Assembly (NCBI GenBank): GCA_964016885.1
Contig: OZ024750.1
Location: 26,660,001-26,724,000 of the forward strand
Source: Eledone cirrhosa
Taxonomy: Eukaryota
Direction of reading: 5' to 3'
Length of the DNA stretch: 64,000 nucleotides
In this document: piece after piece, positions 1-64,000 of the stretch
Layout of the letters: the number at the start of each line of letters is the position of its first letter
How positions within the stretch are numbered: the stretch's first letter is position 1
Position numbers and translations under genes: made by a program
The notes under the pieces: generated by a model
Told to the model about the DNA's origin: nothing
Databases searched by the model: none
Seen by the model: only the letters and a program-made list of their open reading frames with translations

Positions 1-421
1 CAGCACCTGCTCCTGCAATTCTTGCACTTAATTCAGCCCCATGCGTTCCATCACTTGTGAACATTGCCCCAAGACACTTAAATTTCTCCACCTGTTTCAG
101 TGGAACCCCATTCATATATAGATTGCAAGGCACAATATTCCTTTAGACGACGAGTATCTCAGTTTTCACAGCATTGATTTACATTCCAGCCATGCAGAAC
201 TCGATATCAAACCTACAGAGTGCAATTTGGTGATTACCTTCTGCCGAATTAAGGAATAGCGAGTCGTCTGAAAATTCTAGCCGACTGATTTTACACTTGC
301 CAGTCGTGATACAACTTCTAGCCCGACTGCCCATGTCAATCCTTTTCATATAGATAATGAACACGATAGCTGAAAGACGCATCCTTGGCAGAATCCGACT
401 CCCATATTGAAAGGTTTCCAT
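1..421 (-). mobile_element. Degenerate RTE-like LINE RT fragment (catalytic/thumb region)
   Basis: Minus-strand translation LEFSDD...INAVKTEILV...LKQVEKFKCLG matches the YADD..N..KT..F.YLG layout of LINE RT; contains stops. Confidence 0.6.
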
Positions 422-429
422 TTAGCACC

Positions 430-1040
430 ATTTATCCAGTAGTAGTCCTGCCTATCATAAATTCAAACGTCATCTTATCTACTTTGATTATCTCCTGAAT
501 TAATCATGCTATAACATTTTCAACAAATGTTATGATATGGTCCATCAAGTTGATACTTCTATACTTATTCTCTCTAGTGTATCTTCATTGCCCTTGTAGA
601 AGTTGACATTAACTTTGATGCACCAGTCATTGGATATGACACATTTCTTGGACTACTTGATTAACTATATGTCTGACTAGCACATATCCTACAATGCCGG
701 GTGCTTTTAGCATCTCAACAAATATACCAGATGGTCCAGTGGTCTTCTCTAGTTTCATGTCCCTAATTGTTTTATCTATCTCATTGCTGTCAACTTCTTA
801 GCTGATCCCTTAGTCAGATGTACATGTGGTAAGCCCTTACTGTCCTATTTATTCTCTTCGTTCAGTAGTGTCTCGTAGTAAGTACTTCTTTTCGGCATAA
901 GACAGGGTAGGTGTTCTATCATTTGTACCATTTCACGATTTTCTCTAGCACACTCTCTTGCAATCCGATATACACCCGTCAACTGTTCTACGCGACGAAG
1001 AACATGAGCAACTGTTTTTATCCCTCTGCCCTTGCTAGGA
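430..1040 (-). mobile_element. Degenerate LINE RT N-terminal fragment (RTE-like)
   Basis: Minus-strand EIDKTIRDMKLEKTTGPSGIFVEMLK..PNDW..FYKG resembles RT domain 0/1 (KAPGPDG..P.DW..YKKG); frameshifted. Confidence 0.55.
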
Positions 1041-1454
1041 ATACCTAGTTAAACCTAATTAAGGAGATAATGGATGTAAGGGTGGGTAGGAAGACTGGAC
1101 ACAAGAAAGAGAGGAGTCAAGCTGTTCATTCATGCTAAAAAGAAGTGGCGCCGATAGAATAGTCGATGTAACGGCCGTATAACTCAGGGGTAGGTGCAGT
1201 ATACTGGGAGAAAATTTGAGCTTCGTCGTAGCTGACGAACAAGCCGGCGTATTTCGTGCACATTCAATTTACCAGGGCTATCCCAGTAATTTGTTGGTAA
1301 TACTTTCCCCAAATGATTGAGGTTGAGAACAACTGAATCTTTTATCACAACTTTAATCTTATAATAATTGATATGGTATATAATTGATACCTCATTTATA
1401 ACTGTATTTAATTAAAGGTATATTCAACATTGTCATGTATATTGATATTATCAG

Positions 1455-1589
1455 AATGCCCAGCAGGAAAGTTTGGTGAGATTTGTCGATTGACATGCCA
1501 TTGTTTCAAAAATAGTAAGTGTGACAAGCTAACTGGAAGGTGTCCAGCTGGATGTGCTGCAGGTTATATGGGTAACAGCTGCAACACAG
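1455..1589 (+). CDS. EGF-like (MEGF10/SCARF-type) exon, 135 nt; donor site atypical
   Basis: tcag acceptor; reads CPAGKFGEICRLTCHCFKNSKCDKLTGRCPAGCAAGYMGNSCNT; the phase-1 boundary is followed by tt rather than gt. Confidence 0.8.
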
Positions 1590-1615
1590 TTATTTCCTAA
1601 TGATGCTAAGTATTT

Positions 1616-1652
<37 letters not shown>

Positions 1653-1654
1653 AT

Positions 1655-1815
1655 GAAATGACAGGAGGCTAGATTTGTGTAAATCCTTGAAAGGTTTATT
1701 ATACTATGATCATTTCTATGACTGGGTTCCGTATGAATCCGGTGACATCATCAGGTATTCGAAATATAATACGTGAATGTAATAGATAAAATCCATGGGG
1801 CTGAAAACGAGGACC
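1655..1815 (-). repeat. Dispersed repeat with degenerate hammerhead-like core (copy at about 17547-17715)
   Basis: Shared caggaggct..ccttgaaaggtttattatactatgatcattt..tgacatcatcaggtattc in both copies; minus strand CTGATGA...GAAC..GTC. Confidence 0.6.
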
Positions 1816-2233
1816 CGAGGGCGACCGCTATTCTGTTCCTTCAACTTCAGCCGGTCGCCCTGGAGTGACGTGGCTAAAGTTTTTAGTATGTACTACCGGT
1901 CAGATAAACGAAAACAGAAAGGGATGGGAACATAAGTTAACGTCAATCTCATGACACAAGGTAAAAGAAAGAAAGAAAGGAAGAAGAGAGAAGAGGGGGG
2001 AAGAAAGAAGAAGAGAAGCCAGGGTTAATGTCAGCTAAAAGAAGAAAGGTAACTACTACCGGTCAGATATAGGCAAGCAGGAGGGGGAAGGAAGATAAGT
2101 CTGCGGGAGGAAGACAGGAAGAGGGGAGAAGAGAAGGAAGAGAAGAGAGAAGTAGAAAAGTAAGGGTTGATGGCTACAAGAAGGATTGACCATACGGAAT
2201 AGACCAGCTCTATACAGTGGTGAACCTCAAACC

Positions 2234-2306
<73 letters not shown>

Positions 2307-2439
2307 AGAAAATGCGAGGTAGTTTCAGATATATTATCCATTTATTGAACGTACAGTAGAACGGAATGTAAATTACAGTATGAAACGTAGTAATTAGGCA
2401 AACAATTAGTTAATATCTTCTTCTATCATATGAATCAAA

Positions 2440-2750
2440 ACAAAACAAAAAGTTCTTCATCCTCAGTGTATACTGATTAATGTTCAGATCGATCCTTAGC
2501 ATTCTCGTGTAGCGCACATCCACCATCTGAGTAAGTTTCTTGGTCAGTGTCCCAGTCTCAGACCCATACAATAACACAGACTCCACTACAGCAACGAAGA
2601 GAAGGATCTTCAGGTCTCTACGAAGGTCTGATTTCCACACCGAGCTCAAACTGTGGCACGCCGCCCAGGCTTTGCTCTTCCACTCTACCACATCACCTTC
2701 TGTATTCCCAATTTGCTCCCAGATACAGGAAGTCCTCAACCAAGTCTAGC
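2440..2750 (-). mobile_element. RTE-like LINE fragment (post-RT region)
   Basis: ORF 2410-2739: KAWAACHSLSSVWKS..LFVAVVESVLLYGSET..LT..YTRMLR, the typical LLYG.ETW motif. Confidence 0.75.
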
Positions 2751-3275
2751 GGCTCCCCCCCCCCCTACATTAGTAATCTTCTCTGGCTTCTTAATATTCT
2801 CTACCATATACTTCATCTTAATCTCATTCATTCAAAGCCCCATACTAATCGACAGTCTCCACCTCCTGCATCAAATCCTATGCCTCCTTCACTGTGTTTT
2901 TCACCGGAACTATGTCATCGACAAATTAGTTATGTAGATTTCTAGCCAGTATAGAGAAGGTTAATGTGCTCAATGCATATAAGTTTTTAGACTAGCGAAC
3001 CATGCGATTAAATGTAATGAGAGATAGCTTAACAGTCGTATAATAAGCTGAGGAAAAACTGTTTTTAAAATGCTGGAGAGAATAACAAAGATTTATGAAT
3101 ACATGTATATATATTTAATGGCTGACAAGTATGGCAGCGAAAAAAATTTATAACAGCCATTTTGTGTGGCTGCTATAACGTCCTTTCACTTCCAACCTTT
3201 TAATATCAATATTCCACATTTTGGTGATATAATTTAATTCATGAATTAATATGTTATGAAGAATTTTCTTTTGTA

Positions 3276-3383
3276 GGCTCTGATGATAATAGTAATTTTT
3301 AATGGATTAATATCGATTTATATTCGATATCCCAACATGTATGTCCATCCTTACTGTGCAATATTCGAAAAAACTTGTCAGCC
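3276..3383 (+). ncRNA. Degenerate type I hammerhead motif inside inverted repeat 3067-3130/3373-3434
   Basis: ggct-CTGATGA...GAAAaaacttGTC-agcc; stem I has 4 bp, stem III is imperfect. Confidence 0.4.
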
Positions 3384-4405
3384 ATTAAATATATACATAT
3401 ATTTATAAATCTTTGTTATTCTCTCCAGCATTTTCAATAATATATATATTTATATATATATACGGATTAACAAATAATAGTTAAATGCAGTCTACTTAGG
3501 TGAAGTCCAGTTATGGTATTCCAGGTAGTGGATGATATTAACGCTTGGCTTGGTTTGACTCAACAAGGCGTTTTCATAGTGATGCTGCGGGTATGCTGTA
3601 ATTCCTATGTTGTAAACACTTGGAGTAATAATAAATCAGGAAAGAAAGTTTACATGGTTTGCTATACAAAACAGTTTTTAATCACATAGCTTACATTTGT
3701 TTCACTGAACTGGTATGTCTAGAGATCGCTATCCGCTTAATTTTGCGTTACTCGATCGCCAATACAGAATTATAACCAGTCAGATCTTCGGAGCATGCGA
3801 GAATGAAGAAAATACACAGGCAAGAAAAGAAAAGAAAATACAGGCTACTATATGAAGTAGTAATGGCAATCAATTAGAACAATAACAACAATTACAACAA
3901 TGCTATCAATAAATTATTTAAGGAGACCCTGACATTACTTAGGTGGGGGTATATAATGATATTGAGCTATTGTATATCCTTAGAAATGTTAAAAGGCTAC
4001 TTAACAATAAGTTAGAAAGATCTATCTTCTGCAGACCTAGAATAGCCACTAAATTCATAAGATTCAAACCCCCGTGAATCGAACCAACATAACATAGCTT
4101 TAAATTAGGATACCTACTACCCACAGAAATATATTCATTAAGTATACTATATCCTTCACAAGTCTATACCACACAATTGTCTGTAAGTACCTCATCTACC
4201 AACAATCTTACTCCTTCTCAGCTGCTGCCATCATTTGATCCTGAATCCTAGTTTTTCTCATTTCACTACTACAATGTTACTTTACCTTCTTTTTGCCATA
4301 ATTACAATTAGCACGCTTTTCTCTTTGCATGTATGTATATTTTTGTACGAGTGTATATTGATGTGTATGTATGTGTCTATGTACACATGCATGCGTATAT
4401 ATGTG

Positions 4406-4457
<52 letters not shown>

Positions 4458-4640
4458 TGTGTGTGTGCGTAAATATATGCGTATATTATATCACGATGAT
4501 GCTCTATGTATCCCACTCAAACATAAAAAGACGATTAGAGCGGATGAAGATGTGAATATCTTAAGTTTTCAAGAACATAAAACTAGAAGTCGCAATCTAC
4601 AGTAAACATTCAAAATCTGATCTATCAATTCTTCGACATT

Positions 4641-4696
<56 letters not shown>

Positions 4697-4715
4697 GTAT
4701 ATATATATATATTAT

Positions 4716-4750
<35 letters not shown>

Positions 4751-4966
4751 GGGATAACAGGTTATCGTTAGAGGCAGTCCACTTAGATGTAGTCCAGTTG
4801 GAGTACTCCGTGTAGTGGATAGTATTAACGTGTTGCTTAGTCTGACTCAACAAGACGTTTCCATAGTGATGCTGCGAGTTCGCGGTGATTTCTATGCAAG
4901 TTGAGATGGAGGGTCTGTGGTTTTTCTCACATGTGAGAAAAAACACAGACCCTCCATCTCAACTCT

Positions 4967-5004
4967 ACTTTTGAAAAGCAGAAGAACTGCGAAACCGGTA
5001 AAGG
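4967..5004 (+). ncRNA. Minimal hammerhead ribozyme, U3-A8 variant (copy 1)
   Basis: ctt-TTGAAAA-gcag aagaa ctgc-GAAA-CCGG-TA-aag. Confidence 0.55.
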
Positions 5005-5134
5005 AACCAAATAAATAATTATATTTTTTCAAAAATAAGACTCCAGTGGCATTTTCGATTTCATCATTTTTTCTTTATACTTTCACTCGTGTAGGACACC
5101 TCTGTTATTTTTCATTTTGTCAAAAAATCCTCAC

Positions 5135-5163
<29 letters not shown>

Positions 5164-5165
<2 letters not shown>

Positions 5166-5960
5166 ATCGGAGAAAGCTAATAGCGATACTCCGGCCAAAT
5201 TCCAACTCACTCAACAAACATTAAGAAATACTTGTGTATATTCCTAATTAAACGTTCGGGGTGCTAACTAATTGTATTGTGTGGAAAATTGGCTGTATCA
5301 TTTCATATGAGATATATCAAATAAATCTCTTCCCAGACAACTCGTTTCACTACAAGATTTCTACAAGTTGGGTGAAATTATACCAATTTATGTAGAAGTT
5401 TGTATAAGATCAAGAGATACTTATTCAAGTAGGCTCTTATAATTCTTCAGTGGGTGCCCAATAATATTAATATTGATAACCAAATCAACATCAATATTTA
5501 GCGATAATCACCATCAGTGCTTGAGGGAGCTGCTAGGTTGTTAGTCCAGCAGTTCTAAAGAAAATCTCACACTGTCTAGAAAATAGGAGGAAGGAGACTA
5601 CCGCCAAAAAACAATACATGCCCAGGTCAATGAATTCTGAAAAGAATTCAAGCTACGGGCTAGAACTCAATTGGATATGAAAAAATAATCATGTGCGCAG
5701 CGCTTGATGACACAGATATTTTCTCGGGCAAAATAACAGAATGAGCTACAAGAACAAACAATCAGTATTCATATAAAAAATAAACAAAGAGAGTCATACC
5801 TTATATCGGGAAAGTTCATATCTGTTGCTCCAAGAGTAAATATATAAATACATAATCGGAGAAAGCTAATAGCTATACTCCGGCCAAATTCCAACTCACT
5901 CAACAAACATTAGGAAATACCTGAATATATTCCTAATAAGGCGTTCGGGGTGCTAACTAA
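5164..5960 (+). repeat. Two direct copies of a ~107-bp repeat (5164-5270, 5852-5960)
   Basis: ataatcggagaaagctaatagc...ggggtgctaactaa occurs twice. Confidence 0.8.
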
Positions 5961-6011
<51 letters not shown>

Positions 6012-6384
6012 GAGCAAAAATGGCCAAGACTGCTGCTATGGTAACAGTCAGGCTGCTGTCTTCTTAACAAACCACTTTCCACTGATTGACCTCGATGTCA
6101 CGTGATTGATAATTTTGAATTTGCCACCGACGCAGTAGACAGTGATTTTCTCAATGGCTAGGAATTTAGTCCACGCCTTGCATTTTCCATCCACTGAATT
6201 ATTTTTGTATAAGTTCCCAGTGTCCACGTATTGCCTGGAAACTTAGCTGAGAATAGACTTCCCAGATGACGAAAGGCTTCTCTGTACACTTCTTCGGAAA
6301 GTATGTTTATTCCCTTTCAGAAACTAATTAGTTGGGAGTGAAATTTTAGTAAGTAAGTTAATTTTATAATTTTCTTATTTTACG

Positions 6385-6479
<95 letters not shown>

Positions 6480-6615
6480 GTCCAGAATTAGCCGTCGAAA
6501 CGGCTTGAGCACAGCCGTCGGGGTCCTACCCGTTCCTATTATCCACTCTACTCCACTAAGTAATGAGTACTTTGGTGCGTTATGATCCATCTGGTTCCTT
6601 ACCACATTTCCTTCG

Positions 6616-6705
<90 letters not shown>

Positions 6706-6774
6706 AAAAAGAGATGAAATCGAAAATGCAACTGGAGTCTTATTTTTTTAAAAAATATATATATTTATTTGGTT

Positions 6775-6812
6775 CCTTTACCGGTTTCGCAGTTCTTCTG
6801 CTTTTCAAAAGG
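6775..6812 (-). ncRNA. Minimal hammerhead ribozyme, U3-A8 variant (copy 2)
   Basis: Reverse complement of 6885-6922. Confidence 0.6.
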
Positions 6813-6884
6813 TGAGTTGAGATGGAGGGTCTGTGGTTTTTCTCTCAGATGTGAGAAAAACCACAGACCCTCCATCTCAACTCA

Positions 6885-6922
6885 CCTTTTGAAAAGCAGA
6901 AGAACTGCGAAACCGGTAAAGG
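6885..6922 (+). ncRNA. Minimal hammerhead ribozyme, U3-A8 variant (copy 3)
   Basis: cctt-TTGAAAA-gcag/ctgc stem II-GAAA-CCGG-TA-aagg; stem I cctt/aagg; palindromic stem III. Confidence 0.6.
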
Positions 6923-7052
6923 AACCAAATAAATATATATATTTAAAAAAAAAATAAGACTCCAGTTGCATTTTCGATTCCATCTCTTTTTCTTTATACT
7001 TTCACTCGTGTAGGACACCTCGGTTATTTTTCACTTTGTAAAAAAACCTCAC

Positions 7053-7202
<150 letters not shown>

Positions 7203-7261
7203 GAAGTTGTTCAGATGGATGTACTCCAGGTCATATTGGCAAGATCACAATTGCCAAGAAG
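7203..7261 (+). pseudogene. Truncated, frameshifted 3' half of an EGF-like exon
   Basis: [12 protein letters not shown]+5 nt insertion+HNCQE followed by gt donor; the 5' half is replaced by (TA)n. Confidence 0.7.
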
Positions 7262-7405
7262 GTATATCATAAACTTGTTACATAATTACTATAATTCCTA
7301 TATACACACACACATATATATATGTTTATGTGTGTGTTTGTGTGTGTGTATCGGCAAGCGTGTGTAAATATGATGTTTAATATAGAAATCTTATATATAT
7401 TTCAG

Positions 7406-7540
7406 AATGCCCGGTAGGATGGTTTGGTTTTAAATGTAAAGGGGTATGCCATTGTAACTACGTCCTTAACTGCGACTTCCGTTCTGGAAGATGTTCAGAT
7501 GGATGTACTGCAGGTTATCTTGGACACAATTGCCAAGAAG
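7406..7540 (+). CDS. EGF-like exon, 135 nt, phase 1-1, intact
   Basis: tttcag|...|gtat; CPVGWFGFKCKGVCHCNYVLNCDFRSGRCSDGCTAGYLGHNCQE. Confidence 0.88.
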
Positions 7541-7576
7541 GTATATTATAAACTTGTTACGTATTTACTGTAATTA

Positions 7577-7667
<91 letters not shown>

Positions 7668-7853
7668 CACACACATACACACACACATACACACACACAC
7701 GCACACATTCACACATATATATGTATGTGTTTCCGTGTGTATGTGTGTGTTTGTGTGTGTGTGCATATGTCTGTGTGTGTGGAAATATGATGTTTAATAT
7801 AGAAATCGCTTCTACAGGTCTACTTTTGAATGAAATAGTTCTAATAGTTCTAA

Positions 7854-7885
<32 letters not shown>

Positions 7886-8015
7886 GAGATTCCTGATGAT
7901 TTCTAAAGAATGGAACATTTCTAGTCCTGCAGAATCTCATCTATATTAAAATGTTATACTCTGCTATGTATTGAGTACCTTACTGTGGTTACCTCCGATT
8001 CAACCCGGAATAGCG

Positions 8016-8047
<32 letters not shown>

Positions 8048-8145
8048 TTAATATAGATGAGATTCTACAGGACTAGAACTGTTTCATTCTTTAGAAATAT
8101 ATAGATCACTTTTATATATATAAGTGGTCATATATATATATATAT

Positions 8146-9102
8146 ACTAGACATGAAAAATGCGCAAGCTCAAAAGTGCCACAGAATGTTATAATAAGCC
8201 TTCAAAAGTGTGGGACTAGAGTTGTTGCTAAAAAATATTGTAATCATTATATATCGTACAATCTGTGGCATCCTTTATAAAAATAGCTTAAACCAACGAA
8301 GCCTTTATTTTTACGCTATTTCACTTAGTTAATTCTTAGAGTGTAACATATAAAAATATGATTTACAACTATAAAATAAATTAATTAATATAATAACAGA
8401 GCTGCGGAGCTGAAATTTAGGAAATAATGGAGTATCGGATCCTGAGTTGGAGCCAGTCAATTTTTGGCCGACTCCGCAGCCCTGTATAATACATTTCATA
8501 TTAAAGTTATTAATAAACCTATTTTACACTGTATGCAAATTACCATGAGATATTGATATTAGATATAAGATACAGCGCAATATCTACAGCTGTAAAAGTA
8601 CGAAAGCGAAGTAATAATAAGTGGCTTAAGGTAATTCCAATATGAAAGTTTGTAGTGATAAAAATTTGATAATGCAATACGATTGTTAATATTATAGTTC
8701 TATGAAAATGTAACAATAGATAACTAAATTATTTTACTATTAGTATATTTAAGAAATTATCATTATAGATTTGACCGTTCATATAAGCATCATATTAATT
8801 TTCAACACAATTATTTTGTTACTATGAGTATATGATAATAATATTACGTAATTATTTATAGCTGTTATTACATTAAACATAGATGTATTTATTTTTATAT
8901 GTTACACTCTAAGAATTAACTAAGTGAAATAGCGTAAAAATAAAGGCTTCGTTGGTTTAAGCTATTTTTATAAAGGATGCCACAGAATGTACGATATATA
9001 ATGATTACAATATTTTTTAGCAACAACTCTAGTCCCACACTTTTGAAGGTTTATTATAACATTCTGTGGCACTTTTGAGCTTGCGCATTTTTCATGTCTA
9101 GT
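8146..9102. repeat. ~212-bp inverted repeat (8146-8358 / 8890-9102) with ~530-bp spacer
   Basis: actagacatgaaaaatgcgc...taaaaata is almost exactly reverse-complemented in the right arm. Confidence 0.9.
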
Positions 9103-9694
9103 TTAATATTTTTTTAAGGCAACGCTTGTAATAACTCTAGTTAAACAGGATATATATTAATAATAAATTATCGTTGTAATGTAATTAGATTATGTAATTG
9201 TTATTATAAATTATCTTATAAATATTAGTGTAAGATGTATAAAAATATTTTCAGACTTTTAATATAAACAACTACAAAAACAATCAATATTAAATCAATA
9301 TATTATACATAATAGAAAACATAAAATAAACAATACAAAAACAAAATATTTACATACAATTGCAATTATCAGTGTATATACATTTTCTTTATATTCCCTG
9401 AGCAAATTAATAAGATTTGTTTTTATTGTACATAATTTGATGACTTGTTGGAGTGTATTAAAAGATAGCAACAATTTGTGATTAAATTGTTATCTTAAGC
9501 AACTCACTTTTTAATAGTTGTTGGCTGAGCGAAATTGTAAAAGCCTATGAGCAAATATAAAAAAAAATACACAAACAACATTTCCTTGTGTTATTACAAC
9601 ATTAGATAAAATAATTGAGCAATGTCGTTATATTTTGCTCTTATTGCACATTAATAGTGTTTCTATTTTTCGGCACAAATCCATTACGGCAGTC

Positions 9695-9820
9695 CATTAC
9701 TGGTACTTTATTTTATCGAATTAGTAAGTATGAAAGTCGAAGTTAACCTCGGCAGGATTTGAACTTAGAATGCAAAGGACCATAACAATACTGCAAAGCA
9801 TGGTGTCTGACGCTCTACCA
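9695..9820 (-). mobile_element. tRNA-derived SINE fragment (family also at 59780-60058 and 61380-62415)
   Basis: cattactggtactttattttatcga...aaag..aagttaacctcggc.ggatttgaact, with a B-box on the minus strand. Confidence 0.75.
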
Positions 9821-10292
9821 ATACTTGTGTTGAGCTGGTCATTAATTTATGGTGGTCGTGCGTGGAGTAGAGCAATCGCTAGTTGAAATATTATGAACAA
9901 AACATTTTTATTTGCCGAAGAACATATTTTCAATACTGTTTGTGAATGTGACGAAGGAAATACATTCTGATATGGAACAGTGTACAAAGTGTGTCTGTGA
10001 ATAACATAATGTTACCTCATGTTGTTGTCAAGACATAATGGATTTCGTATATCCAGTTAAAAGATGAAACCTAGCCATCTCGGATTAGTTATATTTCATG
10101 CCATGTGTAAACGTGTTTGAGGATAGCAAAATATGCGTGTTTCTTGTCTGGAAACTTTCTGCTAAACTGATTGGTTTCGTTTTTGGCACTATACAATACT
10201 CATCCAACAGATAGCTGTATTGGATCCTTGATTGGTTAATATTTAGGTGAGGGTGCTTGATGCAGAGTTAGTGCAAAATGGATCAATGAGTG

Positions 10293-10947
10293 TAATAATA
10301 ATAATGATAATAATAATGAAAATATTGTGTACAATGCTGAGGTGCACTACAACTCATCAAAAGTGCATATATAATACATAGGGTAATATAAAAACGTCAT
10401 GAAAAAAGAACAGTGCATGAGTCATGATATACACATATGTGCATGTGTATGGAAGGGGGACATCAGGTGTAGTTTTGGTGTATTTCGGAATGTATGATGG
10501 TTTTAAAGGATGCAGTGTGTCATCAGCTAACAACTGATGCAGGAAGTTTGTTCCATCCTTCAGCAACTCTGAGCATGAAGAAATATTTCCTAAAGTCATG
10601 GGAGCTGTGTTGTTTTCTGACTTTGTAGGCATGTCCACGTGTTAGACACATGGAGATCAAAAAGGTGTTCGGGGTTGTTGTTGGTCGGATGGTTAATAAC
10701 TTTGTGGGTGTTTACCAAGTCCATTGCCAGAGGGAAGCAAAATATTCAGGGTATGGTAGGTGTCTGATGGAGGGTATGCGCTTGGTTGCATGTCTCTGAA
10801 CAGTTTCCAGGAGGTCAATGTTCTGAGCAAGATAGGGGTTCCAGACTGATGACGCGAACTCCAAGTGTATTCGTACCATAGATGTATACAGCTTTAAATA
10901 GCTGGCTGGAGAGCAGCTAATGAAGGTCTTGCTGATTGATGCCAAGT
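10293..10947 (-). mobile_element. CR1/L2-type LINE 3' end with (TAA)n tail
   Basis: LYTSMVRIHLEFASSVWNPYL..IDLLETVQRHATK (CR1-type motif); the 3' UTR ends in ATT/TAA repeats. Confidence 0.8.
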
Positions 10948-11157
10948 CAATCTTAATAAATTGACTGATTTATCTGTTTACTACTGCTAATCCACCGCTG
11001 TTTGTACAATTTTTTAGATAATGTCAATTTGAGCTTGAATCATTGGCGTAATGAAATTTGAAAAGATTATAAGCAAATCTTTTTTAAAATACACAGACAA
11101 CATTTAACTGTATCGTTGCAACATTAGATCTAATAATGGAGCAACATTTGTGCAGAA

Positions 11158-11622
11158 TTATTGTTTGTGCAATAAGATATTTGCAGATCTGTACTTGGTC
11201 TGCTCTTTAGCCAACTCGGTACGTTTAGAAGCTCTACGCTCGGCTTGCTTTTGAGATATAATAACTGAATTTGCAGATCTATACTTGGCCTGCTTGTTTG
11301 CCAACTCATACCGTTTTGAACATCTATACTTGGCCTGTTTTTGTGTTAATTTAGCAAAATTCACAGCTCTATAATCGGCCTGTTTTTGTCTCAACTTCTC
11401 CCGATTCCGCATCCGGTAAGCTGCTTTCACATCCAATTTAATACGCCCATCTAGATTATTAGCACAGGAATGTGAACAAGCTTGTGGGACCGCATCATTG
11501 TAAGTATATGAACTGCCTGCAACATCAAGACCCAATTCACAAGTGCAGCGTTGCTCATTCACATCGGCAGTGGGGACACCAAAATCAGTGACAGGTCTCG
11601 ATTCACTCGCGAGATACATCAC
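11158..11622 (-). CDS. Possible ORF with basic 15-aa periodic repeats (KQAKYR), probably TE-derived
   Basis: KQADYR/KQAKYR/KQAKYR/KQAERR/EQTKYR spaced 15 aa apart. Confidence 0.35.
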   Translation of the reverse strand: MMYLASESRPVTDFGVPTADVNEQRCTCELGLDVAGSSYTYNDAVPQACSHSCANNLDGRIKLDVKAAYRMRNREKLRQKQADYRAVNFAKLTQKQAKYRCSKRYELANKQAKYRSANSVIISQKQAERRASKRTELAKEQTKYRSANILLHKQ

Positions 11623-11650
11623 AGCTACACTATATATTTAAACATATATA

Positions 11651-11710
11651 CAGTGATACCTCGCTACTTGGCGGTTCAACTATCGCGGATTCACGATTTC
11701 GCGCATTTTT
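11651..11710 (+). mobile_element. TcMar-Tigger-like terminal inverted repeat remnant
   Basis: TA|cagtgatacctcgctact..gcggttca..atcgcggattcacgatttcgcg resembles Tigger-type ends. Confidence 0.5.
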
Positions 11711-11786
11711 AGAATATATATATGAACACCTAACATTTTTCATTAAATCCATTAAAATATTAATAATAAACAGTTCTAATCATACG

Positions 11787-11833
<47 letters not shown>

Positions 11834-11917
11834 TAATTAATACCGTATAAATGGTACAAAGACTGTTTATGTAAAATGTATTTCTCAACAGAGTATTGAA
11901 TACTTAGGAGAAATTCA

Positions 11918-12127
11918 AAACGAAGAGTGATAAAATTTCAAGCAAAGAGTTTAATTAGGTAATGACTTACAAATTTGTTTCAGTATATAGACAAAGCCTG
12001 AAGCGCTAATTATAATAATTAGTTAATAATATTACAAAATATATTAATATTATATTAAATATATACTGAAACAAATTTGTAAGTCATTACCTAATTAAAC
12101 TCTTTGCTTGAAATGTTATCATTCTTC

Positions 12128-12131
<4 letters not shown>
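11918..12131. repeat. ~72-bp inverted repeat with GAAAC-AAATTT-GTA hammerhead 3' half
   Basis: 11918-11989 is the reverse complement of 12061-12131. Confidence 0.75.
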
Positions 12132-12176
<45 letters not shown>

Positions 12177-13511
12177 TTTATCTAGTCCTTCGCTCAAGAT
12201 TAATCTATAAGTTTAGATGTCTGCCTTCGTTTAAGTAAATATTACAGTAAGATTTTTAATATAAACAACTACAAAAAACAATTAATATTAAAACGAAAAA
12301 ATTATCAATGATAAAAGAAGCGGATGCAACTTTTTTTTTTATAAAGTTATATTCCTGTTTCTTTAAAGAACATTTCATTTTTGTTCTATTGTAGGCGAAA
12401 TAATGCAATGGTTTAATAGGGAAGATATAACTTACCAATTATGTCTCTAACCGTGTAACGCTTTTTAAGTAGATAACTACAATTGAAAATACTAAAGAAA
12501 TGGAACCAACAATTCAATTTGAAAGTCGTCTACTTATAGTGACAGTGTATTACTGGTACTTTATTTTATCGACCCCGTAACGATGAAATGCAAATGCTTA
12601 AAATTTAAATTGCCTTAATTCTATCGTCTGCTGTTTCATTAAAGGGAGATTCTCGTCTGTATTTAATTCTATCGTCTACTGTTCCACTAAACAGATATAC
12701 CTCCACTATCTTCTCTATTTATACATTTTAACTTATAACTTATACACATTTGATTTGAAATATTTTATCTAGTCCCCCCTCTCAATATTATGATGATTTC
12801 TTTCGAATGAAACAGTTCTAGTCCTGTAGAAGCCATTTATATATATAATTGAACTGAGTTAAAAATTCACAATAGTTATAATTAAATAAGCTCATATATA
12901 TATGTGTGTATTTATCTGTTTATTGTATTATATATAATGTGTGTATATACAGGATGTCCCCCCAAAATATATACACACTTCAACAGCATTCTAATAACTA
13001 TTGCCTGTACAGGTAATCAAAGTGTCAATCGAATGTTAGTTTCGTGTTTTAACAGTACAAATTTACAATACACACATAACACACATAAAACCAGTGTATA
13101 TACATACATGAGTGTGTATACACATACATGAATGTGTATATACAATATATATGTATATATATATAGACACATATATTCACGGTGCAACGGAACATTAAAA
13201 TATAGATGCGGGAGGGGGGTGTATATATAGGGGCGCTGGGGATAAAGGAGTGTAAAGCGTGTGTAATTGATATATTGAAGGAGAGGAGCGTGCAGCAATA
13301 GAGTAACAAATATATAGAGAGGGGGAGAGATGGTATTGAAGGGGAGTAGTGCAAAGCGAAAGAGTAAGAGAGATATATATAAAGACGGAACAGATAGAGA
13401 GAAACAGGCGTAAGTAACAGTGGAAGAGATATATAGAGAGGGGGAAATGTGTTATTGAAGGGGAGGAGTGTAAAGCGAAAGCGTAAGATATATATATAGA
13501 GAGGGGGAATA

Positions 13512-13575
<64 letters not shown>

Positions 13576-13734
13576 ACACTTACTCTGATTGGTTGAAAAT
13601 TAGCCAATGACATACGATCACCACCACCACGGCTATCCCGGGAAAATTTATGAAGAAGTTAGGCATATATGTTAGAACACGAAAAGTGAACATTCTGTTG
13701 TTTCACACTTTTCGTGTTCTAACAGATATATATG

Positions 13735-13852
13735 ACCACTTGACTACCTGGTTGAGCTTGTTTTGTTTGGGAAGTCTGAATTTAATGATGGGTGCATTTC
13801 GATATATTGGGTCCTACATCTATCTCCCACACACTGTTGACATGAAATATCA
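13735..13852 (+). repeat. Dispersed repeat (copy at 42143-42262)
   Basis: acctggttgagcttgttttgtttgggaagtctgaattt...gacatgaaatatc is near-identical in both copies. Confidence 0.85.
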
Positions 13853-13874
13853 ATATATATAAATATATTTATAT

Positions 13875-14034
<160 letters not shown>

Positions 14035-14055
14035 TATATATATATGTGTGTGTGT

Positions 14056-14086
<31 letters not shown>

Positions 14087-14149
14087 TTATATATATAACA
14101 CACACACACACACACATATATAGAGAGAGAGAGAGTGAGAGAGCAAGAA

Positions 14150-15730
<1,581 letters not shown>

Positions 15731-16508
15731 CATAATTCCTGCTCCTGTGTTGGCATGCGAATAGATCTGCAGACACTAATGTTTCTGAGTATCACTCTTC
15801 ATCCTTCATGTCCATGTTTGCGTATTTTTAGCTGTAATAATCTCCCGGTCTTCTTCCTTCTATTTCTTTTTTCTTTTTTTCCTTTCTCTTTCTCCTTTTT
15901 CATCTTTCTCTGCCTCTTTCTTCAACTTTCTTTCTTTTCTCTACCTTCACTATTTCTATCCCCCCTCTTTTCTTTCTATCTGTATCTCTATTATTACTAC
16001 TATTTTGATGTGATAGTTTGAACTCGTAAATTTGCCGGTTACAAATTTATTTGTATGTTCTTTCTCTCTTTCTTCTATCCTCCTCCCCTCCTTTCCATCT
16101 GTACTCCTTCTTCTGTGTCTCTCTATATCTTTATTATTAATATTAATAATGATGTGGTAATTTAAATTTGTAAATTTACCGTAACGCATATTTCTTTATT
16201 TTCTCTTGGTCTCTGAAATACACACTGACTCAATGACTCATCGGCCTGATTTGCATATTAGCAGACTGGCTGATATATACCAATATATACACAACAAAGC
16301 CTGCAGCTCCATACTCCTTCTCTGTCTCCTCTCCCTCTCTCTATGTCCCTCTTTCAATCTACTCTCTTACAACTACTATTTTTTTCTCTCTATCTTTCAC
16401 TCTCTCTTGTGTGTGTGGGTGTAGGTGTGTGCCTGCAGGTGTGTGCGTGCATGTGTGTGTGTGTATGTAAATATGATGTTTAATATAGAAATCTCATATA
16501 TATTTCAG

Positions 16509-16643
16509 AATGCCGAATAGGATGGTTTGGTGTTAATTGTACATGGACATGCCATTGTATCAACAAGACAAACTGTGACCATCGAAATGGAAGATGTTCA
16601 GATGGATGTTCTGCAGGTTATACTGGTGACAATTGCCAAGAAA
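16509..16643 (+). CDS. EGF-like exon, 135 nt, phase 1-1, intact
   Basis: tttcag|...|gtat; CRIGWFGVNCTWTCHCINKTNCDHRNGRCSDGCSAGYTGDNCQE. Confidence 0.88.
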
Positions 16644-16830
16644 GTATATCATAAACTTGTTACATAATTACGATAATTACTATATACACACAGGCATATA
16701 TATATGTGTATGTGTGTGTGAGTGTGGGGTGTATGTGTGTTGGGGGGGGGGGATGCGGGTGTGTAAGTGCATATGTTTGTGTGTGTGTGTAAATAGGATG
16801 TTTAATATAGAAATCTCATATATATTTCAG

Positions 16831-16965
16831 AATGCCGAATAAAGAAGTTTGGTCTTAATTGTAATAGGACATGCCATTGTATCAACAACAAATACTGTGA
16901 TAAGCTAAATGGAACATGTTGAGATAAATGTTCTGCTGATTATATTGGTAACAATTGCCCAGAAG
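16831..16965 (+). pseudogene. EGF-like pseudoexon
   Basis: CRIKKFGLNCNRTCHCINNKYCDKLNGTC*DKCSADYIGNNCPE; in-frame TGA at 16920-16922 and donor gt changed to gg. Confidence 0.82.
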
Positions 16966-17277
16966 GGATATCATCAACTTGTTACGTATTTACTATATAC
17001 ACACACACTCACACACATACACGCACACATACACTCACACATACACACGCATACACTCACACACACACAAACTCACACACACACATATATACATATATAT
17101 ATGTTTGCGTGTGTATGTGTGTGTGTGAGTTTGTGTGTGTGTGTGCATGTGTTTGTGTGTTTGATGTTTAATATAGAAATCGCTTCTACTGGACTAGAAT
17201 AGTTTCATCCACAGAAATCATCAGGAAACGGCTTTCCTGATGATTAGGTTTGAATGAAATAGTTCTAATAGTTCTAA

Positions 17278-17366
<89 letters not shown>

Positions 17367-18204
17367 CTATATAAATATATATGTATATATTTATTTATTT
17401 AGGTTTGTTGTTTCACCACTGGATAGAACTGGTCATTCCGTATGGTCCACCTCGATGTAATATTATGGTGAGCACTCGACTTAATGCAACTCAACTGTCT
17501 TCGTTTGTGTAGTTGGTGGTGCGAGTACGGAGTTAATTATTTTAGAATAACAGGAGGCTGGACTGGTGTAATTCCTTGAAAGGTTTATTATACTATGATC
17601 ATTTCAATGACCGGGTTCAGTATGAATCTGGTGACATCATCAGGTATTCAGAATATAACAAAGGAATATAATAGACAAAATCCATTGTGTCTGAAAATCA
17701 GGGACATGAGGACGACCGAACATTCAGCAGCTTCTACCACATTTGTTTCCATACAGATGAGAGACGTGTATTTACGCTTAAACAATGAATCAATCTGTTA
17801 CAATTAATAATTATTCGCAAAGTATTAATATTGAAATGCATTTATTCGGAAGTGTGACAGAATAAATTATTTCTTCACAAGTAGCAAGATTATAAGCAAG
17901 CCGTGGAAGAATCAAGAGAACAAATGGAAGAAGATAAATGGAAAATTTAATGAAATATTATTTTAAGGCTTGAGACTTATAGCCATAAAACTTATAGCCA
18001 TATATTTGTATAGCAGCTGTATCATGTTTTAAAAGACGGATTGACAAAAAAATTTGTCATGCGATAATCAAAGACCACACTCTAGAATTTGAAATAATTA
18101 AACTAAGCATGAAGGCTTCTGCAAAAGTAGGCTCATTATTGCACACATGGTAATACGAGGTACGTAATTTAGTTAGTACCAGTTATAAGACACAAACCCG
18201 TATT

Positions 18205-19352
18205 CACACGCCGTAGTACATTTTGATAGAATTCTTTATATTTCCGGAAATATTCGTTGTCCTACCATATCTTAAAGAAGGGGAAAATTGTGAATTTTCC
18301 CTTCCTGCATGATGCGAAGTGTTCACTGCATGTGGTGTTTCTGACAGAGGGATCTCTAATTTATTTTTTATGGACCCGAACCCTATCATGTAGACCCGTT
18401 CTCAAATGTAGTATTCTTCGCAGGTCACACAATAAATTAAGGTTTTTGTTTTGCAAGTCACGCTTGCCTTAAATTTGAAAATGTCATTGATTCAAAAGGA
18501 GATTTGCCCTCTCTCTTCAATGAATGAACAAGTTCCGTATAAAGGGTTCCCGCATTTCTTAACTTTCATTGATTCATTTTCAGACGTAAATTTCGCCTTA
18601 ATAAACAGTATTTTCAAAGTTAGGTGCTTGGCGTCTACTATATAGTATTTGTGAGTCTTTTATGAGTGCTTTCATTTTGGAGGACTGCTTGAGAATCGGG
18701 AGATATTGTTTAGAGTCTTTCATGATGTTGAAGTTCCATGGATTGTAAGTGGCGATAAAAGGGATAACTACTTTTTCCCTTTTATTATGTTAGTTTGTTT
18801 TTCTCAGTTTTGTCACTGGGCTATTCTGGGCCTTGGAGATAGCTGTATTGATGAAGATCACCGGATAGTCTATTAAGGAGCTCTTTTAGTTCATATAATC
18901 TTTTTTCCTATAGTGTGGTTTGTGTTACTATGGTGCAAATGCGTTTTGTCATATTATAGGGAATGTTCCTTTTGGTATGTGAGAGGTGTGCTGACCGGAA
19001 ATTCAAGTACTGGTGTGTGTCTGTTCGTTTGTAAAATAGGTCTGTTTTTATATTTTCCCCTTCTTTAATGATAGTGATATCCCAAAACAGTCGTTCCTTT
19101 TTGTTTCAATCCATGGTAAATAGTCTTGCTTCGTGAAGCCTGTTTATGATGGAATGGAATCTTTGTAGGTCTCCTTGGCTTCTATTAAAGAAGATGAAGC
19201 AGTCGTCTAGGTAACATTTCCAATTGTTATTAATGTAGGTGGCAAAGTCGTGACTGAAAGCGTCTTGCAGCTGGGAATATACTTTTACCTCTAGGTGACC
19301 CAAGACGAGTGTTGCATATGTTGGGGCTACTTTGGTGCCCATGGCTGTTTCT
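18205..19352 (-). mobile_element. Penelope-like element fragment (RT C-terminus plus GIY-YIG), decayed
   Basis: TAMGTKVAPTYATL..CYLDDCF..TDLFYKRTDTHQYLNFRSAH..NIPY; downstream RVRVH..SEHF. Confidence 0.85.
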
Positions 19353-20154
19353 TTTGTGTATGTATGTATATATATATTCCTGCGATTGTCTGTTTTTTCT
19401 TTTTTCTTTTCTGTTATTCCGAACTGTATATATATATGTATATACATATATTTTACCTTTGAACAGAAACACAGGAATATACCGGTTATATCACGATGTT
19501 GTGGTTGATCCCATTTCTGTTACTTCTATGTGTGATTGGAGTGATCATTTACAGGTATGTGATTTCTTTTAATACAATTGTTTCAATACAATTGTTAGAA
19601 GTAATTGGTGAATTTCAATCTGTCTGATGTTTAGATTTAGAATCAATAAAATTGTATTTTTTTTTTATAATTGTATATTGGGTAATTGACCTCCGTATGT
19701 TTCAGCGATGAGTTTTCAATATGAAAACTTATTTTCCCAGTTAGGTTGTTCGGTGAATATTAATGACCACGTATAATATTAAATGTACTAATTGCAGTCG
19801 TTTGACTAATTATTGTCTCATAATTTGACCAGGACATTGAAAACCTTTCTTTTTCACACAAACATAGTAATTGTGTTTGATAGGCTAAAACAAGCTTTGC
19901 CTTGATGTTATTTGAATAGAGATACATCAGGCATAAAGTTGGAAACTGTAAAGTATTACATCTAGTTCTCAATATTGTGAATTTCCTATGTATTTCATAT
20001 TAGTATTTTATTGTTTTGACTAGAAATATTTTGATTAGCTAATTTCATTTTCTATAGCCCAAGCAATATTAAGTTTATTTTTTATACCGTTACAAGTACA
20101 AAATGTCACGAGTCATAGGCATACTTATTGAAACAATTTATAATTGAGTCTAAT

Positions 20155-20610
20155 ATGTTAGAATCTTTTTAAAATATCCTTAAAAAATACTCGTACGAAT
20201 TAAATATAAAATTTTCAGTCGAAAACAAAAGCAAATTATTTCAAATTATATAATTTTGAAAAATAGACGTGAATGTTCTCAAAGACTTGATCTCAGTCGA
20301 AAAATCTTTTTTTAATTTTCATTCTATATTTCACTGTTAGCTGTTGCCATATTTGAGTGGATAGACAATTCTACAATTCAAACTGTAAAGTCAAAATACA
20401 AAAGATACAAAATGTGAAGGATTTCTTACCTTTCTCTGGAGTCACAAACTCAAGGGAAAAATAGTACCTTGAAAAATAAAGTGCTTCGATCACAAACTTA
20501 GTTGCAAAGAATAAATTGAGATGCTTGGTGACAGTGAGCAAGAAAAATTTGTATCACTTATATATACATATATATATACATAGATAGATACACACGCACA
20601 CACATGCACG

Positions 20611-20683
<73 letters not shown>

Positions 20684-20813
20684 CTTGTGTGTGTGTGTGT
20701 GTGCCTTGTTTTTGGTACAGAAAGAATTTTGGCTCCAGTTTATATTGCCGTATTGCCGGGTCAAAGGTTACTGATCTGTTCAACAACGTAAAATAAAAAC
20801 GCCATACAGACAC

Positions 20814-20815
<2 letters not shown>
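20155..20815 (-). repeat. ~650-bp dispersed repeat, inverted copy at 60367-61011
   Basis: Reverse-complement match including gacccggcaata..aactggag.caaaattc and gagtttgtga.t.cagagaaaggtaagaaa. Confidence 0.8.
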
Positions 20816-20908
<93 letters not shown>

Positions 20909-20971
20909 GTATAGGATTATCCTAGATGCAGTAATGGTTAATTACTACACTGGATATCGAACGACTAGAAA

Positions 20972-21930
20972 TTGTATTACATCGGGTCTACCACCACCTC
21001 GTTTAAATCTCGCCGGTTCCGTAATCGATTCTCAATTAAACATCCTGATCACCGTTTTGTGACCACGCTCGCCAACAAGACCTGGCAACTCCGTGAACGC
21101 AACCAACAGTTCACCTTACAATGGGATATTCTTTCCAGCGCAAGTGCATATCGGTGTGGATTGAAGTACTGTAGGTTATGTAACCTTGAACTCTTTTACA
21201 TCTTAAAATCCAAAAATAAACTACTTAACGATAGAATCGAACGATCATTATACTGCAACCACAAACTAAAAGCTAAATTCTCTCACTATAAAATAACTTA
21301 ACATTCGAACCCGTAACTATAACATCGCCTTCTAGCTAACCACCTTCTCTTCCCCCACACTACAAGACAATACCCTGCCTATCACTATAAATGGTAACTT
21401 AGTGCAATTCGCAGATTACTACTACGAACCCAAAGTTCACCCACCCCATAGATTTCGTCTGTCCCCTCTCTATCTCTCCTTATATTTCCATTCCACTCTC
21501 TCTCTCTCTCTCTCTCTCGCCTTGGCCTACCTCCCTCCCTCTCCACATATATGAACCTGCCCTCTGGGGCAATAAATAATTCCAACCTTGACTATCAACG
21601 CATCGCTTAAGGTGGTCGCTCTAAGAGTAACCAGTATAATAAAATCCCTACCATAACATTTTGATTAAGATATCTACAAACCACTCTCCCCTATTTCTCC
21701 AACCCCTGCATATCTTTCTCTCTCTCTTCCTTTTCTACTCTATCTTCTCCAATAACGTCACTTAAGGGTATTTACATTGTACATTTTAACCATTCTGCTC
21801 TGATGATACAGTGGTCACAGCATTTGATATTTGAGTTTTGCAAATAGTTGTAAATTTGTACATAGCATAACTAGGCTGTATAACCACCGTGGAAACATTT
21901 GTAAGCAGACGGAATAAATTACCTTTTTAT
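20972..21930 (+). mobile_element. Penelope-like 3' fragment: GIY-YIG endonuclease, 3' UTR and pLTR
   Basis: YYIGSTTTSFKSR..H..CRLCNLE..LLN..C.H; ends with a hammerhead and AATAAA. Confidence 0.8.
21794..21909 (+). ncRNA. Type I hammerhead ribozyme with long stem II
   Basis: tctgct-CTGATGA-(tacagtggt..acagc / gctgt..accaccgtg)-GAAAC ATTT GTA-agcaga; stem I has 6 bp; predicted cut after 21903. Confidence 0.7.
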
Positions 21931-22001
21931 GATGTCTACCTGTTATTATTCATTCTTTATATATATATGTATATATATATATTTATATACATATATATGT
22001 A

Positions 22002-22086
<85 letters not shown>

Positions 22087-22131
22087 GTAGAACACTGGAA
22101 TATATATATATATATGTGTGTGTGTGTATTT

Positions 22132-22165
<34 letters not shown>

Positions 22166-22244
22166 CATATATATATAACGGCGATGAATTAGTTTTGCGA
22201 GGTTTTTTATATGAAATCGTGTGTCGAAACAAATATTGTTATAC

Positions 22245-24178
22245 TTGGGGAGGGTCATATTTGTGTAATATTGCCAGAATTAATAACAGAACACACTCAC
22301 TGTTTGGTTTGTTTTCGCTTTTCGCTTCTGTGTCTTTTATATCGGTAATTTAATTTATTCGGTCCTCAATGTTGCCATTGACTGACCGACGGTCAAAAAT
22401 AATACAGATACAATAAAGACACAAACACATATATATAGTTTATCATAAATCTTTCGTTGCACATCTGCAACATCGTCAGTGGTGCTATTGTTTCCTCCCG
22501 TTACATTGTATGTCTACGTCACTATTATTTAGTCTGTCTATATATTTATTTATTTATTTGCTTGTTTGTTTATTTTATTTTGTCTTCTTTGCGCATGCGT
22601 TTGCGTGTGTGTATAGTGTTTTGTTTGATGTGTGTTCGTGATTGGGTGACTAGTGTGTGTTTATATGTGTTTGTTGTTATTGTGCTTGTGTATGTATTTA
22701 TTTATTTATTTATCTATTTATTTATTTATACTTCTATTAGGTCAGTGTTGTTTGTTTGGGTGTTGTTGTTGTTATTCCATTCATTCTTTCTGTTTAGTCT
22801 TGGCCTTCTAAGTTCTATTTCACTGGCCTCTCTGATTTGCCTATCTGCTGGGTCATTTCTATGTTTAGATATTATTCTAATTTCTATGTTGTCTATGTTA
22901 CCGTCGTGTTGTTGTCTGGCATGTTCGTATAGTACTGACCCGTTTTTTCGTCCTTTTAGTTTCCCCCAGTGTTGGTCTATCCTTTCACCTATGCTACGAG
23001 CTGTCTCACCTATGTATGTTGTTGTCATGTTTCTGCAAGTACCCTCTGTACATCTTATGCTATAGACTACGTTTCTAGTTTTACAGTTTATCCGGGGTTT
23101 AACCTTACATATGATACCTATTAGTACAGTGGGTTTTCTTAAAAGGGTAGGTTTTGCTGATCAGGGATTTTATGGTGGTTCCTGGCTTTTCTACCACGTT
23201 ATTCTTTAAGTGGGTCTTTCTCAGGGCCTTTCTACACTAGTTAGCTAATTTCCCTCCAGGGGTGGCGTCCACAAACATGAAACTCTGGTATCTCTGGTTG
23301 TCGTACCATGAGGTGGCTTTCCCTATCTTATGTCTAGCCCTATCTAAGCTATTCCATGATTTGCTCCTGTATAATGGGCAAATTCCTTTCATGTCCAGTT
23401 CTATGAGGGTCTTATACTTCTCCATGGCTCCTTCATATACTCTGACTCTGTCCTTTGGTTGTAGCCAGAGAACTGCATGCGGTTGATGAAGTGTTGGATG
23501 TGTCTTTCTATTTCTGTTGGGTCGCACATGCGGGACACATTCTTCATCACTCGTACCAAATCTGCGATCAGAATATTAAACTTAGCACTACTGGACATTG
23601 CTGAGTTTTTGAGTATCAGGTATTTGGAGGCCATGGGTTTAGCATAGTGTGAGTTGAGAATTTGGGCTCTCTCGTCTATAGTGTTAATCCAGAGTTCGGT
23701 GTCTAATACAGGTAGTCTATTGTTAGCGTGTTTGGAAGGGAAGTCGATAGTTACAGTTATACTCTGGTGTATGGAATTAGATATCTGCTGGATGCTTTCC
23801 ATTGTGCTACGTTCTAAATCAAACTTGTTAGTGCTCTCTAGTGGGGATGTTCTTATAACTATATTGATATCGTCTACATTCCGTGAGTACATGATGAGGT
23901 CTATGGAGCTCTCATTAAGGAGATCTTTAAGTCTCCTTTCCCACCATACCATGAAAAGGTTGGCAACATCACCAGCTATGCTGACGCCAATGGCTGCTCC
24001 CTCATTTTGGGTGTAGATCTTCTTGTTGAACTTGAATATGTGGCCCTTTAGGGTAGTTTTGATACTAGCCCCTATTGCATGTGCGACCATTTTTCTTACC
24101 TGATCATTGTTTTGGGGGGTCCGTATAGCTTTGGTCCACCCAATCCACCTTGCCATGGGAGTCTTTTTTGCCATTGAG
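22245..24178 (-). mobile_element. Penelope-like element (RT plus GIY-YIG), 5'-truncated; near-identical to 54197-55978
   Basis: GAAIGVSIAGDVANLFM..YSRNVDDI..LPVLD; YIGETARSIGERIDQH..EASEI..LN. Confidence 0.92.
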
Positions 24179-24536
24179 TTATATATATATATATATATTC
24201 TATAGACTTCTGACTGAGAAATGCTCTCAGAACTGACCAATGGGAAGTTTGACACTTTTTTTATTATTTTGTTCCTTTAACACCTTGTCCCTTCTGTCAT
24301 TTTATAAATTTTTAAAGCTAACTCCAACAATAACAACACTTAGAATGAGGAATGTTCTAATAACTGACCAATAAGAGGAGAAGAGGACCTTTGACACTGA
24401 AATTCGTTTGTTTGAATTCATATGATTCCAGTTCCTCAGTGAAATAACAACCCAACCAGGAACTGGGCATATCAGAGTATTGACAATATTATACACCTCA
24501 ACAACATATGTACTTGTCTATATCATACTAATTCAA

Positions 24537-24591
24537 ACTGCCTGAAGAGGTCACAGCCAAAGATGACTGTCACTGAAATATATATAGCAGT
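24537..24591 (+). ncRNA. Minimal type I hammerhead ribozyme
   Basis: actgc-CTGAAGA-(ggt.acag/ctgt.act)-GAAA TATATA TA-gcagt, then AATAAA; stem I is a perfect 5 bp. Confidence 0.7.
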
Positions 24592-24685
24592 AATAAACGA
24601 AACTAAATTTTAATCATTTGACTTTTTATTTAACTTTATTTTATATATATATATATATAGTTATATATATATATATATATATTAT

Positions 24686-24735
24686 AGCTCTGATGAATCC
24701 TACGGTTACACGTAAGGAAGAAACATTGTTAGCCA
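24686..24735 (+). ncRNA. Minimal type I hammerhead motif (GUU triplet)
   Basis: gct-CTGATGA-a tcctacg gttaca cgtaagga a-GAAAC att GTT-agc, then AATAAA. Confidence 0.55.
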
Positions 24736-25424
24736 ATAAAAACCTTTTGATGTTGTAGACGCTCTTGTGTTCTTTTTCATATAAATTTCCGGATGGTTGG
24801 TTGGTTCCACAACCAGACGACTGCTCATATATTGTCAAAGTTCTTTCATCACACATTCTGTGACTTCTTCAGTGACTAGGGATTCTTTTCTTTGTTTTTG
24901 TGCCTCTCCTTTGTTCTGTCCTACGCCATCTTGTTTTTGTGTGTGTTGTGTGCTTAGTTTGCGCATGTGTTACGTCCGAGTGTCTGTGTGTGTTTATATT
25001 TGTTTATTTATTTGTTTATTTACATGTTACTGGTTGGTTGTTTGTTCTATGTGTGTGTGTGTTTTTATTTTGTCCTTAATTGTAAGTTAAAATTAAATAG
25101 AAAACATGTATGGAACAGCAACATCGCAACTTATAATGTGGTATAAATATGACTGAATATGAGATTGTGATCAAGTCGTCATATTCCCTCGTCAATTATT
25201 TTTATTTTGTTAAGTACAATGTTATTTAATAATTTTTAAATTTCCTTTTGCTGTAATAAAATTAATAATTAATTTGTAATTTGACTGTAACATGTTTTTT
25301 TTTTGTCTGAACCTGAAAAACATAGTTGTCCACACTATATTCTAGTTCTCACTTTTACCACTCACTTGTTCAAAATATAGCTACTCTCGCATTGGAAAAG
25401 ACATCGAACCAGAAAGATTTAAAG

Positions 25425-25562
25425 ACAGTGGAAAACACAAAGGAAAAGACAAAGGAAAATACAGTAGAAAAGACAAAGGAAAAGACAAAGGAAAAGACAC
25501 TGGAAAAGACAAAGGAAAAGACAGTGGAAAAGACAAAGGAAAAGTCAAAGGAAAAAACAAAT
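25425..25562 (+). repeat. 12-bp minisatellite (gaaaagacaaag-like)
   Basis: Tandem units translate as KTKE/KTVE repeats. Confidence 0.8.
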
Positions 25563-26161
25563 GAAAAGCGAGCGGATATTACGGAGGAGATAAATCTGGA
25601 CAGAAGGAAAATTAGACCACCTAAAAGATATTTCTAAAGATACGGGTGAGTTGATTGTTTTATTGACTGTTGAATGTCTATACTAGTTTAATAAAACTAT
25701 AATATTCTCGAAAACCAAAGAAATTATTTTAATACATTCTCTGTTATGTGACTTTTACTCATATATTTTTCCCTAAATGTCATGAATTTACGTAGATAAG
25801 ACCTGTAGATGATAAGGATATCCACCGAGCGAATTGTAGAGGAATCTATATACTGGAGGAAACCGACTGTATGTTGTGATTTATGCGTACACTAAGGTGG
25901 AGGACGACACGCATGTTCTTTTAAAAATCCTCTAAATTTGTATTCTGTGGCGTGTTATTGCTAGACTTAAATCAAATCATCAATACACGCAATATGAAAG
26001 ATCAGCAAGGAACAGAAATTTTAACTTACATGAGGAAACCGGAATTTCGTAGTGAACTGCCGGAAGTATAAATTTAAATAAATACACACACACACTCACA
26101 CACTCACTCTCACACTCACGCACACATACACACATACTGACACTCACGCACACGCACATAT

Positions 26162-26228
<67 letters not shown>

Positions 26229-26232
<4 letters not shown>

Positions 26233-26609
26233 CTTGATCACCTTGACCGACCAGTCTGTCGAGCGCCGCTGGTCACAGCACGTGCTGTTTTAGCTATAGG
26301 GTGACGCCATCTGGGCGGGCAGGTCGTAAGTCTAAAGTCTGTCTTAAGCCAGAGGGCTCATTTGGCCGGTACTTATCCTGGCTTCATGGCGTGAAACGAC
26401 TGAGAGCACAAGACTCCCCCTGGACAGGACGCCACTCCATCGCAGGGTTAAAGCTCCAGCTATTGCAGGTACTCATTTTCAGCTGAGTAAACTGGAGCAT
26501 CGTGAAATAAAGTGTCTTGCTCAAGGAAACAACACATCAGCCGGTCCGAGAATTGAACTCACAACCTTTCGATTGCAAGCCTATTGCTCTAACCATTAAG
26601 CCATGCGCC
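26229..26609 (-). mobile_element. tRNA-derived SINE, near full length
   Basis: Minus strand ggcgcaTGGCTTAATGGttagagc...GAGTTCAATTC (A and B boxes), then a ccttgagcaagacact..cagctg..aatgagtacc central domain. Confidence 0.85.
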
Positions 26610-26610
26610 A

Positions 26611-26700
<90 letters not shown>

Positions 26701-26711
26701 GCACGCACGCA

Positions 26712-26753
<42 letters not shown>

Positions 26754-26787
26754 CGCACACACACACACACGCACGCACACGCACACG

Positions 26788-26861
<74 letters not shown>

Positions 26862-26948
26862 TTAAAATACTAGAGCGTGTTGGAGTTAAACACCCTCTTC
26901 GTATTATAGAAATGACAGTAAAAGGTATAGCTCAGTAAAAGGTATAGC

Positions 26949-27022
<74 letters not shown>

Positions 27023-27052
27023 TGTGTGTGTGTATGTATATATATGTATATG

Positions 27053-27103
<51 letters not shown>

Positions 27104-27120
27104 ATATGTATATGTATATG

Positions 27121-27184
<64 letters not shown>

Positions 27185-27191
27185 AACATAT

Positions 27192-29051
27192 ACGCCGTCT
27201 AGGCGGTTCCGCAGCCGACCCGTAGCCGGCGGATCGCCCTCGGGGGACTAGCAACGATCGCGGAAGATGCAGTTCGGCCAGGGGGTCCTGTCTATTATAT
27301 AGGGTAACCTTGGTCGGACGAGCTTAGTGAACGGAAGGGTGCTAGCCGTTGCAGCTTTCGGTTTACTGCGTAGGTTACGGGTTAGCAGTGTTCGGATATC
27401 CTATATGCGTCGTCGCCCTCGTCCACGACCCGCCCGCACGTTACAGCCCGTACCCGCTGCCATCGACGAATTTTTGCCTTTACAGACCGCCGCCGCCGTC
27501 GACCGACTGGACCCACGATAGAAGACGTTCGTTACCGCTGGAGCAATGCAAATTACTCCGCGGTTGACGCCAACCATGAGCGCCTTCCCGTCCGGGCGAC
27601 GTAAAAATCTGTAGCCTTTTCGCCGAACTCCTCGCGCCGCCTTCTCCTCGCCTATTTTTTGTTTCCTTTGGTTTTCGTTCTCTCGACGGCTAGCCGCATT
27701 TCGTGATCCGCCTTTCGATTGCGCTTCCGTCGCGGCAAAATAATTCCCTATCCAGACCGCCGCCGCCGTCGCCCGACCGGACCCACGATAGAAGACGTTC
27801 GTTACCGCTGGAGCAACGCAAATTACTCCTCGGTTGACGCCAAAAACGAACGCCTTCCCGCCCGGTCGACGTAAAAGTCTGAAGCCTTTTGGCCGAACGC
27901 CTCGCGCCATCGCTTCCTCCTCGCCTCTTTTTTTCGGTCGCTCGCCGACCCCCGGCCTCGACGATTAGCCGCCTTCCGAACGCCTTTCCGTCAAGGCAGT
28001 AGATACGCGTCCGTCGTAATCGCCGTCATTTTAACGCAGGAGCGCCGCCTAAATGCCCTGCACCGCGCTTGACGACGATCTACGACGGCGACGACGCGCG
28101 CACTCTTCCTGCTGCGACGAAGGTTTCGGCTTTTCGTCGTGGACCCGGTCAGGTCATGCCGCTGACCTCGCGTGGCGTCGCCACCGCCGCGGCGGGCTTG
28201 GGTTTAGCCGTAGCTACCCTCGTTTTGCCAACGGCGACGCGATATCTATGAAAGAGAGCGGCGTCGTCCCTCTCGAAGGGACACTGGCATCAAGTCCGGG
28301 TGTCCCTGCTTGCGCCGCTGCCTTTATCGGTCGGCGTCCAAGTTTGCCCCGGCATACCTAGCCGTTAGGTTACGCGACGCCGCGATTTTCGCTTTTGCGT
28401 TCGTCGTCGTCGTCGTCGTCTTCCTAACTCTCTTCCGTTGACCGCATTCCGCCGCCATGTCGAACCGATTTCTTTTTCCGTCGCTGTAACGGCGACAGCA
28501 GCTATTGAATCGAAAGCGGAGGGCGCCGACGCCGCCGCCGCTTCCTCCTCTTCCTCGACGCCGCATGCTGCTGCCGCCTCGGCATCACGCCTCGACTCGC
28601 ACTTACGCCCAGGGAAACGCTTCTGAAAGCGGCTTCGTGCGATGCCATCGGATTGTAAACCGTCTTGCGAGCTCGTTTTCGTTTGTTTGTTTCTTTCTTT
28701 CCTTCATCGCCGCCGAGGAGGAGGAAGAAGACTAAACGATTGGCCGGCAGTCGGGAGGCGATTGATTTCGTATTCGCCCGTTTCGCCGACGACGTCGCTG
28801 GGAGAGATCTGTTAGAGATGAGTAAATGCCGCCAAACGCGTCGCGCCGCGTCCTTCTTCTCCTCTCTTCGTTTCTTCCCCACCGGCTCGTGGACCGGTTG
28901 CCGACAGTTCCGTGTTTGTTTTTTTTTGCGTTTTCTCTTTCCGCCTACAGCGAGACGAGACGAAATTCGCTGCCGCCGCCGCTATTGCCTCCTTAGCGGC
29001 AGCACAATGCGCTTCTGTTCTCAGTCGTCGTTTTGTATTTCGTGCGGAAGA
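27192..29051 (+). other. rDNA upstream spacer and 5' external transcribed spacer
   Basis: Abrupt switch to GC-rich sequence continuous with the 18S start; internal ~170-bp duplication 27483-27653 / 27753-27926. Confidence 0.8.
27296..27304 (+). promoter_or_regulatory. Candidate RNA Pol I initiation site TATATAGGG
   Basis: Resembles the TATA-TAGGG start motif known from plant and arthropod rDNA; an AT island in GC-rich spacer about 1.75 kb upstream of 18S. Confidence 0.45.
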
Positions 29052-30720
29052 TACCTGGTTGATCCTGCCAGTAGTCATATGCTTGTCTCAAAGCTTAAGC
29101 CATGCAAGTGTAAGTTCATGCCGTAAACGAATGGTGAAACCGCGAATAGCTCAGAAACCGGACCTAATCCTCGGGACCGTATTCCTCACCGCGAGGAGAG
29201 TGGATAACTGTGGCAATTCTAGAGCTAATACATGCAACTGAGGCCGCGATCGCAGGTCGCACCCGGGAGTCGGGTTACAAACGCGCAGCATTCGTCGCTG
29301 TCGTCGTTCCGTCTTCCCGCGCGGTCCCAACAGACCACGTCGACACGGTCGGCCTTCGCATTGGTCGCGGCGCAAATATTAGACTGAGACCGACGACGCG
29401 TCGAATGCCGGCAGCGCCGTTCGCAGTTCGCTGTGTGCGGTCGCGCGGCCTCGCGAATCAATTCGACTTTGGTGACTCTGCATAACTGTCAGTACGATCG
29501 CACGGGCTTAGAATCGGTTCTGACCTTCGCGCGACGGGTCCCCCGCGAGTCCACCCTATCAACTGTCGACGGCCCGGTAAGTGCCGACCGTGGTGGCAAC
29601 GGGTAACGGGGAATCAGGGTTCGATTCCGGAGAGGGAGCATGCGAAACGGCTACCACATCCAAGGAAGGCAGCAGGCGTGCAAATTACCCACTCCCGGCA
29701 CGGGGAGGTAGTGACGAAAAATAACGACGCGGGGCTCTGTCGAGACCCCGCGATCGGAATGAGTACACTTCAAATCCATTAACGAGGATCGACCGGAGGG
29801 CAAGTCTGGTGCCAGCAGCCGTGGTAATTCCAGCTCCGGTAGCGTATATTAAAATTGTTGCGTTTGAAAAGCTCGTAGTCGGAATTCGGGTCTCGAAAGC
29901 GCGCTGCGTCGTCAGCGCGCTCGTGGCGACGGCGCCGTTGTCGTTCGCGCGCTGCGCGTCGACTTCGGTCGTCCGTTCGCACTCCCGGCCCTATTCGCCG
30001 GTGCGTGCGCGGTCGGGCCACAGAGCTCTGCGTGCATCGCCGCTCGGCGTCACGGTGCGGACGGCGCGTTTTTACCTTCTTGCTTCGCTTCTTGCTTTCT
30101 TCTTGCCTATTTTCCGTTGCGCGATCGGGGACGACGCGACGACGGCGCTTTGCTTTACCGCGGGCGTTGCCGTTCGCCTCTCGTTTTCGTCGCCGCGCTC
30201 CGGTCAGGGCTTGGGGTTCGTCTCGCTTGGCTTTATAGAGGTTCTTACGTCGTCGTGCCGTCACCTCGCCGCGGACGCGCGTTCACCTCGTGGTTTTGTT
30301 TTTCTCTGTCTACGCGGGTGCCTTTTTCTTTTCGAAAGGAGAGGTTCGTCGCCAGGGTTGGACACGACGGTGTGACCGGTTTCGTCGTCGTCGGCGCGTC
30401 GCTTTCCTGCGGCCGCCGTTTGTCGTCGTCGTTCCGTTTCACCGCCGATCCGCACGGTTCCTCCGAGGGTGCTCTTTACCGAGTGTCTGAGGCGGCCGGT
30501 ACGTTCACTGTGAAAAAATTAGAGTGCTCAGAGCGAGCCGCACCGGCTCGCATGGAATGATGGAAAATGGAATGATGGAAAATGGAATGATGGAAAATGG
30601 AATGATGGAAAATGGAATGATGGAAAATGGCCTCGCCGCGCGTCATCCGTCGGTCTCCGTTCACGACGAAGCAATGATCGAAGAGAGCGATCGGGGCCAC
30701 TCGTATTGCGACGTTAGAGG
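29052..30720 (+). rRNA. 18S rRNA: 18S rRNA 5' half (truncated, pseudogenised), with expanded V2 and V4
   Basis: TACCTGGTTGATCCTGCCAGTAGTCATATGCTTGTCTCAAAG; GGAGAGGGAGC..CCACATCCAAGGAAGGCAGCAGG; GTGCCAGCAGCC; conserved sequence stops after GTTAGAGG. Confidence 0.95.
30552..30630 (+). repeat. 5 x 15-bp tandem repeat ATGGAATGATGGAAA inside 18S
   Basis: Five exact units plus ATGG where 18S normally has one ATGGAATAATGGAA motif. Confidence 0.95.
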
Positions 30721-31551
30721 GATCGGTCGCGCGGCACGTCTGTACGCGAAGCGGTGAACCGGTACGGGGCTGTAGCGTTGGCGTCGGACTCGACGTTCGA
30801 GCGTCGGTCGGGTGGCCGGTTTACGCCCGTTTCGTTGCGTTAGTTTCGTTTTTCCTTGCCCTTCTTTCGGTTGGCGGTGAGGAGAGGGAGGAGGAAGGCG
30901 GCGGCGGCGGCTGCGGGTTGGTCGCGCGGAGGCGGACGGGATTGAAAGATTACCGCGGAGGAGGGATGAAGGCGCAGCAGACGGAGAGGCTTGTCGCCCG
31001 TAAGGGCGGCTTGTTTTTTTGCCCTGCTCGCTTTTGTTTTGTTTATTTCGGTTTTTTTTCTTTCCTTACTGTTCGTCGCTGCCGGCGGCTCGCGCGTCGT
31101 CGTCGTCGTCTTTTTTTCTTCGTTTTCTTCGTTTTTGTCGGTCGGAAACAAAAACGGGGGGCTTGGCGAGGCAAGCATGCGTAAGCGAGCGGCGTTTCGG
31201 TCGCTTTTTGTGACGTTCGGTGCGTAGTGGGCGCGAACAACACGGCTCCACGCCCGGGACACCGTGGAGCGACACGGCTTCGGGATCGTTGGCGCGTCGG
31301 TAGCTTCTTTCTTTCTTCTTCGCGAGGAGGAGGGCGGTTGCCGAGACGCGCGGCAGGCGTTCGGCCGGCGGCGAACAGTCAACTCGGAACTAGTACGGAC
31401 CGGGGGAATCCGACTGTATAATTAAAGCAGAGAATCGCGTAGCCGACCGAGCCGCATAGACGCGATGTGATTTCTGCCCAATGCTCTGAATGTCAAAGTG
31501 AAGAAATTCAACCAAGCGCGAGTAAACGGCGGGAGTAACTATGACTCTCTT
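30721..31551 (+). rRNA. 28S rRNA: 28S rRNA fragment (expansion segment D8 to the R2 site)
   Basis: GGGGAATCCGACTG..TAATTAAA..GTGATTTCTGCCCA.TGCTCTGAATGTCAAAGTGAAGAAATTCAACCAAGCGCG.GTAAACGGCGGGAGTAACTATGACTCTCTT; the D8 assignment of the GC-rich 5' part is by position. Confidence 0.9.
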
Positions 31552-31734
31552 TCCGGCGCCACCCTTGACGTGGGAAGAGAGCTTAAGTCCGTGGTTTGAG
31601 CTGTACGAGAGAGGCAGCTCTACCCCGCTTCCCTTTTTTATTTATTTATTTTTTTTTTTGCGGTGGTTAGGGTTGACTCGGCAGGTTTTACCATTCTCGA
31701 GTGGTCGGCCACATAAGACGAACAAAAAGGCGCC
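31543..31734 (+). ncRNA. Candidate HDV-like ribozyme at the 28S/R2 5' junction
   Basis: P1 GACUCUC (28S, from -13)/GAGAGCU with G.U at the start; P2 ggcgcc 31555-60/31729-34; P3 CCC/GGG closing the 7-nt loop UUGACGU; candidate catalytic C at 31723; several deviations from consensus. Confidence 0.4.
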
Positions 31735-34700
31735 TAAACTATGATGAATAACAATTCTGAATTCATACGGCAGCTGGGGGCCGAAAAGCCAGCGACCGGA
31801 GGGGTCGGGATGAGCCCTTCCTGCCTGTCACAGCGTTCTGTAAAGGCCCGCTGTGACAATTGGCAACCATCTCCGAGGGCTGGCAATGAGCCGGGCCATC
31901 TCCCTCGTAAGAGCGCCGGCTCGCTGGACTTGACCCACCGGATGATTTAGATACCGACGATAGTAATTCGTAGGGATACTCCCGATAAATTTACTCTGGA
32001 GTACGTGACTCACGCTTTGGTCTTGAGAGGCAAGCAACTGCCGTCGTGGCTGGCGCGGGACCCCGTGGACCCTGTCTGCGGGGTCGTGCCGACGGTCGCG
32101 GGGGAGGATTGTCTCGAAATTCCCTGTGAGAGTATAATGTTGTCTTGCTCTTACTGTTCGCGTCACTTCTCGGGCCCTTCTGGCTGGGCGGAGCATTTGC
32201 TTCGCTGTCATGGGCGGAAAATAGTTTACAGGTGTAGCAAATCCTGTAGGGAGAGTTGTCACCTTCATTCGCTCAGGGTGCACTCTGGTCGATGCACGGG
32301 CAGGAGATGGGACGAGATGTTCGCCGGCTCGGACTTGGTCCACAGGTGTGGGGAGTGCGACCGTGCTTTCCGGACGGTCGCAGGAAGATCGCAACACGAG
32401 AGGCATCGCCATCTAGTGGTTGCCAATCGCCGCAGGATCGCGAAGCACGCGGAGGAGATCGGGAAGAAGCGTGCCTCTCGTGCTGCAGCGGCTTCTCGTG
32501 AGGCTGCTGCGCAGCCCCACATTCGTGTTGGCCGTGGATGTTGGTCCGAGGAGGAGGTGTCGATCCTTCTTGAAAAAGAGGGCGAACTTCTTAGAGCGGG
32601 GTGTCGTCGTGTCAATATTGGGATCGCTCCTTTCCTGCCCGGAAAGACTGTGAAACAGATTAGTTCGAAGAGGAGCGATCTGAATAAGAGGAAACGCTGT
32701 AAACAGTCCCCTACCCGTACTGCTGGGTCGTTAGAGAGACGTCCGCCTAGCCAGGCGAGTGGAACGTCCATCCCGGTTGCCTCCAATGTCGAGTGGAGGA
32801 ACTTGTTTGGCGATGCAACGGAGCCGGGACGTTCTCGGTGGTCCGTTGCGTTCGCGGAGTGTCTTGTCACATTTTGTGATGAGATCACGAACGAGAACTG
32901 GGATGCGTTCGCTGAGTGTGTCGATGAAAGGGTAAACAGCATGCGCTTGAGCAGAAATACACGGAGAAAGAGTAAATTTAAAAGGCCCTATAAGAAGGCT
33001 GGTAGAAGGAATGAAAAGAGACTGCTCTACGCTCGCTACCAGTTTTTGTACGACCGTGATAGGAAGAAGCTCCTTACAGTAATTTTAGGGGAAGAGATGC
33101 AGGGGGTGTGTCCAGTCCCGATGGCGGACATCGCGTCTGCTTACGAGGACAGGTTTTCCATCCCGGGACCGGATGTGGATCTTAGCGCGTATCCCGCAAC
33201 GGAGGTGGTGAACAACGACTCGCTTTTGCGTCCCTTCACCGTGTCCGAGGTTGTGGGTGCGCGTAGGTGTATGGATCCGTATTCGGCTCCGGGTCCCGAC
33301 GGAATCACGCCCCAACAGGTACGCGCAGTCGGCCCTGCAACTTTGGTGAACCTATTTCACTGTTTGCTGCTATCCGGGAGAGTTCCCGATGTCTTGAAGC
33401 TTGGAAGGTCAGTCCTCATTCGCAAACAGATGGACGGCCCGATCGATCTTTCCAATTGGAGACCCCTGACGATATGCTCTGCCGTGTATCGTTTATACAC
33501 CAGGATTCTCTCCAAAAGAATGCTTCAGGTAACACCTTTGAACCCTGCTCAAAGAGGGTTTATTAATGCGGACGGCTGCGGTGAGAATTTGTTCTTACTG
33601 CGGCAACTAATCGGACGCACTATGGGTAGGCTAGCTCGATTGAGGATTCGGCAGTTGAACGTGGCCTTCTTGGACCTTGCCAAGGCCTTCGATACGGTTC
33701 CCCACTCACTGGTGTTTGCGGGCATGAGAAGACTTGGATTTCACGAGCACATGGTCGAAGTCGTGAGAGGTCTTTACGAAGGCTGTGTTACAAAATTCTC
33801 GGTCGGAGCGGAAACGAGCAGAGCCATCGTGATCAGGCGAGGAGTACGGCAAGGAGACGCCCTCTCGCCCCTTCTCTTCAATATAGCCACTGATCCGCTG
33901 ATGGATGTTTTGTCCAATGACTGTGGCTTACGGATTGGAGAGTTGGGTTTGTCGAGTCTGGCGTATGCGGATGACAATGCCCTAGTATCCGGCTCTTCGG
34001 TGGAGATGCAGCGCCTAGTTGACAGGTGCGTGTCTTTCTACCGGGAGATGGGGCTAGCGGTGAATGTCTCCAAATGCGCCACTTTCTCGATAAAAGCGTG
34101 GGGGAAGTCTTTCTTGGTCAACACGGACTCTGCCCCTGAGATTGATGGTATTCAGCTCTTGAGAATCGACCCGGCAGAGAAGTGTTCCTACTTAGGTGTC
34201 AGTGTCGGCCGGTGGTCGAACCTCGAGATGAATGTTTCGGTGGAACACGTGTCACAGTGTATCGATAAGATTTGCTGTGCTCCACTGAAACCCCAGCAGA
34301 AATTCCATCTGTTACAACAATATTACCTGCCTAGATTGTTTTACACTTTAGCGCAGGTGATGCCTGTCCGGATTAAACTTGAGGAGCTAGACGCGGCTAT
34401 TCGCACGGGGGCACGTAGGATTATGCATCTGCATGGATCGACCTCGGTTTCCTTCTTATACTGCAGCAGACGAGACGGTGGATTGGGTCTCTGCCATCTG
34501 GCGAAATTAATCCCATCCATCGTGATTCGAAAGAATCTTCGTCTGTTGGTCTCTCGATATGACGCGGTTCGTCTCATGGCGGAATCGGCGGGCTTTGCTG
34601 TGTGGAACAGCGAGATAGCGATGCGTTATGGTTTGCCTCCGGTTCCGCCGGGCGCGACCACGTATGCGCCTGATCTTAGGCGGGAATACGCCGAGGCCTG

Positions 34701-35373
34701 GGCGTCTCAGCCCGTCCAGGGTGCGTGTGCGGGGTCGTTCAGGGGCGACCGAATCGGTAACGATTGGCTGCTCCGCCCGGGTGTGGTTTCTGAGGGGACC
34801 TTGTTAAGTTGCCTTAAACTGCGAACCAATACGTTTCCCACCCGGGAATGCCTGTCCGGGGGATCATTGCCTCAGGTTTTTTGGGGTTTTTTTTTGTGCG
34901 CGTTAGAGCCTAGAATCTCTCTTCCTATTTCCGACTAACCAATTAACCCGGTAAGTGGTCGGATGGATAATCCGAGTGACGGAGAAGTAGGACGACTCCG
35001 CCGGTTCCGCGAGTCCGGGCGTTCGTATTGGGTGCACGATAGCACGCCCTCACGCCCCGCTTCAGGGTTACGCGTTGTTATTATGTTATTAATGTTGTTT
35101 ATTAATGTTTATTAATGTTTTTTTATAATAGGAGAGTAGGAAACATAGGTCTCGAAGCGCGTTACTTACGGGTGTCCGAGCGGTGCACGACCACCTTATT
35201 TTAATTTATGAAACAGAACAAGGATTAGACTTTATCTACCGGAAGCGACAGGGGCACGCCGTTCATGCCATAGTGTGCTTGATGGCGTTGGCCCGTGGGA
35301 CCTCCCACTTTAAAAACTGGGAAAGGCGTCTTATGTTTTTGTGATCAAAACATAAGTTAAATGCCAGCTATCG
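31552..35373 (+). mobile_element. R2: R2 non-LTR retrotransposon (three-zinc-finger, R2-A-like) at the canonical 28S site
   Basis: Lies between 28S ..GACTCTCTT and TAGCCAAATGCCTCGTCATC; ORF carries ZF, Myb and RT. Confidence 0.95.
32005..34938 (+). CDS. R2 ORF: R2 protein: CCHH-CCHC-CCHH fingers, Myb, RT; C-terminal CCHC/RLE endonuclease missing
   Basis: CSYC..HLLRCH, CSKSC..HSGRC, CGEC..HERHRH, WSEEE..KTVKQISSKR, APGPDG, QRGF, FLDLAKAFDTVPH, GVRQGDALSP, YADD, YLGV, KLRTNTFPTR; in frame with ATG 31741 across one TAG. Confidence 0.93.
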   Translation: MTHALVLRGKQLPSWLARDPVDPVCGVVPTVAGEDCLEIPCESIMLSCSYCSRHFSGPSGWAEHLLRCHGRKIVYRCSKSCRESCHLHSLRVHSGRCTGRRWDEMFAGSDLVHRCGECDRAFRTVAGRSQHERHRHLVVANRRRIAKHAEEIGKKRASRAAAASREAAAQPHIRVGRGCWSEEEVSILLEKEGELLRAGCRRVNIGIAPFLPGKTVKQISSKRSDLNKRKRCKQSPTRTAGSLERRPPSQASGTSIPVASNVEWRNLFGDATEPGRSRWSVAFAECLVTFCDEITNENWDAFAECVDERVNSMRLSRNTRRKSKFKRPYKKAGRRNEKRLLYARYQFLYDRDRKKLLTVILGEEMQGVCPVPMADIASAYEDRFSIPGPDVDLSAYPATEVVNNDSLLRPFTVSEVVGARRCMDPYSAPGPDGITPQQVRAVGPATLVNLFHCLLLSGRVPDVLKLGRSVLIRKQMDGPIDLSNWRPLTICSAVYRLYTRILSKRMLQVTPLNPAQRGFINADGCGENLFLLRQLIGRTMGRLARLRIRQLNVAFLDLAKAFDTVPHSLVFAGMRRLGFHEHMVEVVRGLYEGCVTKFSVGAETSRAIVIRRGVRQGDALSPLLFNIATDPLMDVLSNDCGLRIGELGLSSLAYADDNALVSGSSVEMQRLVDRCVSFYREMGLAVNVSKCATFSIKAWGKSFLVNTDSAPEIDGIQLLRIDPAEKCSYLGVSVGRWSNLEMNVSVEHVSQCIDKICCAPLKPQQKFHLLQQYYLPRLFYTLAQVMPVRIKLEELDAAIRTGARRIMHLHGSTSVSFLYCSRRDGGLGLCHLAKLIPSIVIRKNLRLLVSRYDAVRLMAESAGFAVWNSEIAMRYGLPPVPPGATTYAPDLRREYAEAWASQPVQGACAGSFRGDRIGNDWLLRPGVVSEGTLLSCLKLRTNTFPTRECLSGGSLPQVFWGFFLCALEPRISLPISD

Positions 35374-36008
35374 TAGCCAAATGCCTCGTCATCTAATTGG
35401 TGACGCGCATGAACGGATCATCGAGATTCCCACTGTCCTTATCTACTGTCCAGCGAAACTACAGCCAAGTTGAGCCTGTTGAGGTTGACTCTAGTCCGGT
35501 TTTGTGAGGGCACACGGTAGGCGTAGCATAGGCGGGAGCAATCTTGCGTCTCTCGGCAGGCGGCAGCGTCGCTTGCGGGTCGCTTGCGGCTTTGCAGCGG
35601 CGTTCGCCATCTGTCGGGTACCGTGCGCGTTTGCGTCGATGAAAAACCGCCACTTCCGTAGTTTCTTCGCTCACTCGATTGAGAAGGGACGGGGCCGTCG
35701 CCGAGCGGTGGTTCATTTATCTGGTGCGAAGCGTGCGGTGCATGTCGCGCGCGCACACGTTGTGCGCCGACGCAGCCGATGCGCGACCCTTAGTCGAGAA
35801 CAGTGTCGGTCGGGGCGTTTGACTGGGGCGGTACGTCTGTCAAAGGGTAACGCAGGTGTCCCAAGGCGAGCTCAGCGTGGACGGAAACCACACGTTGAGC
35901 AAAAGGGCAAAAGCTCGCTCGATCTCGATTTTCAGTACGAATACGGACCGCGAAAGCGTGGCCCATCAATCCTTTCCGAATAGCGGCGAGCTATGCGTCC
36001 GCCGAGAA

Positions 36009-36047
<39 letters not shown>

Positions 36048-36070
36048 GGCCAATCGTTCGCAGCGACGTC

Positions 36071-36108
<38 letters not shown>

Positions 36109-36150
36109 CGAAGCAGAATTCGCAAAGCGTTGGATTGTTCACCCACTAAC

Positions 36151-36197
<47 letters not shown>

Positions 36198-36746
36198 TCC
36201 TACCGATGCATTGCGTGTAGGCGGCGGCGGTGGCGGCTGCAGCCACCTTCTCGAAGGCGGCTGCGGTCGGCGTCGCCGCCGGCAACGTCAACTCGGCTAC
36301 GGCTATCCCGTCCAGTACGAGAGGAACCGCGGGATCAGAGCAACGGTTTGCGCGCTCGTTCGATAGAGCGGTGGTGCCAGGCTGCCTCTGAGCGATAACG
36401 GCTGAACGCCTCTAAGCCGGAACCGTAGCCGGACCCGAGTTGTTTTTCTAAAGCGTCTCAACCTTTTTAAGGCGCATGCCTTAGTTTGGCGATTGCCGTC
36501 CGTTCGGCGAAGTCGCTTCCCTTTTCGGGGTGCGCGTCGTCGTCGGCGGCAGCGTCAGCGGAATTGCCATTCTGTGACGACTATGACTCGTCGTCGTCGT
36601 TGTCGTCCGTTCGATTTGTTGAAAGAGATCGAGACGAAAAGGATCGCTTGTATACGACTCGACTTGCCGTTCGGAGTGACGTGCTTAGTAGAGCAGCTAC
36701 CACACTGCGATCTATTGAGTCTCTTCTCACGAACGACACGATCCGC
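35374..36746 (+). rRNA. 28S rRNA: 28S rRNA 3' part (R2 site to 3' end), with a small internal deletion
   Basis: TAGCCAAATGCC; TTTGACTGGGGCGGTA; CCACAGGGATAACTGGCTTGTGGC; sarcin-ricin loop AGTACGAGAGGAAC at 36314-36327; GAGCAGCT..CTGCGATCTATTGA; 3' end approximate. Confidence 0.93.
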
Positions 36747-37138
36747 CCATCGAAGCGGCAAGCAGAAAGGGAAAAGAAAATTCGAAAGCGGCTAAGGAAG
36801 TTACGAACGAACGAGAGATAGCAGCTACCGGGTTGGAACACTGACGCGACTTTCTTTCGACGGGTTAGCGTAGCAACGACGACGACGACACATACGTACA
36901 TACAAACAAGTCCGCTCCGTGCGGGCGTCAGCCGCCGATCGATCGGTTCGTTCTTTTAACAGTTCCGCCGCTGCTACTGCTACCCACCAACCAGTCCGCG
37001 CGCCAACTTTTACGACGAGTTCAGTCGCTCGCTCGTTTGCCAGGTTGCGCCAACGACCCTCAAAGTCGATTAGCATCGAAAGAAGAGAGAGTTCACGGTA
37101 AATGCGACACAGCCTTGGTTCGAGTGCCGCCGATCCGT

Positions 37139-37455
37139 CTGTCTACACGTAAAACTAACTTGGAAGGCGGACGACGGATGGGCGGCGTGTATCACAGACA
37201 GACACACACACAGGCTGTCTACACGTAAAACTAACTTGGAAGGCGGACGACGGATGGGCGGCGTGTATCACAGACAGACACACACACAGGCTGTCTACAT
37301 GTAAAACTAACTTGGAAGACGGACGACCGATGGGCGGCGTGCATCACAGACAGACACATAGACAAGTCGTCAATAACTAAAACTAACTTGGAAGACGGAC
37401 GACGTGTATCACAGACAGACACACACACACGCTGTCTACACGTAAAACTAACTTG
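37139..37455 (+). repeat. rDNA spacer subrepeats, 76-bp unit, about 4 copies
   Basis: ctgtctacacgtaaaactaacttggaaggcggacgacggatgggcggcgtgtatcacagacagacacac.. starts at 37139, 37215 and 37291, followed by variant and partial units. Confidence 0.9.
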
Positions 37456-37724
37456 TAATATCTATGGTTAGGGGGAAGTGTTTGGATACACAATCTTTAA
37501 TCTCTCGAGAAGTTACTTCCCATGAAACCACCCTCTAATTAGTAAGGTAAATATGCCCTTTGGCAGCCATCTTGTTACCCATAGGCAGATCTCACACAAT
37601 GCAGCCTCGACAGATGAGTACTGCTTGTTTATGGCTGACAGCTGATGAAACAAAGGCACCATAGTAAAAACTAATATATGGAACATTATATTATGTAACA
37701 TTATTTTAATTTATATTCCTTTGA

Positions 37725-37843
37725 GTTCCGATGAGCCACTCTGTTTTTAAATATGTTAATTATTTTCAACTGAACCAGATCAAATATGATACATAGTCAT
37801 CTGATCCAGAAATATTATACGGAGTAGCGAAACAATTTTAAAC
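37725..37843 (+). ncRNA. Degenerate long-stem-II hammerhead motif
   Basis: gtt-CCGATGA-gccactctgt...acggagtagc-GAAAC AATT TTA-aac; two core changes. Confidence 0.4.
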
Positions 37844-38164
37844 GGGCATTATTATTATTAATATTATTATTATTATTATTCTCTATATTCCTTACATCAA
37901 ACTAAATATGTTGACAATCTTTTAATAATGTCTTCCTTGTGAAATTTGTGGTCTTGTTTTGCTTAACTAATGAATATTTCCAGCTCTGCGCACCTAAGCT
38001 CTGCATGAACCCAGCCACCTAGCTGCTTTCTACTGCATATTGCACATTGAGCACATGCCTTTACGCTTTGGCTTCTAACTAACTCACCAATCTTTCCTCT
38101 CATATCTCCTCTACTATCTCAATCTCTCTCTTTAAGATTGGTTACTCTTGAACTGTGTATATAC

Positions 38165-38254
<90 letters not shown>

Positions 38255-38256
<2 letters not shown>

Positions 38257-40134
38257 GTAGGGATGGGGGACTTCAATGCACATCTCAGTAAGGAGGGCAG
38301 TGAAGTCCTTGCTGGTACTTCCATAACAACACCAACCGAAATGTATGACTACTGAGAGACACCCTGCTGGAGGCGAACTTGATAGCGACCAACCTAAGGT
38401 TTAGGAAGAATCCGGGTAAGATGTGGACCTACATCTCAAATATGCACCTCTCCAAGTCCCAGATTGATTTCATTCTGGCGAGGAAAATGTGGCGGAATAG
38501 TGTTCTGAACACAGAACCTACAACTATTTCAGTACACTGGGCAGTGACCACCGGCTTGTTATTAGTGAGGTCCGGGTGAGCTTAAGAAAGAGCAAGGCTC
38601 AGCACCGGAGGGCATCTATGAATGGGGAGCTTTCAAGGAAGATGATAAGCTACAGGAGAGGTTCACAGTGGAAGTGAGGAACAGGTTCAGTGCTCTGTGT
38701 GGAGAGTCAGAGGAGAGAGAGATTGGATGGACTGAGGAGAGTGTGACGAGGTGATACGGGTACTTCACCAATGCAGTGGCGGAAGCAAGTGAAATCCTGG
38801 TGCCGAGGAAAAAGAACAAAAGGAAGAACGTCAGCTCTGCAAACCCAAAAGTGTGTGCAGCCAGAGAACACCTGAGAGCTGCCAAGGACCAATTCTATGC
38901 TGATCCTACGGAGGAGATGATGGAGACTGTGGAGGTGACGAGGGAAGAACTCTGTACTGCTTACACTGAGGCCAGAGAGGAAGCACTGATAGAGAAGATC
39001 AGAAGTGTGAAGATAGCGGTTGACAGATCTGGATGTAAGGAGAGCTGGATGATCATCAACGAGATCACAGGGAGGAAGAGAAGGTGTTCGAGTCAGATCC
39101 AGGGAACGGGGCCCGAGGATAGGAAGAGGAAATGGCTAGACCATTTTAGGACCCTACTAGGAGAGCCACCCTCCACAGCCCAGAGCACTGGGGAGATCAG
39201 GCGGCTGTTTGAGGAACTGGATATTGAGACAGAGCCCTTCACCAGAGAGGAGCACAAGAGAGCCAAGAAGAGGATCAAGGAGGGCAAGGCTCATGGACAA
39301 GAGGCATCAGAGGTGATAAAGAGGTGTGATTTTGATGATATCATCCAGGGGTTCTGTAACCGGGCACTGGAGAAAGGAGTTGCCCCGAATCAGTGGAGGA
39401 TCAGTAACATCGTCCCAGTGTCAAAGAAGGGAGATCTCTCTAACACCAACAACTACAGGGGGATCTCACTGACGTCACTTGTGGCAAAGATCCTCAACAG
39501 GATGATTCTTAACAGGATCCAGCCTGAGATGGAGAAGAAGCTCAGGGACAACCAGAACGGCTTCAGAGAGGGAAGATCAACCACCAGTCACATCCTGATG
39601 CTGAGGAGGATATTAGAGGGAGCTAGAGCAAAGTGAATTCCTGCTGTCATGGTTTTCATTGACTTTAGGAAGACCTTTGATTCTGTGGATCGTCACTGCC
39701 TGATGAATATCTTTCAGGCTTATGGAATCCCCAAGAAGATAGTGGACCTGATATCATTGCTTCACACCAACACCAAAGCCCAATTTATTACACCTGATGG
39801 GATGACAGAGTTCTTTGAGATACTGGCTGGAGTGCTCCAGGGAGCCACATTCGCTCCCTACCTTTTTATCATTCTAGTGGACTATTGTATGGGCCTTGCA
39901 CTGGAGAAACACCAGGACTCTAGCTTTACTGTAGCACCGGCTCAGAGCAGGAGAGTTAAGGCGAAAAAGGTATCAGATGCTGAATTTGCCGACGACATAG
40001 TTTTGGTGACAAATACAGTGAAGGAGGCAGAGGATTTGATGCGGGAGGTTGAGACTGTGTCGATGAGTGTGGGGCTGAGAATGAATGAGACTAAAACAAA
40101 ATATCTGGTAGAGAATGTTGAGAATGATCACTAG
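38255..40134 (+). mobile_element. RTE-like LINE (APE C-terminus plus RT), disrupted
   Basis: MGDFNAH, SQIDFIL, NYRGISL, QNGFR, FIDFRKTFDSV, GVLQG, EFADD; stop at 39634-39636. Confidence 0.9.
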
Positions 40135-40158
40135 GCTCTACTCTATCCGGGGTATATA

Positions 40159-41575
40159 TTATGGTGTCTTTGTAACCGGCCCTGTGCAGTGCCTCATTAT
40201 ATTATTTGGCGTGCTGTTTAAGGTGAATACGCGTTTGGATACCTCTTTAACTATGGCTTCTATGACTGACTTAGGGTGATTCGATTGCCTGTTCGCATAT
40301 TGCATGTTTTCGTTGGGCTTATGGTACGGTCTGTGGATGCCCGTATTCATTTCCAAGGTAACGTCCAGGAAATTGACCGTCTTAGTGCTAGTGTCTATTG
40401 TCACGGATAAGCCATGTTGTTTAAAAACATGCGATATGCGCTTCCTCATACGCTCCATCTGACTGGGGTTAAGGGAACGGAAGGTGAAAAGTGCGTCGTC
40501 TCTGTATATTCCACCTGCGATCCCTGGGATCTCCTCCGTCGGCCTATGGATGAGATATATCCCCACAAGGTCGGTCCACTGCGCCGAGTCACTTGACCCC
40601 ATGGTGATATTGAAACAGTCGGGTCTGCCGCCCCTCTCCCATAACTTGTCTTCGAAACTAATTAGCGTCTTTCTGGCTGCTACTATGAGGTTGGTCTCGT
40701 CCCTAGTGAGGCTGGATCTGGCCATGGCGCTTATGAGGGCCTTATTGACTAGTATCGGAGATACTGACGCATAATAGCTATCTATGTCTAACTGAATAAA
40801 ATTTACTTGGTGTTTGTCAGCTATTAAGGAGAACCAGTCAATTACCTCCTTAGTGGAGGTCCATAGGCTAAGTTTAGTTTTGTTTCTAAGTACCGGTATT
40901 ATCCTATCTATAATATTATTGCTGGTCTTGCCTAGGTCGGATTTGGAAGGTGCTATTAACCTACCCGGTAGTTTAGTTTTAAAGTCTAATTTATGATCCT
41001 TAATAGATATCCGTGGTTTACTAGGTACATATACCTCGGTCCTATCCTCTAGTCCTAGCCCTCTCAGTATACTTTTTGTCGTGGCGTTAATACTATCTAA
41101 ATTTGTCTGTGCTGTGGTCTTATAGTTTATCCTAATCTCTTTCCCGAAGCAATCATTGTATGTAAAATGGTCAAGCATGTATACATTACCAGTTTTATCC
41201 GAGGGCACGAGTAAATCCTTGCATATTTCCGTGATTTTCATGGTGGATCCGAGACTTTTGTGATATTTTGTCCGTCGTGCACTATTCCTATGGAACTTGA
41301 TGTTACGAACTATGTTGACTATACGGTTTTCAACTTCCTCCAGCTGTGCATTATGTGGTGGGTCACTTCTCGATCTAAATATCCGCTTTAGGCGTTCCTG
41401 AGGGACGTCTGGCGCGTGTTTTTGTGTCCGCCTGTCGTGTTGAAATGCGCGCTACCTCATGCGTCTGATGAACGAGTTGGTGTGGTATATCAGCAGGCCC
41501 ATATACGTGTTATCAGACGGGATCGGTATGTCTTTCATGGAAGAAGAGTAGTGGAAATTTTCCAAGGCGAATCGC
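40159..41575 (-). mobile_element. Penelope-like (Neptune-type) element, N-terminus plus RT, 3'-truncated
   Basis: SMKDIPIP..FIRRMR; SDKTGNVY, IKDHK..F..RLIAP.KSDLG, DIDSYY, TMGSSD.A..DLVG, IYRDD, FLDVTL, PYHKPN..SNHP. Confidence 0.9.
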
Positions 41576-41949
41576 TGTAAGCGGGCTACTTGTGGAGGAG
41601 CGTAGTATATAGTTGTGTATAATGGTAGTAATGGTTTTTTATATATATGTTTGTATGTGTGTGTCCGTGTGCGCGAACACGCCCCCTCCCTTTTGAGGAC
41701 TTTTTATTATTATATTATTATTGTTATTCCTTTTTCTTTACTCGATTTATGTAAACTCCCCCACTGTGTATTTGTCCCCTTCTTTTGTGCCCTCGTGGCA
41801 AATAAATAGAAATTTATCTATCTATATACACATATACGGACACACACACACATATATATACATACATATATATAAAAAAGAGTCAGGAGCCCGACGGCTG
41901 TGCTCCGGACGTTTAGACAGCTAAATCTGAACTAAGCCACCAGTATTAG

Positions 41950-42047
<98 letters not shown>

Positions 42048-42409
42048 CGTGTGTGTGTGTCTGCGTGTCTGTGTGTGTGCGTGTATGTTTATTTAAACAT
42101 TTATACAAACTAACACACTTTCAAATATTAATAAGAAAATATATGATCACGTGACAACCTGGTTGAGCTTGTTTTGTTTGGGAAGTCTGAATTTCATGAT
42201 GGGTGCATTTCGATATATTGGGTCCTACATCTATCTCCCACACACTGTTGACATGAAATATCCATCTGCACAGTGTTATAGCGCAGTTATATTTATATGT
42301 ATCTACATCTCTTCAAATAATAAACGCAACACACATATCTCTGTGTATCTATTTAGCTGCAGTTCATTCATCCATTTTCTAACTATCTATCTTTCCTTGA
42401 AAGGTCGAG

Positions 42410-42923
42410 CGGAGGTGGCGAACACTTACATTGCGAATTTCTGTTTTCCTCTGTATAGTGGCTATGGTAAAAGAGGTTATATGGTGGACAAGATGGAGAG
42501 GGCTGAGGACAGATGCCTTTCACTCCGGACAACTCATTCCCTTCTTTAGGTACCACTTTAGAAGGAAAATCAGAGTGGAGAGAAAGGCACTGCACCCCAG
42601 TAAATTTACTGGAATGTAGGTGAATGTAGCAAAAGTGGCCCGAGAGATTGGGCCTTCTCTGTATATAAACCTGTAGGTTGAAGAAGAGAGCAAAAGAAAG
42701 AATGGAGCACTTGCACAACAAGCTCCTGGTGTTGAGGGTTGTTCAATCTACGGGGTATAAAACAATCCATTTGTAACGCCTCTCCCCTGTTGGGGATTTT
42801 AATTGTTGAATTTGTGAATTTGTAAATTTTCTTTTACACTTTTGTATGTAAAATCCTCGGCATATGTCCTTGTTTTATCCCCTTTTCTTGTGTGCTCCTG
42901 TAGCAAATAAAGAAATCTATCTT

Positions 42924-42975
<52 letters not shown>
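42410..42975 (+). mobile_element. Degenerate LINE 3' end with AATAAA and (ATCT)n tail (similar tail at 41700-41825)
   Basis: ttgtg..ctc.tg..gcaaataaa.gaaat..atct is shared by both tails. Confidence 0.45.
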
Positions 42976-42976
<1 letters not shown>

Positions 42977-44926
42977 TTACCTATCTAACTACCTATCTAC
43001 CTATCTATCTATATGTCTGTCTTGTTAGTCCGTACGTCCTTCCCTTCATTCGTCCATCCACCCATCCCGGCTTTTTAGTGTATTGTTTATTGTCAATTAT
43101 TGCGTTGACACTGTTAAATTAAATTTACGTAAATTCAAAAAAATTGCAAGGCACACAATGGACCGATTAATCTTATGTCCACTAATAAATGCAGAAATAT
43201 CTTAGATCTTTACTGTTTTTTGAAAAAGTAGGAAATATTGGTCGATAGACTACAATAGGCACTCCTAGCTAAAACAACATTATTTTATAATCTTCTCTAC
43301 GTTCGCTCACTTCTCAATTTCATTTCCTTCTCTACATTTCTTTTGACTCTCACTTTTGCTCTTTCCTTTTTTCTGACCCATCACGCCTTTCTTAACATCA
43401 CGCCCTCTCTTAGTTTTTGAGTGACTACTTCATTGGTTGTCTTGCAAACGTGTAACTAACTACTTAGAATAAGCATGATATCTTCAGCTACATCTGTATA
43501 TATCTGTTACTAAATCACATAAGAGAGACGAAATGTGGACTGTTATTAGTGAGATAAAATCTCTTGTGGTGGTACCATTTGAAATAGTATAACTGTTTAT
43601 ACATTTTTGTGGGTTGCTCAGATGTCTAGCCACCCTATATAAGACCCGAACGTTATTGAACATGATTGAACATTTTTGGACAAAAATTGCAGCGTGAGAA
43701 TAACATGATAGCTTGCCGTGTTCTTTTCAGGATCATCTTCTACTTCCACTGACTTCATAGTTCCACTGACTTTCAAGGAGGGCAAAGATAAAATATCTCC
43801 CATTGGAAACTTTTAGCTAGACAAAGCAGAACTATACAATGTACGTCAACTTTTGGAAGACTACATTTTCTATTAGGGCTTACTTTTGACTCATGTTTTC
43901 TTTTAATCATTACAGGCTTTCGATAGAAGAATGTAGACGACTACAGTTTTCCGGCTGGATGAGCTACAGATATCAAAGGAAGAGTTACTTGCAACTCTAA
44001 TGTGTCACATTTCTCTTTCTATGTTTATAATATTAATAATGGAAAGTATCAATATTTCAAATTCATTAATCAATAAAAAAAAGTTGAGGATCAAATTCTC
44101 ACATTTTTTTTCCTTAAAAGATTGTCAAAATCAAAGAGAAATTCCCACATGACACTCTCGTCTGAATTTCTTGTTTGATGTTCAAGTTGAACATCTGTAA
44201 ATCATTGTTAAAAACATGAGTCGGGATATAAAACTAGGTGGGCATTGTTCTGGACAGGAGACCTTATGGGGAAAGAACAATATTAAGAAGAAAAAATATG
44301 AGAGTTGGCTAGGATACGATGAATACGCATGAGGTGAAAAAGTTATGCAAATATCTAGAGCAGAACAACAGATCATTATACTAGTGATGTAAACAGAAAG
44401 AAGAATAACAGACGGCAAGTCTATGAATGTCCTTTCTGATTTGTTTAATAATGATTGTGTGTAGCAATAGGATTGTTGTGGAGATTTGAGCTGTAGTATA
44501 ATGTGGGTTTAAGTTGAACCTAGTAGAGTGTTAGAAATTGAGTGGGATTGATGTATTTTCTGGTTCTATATATGGAATTTAATGTGTGTGAAACAATTTA
44601 TTCATGTGTTATTTCTTAGGTTTCATCAGATGTTCCAATATTTGTATCAATGTTGAAAGTCTTAAGTGTATGTTAATCATAATTAGAGAGTACAAGGTAC
44701 GACATTATGTAACAGATGTATGTAGTGATAGAATTGTTTTGTTTTTTTGAGAACGTTATCCTCTTCATATTGACAGATGTTCCCCAAACCATGGATTCAC
44801 TTTATGTTGGTGTGAATTAATGGGATTGCGTACAAGTGATACATGTATGTGACAATCTAAGCAGGAGTAAAGTGTAGCAAATTTTGAGTTGCAGAGTGCC
44901 TCATTAGAGGCAATAACAATGTAGAG

Positions 44927-45045
44927 CAAAGGTTCGCAACGGGGGAATATGCCCCCCGTGGGCGTTTCGGAGCTCCAGGGGGCGTTTTGGAGCAAGGGGG
45001 CGTTGGGAAGGCGGGTGTTTGAAGATATGGGGGGCGCTAGGCTAT
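44927..45045 (+). mobile_element. hAT-like left terminus
   Basis: caaaggttcgcaac TIR with repeated gggggcgtt subterminal motifs; matching right end at 61134-61147. Confidence 0.5.
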
Positions 45046-45324
45046 TTACTTGGGTCAATTTTATAACCCATAATTTTACGTCTCTGAGACAGCCAATCAG
45101 AATGCAATTGAATAAACAAAACTAAGAAAATAAATAAAAGAATCTTGTCAACTAATTCCCTAGAGAGATAAATGAAAAACGAAAGAAATCAAAGAGAATG
45201 AATATAAGGACAATGTCAACTTTAACAACAGTTACAAGAACAACAGAATCGACAAGAAAAAGAAGCAATGGTGATGAAAGATGTGGGTGTATAAATATAC
45301 ATACATAGAATCATACAAACACAT

Positions 45325-45935
45325 GCATACATACATACATACATACATACATACATGGTAGCTTGCCAACTCGTTTTCGAGTACGGCCACTACTTTATAT
45401 CCTTGTAGGAGAACCCCTACCGATGCGCTGAACGAGTGTGACTTTTTAGTTCAGCCAGCAACTTGAAAACTCTCGTACAAACACTACACTTGTGACAATT
45501 ATTGACACATAGTGCTGGGCCCATGGTACCATGTGACGACAAGTGCAGAGAGATCTCCAGATATAAAGCAATGCCTGTGCCGTTTCTTGGTGAGGAGGGT
45601 GACTTTGGACATCCTGCAGGACTAAAAACAAAACCTGTCAAAGGGCTCTTAAGAGTCAATGGCCATCCAAAATCACCGGGAGATATAACATACATACATA
45701 CATACATACATAGTGGCTGCCAACTCGTTTTCGAGTACGGCCACTACTTTATATCCATGTAAGAGAACCCCTACCAATGCGCTGAACGAGTGTTGCTTTT
45801 TAGTCCAGCCAGCGACTTGAAAACTCTGGTACAAACACTACACTTGTGACAATTATTGACACACAGTGCTGGGCCCATGGTACCATGTGACGACAAGTGC
45901 AGAGAGATCTCCAGATATAAACCAATGCCTGTGCC
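45325..45935 (-). mobile_element. Two tandem 5'-truncated LINE 3' ends (C2H2 finger plus (ATGT)n tail)
   Basis: 45354-45580 is similar to 45712-45935; HKCSVCTRVFKLLAELKSHTRSAHR*. Confidence 0.75.
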
Positions 45936-46256
45936 GTGAAGCTTTTATAGTGAGCAAAGGCACTGCACAAAGCCAGTCCCACGCTCTTAACCAAGATGAT
46001 ATTTACCAAAAATAAGAACAAGTCAACATCATTGGATACCATCAGGGTTGCAGGTGTTATATCAGAGTTTTCCTTCCCCTAGAATTCTGCCTTGACAAAG
46101 GCTAAGGGGTCATCTCTCCATACATACATACATACATACATACATACATACATACATACATACATACATACATACATACATACGTACATACGTACATACG
46201 TACATACATACATACATACATACATACATACATACATACATACATACATACATACA

Positions 46257-49200
46257 GTCAACGCGATCAGTCGCATATTTGGGCGGGGGAGAGTATTTAT
46301 TAAATTTAAGATGAATACTATCTCCGACAGTAATGCCACATCTACAGTCATGTTGAATAACTGGTTATTCTTCTAACTATATCTTTTGAAGACACCTTTT
46401 ATTCGAATTGGTCGAGATATCCGACTAAATACATAATTCATTTTACAAGGATTTGCTACAAACAGCATGGCTGAACACAACATCAACAACAATATTAAGG
46501 AAGTACCGAAAACAAATAACAAGGAAGGTAAACAAACTATATTCAGTTGTAGCTCCAGAAGAAACCGAAATTATAAATCGCATTTCTCTTGGAGTTGCGA
46601 ACTTAATAATGATTTATCTAATTGTTATAAAATGGCAAAAAACAATCCCTCCATTGGCTATATGAACAGAATGAAGCTACACTGTGACAAAATACACCCA
46701 GAGCTAAATTATTTCACAGCGAAACAATTACGCCAACAAGCGTCGTTTGTTGAACGTAAACATAAGATAAATATTATTAATTATAAGTCCCCCACAACAA
46801 ACATGTTATCAACAACACGTGCTACAGGTCGCCATGCTACTAGACTTCCTAGCAGCCAGGTCGAACAGCGCCTTGAAACAACTTTGCCTGTAAGAAACTT
46901 GACACAACTTGTACCATCTAAGTCTACCTCGAATGCTGGGGAAAACACTATCGATAATAATAATAATCGAAGAAATTTGACACCACGTGTACCATCCAAG
47001 TCTACCTCGACTGTAGTGGAAAATACTATCGATAATGATAATAATCAAAAGTATAAACAATTGAAATTTTCCCTCGACGAAATCTTCCAGGAAGAAATTA
47101 ATTCATGTATAAATATCTCTCTTGCTGAACGTATTAAAACGACAATGTTTCATAAAAAAACAAATAATGAAATATTACGTGTTATTGACGAAATAGGGGA
47201 TGAATATTTACGACGGATAAAAACCCAACATTTTGGCAAATCAACGCCTGTTTATATGCCTTAGCAACGACAGTGAAGTATTATCTTGGTGATAGCAGAG
47301 ATATCAACAAGAACAGAACACCACCAAAAATACCATCATATATAACTAAAAGAGAAAAAAAGATTGATGACCTACGAAAAAACATAGGATATGTGACAAT
47401 GCTCCTTACATGCAAACAAACACAAAAACACCTCATTCCTCACCAACAAAGAGTGAAAAATAAAATAGAGACGATGTTGGGTAACAGTAGAACCAGAACT
47501 CTCCAATATAAGCTGATCACCATTAAACAAGAATTTTGAGCTGTTAGTGAAAAACGCCGATACCTGAAGAAGGTAAATGAAAGAAAAGTGCTTAATAAAA
47601 GATTCAGACGAAACCAAACATCAGTCTATAGAGATATGATGGGCAAAATAATAAGTGTCACTGAGGCCCCATCCCAGAAAGACATAGATTCCATTTGGAG
47701 CAAAATATGGTGTGAAAAGAACAATTTCAACCAATATGCAGTGTAGCTAAGAGAAATCCGAAAGAATTATTGCTCCTACACTACAACAAAAGCATACGAA
47801 ATAAGTGAGGGTACCCTTTAAACTGTGATAGGAAAACTCCAAGATAAGAATACACCAGGAAGAGACACGATTGTCGGCTACTGGTACAAAAAAATGATAT
47901 TCTATCTGAGGTATCTTACTGACCTCTACCAAAATGTTTTTAAGGGATATACACTTATACCAGAATGGTTGGCATTAGCAAAAACATTACCCTATCCCCA
48001 AGAAAAAAGACACCCACTTGGCAAAAAACTAACAACCCATTGCATGGCAGAACCTGATATATAAGATGTATACAGCCTACCTGAACCTATTCCTCCAAGA
48101 TCACTGTGAAATTAATAACATCATCACAGATGAACAAGTAGCTGGAAAGAAAGGAGTTTGGGGATGTGCTGAACAACTCCCAATCAACAAAATTGCGATG
48201 TCGGAGGTGCGACAACTTAGGAAGGATATGGCTACAGTCTGGCTGGACTACAGGAAAGCTTTCAATTCTGTTCCCCACTCTTGGATGATAGAGGCCCTCT
48301 AACTTGCTAAAGTCCCAGACATTATTGTCAGAGCCATAGAGAGACTCTCTTCTTCTTGGGCTACTATCTTAAGGTTAAATACAGGGAGGGAGGATTCTAT
48401 TTTCACTGATAAAATAAAATATTGCACGGGTATATTTCAGGGAGACAGTCTCTCTGTGATATTATTCATCTTGTCATTAAACCCCTTGTCCTTTTTGTTC
48501 AAGAAATGTGAGGGATACATCATTGGCTCACAGGAGGACAGAAATACGAACCTAACCGATAATTTCTTTGAGGACGATCTGAAACTCTATGCCAAGAACA
48601 TGGATGGGATGAAGAAAAATCTTGACCTGATTACAACGTTCTTAAAGGATATAGGAAAGGAGTTTGGCCAAGATAAATGCTCATACATGACTGTAAAGCG
48701 GGGAAAAACAACAACCAAATCTAGCAACATTGTCATCAATGGCCTGGGGATAGATGAGAACATATCCTATAATGGTATCTGTAATAAAGAACGCATAACC
48801 AGGGAATACTACACCCGATTAAGAAAAATCTGGTCATCGGAACTCTCTGCGCAAAACAAAACAGTGGCTCACAATGTGTTTTCTGTGCCTGTCCTAACAC
48901 CAACGTTTGGAATACTCAATTGGACGATAGACGAAATCCGAGCAGTTGATGTTGGAACTCGAAAGACACTAAAAACACCGGAAACTTCCACATCAACACT
49001 GACATAAACCGCCTTTACTTGAAACGTAAGCAGGGAGGGAGAGGCCTAACATCAATCGAAGCAACAATTGAATGTCGCATCATATCTCTCCGACAACATC
49101 TACGAACCTCGAAGCGTAGGAGCCCGTTTCTCGAGAAAGTCTATCTACATGAAACAGATAAGATCATGAGAGTTGGGAAGAAACTCTTCGAGAGATATTC

Positions 49201-50315
49201 CCTGTGTGATAATCAAAAACTCACACCCAGGGAAGTCGCTCAGCAGTATCGCAGTGAATCCATGGCTGAAAAACTACATACTTATCAGCAAAAAATCATC
49301 CATGGATATGTTGCCAGGAAGCTCCAGAGTGAGAGTAATATAGATAAGGAAAGTAGTCTATCTTGGAACAACAACCGCTATATTGGCTCACACTTTGAAG
49401 GATACGCTTTTGCAATTCAAGAACAGGAGATTAACACGAAATACCTGATTCACAAAAAGATAGGGATGCAGGCAAAACACCTAGATGTGATAACAAGTGC
49501 AGACTCTGCAGAACTAACATCGAGGATCTCACCTATGTCATGAGCAACTGTCCAAAGATGTCAACGCGGTACTCTCTACCTATGAGGCATGATGTAGTGG
49601 CCAAAACACTGTACAATGCAGTTCGTAAAAAAAATAGCCCCGATAATAAACATTAAAAGCTACAGCAATGTGGAAGACATCCATGTACATAATATGAAAG
49701 AGTACTGGTGGAATGTTCCAGTAAAACCCCCAATAAAATTCAGGCATAACAGACCAGATATTATGATATGGGACAGGGAGAAGAAAGCATTCACACTAGT
49801 GGAAATTAGCTGCCCAGCAGGTGCCAATATAGTATCAAAGATTAGTGAAAAGGAGAATATTTATGCAGAACTGATGAGAAATCTGCAGATACTCCACCCT
49901 GATTACACCTTCAGATTTATGCCTGTGATTATTGGGGTACTGGGGTATGTTAGTAACTGCCTCAATACAAATCTTGAGAAGCTATGTTTCACAGGAACAG
50001 AAAGAACACAACTAGTTAGGAAATTACAAGTACAATCCATTAATGGAACAGTAAAAATATGTAAACCATTCCAAATATTTTGCATCTAATAACTGCATAT
50101 ACACATGTACAGATGCAAAGCATATACACATGCACACATACAACTCAAAACATCCCCATCCACACATACAATAGCATCCATATCTACACATGCATGCATA
50201 CATACATATCTACCTAGTTGATGTTGTGTAAATTCCAATGAGAGTCTTGTGTCTATGTGAGAAACCGACTCTCTCTCTATTGGTAAAACTTTGTGAAATT
50301 ATAAAACCAGAAGAG
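46257..50315 (+). mobile_element. R4/Dong-type RLE non-LTR retrotransposon, full length but disrupted
   Basis: N-terminal Myb-like WSCELN..GYMNRM..QLRQQ; WLDYRKAFNSVPHSW, GIFQGDSLS, FEDDLKL, GGRGL, AIQEQEINT, CRLC...C, RHD, RPDI..VEISCP; many stops and frameshifts. Confidence 0.9.
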
Positions 50316-50567
50316 CATACATACATACACACACATATATACACACACAGGCCGGCGTTGGTGTTTGATGAGGTTGAGAACCTGGTCAGCTTTCAGTCAA
50401 AGCTATGGTATTTAATCTCCTTAGGTAATGAAATCAAAATTCTCTCTCTCCCCCCCCCCCCCGAAAACCCCGCATAAATCAGGTCAACATCTTGATGCAC
50501 TTAAATATAAATGCATGTATATATACAATGTATAAATGCATTGCTATATACATAGGTAAATGTATGT

Positions 50568-53100
50568 ATGTATGTAGATTTATATATGGGCTCTAGTGAT
50601 TCTGCCCAAATTACCGATCTTGTGGGCCTCTTTCTTCTATTTAACATAAATGCTTCTTTTCCCCACCTTAAAGGTGGTTTAAATCGTGATGACTGTCTTC
50701 TTCTTTCTACTAACCTTAGCCTATCAGAAATTGAAAAAAATAAAATACTTATTAGAACTTTCCTCAAAGACTATTATAGTCTCACTATTACATTTGAAAA
50801 CACAAGTAAAGTAGTTAATTTCCTTGATATAACTTTAGACTTATCTACGGGTATCTACCAACCTTACCATAAACCTAACCAAAACTTACATTACATACAC
50901 TCACAATCTAATCACCCTAGATCTATCCTTAAAAACCTAGCATATAATATCTCACTCAGAATTTCTAACCGTTCATCTAACCAGGATGTAACGAAGCTTT
51001 AGCTAGAAGTGGCTACAAAAACAAATTAGTATATATACCTTGTACCAATAATACTACAAACATACAACCCAATATTACTAACAAACACCAAATGAAATAT
51101 ACACACCTAAATGCCACTCACACTATACCCCAAAATAGCAACTTAAAACTTAATTTCTCTACCTCCTCTAATATACAATATAATAACTTTCAAAAAACCA
51201 TTCATCCTAATATTCCAATATATGTTAATAACATTACTAACAAAATTCCTAATAATCAGGCTAAAACACCTAAATCAGTGAATCTAACTAAACATATCTG
51301 TAATAAAATCACTAATACTAATTCTCTTAGTAAACATCAGGATACATCGTATAAAAATAAAAAACAACATCGAAACCGTAATAGACGAGTTACTTGGTAT
51401 AATGCTCCATTTAATCTACAAATTAAAGATAATATACCTAAAAAATGTGTTACTATCCTAGAGAAAAACTTCCCGCCAAACCATAAATACCATCAAATTT
51501 TAAATAGATCAACGGTCAAATTCTCCTACTCCACAACCAAAAATATACAACAAAATATAAGTGCCTAGCATATAAATGTAAGAAAAACCATGAATATACC
51601 ACCAACACATCAAACTAACCATAATACTAAAATAAACGACAGCAAACCACCATCTCATTCACATACAACAAGTCAAGAAAATTCCACACCTAATTTGACT
51701 ACCTCCCCTGATATAACATTCACGAAAGGTTGTAACTGTAGAAACAAAGCAAATTGCCCATTAAAAGGAAATTGCCTTATTAATAACATAGTATATAAAT
51801 GTAAAATTAGCACTAAGGACTCAACTTATTCATATATAGGAGCTACTTCTAACCAATTTAAAGTAAGATTTAATACCCACAAACACAGTTTTTAAAATGC
51901 CGCATTAGCTAAGACAACATCCTTAGCTGAAATAATTAATAATTATAGAAAAAAGAATATCGATTATAACATGACCTGGAGTGTGCTCAAAAGTGCCACC
52001 CCTTATCAAAATAATAGATATGAATGTAGATTATGTTCCCAGGAACTTTTTGAAATAATGAAATCTAAGGATATCCTATTAAATAAACGACAAGAATTAA
52101 TTATATCGTGCAATCATAGAATTAGAAAAACTTTCAAATATTATAAACCTAATTAATATATACTTATATTTTACAAATTATTTTAATTAATTTTTTTAAA
52201 TTAGTTAACCTATAATTAATATTCTACTACTAAGAACTGCATAATTTTATTTCCCTTTTACAGCTATCTTTTCCTAAAATTTATACCAATAAGTATACAT
52301 ATAAACTATTTTAATTTCCTGATATGAATCTAAATTCCTTGTAATCTATATAAGTTTGTTATTTCTCACTAATACATTTATCCCCCAAAAAAAGTTTTTT
52401 TCCTTCGTTTTTAACAACATTCTTTAATAACATCTAACTCTTATTTAGCATATCTATATGAATTAATATAAATTTATCCCTATAAATATATCTATCAATT
52501 AAATTAATTTAATTTCTTTTTATAGATCTAAATTTCTTATGTTTTAAATAAGATTGATATTTTTCACTAACACATTTATCGTAAAATGTAATTCTCCTTA
52601 GATTTTAACATTAGCATTATTCTTTAATAACATCAAATTTTCGTGTACCTTTCACCGGATTGACCTATTTTCATTCCCAACGTAATCTTTTCATTCAAAA
52701 TACTCTTTCCATTCAAAACTGAAGTCTGCATTCCTCTACCCCTAAATCAAATTTCTACTATTACCATTCTATCAACTTGACCACTTACTACTTTTCTATT
52801 GGTCAATTCAAAACCTGTTCCCAAACAGACCTATTATATTAAATCTTTGTTGGGTTTTTTCAATAAACAAATATTTTATTTCTGATCCTTACGGGGTCGA
52901 TAAAATAAAGTACCAGAAATATACTGGTTATTGATGGCCTTGTGCCTAAAGTAGAAACAATTATTTCTGAAGAGAGCATATATATGTGTAGGTATGTATA
53001 TTCCCTCTGATAGTTTGTAAACTTTTTACATAGATCTATATAATATACATACCAACACACACATATATATCCTAGAAACGATCGTAAAATGATGAATTTT
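50568..53100 (+). mobile_element. Penelope-like element 3' part (RT C-terminus, GIY-YIG, AT-rich 3' UTR, hammerhead)
   Basis: MGSSDSAQITDLVG, NRDD, FLDITL, SNHP; CNCRNKANCPLKGNC..VYKC..YIG; CRLCSQE. Confidence 0.88.
52960..53093 (+). ncRNA. Type I hammerhead ribozyme with long stem II
   Basis: attattt-CTGAAGA-..atatatatgtgt/acacatatatat..-GAAAC GATC GTA-aaatgat; 7-bp stem I; palindromic stem III. Confidence 0.65.
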
Positions 53101-53149
53101 TTAATATGAGGAACTATTCCTTTGTTTTTATTCATTATTTTTATTAATT

Positions 53150-53180
<31 letters not shown>

Positions 53181-53185
53181 TTATT

Positions 53186-53260
53186 ATGAATATCCGCTAC
53201 AGAGTTAAGAACAAGTAAATAAATACATTACTTGTTCTTAACTCTGTAGCGGAGATTCAT
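53186..53260. repeat. Hairpin/palindrome followed by diverged ~120-bp direct repeats (53282-53400, 53421-53545)
   Basis: atgaat.tccgctacagagttaagaacaagtaa / ttacttgttcttaactctgtagcgga.attcat. Confidence 0.8.
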
Positions 53261-53627
53261 TTGGTATCCTAGTTAGAATTTTAGACTACGACTTCTGCTA
53301 TACCATTTACGTGGTTTTGTCTTTGCGTGCTATTGTTCTCCACATTCCATATATGACGTATTATCTTCGTTTTTTTCGTTCAATGCCAGAGAACGTCTCT
53401 ATGCACCACCTAAGAGAACATTAGTCTACGACCTCTTTTATACCGTAAACGTGGTTCTGTCTTTGCGCGTAATTGTTTTTCACCGCTCCTATTAATGACG
53501 TATTATTCGTTTTTTCCCGTTCTTTGCCTGCGAACGTTTCCACGTACCAAAGTATCGTCTTCCTGTCTTCCTCCGGTTGCAACGTTTTTTGAAATGTCCA
53601 GTTCTGCGTTTACAGATTGACTTTGTT

Positions 53628-53678
53628 AGTTTCAGAAGATCCCGTTAAGGGTGAAAGCAGCGATTCTTTGCTTAAACT
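53628..53678 (+). ncRNA. Degenerate hammerhead (U4 changed to A)
   Basis: agttt-CAGAAGA-t ccc gttaa ggg t-GAAAgca..tgcTT-aaact. Confidence 0.45.
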
Positions 53679-54196
53679 TTAATCTGTTATTTTAATAAAT
53701 ATTTGCTCTACGGTTCTTATATATTTGATATATATTTATCCTTATCGAGCCCTCTTTGGATTTTAGTCTTCAAATTTATTATTATTACTATATATTTATA
53801 TATATATATATAATCGAAGAAATTGAAGAGAGAGAAGCAGACCGTTAAAATGTATTTATAAGGAGCTGTTACACATGTTACGCCCAAGTTGGGCTCCTCG
53901 GAATCTCAGAGGAAAGTAAAGGGTTTAATTAGGGACCTGAATGGGTATGAATACGATTTTAACATCGAAATTCATATCTCGGTGTTACAAAGCTAGGTGC
54001 TTATGTTTGTGTACATTCCGGTGGTAATTTGGAATTATATGCTTAAATACATTTCCCTATTATAAAATATTTATTTATTCCCCAAGTCTATTTACTACAT
54101 GTTAATTTAATTATGCTTTGTCAAGCCAGTTTGCAGAGGCACGCTTCAGTTAAGATATGAATGTGAGTGTTCAATAATAGTTAAGTTCAATAATAT

Positions 54197-55978
54197 TTAA
54201 GTTCAACGAGAAAATCTACACCCAAAATGAAGGAGCAGCCATCGGCGTCAGCATAGCTGGTGATGTTGCCAACCTTTTCATGGTATGGTGGGAAAGGAGA
54301 CTTAAAGATCCCCTTAATGAAAGCTCCATAGACCTCATCATGTACTCTCGTTATGTAGACGATATCAATATAGTTATAAGAACATCCCCACAAGAGAGCA
54401 ATAACAAGTTTGATTTAGAACGTAGCACGATGGAAAGCATCCAGCAGATAGCTAATTCCATACACCAGAGTATAACTGTAACTATCGACTTCCCTTCCAA
54501 ACACCCTAACAAATGACTACCTGTATTAGACACAGAACTCTGGATTAACACTATAGACGAGAGAGCCCAAATTCTCCACTCACACTATGCTAAACCCATG
54601 GCCTCCAAATACCTGATACTCAAAAACTCAGCAATATCCAGTAGTGCTAAGTTTAATATTCTGATCGCAGATTTGGTACGAGTGATGAAGAATGTGTCCC
54701 GCATGTGCGACCCAACAGAAATGGAAATACACATCCAACACTTCATCAACCACATGCAGTTCTTTGGCTACAACCAAAGAAACAGAGTCAGAGTATACGA
54801 AGGAGCCATGGAAAAGTATAAGACCCTCATAGAACTGGACATGAAAGGAATTTGCCCATTATACAGGAGCAAATCATGGAATAGCTTAGATAGGGCTAGA
54901 CATAAGATAGGGAAAGCCACCTCATGGTACGACAACCAGAGATACCAGAGTGTCATGTTTGTGGACGCCACCCCTGGAGGGAAATTAGCTGACCAGTGTA
55001 GAAAGGCCCTGAGAAAGACCCCCTTAAAAATAAAGGTGGTAGAAAAGCCAGGAACCACCATAAAATCCCTGATCAGCAAAACCTACCCTTTTAAGAAAAC
55101 CCACTGTACCAATAGGAAATGTATCATATGTAAGGTGAACCCCCGGATAAACTGTAAAACTAGAAACGTAGTCTATAGCATAAGATGTACAGAGGGAACT
55201 TGCAGAAACATGACAACAACATACATAGGTGAGACAGCTCGTAGCATAGGTGAAAGGATAGACCAACACTGGGGGGAACTAAAAGGACGAAAAAACGGGT
55301 CAGTACTATACGAACATGCTAGACAACAACATGATGGTAACATAGACAACATAAAAATTAGAATAATATCTAAACATAGAAATGACCCAGCAGATAGGCA
55401 AATCAGAGAGGCCAGTGAAATAGAAATTAGAAGACCAAGGCTAAACAGAAAGAATGAATGGAATAACAACAACACCCAAACAAACAACACTGACCTAAGA
55501 GAAGTATAAATAAGTAAATAAAATTAGATAAATAAATAAATAAATACATACACAAGCACAGTAACAATAAGCACATAAACACACACTAGTCACACAGCAA
55601 ACATAACAATATACACACACGCAAACGCATGCGCAAAGAAGACAAAATAAAATAAACAAACAAGCAAATAAATAAATAAATATATAGACAGACTGAATAA
55701 AAATGGCGTAGACATACAACACAACAGGAGGAAAATATAACACCTCTGACGATGTTGCAGATGTGCAACGAAAGATTTATGATAAACTATATATATGTAT
55801 TTGTGTCTACATTGTATCTGTATTATTTTTGACCGTCGGTCAGTCAATGGCAACATTGAGGACCGAGTGAGTTAGATTACCGATATAAAAGACAGCGAGA
55901 AGCGAAAACCAACCAAACAGTGAGTGTGTTCTGTTATTAATTCTGGCAATATTACACAAATATGACCCTCCACAAGTA
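54197..55978 (+). mobile_element. Penelope-like element (RT plus GIY-YIG), 5'-truncated; near-identical to 22245-24178
   Basis: YSRYVDDI; CTNRKCIIC..NVVYSIRC..YIGETARSIGERIDQH; one stop at 54514-54516. Confidence 0.92.
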
Positions 55979-55979
55979 T

Positions 55980-56109
<130 letters not shown>

Positions 56110-56359
56110 TTTTTTCAGTCTGGTCTACCTCTGGTGGTAAGGTCCGTACCGTAGATATGATTCAATGTAATCTTGTAAAATACTACAAATAAAGTTCTGT
56201 GTTTCGGTGAATTTATTCTTTAGAAACAGAGTCAGATATTAGGTATTAAATTAACAATGAAAATGAAAACAAAACAAAAACAAAGTTATAAAGTAACTTG
56301 ACTTTTTGCTTTTTATTTTCATTGTTAACTTGATAACACACACACAAGCACACACCCAC

Positions 56360-56486
<127 letters not shown>

Positions 56487-56614
56487 AAGTTATACTTAAA
56501 ATTGTTGGGTTACAACTAGTAAATATTTATAACTGATATAAAAGCACTCGACAAATATTTGGAGTATATTTACAATATTAAATAAATGGAAAACTATATT
56601 TATAAAACCATATT

Positions 56615-56680
56615 TATTTCATTATATATATTTCGGGGATATCATATTAACAATATGCTATGCCTTCATCAGACAAAATA
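56615..56680 (-). ncRNA. Type I hammerhead ribozyme downstream of the minus-strand Penelope
   Basis: Minus: tattttgt-CTGATGA-hairpin-GAAA TATATA TA-atgaaata; 8-bp stem I with two G.U pairs; overlaps AATAAA. Confidence 0.65.
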
Positions 56681-57048
56681 CAATATAAACAGTTTTATAG
56701 ATAAATATATTCGACATACCGTAATAAACATCAACTTCATTTGAAGAGGTTTACGCTAGCAGTGAAAATACAGAGAGAAAGAAAGAGAGAAAGAAAAGAG
56801 GGAAAAAAAAAAAAAAAAAAAAGAAAGAAAGAAAGACAAAACGAAGAAAAGGAAGAAAAAGAAGAAAAAGTAAAAGAAGAAATGCATGGAACAAAATAGA
56901 GAGATGGAAAAATAGATAAAGCGAAGAGCTTCATGTAAAGAGACAGAAAGAGATACATATATATATATAGAGAGGAAATAGAGATAGATACATATATAGA
57001 AAATTAGATAGTGGGAGGTCATTTTGAGTAAGTGTATCAATGATACAT

Positions 57049-57079
<31 letters not shown>

Positions 57080-57739
57080 GCTCAAGTATTAATGTAAGGG
57101 ATATATATAGAGAGATATAGAGAGATATATATAGAGAAAAAAATTTAAAAATAGCCAGACATATTCGACGCGTAGAAAACCCTATGTTTTAATGTATTAG
57201 TATTTATAAAACTTACACTATATTGTAAATATCAGTATTCCTGAATGAAACAAGTATTCACAATGTGTGAAAATTCATTATCTTATGTTTAGTTTTAAAA
57301 AATTCATATGTTTATGTGACAGCTACAAACATCAATGTGAATCCAACTGATTCACTCCGCAAACTCTAGGTTACCGGAAAACATTCTCAATGTGGTATAA
57401 AAATTTGAGCGTATTATTATTCTTGCGATTACTCTACAAGATTATCTATCAAGCATAAATAGAGAGCAGATTTCAATATACTAATCCAAAATATATATTA
57501 TATTATAAACAAAGATAACAATAATAATAATAATAATAAGTAAAAATATATAAAAATATAGAATAGAAAACTAAAAAAATAAAAATAAAAAATAAAAAAA
57601 TATTACGAAAGAATATTACATAATAAAAATATTGCATATTAAAAATACTACGTATTAAAAAATATTACGTATTAAAAATTTACATATAAAAATATTAAAA
57701 ATAAAATAAAAATATTATAGAATACTACAATACTAAAAG

Positions 57740-57900
57740 AATAAAAATAAAAATAAAAATAAAAATAAAAATAAAAATAAAAATAAAAATAAAAATAAAA
57801 ATAAAAATAAAAATAAAAATAAAAATAAAAATAAAAATAAAAATAAAAATAAAAATAAAAATAAAAATAAAAATAAAAATAAAAATGAAAATAAAAATAA
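57740..57900. repeat. (TAAAAA)n microsatellite
   Basis: Direct reading. Confidence 0.95.
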
Positions 57901-58265
57901 ACCACAAAGAACAACGCTTCAAAGTTAATTGACAATATATTGCCAAGTTGACTACAAGACAAAGCCAAAAATTATCTATCAAATCACATCTAGCAAAGAA
58001 TATCGCAAAAAGATTATGATGTCCAATAATGTCTACATATGTTCCTATATTTAATATAGAAGTTTATCTAGTGTAAGGTTAATTCAAAAAATTTGGAGCA
58101 TCGGCTTTTAGGGTAGCTTAATTTTTCATGAGGAATGTTTAGATAAAAATAAAAATAAATAAAATAAAATAAACAATAAAAAGAGTAAAAAGAGGGAATC
58201 ATAGATTTAGGAATCAAAAGATTTATCGGCTAGTTCTCATATAAATATAAATCAAACTAAACATA

Positions 58266-59272
58266 CTACATTTTAAATTTAAATTTATATTTAAACGTTG
58301 AGTTTAATCTATGTTTGAAACAACTGAATAAATTTGTCCGTAGGTTAAGGGAATTTTTAGATTTTAGTATAAAGAATATCTCCTCTGCGCAGAGGTCACA
58401 TGATATTTTATTTGGATCTGTGAAAGAATTCTTGTGGTTATTATAGCGAAGTTTAAATTCCGTCGATGTGGAACCGACGTAGTTAAAAGAATTAGAGTCA
58501 GTATTAACATTACAATTGTATACTATATTTTTAACTAAGCAGTTGTTATTTAACGGACATTTAGATCTATCTCTACAGTTACATGTGTTAACTTGTATAT
58601 TATTTATGCTATTATCAGTAGGTTTTAAGTTCCTATTATTTATTCTATTAATATTTTGTGCTAAATTTTTGGTGGATGAGTAGGTTAATTTAATTGTATG
58701 CCTATTGAAGATTGAGTGATACCTATGTGTTCTAGGGAAGCGATTATCAAGAGCTTTGAAAAATAATTTAGCGATGTGGGTTTTAATGTTTAGTGAGAAA
58801 GGGGGGGCAAACCAAATTATGTTCCTAGTTCTATTTCTTTTTTGTCCTTTGGAATTATTGTAATGCTTACTATTATAGTTGTTAATGTTGTTGCCGTAAT
58901 TAAAAAAGTTGTTACTTTGTTTAGTTTGTCTATCATTATCTATGTACACAATCTTATCATCATACCCTGCCCTAGCTAGTGCATCATTATAGTATTGGGC
59001 CTTTTCGTCAAAAATCTTTCTATTCGACGAGATCCTAGAGATACGTTTTTGGACTGAGTTTACTATAGTGTTTTTGACAGATCTGGGGTGGTTAGAGTTA
59101 AAGTTGACATAGTTTAAGTTTTCATTCAACTTGTGAAAAGGATAGTGGAGACATGTGTTGAGATTTAATGTTATATCTAGGAAATTGACTATTCTATGGT
59201 TGTTCTCAATTTCTATTTTAAGGTTAAAGTAATTAAAAAATTTTGTAATTTGTTTACATTTTCTATTTAGTT
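58266..59272 (-). mobile_element. Penelope-like element 3' part (RT thumb plus GIY-YIG)
   Basis: [16 protein letters not shown]; IIWFAPPF; [30 protein letters not shown]. Confidence 0.88.
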
Positions 59273-59274
59273 CA

Positions 59275-59655
<381 letters not shown>

Positions 59656-59779
59656 CAAGGTGATGATCCAGCTTGGACGTAGTCCAGAGACATAAAAAAG
59701 TAAAATGTATATATATATATATATGCGTGTGTGTGTATGTAGAAGAGGGGTCTCAAGCTTAATGACATAAAAGGGCCAT

Positions 59780-60058
59780 TACGTTCTGGAGGAGAGGCAC
59801 AGTGCGCCAAACCTGTTGGTTGGTGATGATTTTCACCCGGTATAATCATTTCTACTAAAGGCACAATGCATGGATTTTGGGTTTTAGGGTCCCGTCAATT
59901 ACATCGATCCCAGTTCACAACTGGTACTTAGTTTATCGACTCCAAAAGGATGAAAGGCAAAGTTGAGATCGGCGGGATTTGAACTCGGAACGTAAAAACG
60001 GAAGCAGTACCGCTAAGCATTTTACCAGATGTGCTAACGATTCCACCAGCTCACCGCC
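59780..60058 (-). mobile_element. tRNA-derived SINE, near full length
   Basis: Minus: ggcggtgagctggtggaatcgttagca...GAGTTCAAATCC..ctttgcctttcatcc..gtcgataa..aagtaccagt. Confidence 0.8.
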
Positions 60059-60275
60059 TTATTTTCACCAGTTATACCAGTTATAATGGAATCTGAAAGA
60101 TTGGTTCTACCACGGGCCACAGAAAGGTAGTTTGCGGGGCGCATATTTGAGCCCCATGTTGGAGTTAGATAGATATATAGACGTGTACCAAACACACACA
60201 CTTCTTACTCTCTCTGTCTGTCCCTCTTTCTCTCTCTTTCTATGTCTCTCTCTCCCCCTCTCTTTCTCTCTCTCT

Positions 60276-60371
<96 letters not shown>

Positions 60372-60494
60372 GCTGTTATTTGACGTTTTTGAAAAGAGCT
60401 GTGGCCTCTGACCCGGCAATAAAAACTGGAGTCAAAATTCTTTCTGTACCAAAAACAGGGCACACAGAGACACACACGCACACACACACACAGG

Positions 60495-60567
<73 letters not shown>

Positions 60568-61379
60568 TGTTAGTGTGCACCCTAGCGTGTATGTGTGTGT
60601 GTGTATCTATCTATGTATATATATAAGGGATACAGATATTGTTTGTTCATTGTCACTAATTATCTCAATTCATTCTTTGTGATCGAGGCACTTTATTTTG
60701 CAAGGTACTATTTTTCCCTTGAGTTTGTGATTTCAGAGAAAGGTAAGAAATTCTTCATAATTTGCATCTTTTGTATTTTGACTTGACAGTTTGAATTGTA
60801 GAATTGTCTATCAACTCAAAATATTACAACAGCTAACAGTGAAATATAGAATTAAAAAAAAAGAAGCTTTTCCGGCTGAGATCAAATGTTTGAGAACATT
60901 CACATCTGTTTTTCAAAAATATATAATTTGAAATAGTTTTGTTTTGGACTGAAACTTTTTGTATTTAATTCATACGAGTACTTTTTAATGATTTTTTAAA
61001 AGATTCTAACATAACTTGATTTAGCCCAGTAATTTACTGATATCAAAATCAGTAGTATATAGAAAAATGGAAAAATAGGGTAGGGGGCGTTTCGTGATTT
61101 CGAGGGGTAAAAGGGGGCGTTTGGCTGAAATGGGTTGAGAACCTTTGATCTTATTCATTCTTAAGACCTATATCGTTTTTACAATCTTCATTCTTAAGAC
61201 CTTTCCCCCTTTATACGACCAATCATGGCGTTAAATATTTCAATAAAATCTTTAAAAAAAAACAAAAAAAAACCTATATTGAGACTTTCAAACTTGGCTC
61301 ATACGTTTAATAGAAAAATTATTAATAAAAAAAAAAACTTGTTGTTTCAACAACGAAAACACACTTGATAACAACGTAA

Positions 61380-62415
61380 TAATAATAGGCTAAAGGCCAA
61401 CAATTTTGGGGTAGGGAAGGTCGATTAAATCACTCCAGTGCATTACTGGTACTTTATTTTATCGACCCCGTAAGGATGAAAGGTGAAGCTAATCTTGGAG
61501 GGATTTGAAATCAGAGTGTAAAGGGCAATAACTCTGTGTCACACAACAGGCTATCCAGCATTCTACCGATACTGCCAATCCACAATAATAATAATAATGG
61601 TTTCTGATTTAGGCACAAGGCCAGCAATTTGGATGAATGGGAAAGCTAACCTCGACAGGATTTGTACGTAAAACGCCGTAACTACATGCCGCAAATAATA
61701 ATAATAATAATAATAATAATAATTGTTTCTACTTTTGGCACAAGGCCAGCAATTATCCAGTGTATTACTGGTACTTTATTTTATCGACCCCATAAGGATG
61801 AAAGGCAAAGTTAATCTCGGCGGGATTTGAACTCAGAATGGCAAGGGCCGTAACTCTATGCGTCAAAGCATGACGTCCGACCCTCTACCGATACTGCCAA
61901 AATAATGTTTCTACTTTTGGCACAAGGCTCCCAATTACCCAGTGCATTACTGGTGATTTGGGGGGTAATTGCTGGCCTTAATAATAATATGCATTCTTTA
62001 TTAACCACAAGGGTTGACATCAAGCATAACATTAAGGAAAGCACAGGACAATACAGGACGGTACAGAACGGTACAAATGGGCATTTCTGCATGTAAAAAA
62101 AAAAAAAATTATATTCATAAAAAGAAACAAGGAAAAAATTCCTCAAATGGGGAAGGTGGAGGAGACATCCGAGGATCACTCATGGAGAAAGCTCACAAAA
62201 AAGCCAGTGTTACCCTGACGGCTAGGGTAAGTGCCCTCTTCCACTCTTCATTCTACGATACTACAGGCACACAATGGTTTCTTAGCTATACAAGACTGCT
62301 GTTGATAATTGTTTCTACTTTTGGCACAAGGCCAGCAATTAACCCCAGAGCATTACTGGTACTTTATTTTATCGACCCCGTAAGGATGAAAGGCAAAGTT
62401 AACCTCGGCGGGATT
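61380..62415 (-). mobile_element. Cluster of at least 4 SINE copies or fragments separated by (AAT)n
   Basis: Repeated ggcacaaggccagcaatt..cattactggtactttattttatcgacccc.taaggatgaaagg. Confidence 0.8.
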
Positions 62416-63010
62416 ATTGATAATAATTTCAAATTTTGACCGAGATTCAGTCCCAGGTGATAGTTAATTCACTTCACTAACGTCGTTGATACCCCTGCCA
62501 AAGAATTAAGTTTCATTTAATCTTTCACTTTCCTGTGAAACTACTGGTTTGGAACGAAAGAAATCAATATAGCATAAACGTTCCATTAATTACAATATGG
62601 ATCTATTTGTATATATATGTCACAGTTTTCTATACGATACGTTTACGATTAAATAGCTGCCCTTTTCGTCATGAATATTCGACAATTAAACTCTGTATTC
62701 ATAACCACGTTTCTACCACATGATGCTTACTTCCTCGTTTACTTAATATTTATAAAACTTAAGAAACGAATCTGTGTAATAATACAATTTTTTTAGGTTT
62801 CTTTTAATTTCACTTTTTTTTTCTTAGCTGTTTTTGTTGTTGTTTTTAGAGTACAGTAATGTCATGTAAGAAACACCGGAAGTAGAATGGGTTGCAGGTA
62901 ACGCCATCTGGAAGAGATTAATCAAATTCGGTTTAGTTTTGGCCTGTAAGGTTTCACATGTCGCTCTTGACACTGGCTGTAGATTATTTAAACAGTGCTT
63001 CTCATCTTCT

Positions 63011-63097
<87 letters not shown>

Positions 63098-63130
63098 TTA
63101 TGTATATATATGTATATATATTTGTGTGTG

Positions 63131-63186
<56 letters not shown>

Positions 63187-63522
63187 TGTGTATGTGTATA
63201 TATGTGTGTGTGAATATATATATATATAAGTTAAAACAATGAAATAAAAAATCAAGTCATTAGAGATATACTTTACTGCTTTACGATCGTTTCTAGGTGA
63301 TGACTATACATTGTAGCTATACTTCGTTATTGATCTATGTAAGGTTAGTTACAAAATATCAGATAAAGAGAATATTTACTTATATGCATATCACCAGCTG
63401 TTTTACCTTATATTATGACTTTGTTTTCTGGGATTTATCTTAACCTACAATATTTTCAACATATGGATTACACTGAGTTCTTCATGCAGAACAGACACCA
63501 CAACTTACCGTGGATATCTCTG

Positions 63523-63588
<66 letters not shown>

Positions 63589-63649
63589 TATGTGGGTGTG
63601 TGTGTGTGTATATATATATATATGTGTGTGTATGTGTATATATATAATG

Positions 63650-63690
<41 letters not shown>

Positions 63691-63702
63691 ATGTGTGTGT
63701 GT

Positions 63703-63763
<61 letters not shown>

Positions 63764-64000
63764 ATGTATGTATATATATATATATATTTTTTTTTTTTTC
63801 ATATTTATTTATTTATTCATTGTGCAATGAAAAAAGGAAGAAGAGAAAGAAAGAAATGTAAGCAGTATTTCTAGTAATCCAACACAACGATAGGGACGTT
63901 AGTGATAATGGTGACAGCAACAACGACAACCGCAACATCATGGTGAAATGTAATAAACACCAACCTATCTCTGTGTCATTAGATTCACTACTACTACTAC

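Follow-up and report, generated by a model that had tools for sequence, protein, structure and literature searches.

R2 retrotransposons of molluscs were first reported in PMC5035012, as far as its accessible text goes, and ten are counted in the accessible text of PMC13580325. In the portion of PMC13188248 available to us, three zinc fingers are typical of R2 lineage A, yet finger number is not lineage-defining, and the R2s of Mollusca fall in its three-finger branch, with some in the other. The R2 ribozyme is described in the accessible part of PMC3774820 as cutting 9 to 36 bases upstream, inside the 28S sequence. Across the literature searched, R2 SIDEs were described only in PMC3414825. 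In a search of the open literature, none of the papers listed for the rDNA of Eledone cirrhosa dealt with R2, and the octopus and cephalopod R2 matches concerned SINE and piRNA topics.

Here, we analyzed a window of 64,000 nt from E. cirrhosa (assembly GCA_964016885.1, contig OZ024750.1, positions 26,660,001 to 26,724,000), and all coordinates below are positions on its forward (+) strand unless stated otherwise. An R2 element with a complete 5' end occupies 31552..35373 (+), between 28S rDNA ending in CTCTCTT at 31551 and 28S rDNA starting with TAGCC at 35374, to which its 3' end is directly joined; the four target bases AAGG are gone at the upstream junction. What remains of the 3' UTR (34854..35373, +) has no poly(A) tail and carries a terminal hairpin at ~35326-35365 that is common to a family of short inserts described below. 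A single stop-free frame of 995 codons (31951-34938) encodes three N-terminal zinc fingers of the CCHH-CCHC-CCHH type found in lineage A (32146..32412, +; 32146-32211, 32233-32295, and 32347-32412) and a Myb domain (32539..32685, +, end approximate), both placed by alignment to solved R2 proteins, followed by an R2-type reverse transcriptase domain (RT; 33430..34203, +) with YADD at 33964, recognized by Pfam RVT_1 (E 1.2e-30, residues 494-751). The nearest solved structures are R2 proteins (PDB 9nl2, 9dou, and 9nl3; E 1.6e-114, 375-387 bits), compared with 219 bits for 8gh6, which we take to be the one-finger R2 protein of Bombyx, and ~75 bits for LINE-1, scores that favor proteins of lineage A. 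Only three of 7,995 scored candidates matched at E<=1e-40 in a protein search with the window R2. The first-pass annotation, made from the sequence letters, had placed a 5'-complete R2 at the canonical 28S site and assigned it these fingers, Myb, and an RT; the 28S flanks on both sides, the motif positions, Pfam, and the solved relatives bear out each of these points, whereas its statement that three fingers define the R2-A group is contradicted by the accessible portion of PMC13188248.

The window element is already known, being catalogued as R2-1_ECi under Eledone cirrhosa in Table S2 of PMC13188248 (Hassan et al. 2026). By eye, and over the first 400 characters of each table cell with the middle lying outside the comparison, the entry agrees with the window element across 400 residues of protein and 400 bases of DNA from the start, in the two flanks, and over the opening 400 bases of the 3' UTR, and the lengths it lists (995 aa, 3,818 nt, and 438 nt) are those of the window element. 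The earlier hope of a novel element, for which an identical catalogued copy had been named as the refuting finding, is therefore refuted, while the same row confirms the cephalopod host that had been proposed. Neither this row nor the accessible portion of the text mentions a loss of the endonuclease or an early stop.

Both lesions are nonetheless present in the window copy. The match of its frame to R2 proteins ends right after TRECL, before the zinc knuckle, and no CxxC was found after residue 900 of the frame. Comparison with sibling copies, which carry 630-633 extra bases encoding a CCHC knuckle, a PD..D..K endonuclease, and the native stop, places a deletion junction at 34853..34854 (+), where the CCHC zinc knuckle, the restriction-like endonuclease (RLE), the native stop, and the first part of the 3' UTR are gone. 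Searching the species' own genome, with 40 of 82 candidates scored, gave at least 83 matches; every long match is interrupted at element position 3303, and among the long matches only the window copy has the deletion. Contigs of runs X1 and X4 extend into the missing part, and none of the 16 read or contig pieces listed, from a set with 192 further pieces, bridges the junction, which hence rests on the assembly. RAD reads X5 and X6 covered 10 of 30 and 8 of 30 bins, with only 33 reads each. The second lesion lies upstream, in the true frame, which starts at ATG 31741 (ATG ATG) directly after the predicted ribozyme and runs into an in-frame TAG at 31948-31950, its codon 70 (31741..31950, +); all five translated siblings have Q at this position and read through. 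Of the ~950 uninterrupted codons through the RT that had been annotated, the stop-free stretch stands, at 995 codons, but the true frame is closed by the codon-70 stop and its knuckle and endonuclease are deleted, leaving no full frame from start to endonuclease. The window copy is an R2 by descent, not a working R2, and is unable to nick a target by itself now.

The surrounding rDNA has decayed as well. The 5' part of an 18S rRNA gene (29055..30720, +; Rfam SSU model 4-605 and 733-974) is followed at 30720..30724 (+) by the junction of a 5,354-bp deletion, delimited by BLAST to L014, that removed the 3' 18S, ITS1, 5.8S, ITS2, and 5' 28S. The 28S rDNA upstream of the R2 site spans 30724..31551 (+), and that downstream spans 35374..36744 (+; Rfam LSU) with small deletions. 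Relative to L014, a complete rDNA unit with a complete 5.8S, a 5,114-nt 28S, and an empty target, the host unit has 4.1-4.8% substitutions (4.2% in the 18S part and 4.1% in the downstream 28S). It stands solitary in the assembly (G000:C10), amid microsatellites and other retroelement debris, and is not an array unit.

At the element's 5' end, an HDV-like ribozyme with a double pseudoknot is predicted at 31545..31734 (+), in which the 28S bases CUCUCUU (31545-31551) would form P1 with AAGAGAG, accompanied by P2 GGCGCC(A), P3 CCC/GGG, L3 UUGACGU, a J4/2 with C at 31723, and a one-pair P1.1. Counted on 21 copies, with four second-lineage (lineage B) rows misaligned at P2, 85.4% of cells were paired and 14 double changes were recorded, compared with 4.3 in shuffles (0 of 500 reaching the observed value) and at most 6 in slid controls. 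Covariation lies in P2, where five of seven pairs have double changes, P3 being almost invariant, and P1 is lost in copies no longer preceded by 28S. The structure was drawn by hand from the same sequences on which it was counted, and related sequences can beat shuffles, so these counts are support for the ribozyme and not proof. Rfam reported no ribozyme family at this 5' end, even at E 5. The window copy itself lacks the top P2 pair and has CAAAA where other copies have CUAAU, a changed J4/2. A P1 drawn from 28S bases -25/-28 (GGGAG) was discarded, as P3 is followed by AAGAGAG. The modeled cut would fall within 28S, ~11 bases upstream of the insertion site, leaving C at +1, which is unusual; it may instead fall at -13.

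Seventeen distinct siblings of the window copy (L042_1 and L041_2 being one copy, counted once) were 77-92% identical to it over a 1,395-nt RT-thumb stretch, with dN/dS of 0.13-0.30 against the window copy, and the differences between copies of this lineage show purifying selection. Their tree is ladder-like, with terminal branches of ~1% in the youngest group and 2.3% for the window copy. All 19 loci with window-lineage protein matches have frame changes, stops, or truncation, and L028 carries its own, different deletion in the region lost from the window copy. Across the genome, 74 endonuclease matches were found (150 of 457 candidates scored), of which one lies in an open frame of >1,000 codons, and that one belongs to a second R2 lineage; no window-lineage copy with a full open frame occurred among the copies scored in the assembly. 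Together, these patterns suggest that the window lineage had a long period of activity, leaving stranded copies behind. The 'recently active' lineage of the first-pass annotation does not follow from the window copy, since the latter has lost its endonuclease and carries an early stop, and no full-frame copy of the lineage was found in the assembly.

We are highly confident that the window holds a disabled three-finger R2 copy, without endonuclease and with an early stop, that probably arrived by target-primed reverse transcription and has since degenerated within a stranded rDNA unit. In agreement with established R2 biology, the parent element would have been co-transcribed with rRNA and released by its 5' ribozyme at the predicted cut inside 28S; the endonuclease of the then-intact parent would have nicked the 28S target, and reverse transcription primed from the nick would have placed the window copy there, to decay in a unit outside the arrays. 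The 995 codons free of stops and frameshifts and a terminal branch of 0.023 imply that the copy is not ancient, which counts against its reading as a dead copy. It is, however, very improbable that the lesions are assembly artefacts and that this locus holds an intact, active element. The 34853/34854 junction is indeed unbridged in the read pieces listed, but two separate lesions, the ribozyme changes, and the decayed host unit agree with one another, siblings such as L028 have different deletions of their own in the same region, and a contig of run X1, which may be the source sample of the assembly, covers 31776-32545, including the stop codon, in 770 bases with one difference from the window anywhere in the contig.

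The lineage as a whole could still be active through intact copies in unassembled rDNA arrays, the window copy and its siblings being only stranded fossils; we regard this as a tentative possibility, somewhat doubtful on present evidence. It concerns the lineage and is compatible with a dead window copy. Only one uninserted target site is present in the assembly, which indicates that most of the true rDNA arrays are absent from it and that intact copies could lie concealed there. This under-assembly, the ~1% terminal branches of the youngest sibling group, and short inserts bearing the window-lineage 3' hairpin within units that match the uninserted one at 99.7% identity all speak for continued activity. 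Against it stand the lack of an intact copy among those scored and the contigs of run X1, of which 114 of 191 were 90-95% alike with no very deep near-identical class in the pieces listed, contig depth being a poor measure of copy number. The intact second lineage is better evidence of recent R2 activity in this genome than is the disabled copy in the window.

At this site, the short inserts make up a noncoding family. The downstream target is matched exactly at 22 places, comprising 12 short inserts, 4 window-lineage copies, 3 second-lineage copies (one weakly assigned), 1 uninserted site, 1 8-base scar, and 1 tandem 28S fragment; because assemblies retain variant rDNA units but merge uniform ones, 12 of 22 should not be read as a genome fraction. 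The 15 full inserts are 1,153-1,373 bp long and 81-100% identical, with a longest stop-free frame of 99-174 codons. Their similarity is to the window lineage, in its 5' end and in two blocks of its 3' UTR, and not to the second lineage, and they keep the predicted HDV-like ribozyme. With R2-derived 5' and 3' ends, no coding capacity, and the R2 site, the family fits the SIDE definition in the accessible text of PMC3414825. The terminal 3' hairpin, shared with the window lineage, had 94.1% of cells paired over 17 copies and 29 double changes, a value reached in 0 of 500 shuffles. Junctions at the 5' end vary among close copies, being plain in some, with upstream duplications in L013/L020, L030, and L077 and a deletion in L027, and the last bases differ; these varied junctions and the covarying hairpin point to independent insertions with conserved RNA structure. 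The window lineage's predicted 5' ribozyme and its 3' UTR persist in the SIDE family, which probably spread by borrowing the window-lineage protein in trans. A look-up of RNA datasets listed none with the SIDE, which is neutral as to its expression.

Alternatively, the family may descend from a single deleted R2 that recombination multiplied passively along with entire rDNA units. This would account for copies that are 99.9-100% identical in neighboring units (L015/L016 and L022-L024), and has a precedent in what was proposed for the degenerate R2 of stick insects (PMC4370867, in its accessible text). We consider this unlikely for the family as a whole, given that close copies have several different 5' junctions and different last bases, that compensatory changes occur in P2 and the 3' hairpin across SIDE and R2 copies, and that copies span 81-100% identity. 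Passive duplication of rDNA units probably explains part of the copy number of what we still read as a mobilized SIDE.

The second R2 lineage is represented by L018 (G000:C2:166887569-166892544), which has an unbroken frame of 1,214 codons encoding three fingers, Myb, RT, knuckle, and endonuclease, and is 48% identical to the window protein. The 28S on its two sides matches the uninserted unit at 99.2% and 100% identity, which is the strongest hint of a recent insertion in this genome; other copies of the lineage are broken. Two N-terminal motifs of the L018 protein were not found in the accessible part of supplementary file 7 of PMC13188248, where the species occupies one row. Mixed head-to-tail arrays occur on C18 (~32 kb), C7, C3, and C2. 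At two junctions on C18, a window-lineage 3' end abuts TAGCCAAC at the 5' end of a second-lineage element, and in L030 a SIDE abuts the same 5' end (TAGCCAAC) with one change. The second-lineage 5' end begins with the target-like TAGCCAAC, by which it would rebuild a usable site and let other elements line up ahead of it in tandem. Local duplication had a share in the C18 array, too.

Taken together, these data favor, with some reservation, a three-player system at a single 28S site, consisting of a dying or dead window lineage, a SIDE that outnumbers it at assembled sites, and an intact second R2 that rebuilds the site via TAGCCAAC for tandem stacking, the SIDE being the first from R2 outside Drosophila in the literature searched. 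If this is true, the intact 1,214-aa protein of the second lineage is an uncatalogued candidate for insertion assays; the window element is no gene-insertion candidate because it is both catalogued and disabled. The catalogued sequence for the species has no endonuclease, and the intact second R2 was not found in the accessible part of that table. Provided that they are absent from databases, the SIDE family, the intact second lineage, and the stacked arrays would count as new representatives of known types. As a natural element, the SIDE would mark the RNA parts that an R2 protein needs in trans, namely the 5' ribozyme, ~60 bases of coding start, two 3' UTR blocks, and the terminal hairpin, and its composition is relevant to designing templates for R2-based insertion and to the persistence of nonautonomous elements in rDNA.

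Among solved relatives, the lineage A proteins of PDB 9nl2, 9dou (R2Tg), and 9nl3 have the same finger-finger-finger-Myb-RT order as the window protein and, unlike it, continue into a zinc knuckle and endonuclease, before both of which the window copy ends. Octopus and scallop entries in the accessible part of the PMC13188248 table share the ribozyme core by eye, with P2 and P3 compensated. Of these, the Octopus elements R2-1_OVu, R2-1_OSi, and R2-1_ORu also have AAGAGAG after P3, three fingers, Myb, and the same site as the window R2; they differ in their UTRs and in having frames of 1,155-1,276 aa, long enough to be complete. For the short family, the closest described system is the R2 SIDE of Drosophila willistoni (accessible text of PMC3414825), which likewise combines a 5' ribozyme and a 3' UTR with no coding frame and a partly unrelated middle at the same 28S site. 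In contrast to that 529-bp element, the Eledone family is 1.15-1.37 kb long, has a predicted ribozyme P1 built from 28S bases, an expanded P4, and no poly(A), and includes some older copies that hold ~90 bases of upstream 28S inside.

The most frequent occupant of assembled target sites in the Eledone cirrhosa assembly (G000), at 12 of 22, was a short, non-coding, SIDE-type derivative of the window's R2 lineage (lineage A). Copies of 1.15 to 1.37 kb were found at the R2 site in loci L013, L015-L017, L020-L027, L030, L076, and L077, with SIDE-type loci distributed over contigs C2, C3, C4, C6, C7, C12, and C25. The 3' hairpin of this derivative covaries, and its predicted HDV-like ribozyme has an expanded P4. 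Older SIDE copies contained an internal stretch of upstream 28S target of ~90 bases (L025:6564-6654, L027:3272-3344, L075:4099-4267, and L078:4029-4100); in L075, this internal target was occupied by an R2 of a second lineage, lineage B.

An intact, three-finger lineage B R2 was located at L018:2575-7543 (G000:C2:166887569-166892544), where the frame at 2764-6405 encodes 1,214 aa. A search with two of its N-terminal motifs did not find this element in Table S2 of PMC13188248 (2026). Its host unit is nearly identical to the uninserted rDNA unit, which holds the only empty target site in the assembly (L014:3891-9004) and has a 28S of 5,114 nt with large GC-rich expansions. Elsewhere, the target centre of one unit was replaced by an 8-base scar (L029:2380-2394), and L062:1501-3015 comprised a tandem run of 28S fragments of ~70-87 bases, beginning at the R2 site.

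Head-to-tail arrays at G000:C18:15044170-15076176 (L033-L036), C7:29285770-29296370 (L075, L046), and C3:332083200-332095000 (L041, L042) contained a mixture of lineage A, lineage B, and SIDE copies. In one case within these arrays, a piece of lineage B interrupted a copy of lineage A, and it did so at the position that matches the start of the deletion in the window's element. Older R2 copies with differing 3' ends, in L043 (3' junction at 6905), L032:2306-3346, and unplaced contig C386 (20000-40500, a cluster of several), possibly represent further extinct sublineages.

Within the window, a 15-base unit was repeated 5.3 times in the decayed 18S (30552-30630), and a 76-base unit formed 4.3 tandem copies shortly beyond the 28S end (37139-37455). 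Broken retroelement frames lay at 23401-24276, 38755-40134, 40159-41451, 46437-50089, 50981-51568, and 54517-55509. Three pieces among them matched Pfam RVT_1; others, which had no Pfam match, we take by eye, from their motifs, to resemble Penelope or RLE-type elements.

Follow-up and report, generated by a model that had tools for sequence, protein, structure and literature searches.

The R2 element and its host rDNA fragment

The sequence studied here (the window) is a stretch of 64 kb on the plus strand of one contig (C10:26660001-26724000) of a 3.0-Gb assembly with 1796 contigs. It contains an R2 retrotransposon that is inserted in what remains of an rDNA unit. The features of the element and of its host unit are given below in window coordinates.

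29055-29850, plus strand: 5' 600 nt of the 18S gene (SSU model positions 4-605, Rfam), all that clearly remains of the SSU gene
30486-30774: weak 18S match (model positions 733-974, Rfam)
31380-31553, plus strand: 28S flank 5' of R2, ending in ...GACTCTCTT, without the AAGG found at the uninserted site
31554-35373, plus strand: R2 element, complete at both ends and internally deleted; sibling copies begin to align at 31551-31565 and finish at the 28S junction
31951-34854, plus strand: genuine R2 coding sequence of 968 codons, with N-terminal zinc fingers, a Myb-like region, the reverse transcriptase (RT), and a linker to ...FPTRECL
32953-32954, plus strand: site of a private 18-bp in-frame deletion, the sole private indel in a MAFFT alignment with 10 sibling copies
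34851-34855, plus strand: deletion junction with ~630 bp gone (CCHC, restriction-like endonuclease (RLE), stop codon, and ~117 nt of 3' UTR missing)
34855-34938, plus strand: 27 read-through codons of former 3' UTR and a TAA stop (ORF listing and sibling comparison)
34939-35373, plus strand: what is left of the 3' UTR, ending at the precise 28S junction and sharing 74-87% identity with the 3' UTRs of siblings
35373-35404: 28S (model positions 2279-2310, Rfam)
35374-36744, plus strand: 28S 3' of R2, a pseudogene that differs by ~1.8% substitutions and has lost 31 bp near 35469 (Rfam LSU model)
35455-36744: 28S (model positions 2391-3399, Rfam)

The stop-to-stop ORF of the element (31951-34938, plus strand) encodes 995 aa. 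Pfam places RVT_1 at residues 494-751 (E=1.2e-30) and gives a weak match to a zinc finger at residues 64-86. The architecture is that of R2, namely a single ORF in which C2H2-type and Myb-like columns align with those of the relatives and the RT is central. The database proteins closest to it are R2-like, full-length (1100-1400 aa), and 33-42% identical; one of them is source-named Ciona intestinalis (Q76IP0), and others are named R2. In an alignment with full-length proteins (n=7), the identity of the window protein was 33-35% with six relatives and 24% with the R2 protein of Ciona.

The element occupies the canonical 28S insertion site. Its 3' junction is precise and reads ...CAGCTATCG/TAGCCAAATGCC (the slash marks the junction), and the uninserted 28S copy L033 reads ...CTCTTAAGG/TAGCCAAATGCC, or ...GACTCTCTTAAGG/TAGCCAAATGCC in a longer reading across the site. 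Downstream of R2, the 28S sequence continues from 35374 as TAGCCAAATGCCTCGTCATC..., and Rfam LSU matches lie directly 3' of the element. At the 5' junction AAGG has been lost, and the flank ends 4 bp short of that of L033. This 5' flank shows about 7 differences from L033 in ~170 bp when the two sequences are compared by eye, and is 95.6% identical to the flank of the R2 copy L046. Both termini align with full-length siblings. Rfam returned no ribozyme family at E<=1 in 28000-38000, although diverse R2 ribozymes may escape the Rfam models, and no Rfam family of R2 3' UTRs gave a match. The initial annotation, which was made from the sequence of the window, had described the retention of both UTRs, a structured 3' UTR, and a precise 3' junction. 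The exact junction and the completeness of the element at both ends stand, but the 3' UTR has lost its first ~117 nt, and the remainder folds only slightly better than its shuffles (z = -2.0).

The host unit has itself lost much of its sequence. The 3' half of 18S, 5.8S, and approximately the first 2100 model positions of 28S were undetected by Rfam in the unit, and the only other 28S sequence in it is ~170 bp just upstream of R2. There was no match to further rRNA in the 64-kb window, and no other 28S on C10 was present among the matches listed. The R2 host unit is a lone, gutted rDNA fragment (window 29055-31553 and 35374-36744) outside any array. A short tandem repeat, read as GMMENGMMEN... 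or WNDGKWNDGK..., is found at ~30530-30720 within the gutted part.

Compared with the 28S copies on C25, C12, and C2, which share 99.6-100% identity with one another, the 28S sequence 3' of the element shows 18-20 substitutions per ~1070 bp in addition to the 31-bp deletion. Up to 36450 there are 19 private 28S substitutions; nine of them cluster in 35374-35484, the ~110 bp next to the R2 3' junction, beside the 31-bp deletion at ~35469, and some of these may be alignment noise. The near-identical 28S copies L032-L036 (G000:C25, C12, C2) are located on several chromosomes. Three kinds of element 3' end occur at the same 28S site: L032, L035, and L036 carry one type, L034 carries another, and the window carries a third; L033 is uninserted.

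Other reverse transcriptase sequences are also present in the window. A second, unrelated RLE-type LINE remnant lies at 48168-50086 (plus strand), with an RT at 48303-49004 (Pfam RVT_1). Its CCHC knuckle and RHD are in the frame of 49474-49635, and its PD..E..K..Y core is in the ORF 49598-50086. These pieces are in different frames, which indicates that the remnant is frameshifted, and they match a custom CCHC/RLE profile (described below) weakly (E=3e-4 and 0.017). An RLE of the R2 element in another frame, or displaced within the window, was considered and rejected, as the sole CCHC/RLE-like signal (49.47-50.09 kb) belongs to this different LINE. At 38755-40131 (plus strand) there is a broken reverse-transcriptase fragment that consists of two adjacent ORFs (RVT_1, E=3e-8 and 2e-17).

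Loss of the CCHC knuckle and the endonuclease

The window protein follows seven full-length R2 proteins through LRTNTFPTRECL (up to ...KLRTNTFPTRECL) and then diverges. It lacks ~185 alignment columns (about 1215-1400), in which CxxC..H..C, RH, PD, D, and K..KY are present in 7/7 relatives. In place of the C-terminal domain there are 27 unrelated residues, followed by a stop. The residues SGGSLPQVFWGFFLCALEPRISLPISD are a reading of former UTR sequence.

Pfam proved unusable as an RLE detector, since RVT_1 (PF00078) alone was reported even for full-length R2 relatives; tblastn and a custom profile with positive controls were therefore used instead. The custom CCHC/RLE profile HMM was built from alignment columns about 1215-1400. 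It gave nothing at E<=10 in the six frames of 34700-35500. Applied to siblings, the same profile detected L038 (E=2.3e-44), L037 (5.3e-42), L039 (9.8e-40), and L040 (7.9e-36), a range of 8e-36 to 2e-44, and it matched L046 partially (positions 4-61). Searches by tblastn with eight C-terminal domains produced no match beyond 34875 inside the element. Regular expressions and frame reading revealed no CCHC or PD..D/E..K..K pattern in the six frames of 34840-35373, where RH occurs by chance and on the minus strand only. The absence of the CCHC knuckle and the RLE, first proposed in the initial annotation together with an HMM search for the latter, is confirmed by the alignment, six-frame reading, tblastn, and the profile with its sibling controls. 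The C-terminal CCHC and PD-(D/E)XK endonuclease are absent from all six frames of this copy and present in its siblings; the copy has lost domains that the family has.

Comparison with other genomic copies delimits the missing segment. When window:34600-35373 was compared with the genome DNA, the other copies matched in two blocks that meet at query position 255 (window 34854). The spacing between the blocks was 588-634 bp in 10/11 sibling copies measured and 237 bp in the remaining one. In L008, L015, and L018, where the frame is open, the extra stretch comprises 170 codons, a stop, and then 116-117 nt of 3' UTR, and it contains the motifs CRRCG..H....C, RHD/N, PDL, DVTV, and KVRKY. Because siblings carry 588-634 bp with the domain, the stop codon, and UTR sequence at 34854, the window copy must have lost ~630 bp.

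The left breakpoint reads ..GGGAATGCCTG/GCGAGAGG in siblings and the right breakpoint ..CTTGCCGG/GTCCGGGGGATGATTGCC, and the corresponding sequence in the window is GAATGCCTG/TCCGGGGGATCATTGCC. The junction has a microhomology, TGCC(T/G)G, that is short and imperfect; the nearest copies differ by 8-12%, and the ancestral bases are hence approximate. The earlier description of an ORF that runs into non-coding sequence and stops is correct in outline, but the boundary has to be redrawn. The last genuine codon is the L of ECL (34852-34854), and 'SGG' and the 24 codons that follow already belong to the former 3' UTR.

Decay of other R2 copies

The R2 family of this genome is old and diverse; its copies are 70-92% alike and are scattered with rDNA fragments over many chromosomes. 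Contig C386 carries an R2 lineage that is ~70% identical to the window ORF. Eleven other R2 copies were fetched, and all of them are broken, with a longest frame of <=655 aa. Alignment breaks relative to the window suggest private internal deletions of ~1.2 kb in L038, ~230 bp in L043, and ~150 bp in L042. The copy L046 / L007 (G000:C4:236745000-236751300) has its own ~390-bp deletion within the RLE, by which PD..D..K was lost while CCHC and RH were kept. Endonuclease sequence has been lost independently in at least two R2 copies. Because private deletions occur in the host rDNA and in several R2 copies, deletion is the ordinary route by which these R2 copies decay.

Search for further copies of the deletion

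A 91-nt probe across the junction was compared with the assembly. It matched at least 20 places, counts from the genome searches being lower bounds because at most 40 candidates are scored, and one of the 20 listed, the window itself, spans the junction. Eighteen places end at query position 44-45, and one extends to 54 at 83% identity. For ORF bases 32000-34000, the best other match listed is 88% identical over the full length and 90% over parts. The corresponding values are 92% for the last 255 bp of the coding sequence and 87% for the 3' UTR. Among the matches listed in the assembly, none is a close relative of the window copy, and none shares its deletion. A deletion shared by multiple copies with variable 5' junctions, which is the pattern of short internally deleted elements (SIDEs), was not observed among these matches (1/20 for the probe, no copy listed above 92%). 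In the initial annotation, a deletion unique to this copy was taken to speak against a propagating derivative; such uniqueness was looked for in the assembly and was found.

Read data were also used. One sample, sequenced in three runs, gave window-specific Logan contigs with depths of about 10 (run X1), 5.6, and 4, values that are uncalibrated against single-copy depth. Matches of read contigs to the window break off at 34851/34854, from where the contigs run on into the CCHC sequence that other copies have, and none of the contigs listed, which are short, bridges 34854. In the RAD-seq run X4, 3 reads match the window, all of them partly.

The long open frame

The frame of 995 aa is the longest among the 12 R2 copies examined, the others being limited to <=655 aa. 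In the MAFFT alignment with 10 siblings, 82 of the 3282 sites that can be compared carry a substitution private to the window copy. The ORF contains 67 of the 82, distributed over codon positions 1/2/3 as 20/16/31, and these comprise 32 synonymous and 35 non-synonymous changes. Random changes with the observed 70% transitions were simulated, and ~20 synonymous changes of 67 were expected versus the 32 seen (P(>=32) = 0.001). The synonymous excess on the private branch implies that part of this branch ran under purifying selection. It would fit divergence before the insertion, at a time when the R2 lineage was presumably still active.

The open frame itself can be explained without selection. 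In simulations with 67, 52, and 30 random changes, the frame stayed free of stop codons with a probability of 0.135, 0.21, and 0.40, respectively, so that a frame of this length is expected by chance with P about 0.14-0.4. At the 1.8% divergence of the flank, simple arithmetic gives a neutral expectation of ~52 changes in 2904 bp, of which ~35 are non-synonymous, and this is the number observed. Selection on the truncated ORF was rejected as a candidate explanation, since the simulation and the flank divergence account for both the open frame and the synonymous excess.

Origin of the deletion

The present structure was very probably produced by a private deletion after insertion, that is, by the simple decay of one dead R2 copy in an isolated rDNA fragment. 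This was one of the two options raised in the initial annotation, and it is supported by the uniqueness of the junction, by the lack of a close copy among the matches listed, and by the private deletions in the host unit and in other R2 copies. The ~630 bp with the CCHC knuckle and the RLE would most likely have been lost in a single private event during neutral decay. Loss in the DNA probably proceeded via the short microhomology, by end joining or by slippage during replication, and the 31 bp of 28S, the 18 bp of the ORF, and several kb of the rDNA unit would have disappeared in the same way. Such a copy could no longer cut its target, and the remaining long frame would be a leftover without function.

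An unlikely alternative origin is that the deletion was already present in the RNA or cDNA at insertion, either because the donor was internally deleted or because the RT switched template during target-primed reverse transcription (TPRT). An intact R2 of the same lineage would then have installed the copy in trans, once or a few times, and no family would have been founded. The intact ends at the canonical 28S site and the ordinary 5' junction with its loss of AAGG are as in TPRT products, and the synonymous excess is evidence that the lineage remained active until shortly before the insertion. In addition, the study by Eickbush and Eickbush (2012, PMC3414825) describes the mobilisation of SIDEs in trans and template jumps by the R2 RT in vivo. 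However, no second copy with the junction is found among the matches listed, and ~117 nt of 3' UTR have gone together with the domain. Moreover, the other deletions in the host rDNA must post-date the insertion, so that a post-insertion origin needs no extra assumption. The initial annotation had also proposed a non-autonomous derivative mobilised in trans, with a protein that could act as a dominant-negative or as a nick-dependent RT, and no positive evidence for this option was obtained in the assembly and read searches. A propagating, long SIDE-like family with its other members in unassembled rDNA is highly improbable. rDNA arrays are often under-assembled or collapsed, and copies with the deletion could be missing from the assembly; both element ends are kept, and window-specific read contigs reach a non-trivial, though uncalibrated, depth (about 10 in run X1). 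Against this, a single one of the 20 junction matches spans the junction, and no copy listed reaches 93% anywhere in the 1796 contigs, the rDNA-bearing ones included. The 28S host is ~1.8% diverged and gutted, which argues against a fresh insertion from an active family.

It is harder still to believe that an endonuclease-less protein with zinc fingers, Myb, and RT has been kept open and is expressed from this stray rDNA fragment, whether to compete with active R2 as a dominant-negative, to regulate it, or to serve as an RT at nicks that already exist. The uninterrupted frame of 995 codons, longer than that of any other of the 12 copies, and the synonymous excess among the private changes (P=0.001) speak for such a function. 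Nevertheless, a frame of this kind stays open by chance at P = 0.14-0.40, and the 35 private non-synonymous changes equal the neutral expectation for the age of the flank. The frame ends by accident in former UTR sequence. Furthermore, it is located in a lone gutted rDNA unit, of which only approximately the first 600 nt of 18S and the last part of 28S clearly remain, and no close paralogue or conserved copy is found among the matches listed. Private decay after insertion is thus preferred. Nothing in the window copy points to propagation, or to selection since the deletion. Internally deleted, dead non-LTR retrotransposons in rDNA pseudogenes are routine and already known; the case in itself matters little, and it is of some use for genome annotation.

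Comparison with known R2 systems

R2 elements are non-LTR retrotransposons, namely 28S-specific LINEs that bear an RLE. The window element shares with them the canonical 28S site (...CTCTTAAGG/TAGCCAAATGCC) and a single ORF with zinc fingers, a Myb-like region, and an RT. Govindaraju et al. (2016, PMC4838377) map the CCHC, RH, PD-D, and K..KY motifs to the CCHC and PD-(D/E)XK endonuclease of R2Bm, and the sibling copies share these R2Bm motifs. What sets the window copy apart from the R2 norm is the loss of the CCHC knuckle, of the entire RLE, of the original stop codon, and of ~117 nt at the start of the 3' UTR, together with its location in a decayed lone rDNA fragment and not in an array.

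Internally deleted and degenerate R2 derivatives have been described in other systems. In SIDEs, as characterized by Eickbush and Eickbush (2012, PMC3414825), a 5' ribozyme is joined to the R2 3' end, and the elements occur in multiple copies with variable 5' junctions. The window copy resembles them in that a full-length R2 has been internally deleted with its 5' and 3' ends kept. Unlike SIDEs as described there, it is short of no more than 630 bp and retains most of its ORF, and its junction occurs in a single copy among the matches listed. According to Martoni et al. (2015, PMC4370867), who prefer genomic turnover to retrotransposition as the explanation of its spread, R2Br-deg of Bacillus rossius is a full-length, non-functional R2 that persists in 28S, coexists in the rDNA with a functional element, and replicates there. 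Both R2Br-deg, on that account, and the window copy are degenerate, non-functional R2 elements in 28S sequence, whereas the window copy is unique and lies outside any array. With its endonuclease domain absent and no SIDE-like family apparent, the window element can be classified as an R2 remnant, a member of R2 by its insertion site, its ORF architecture, and its siblings.
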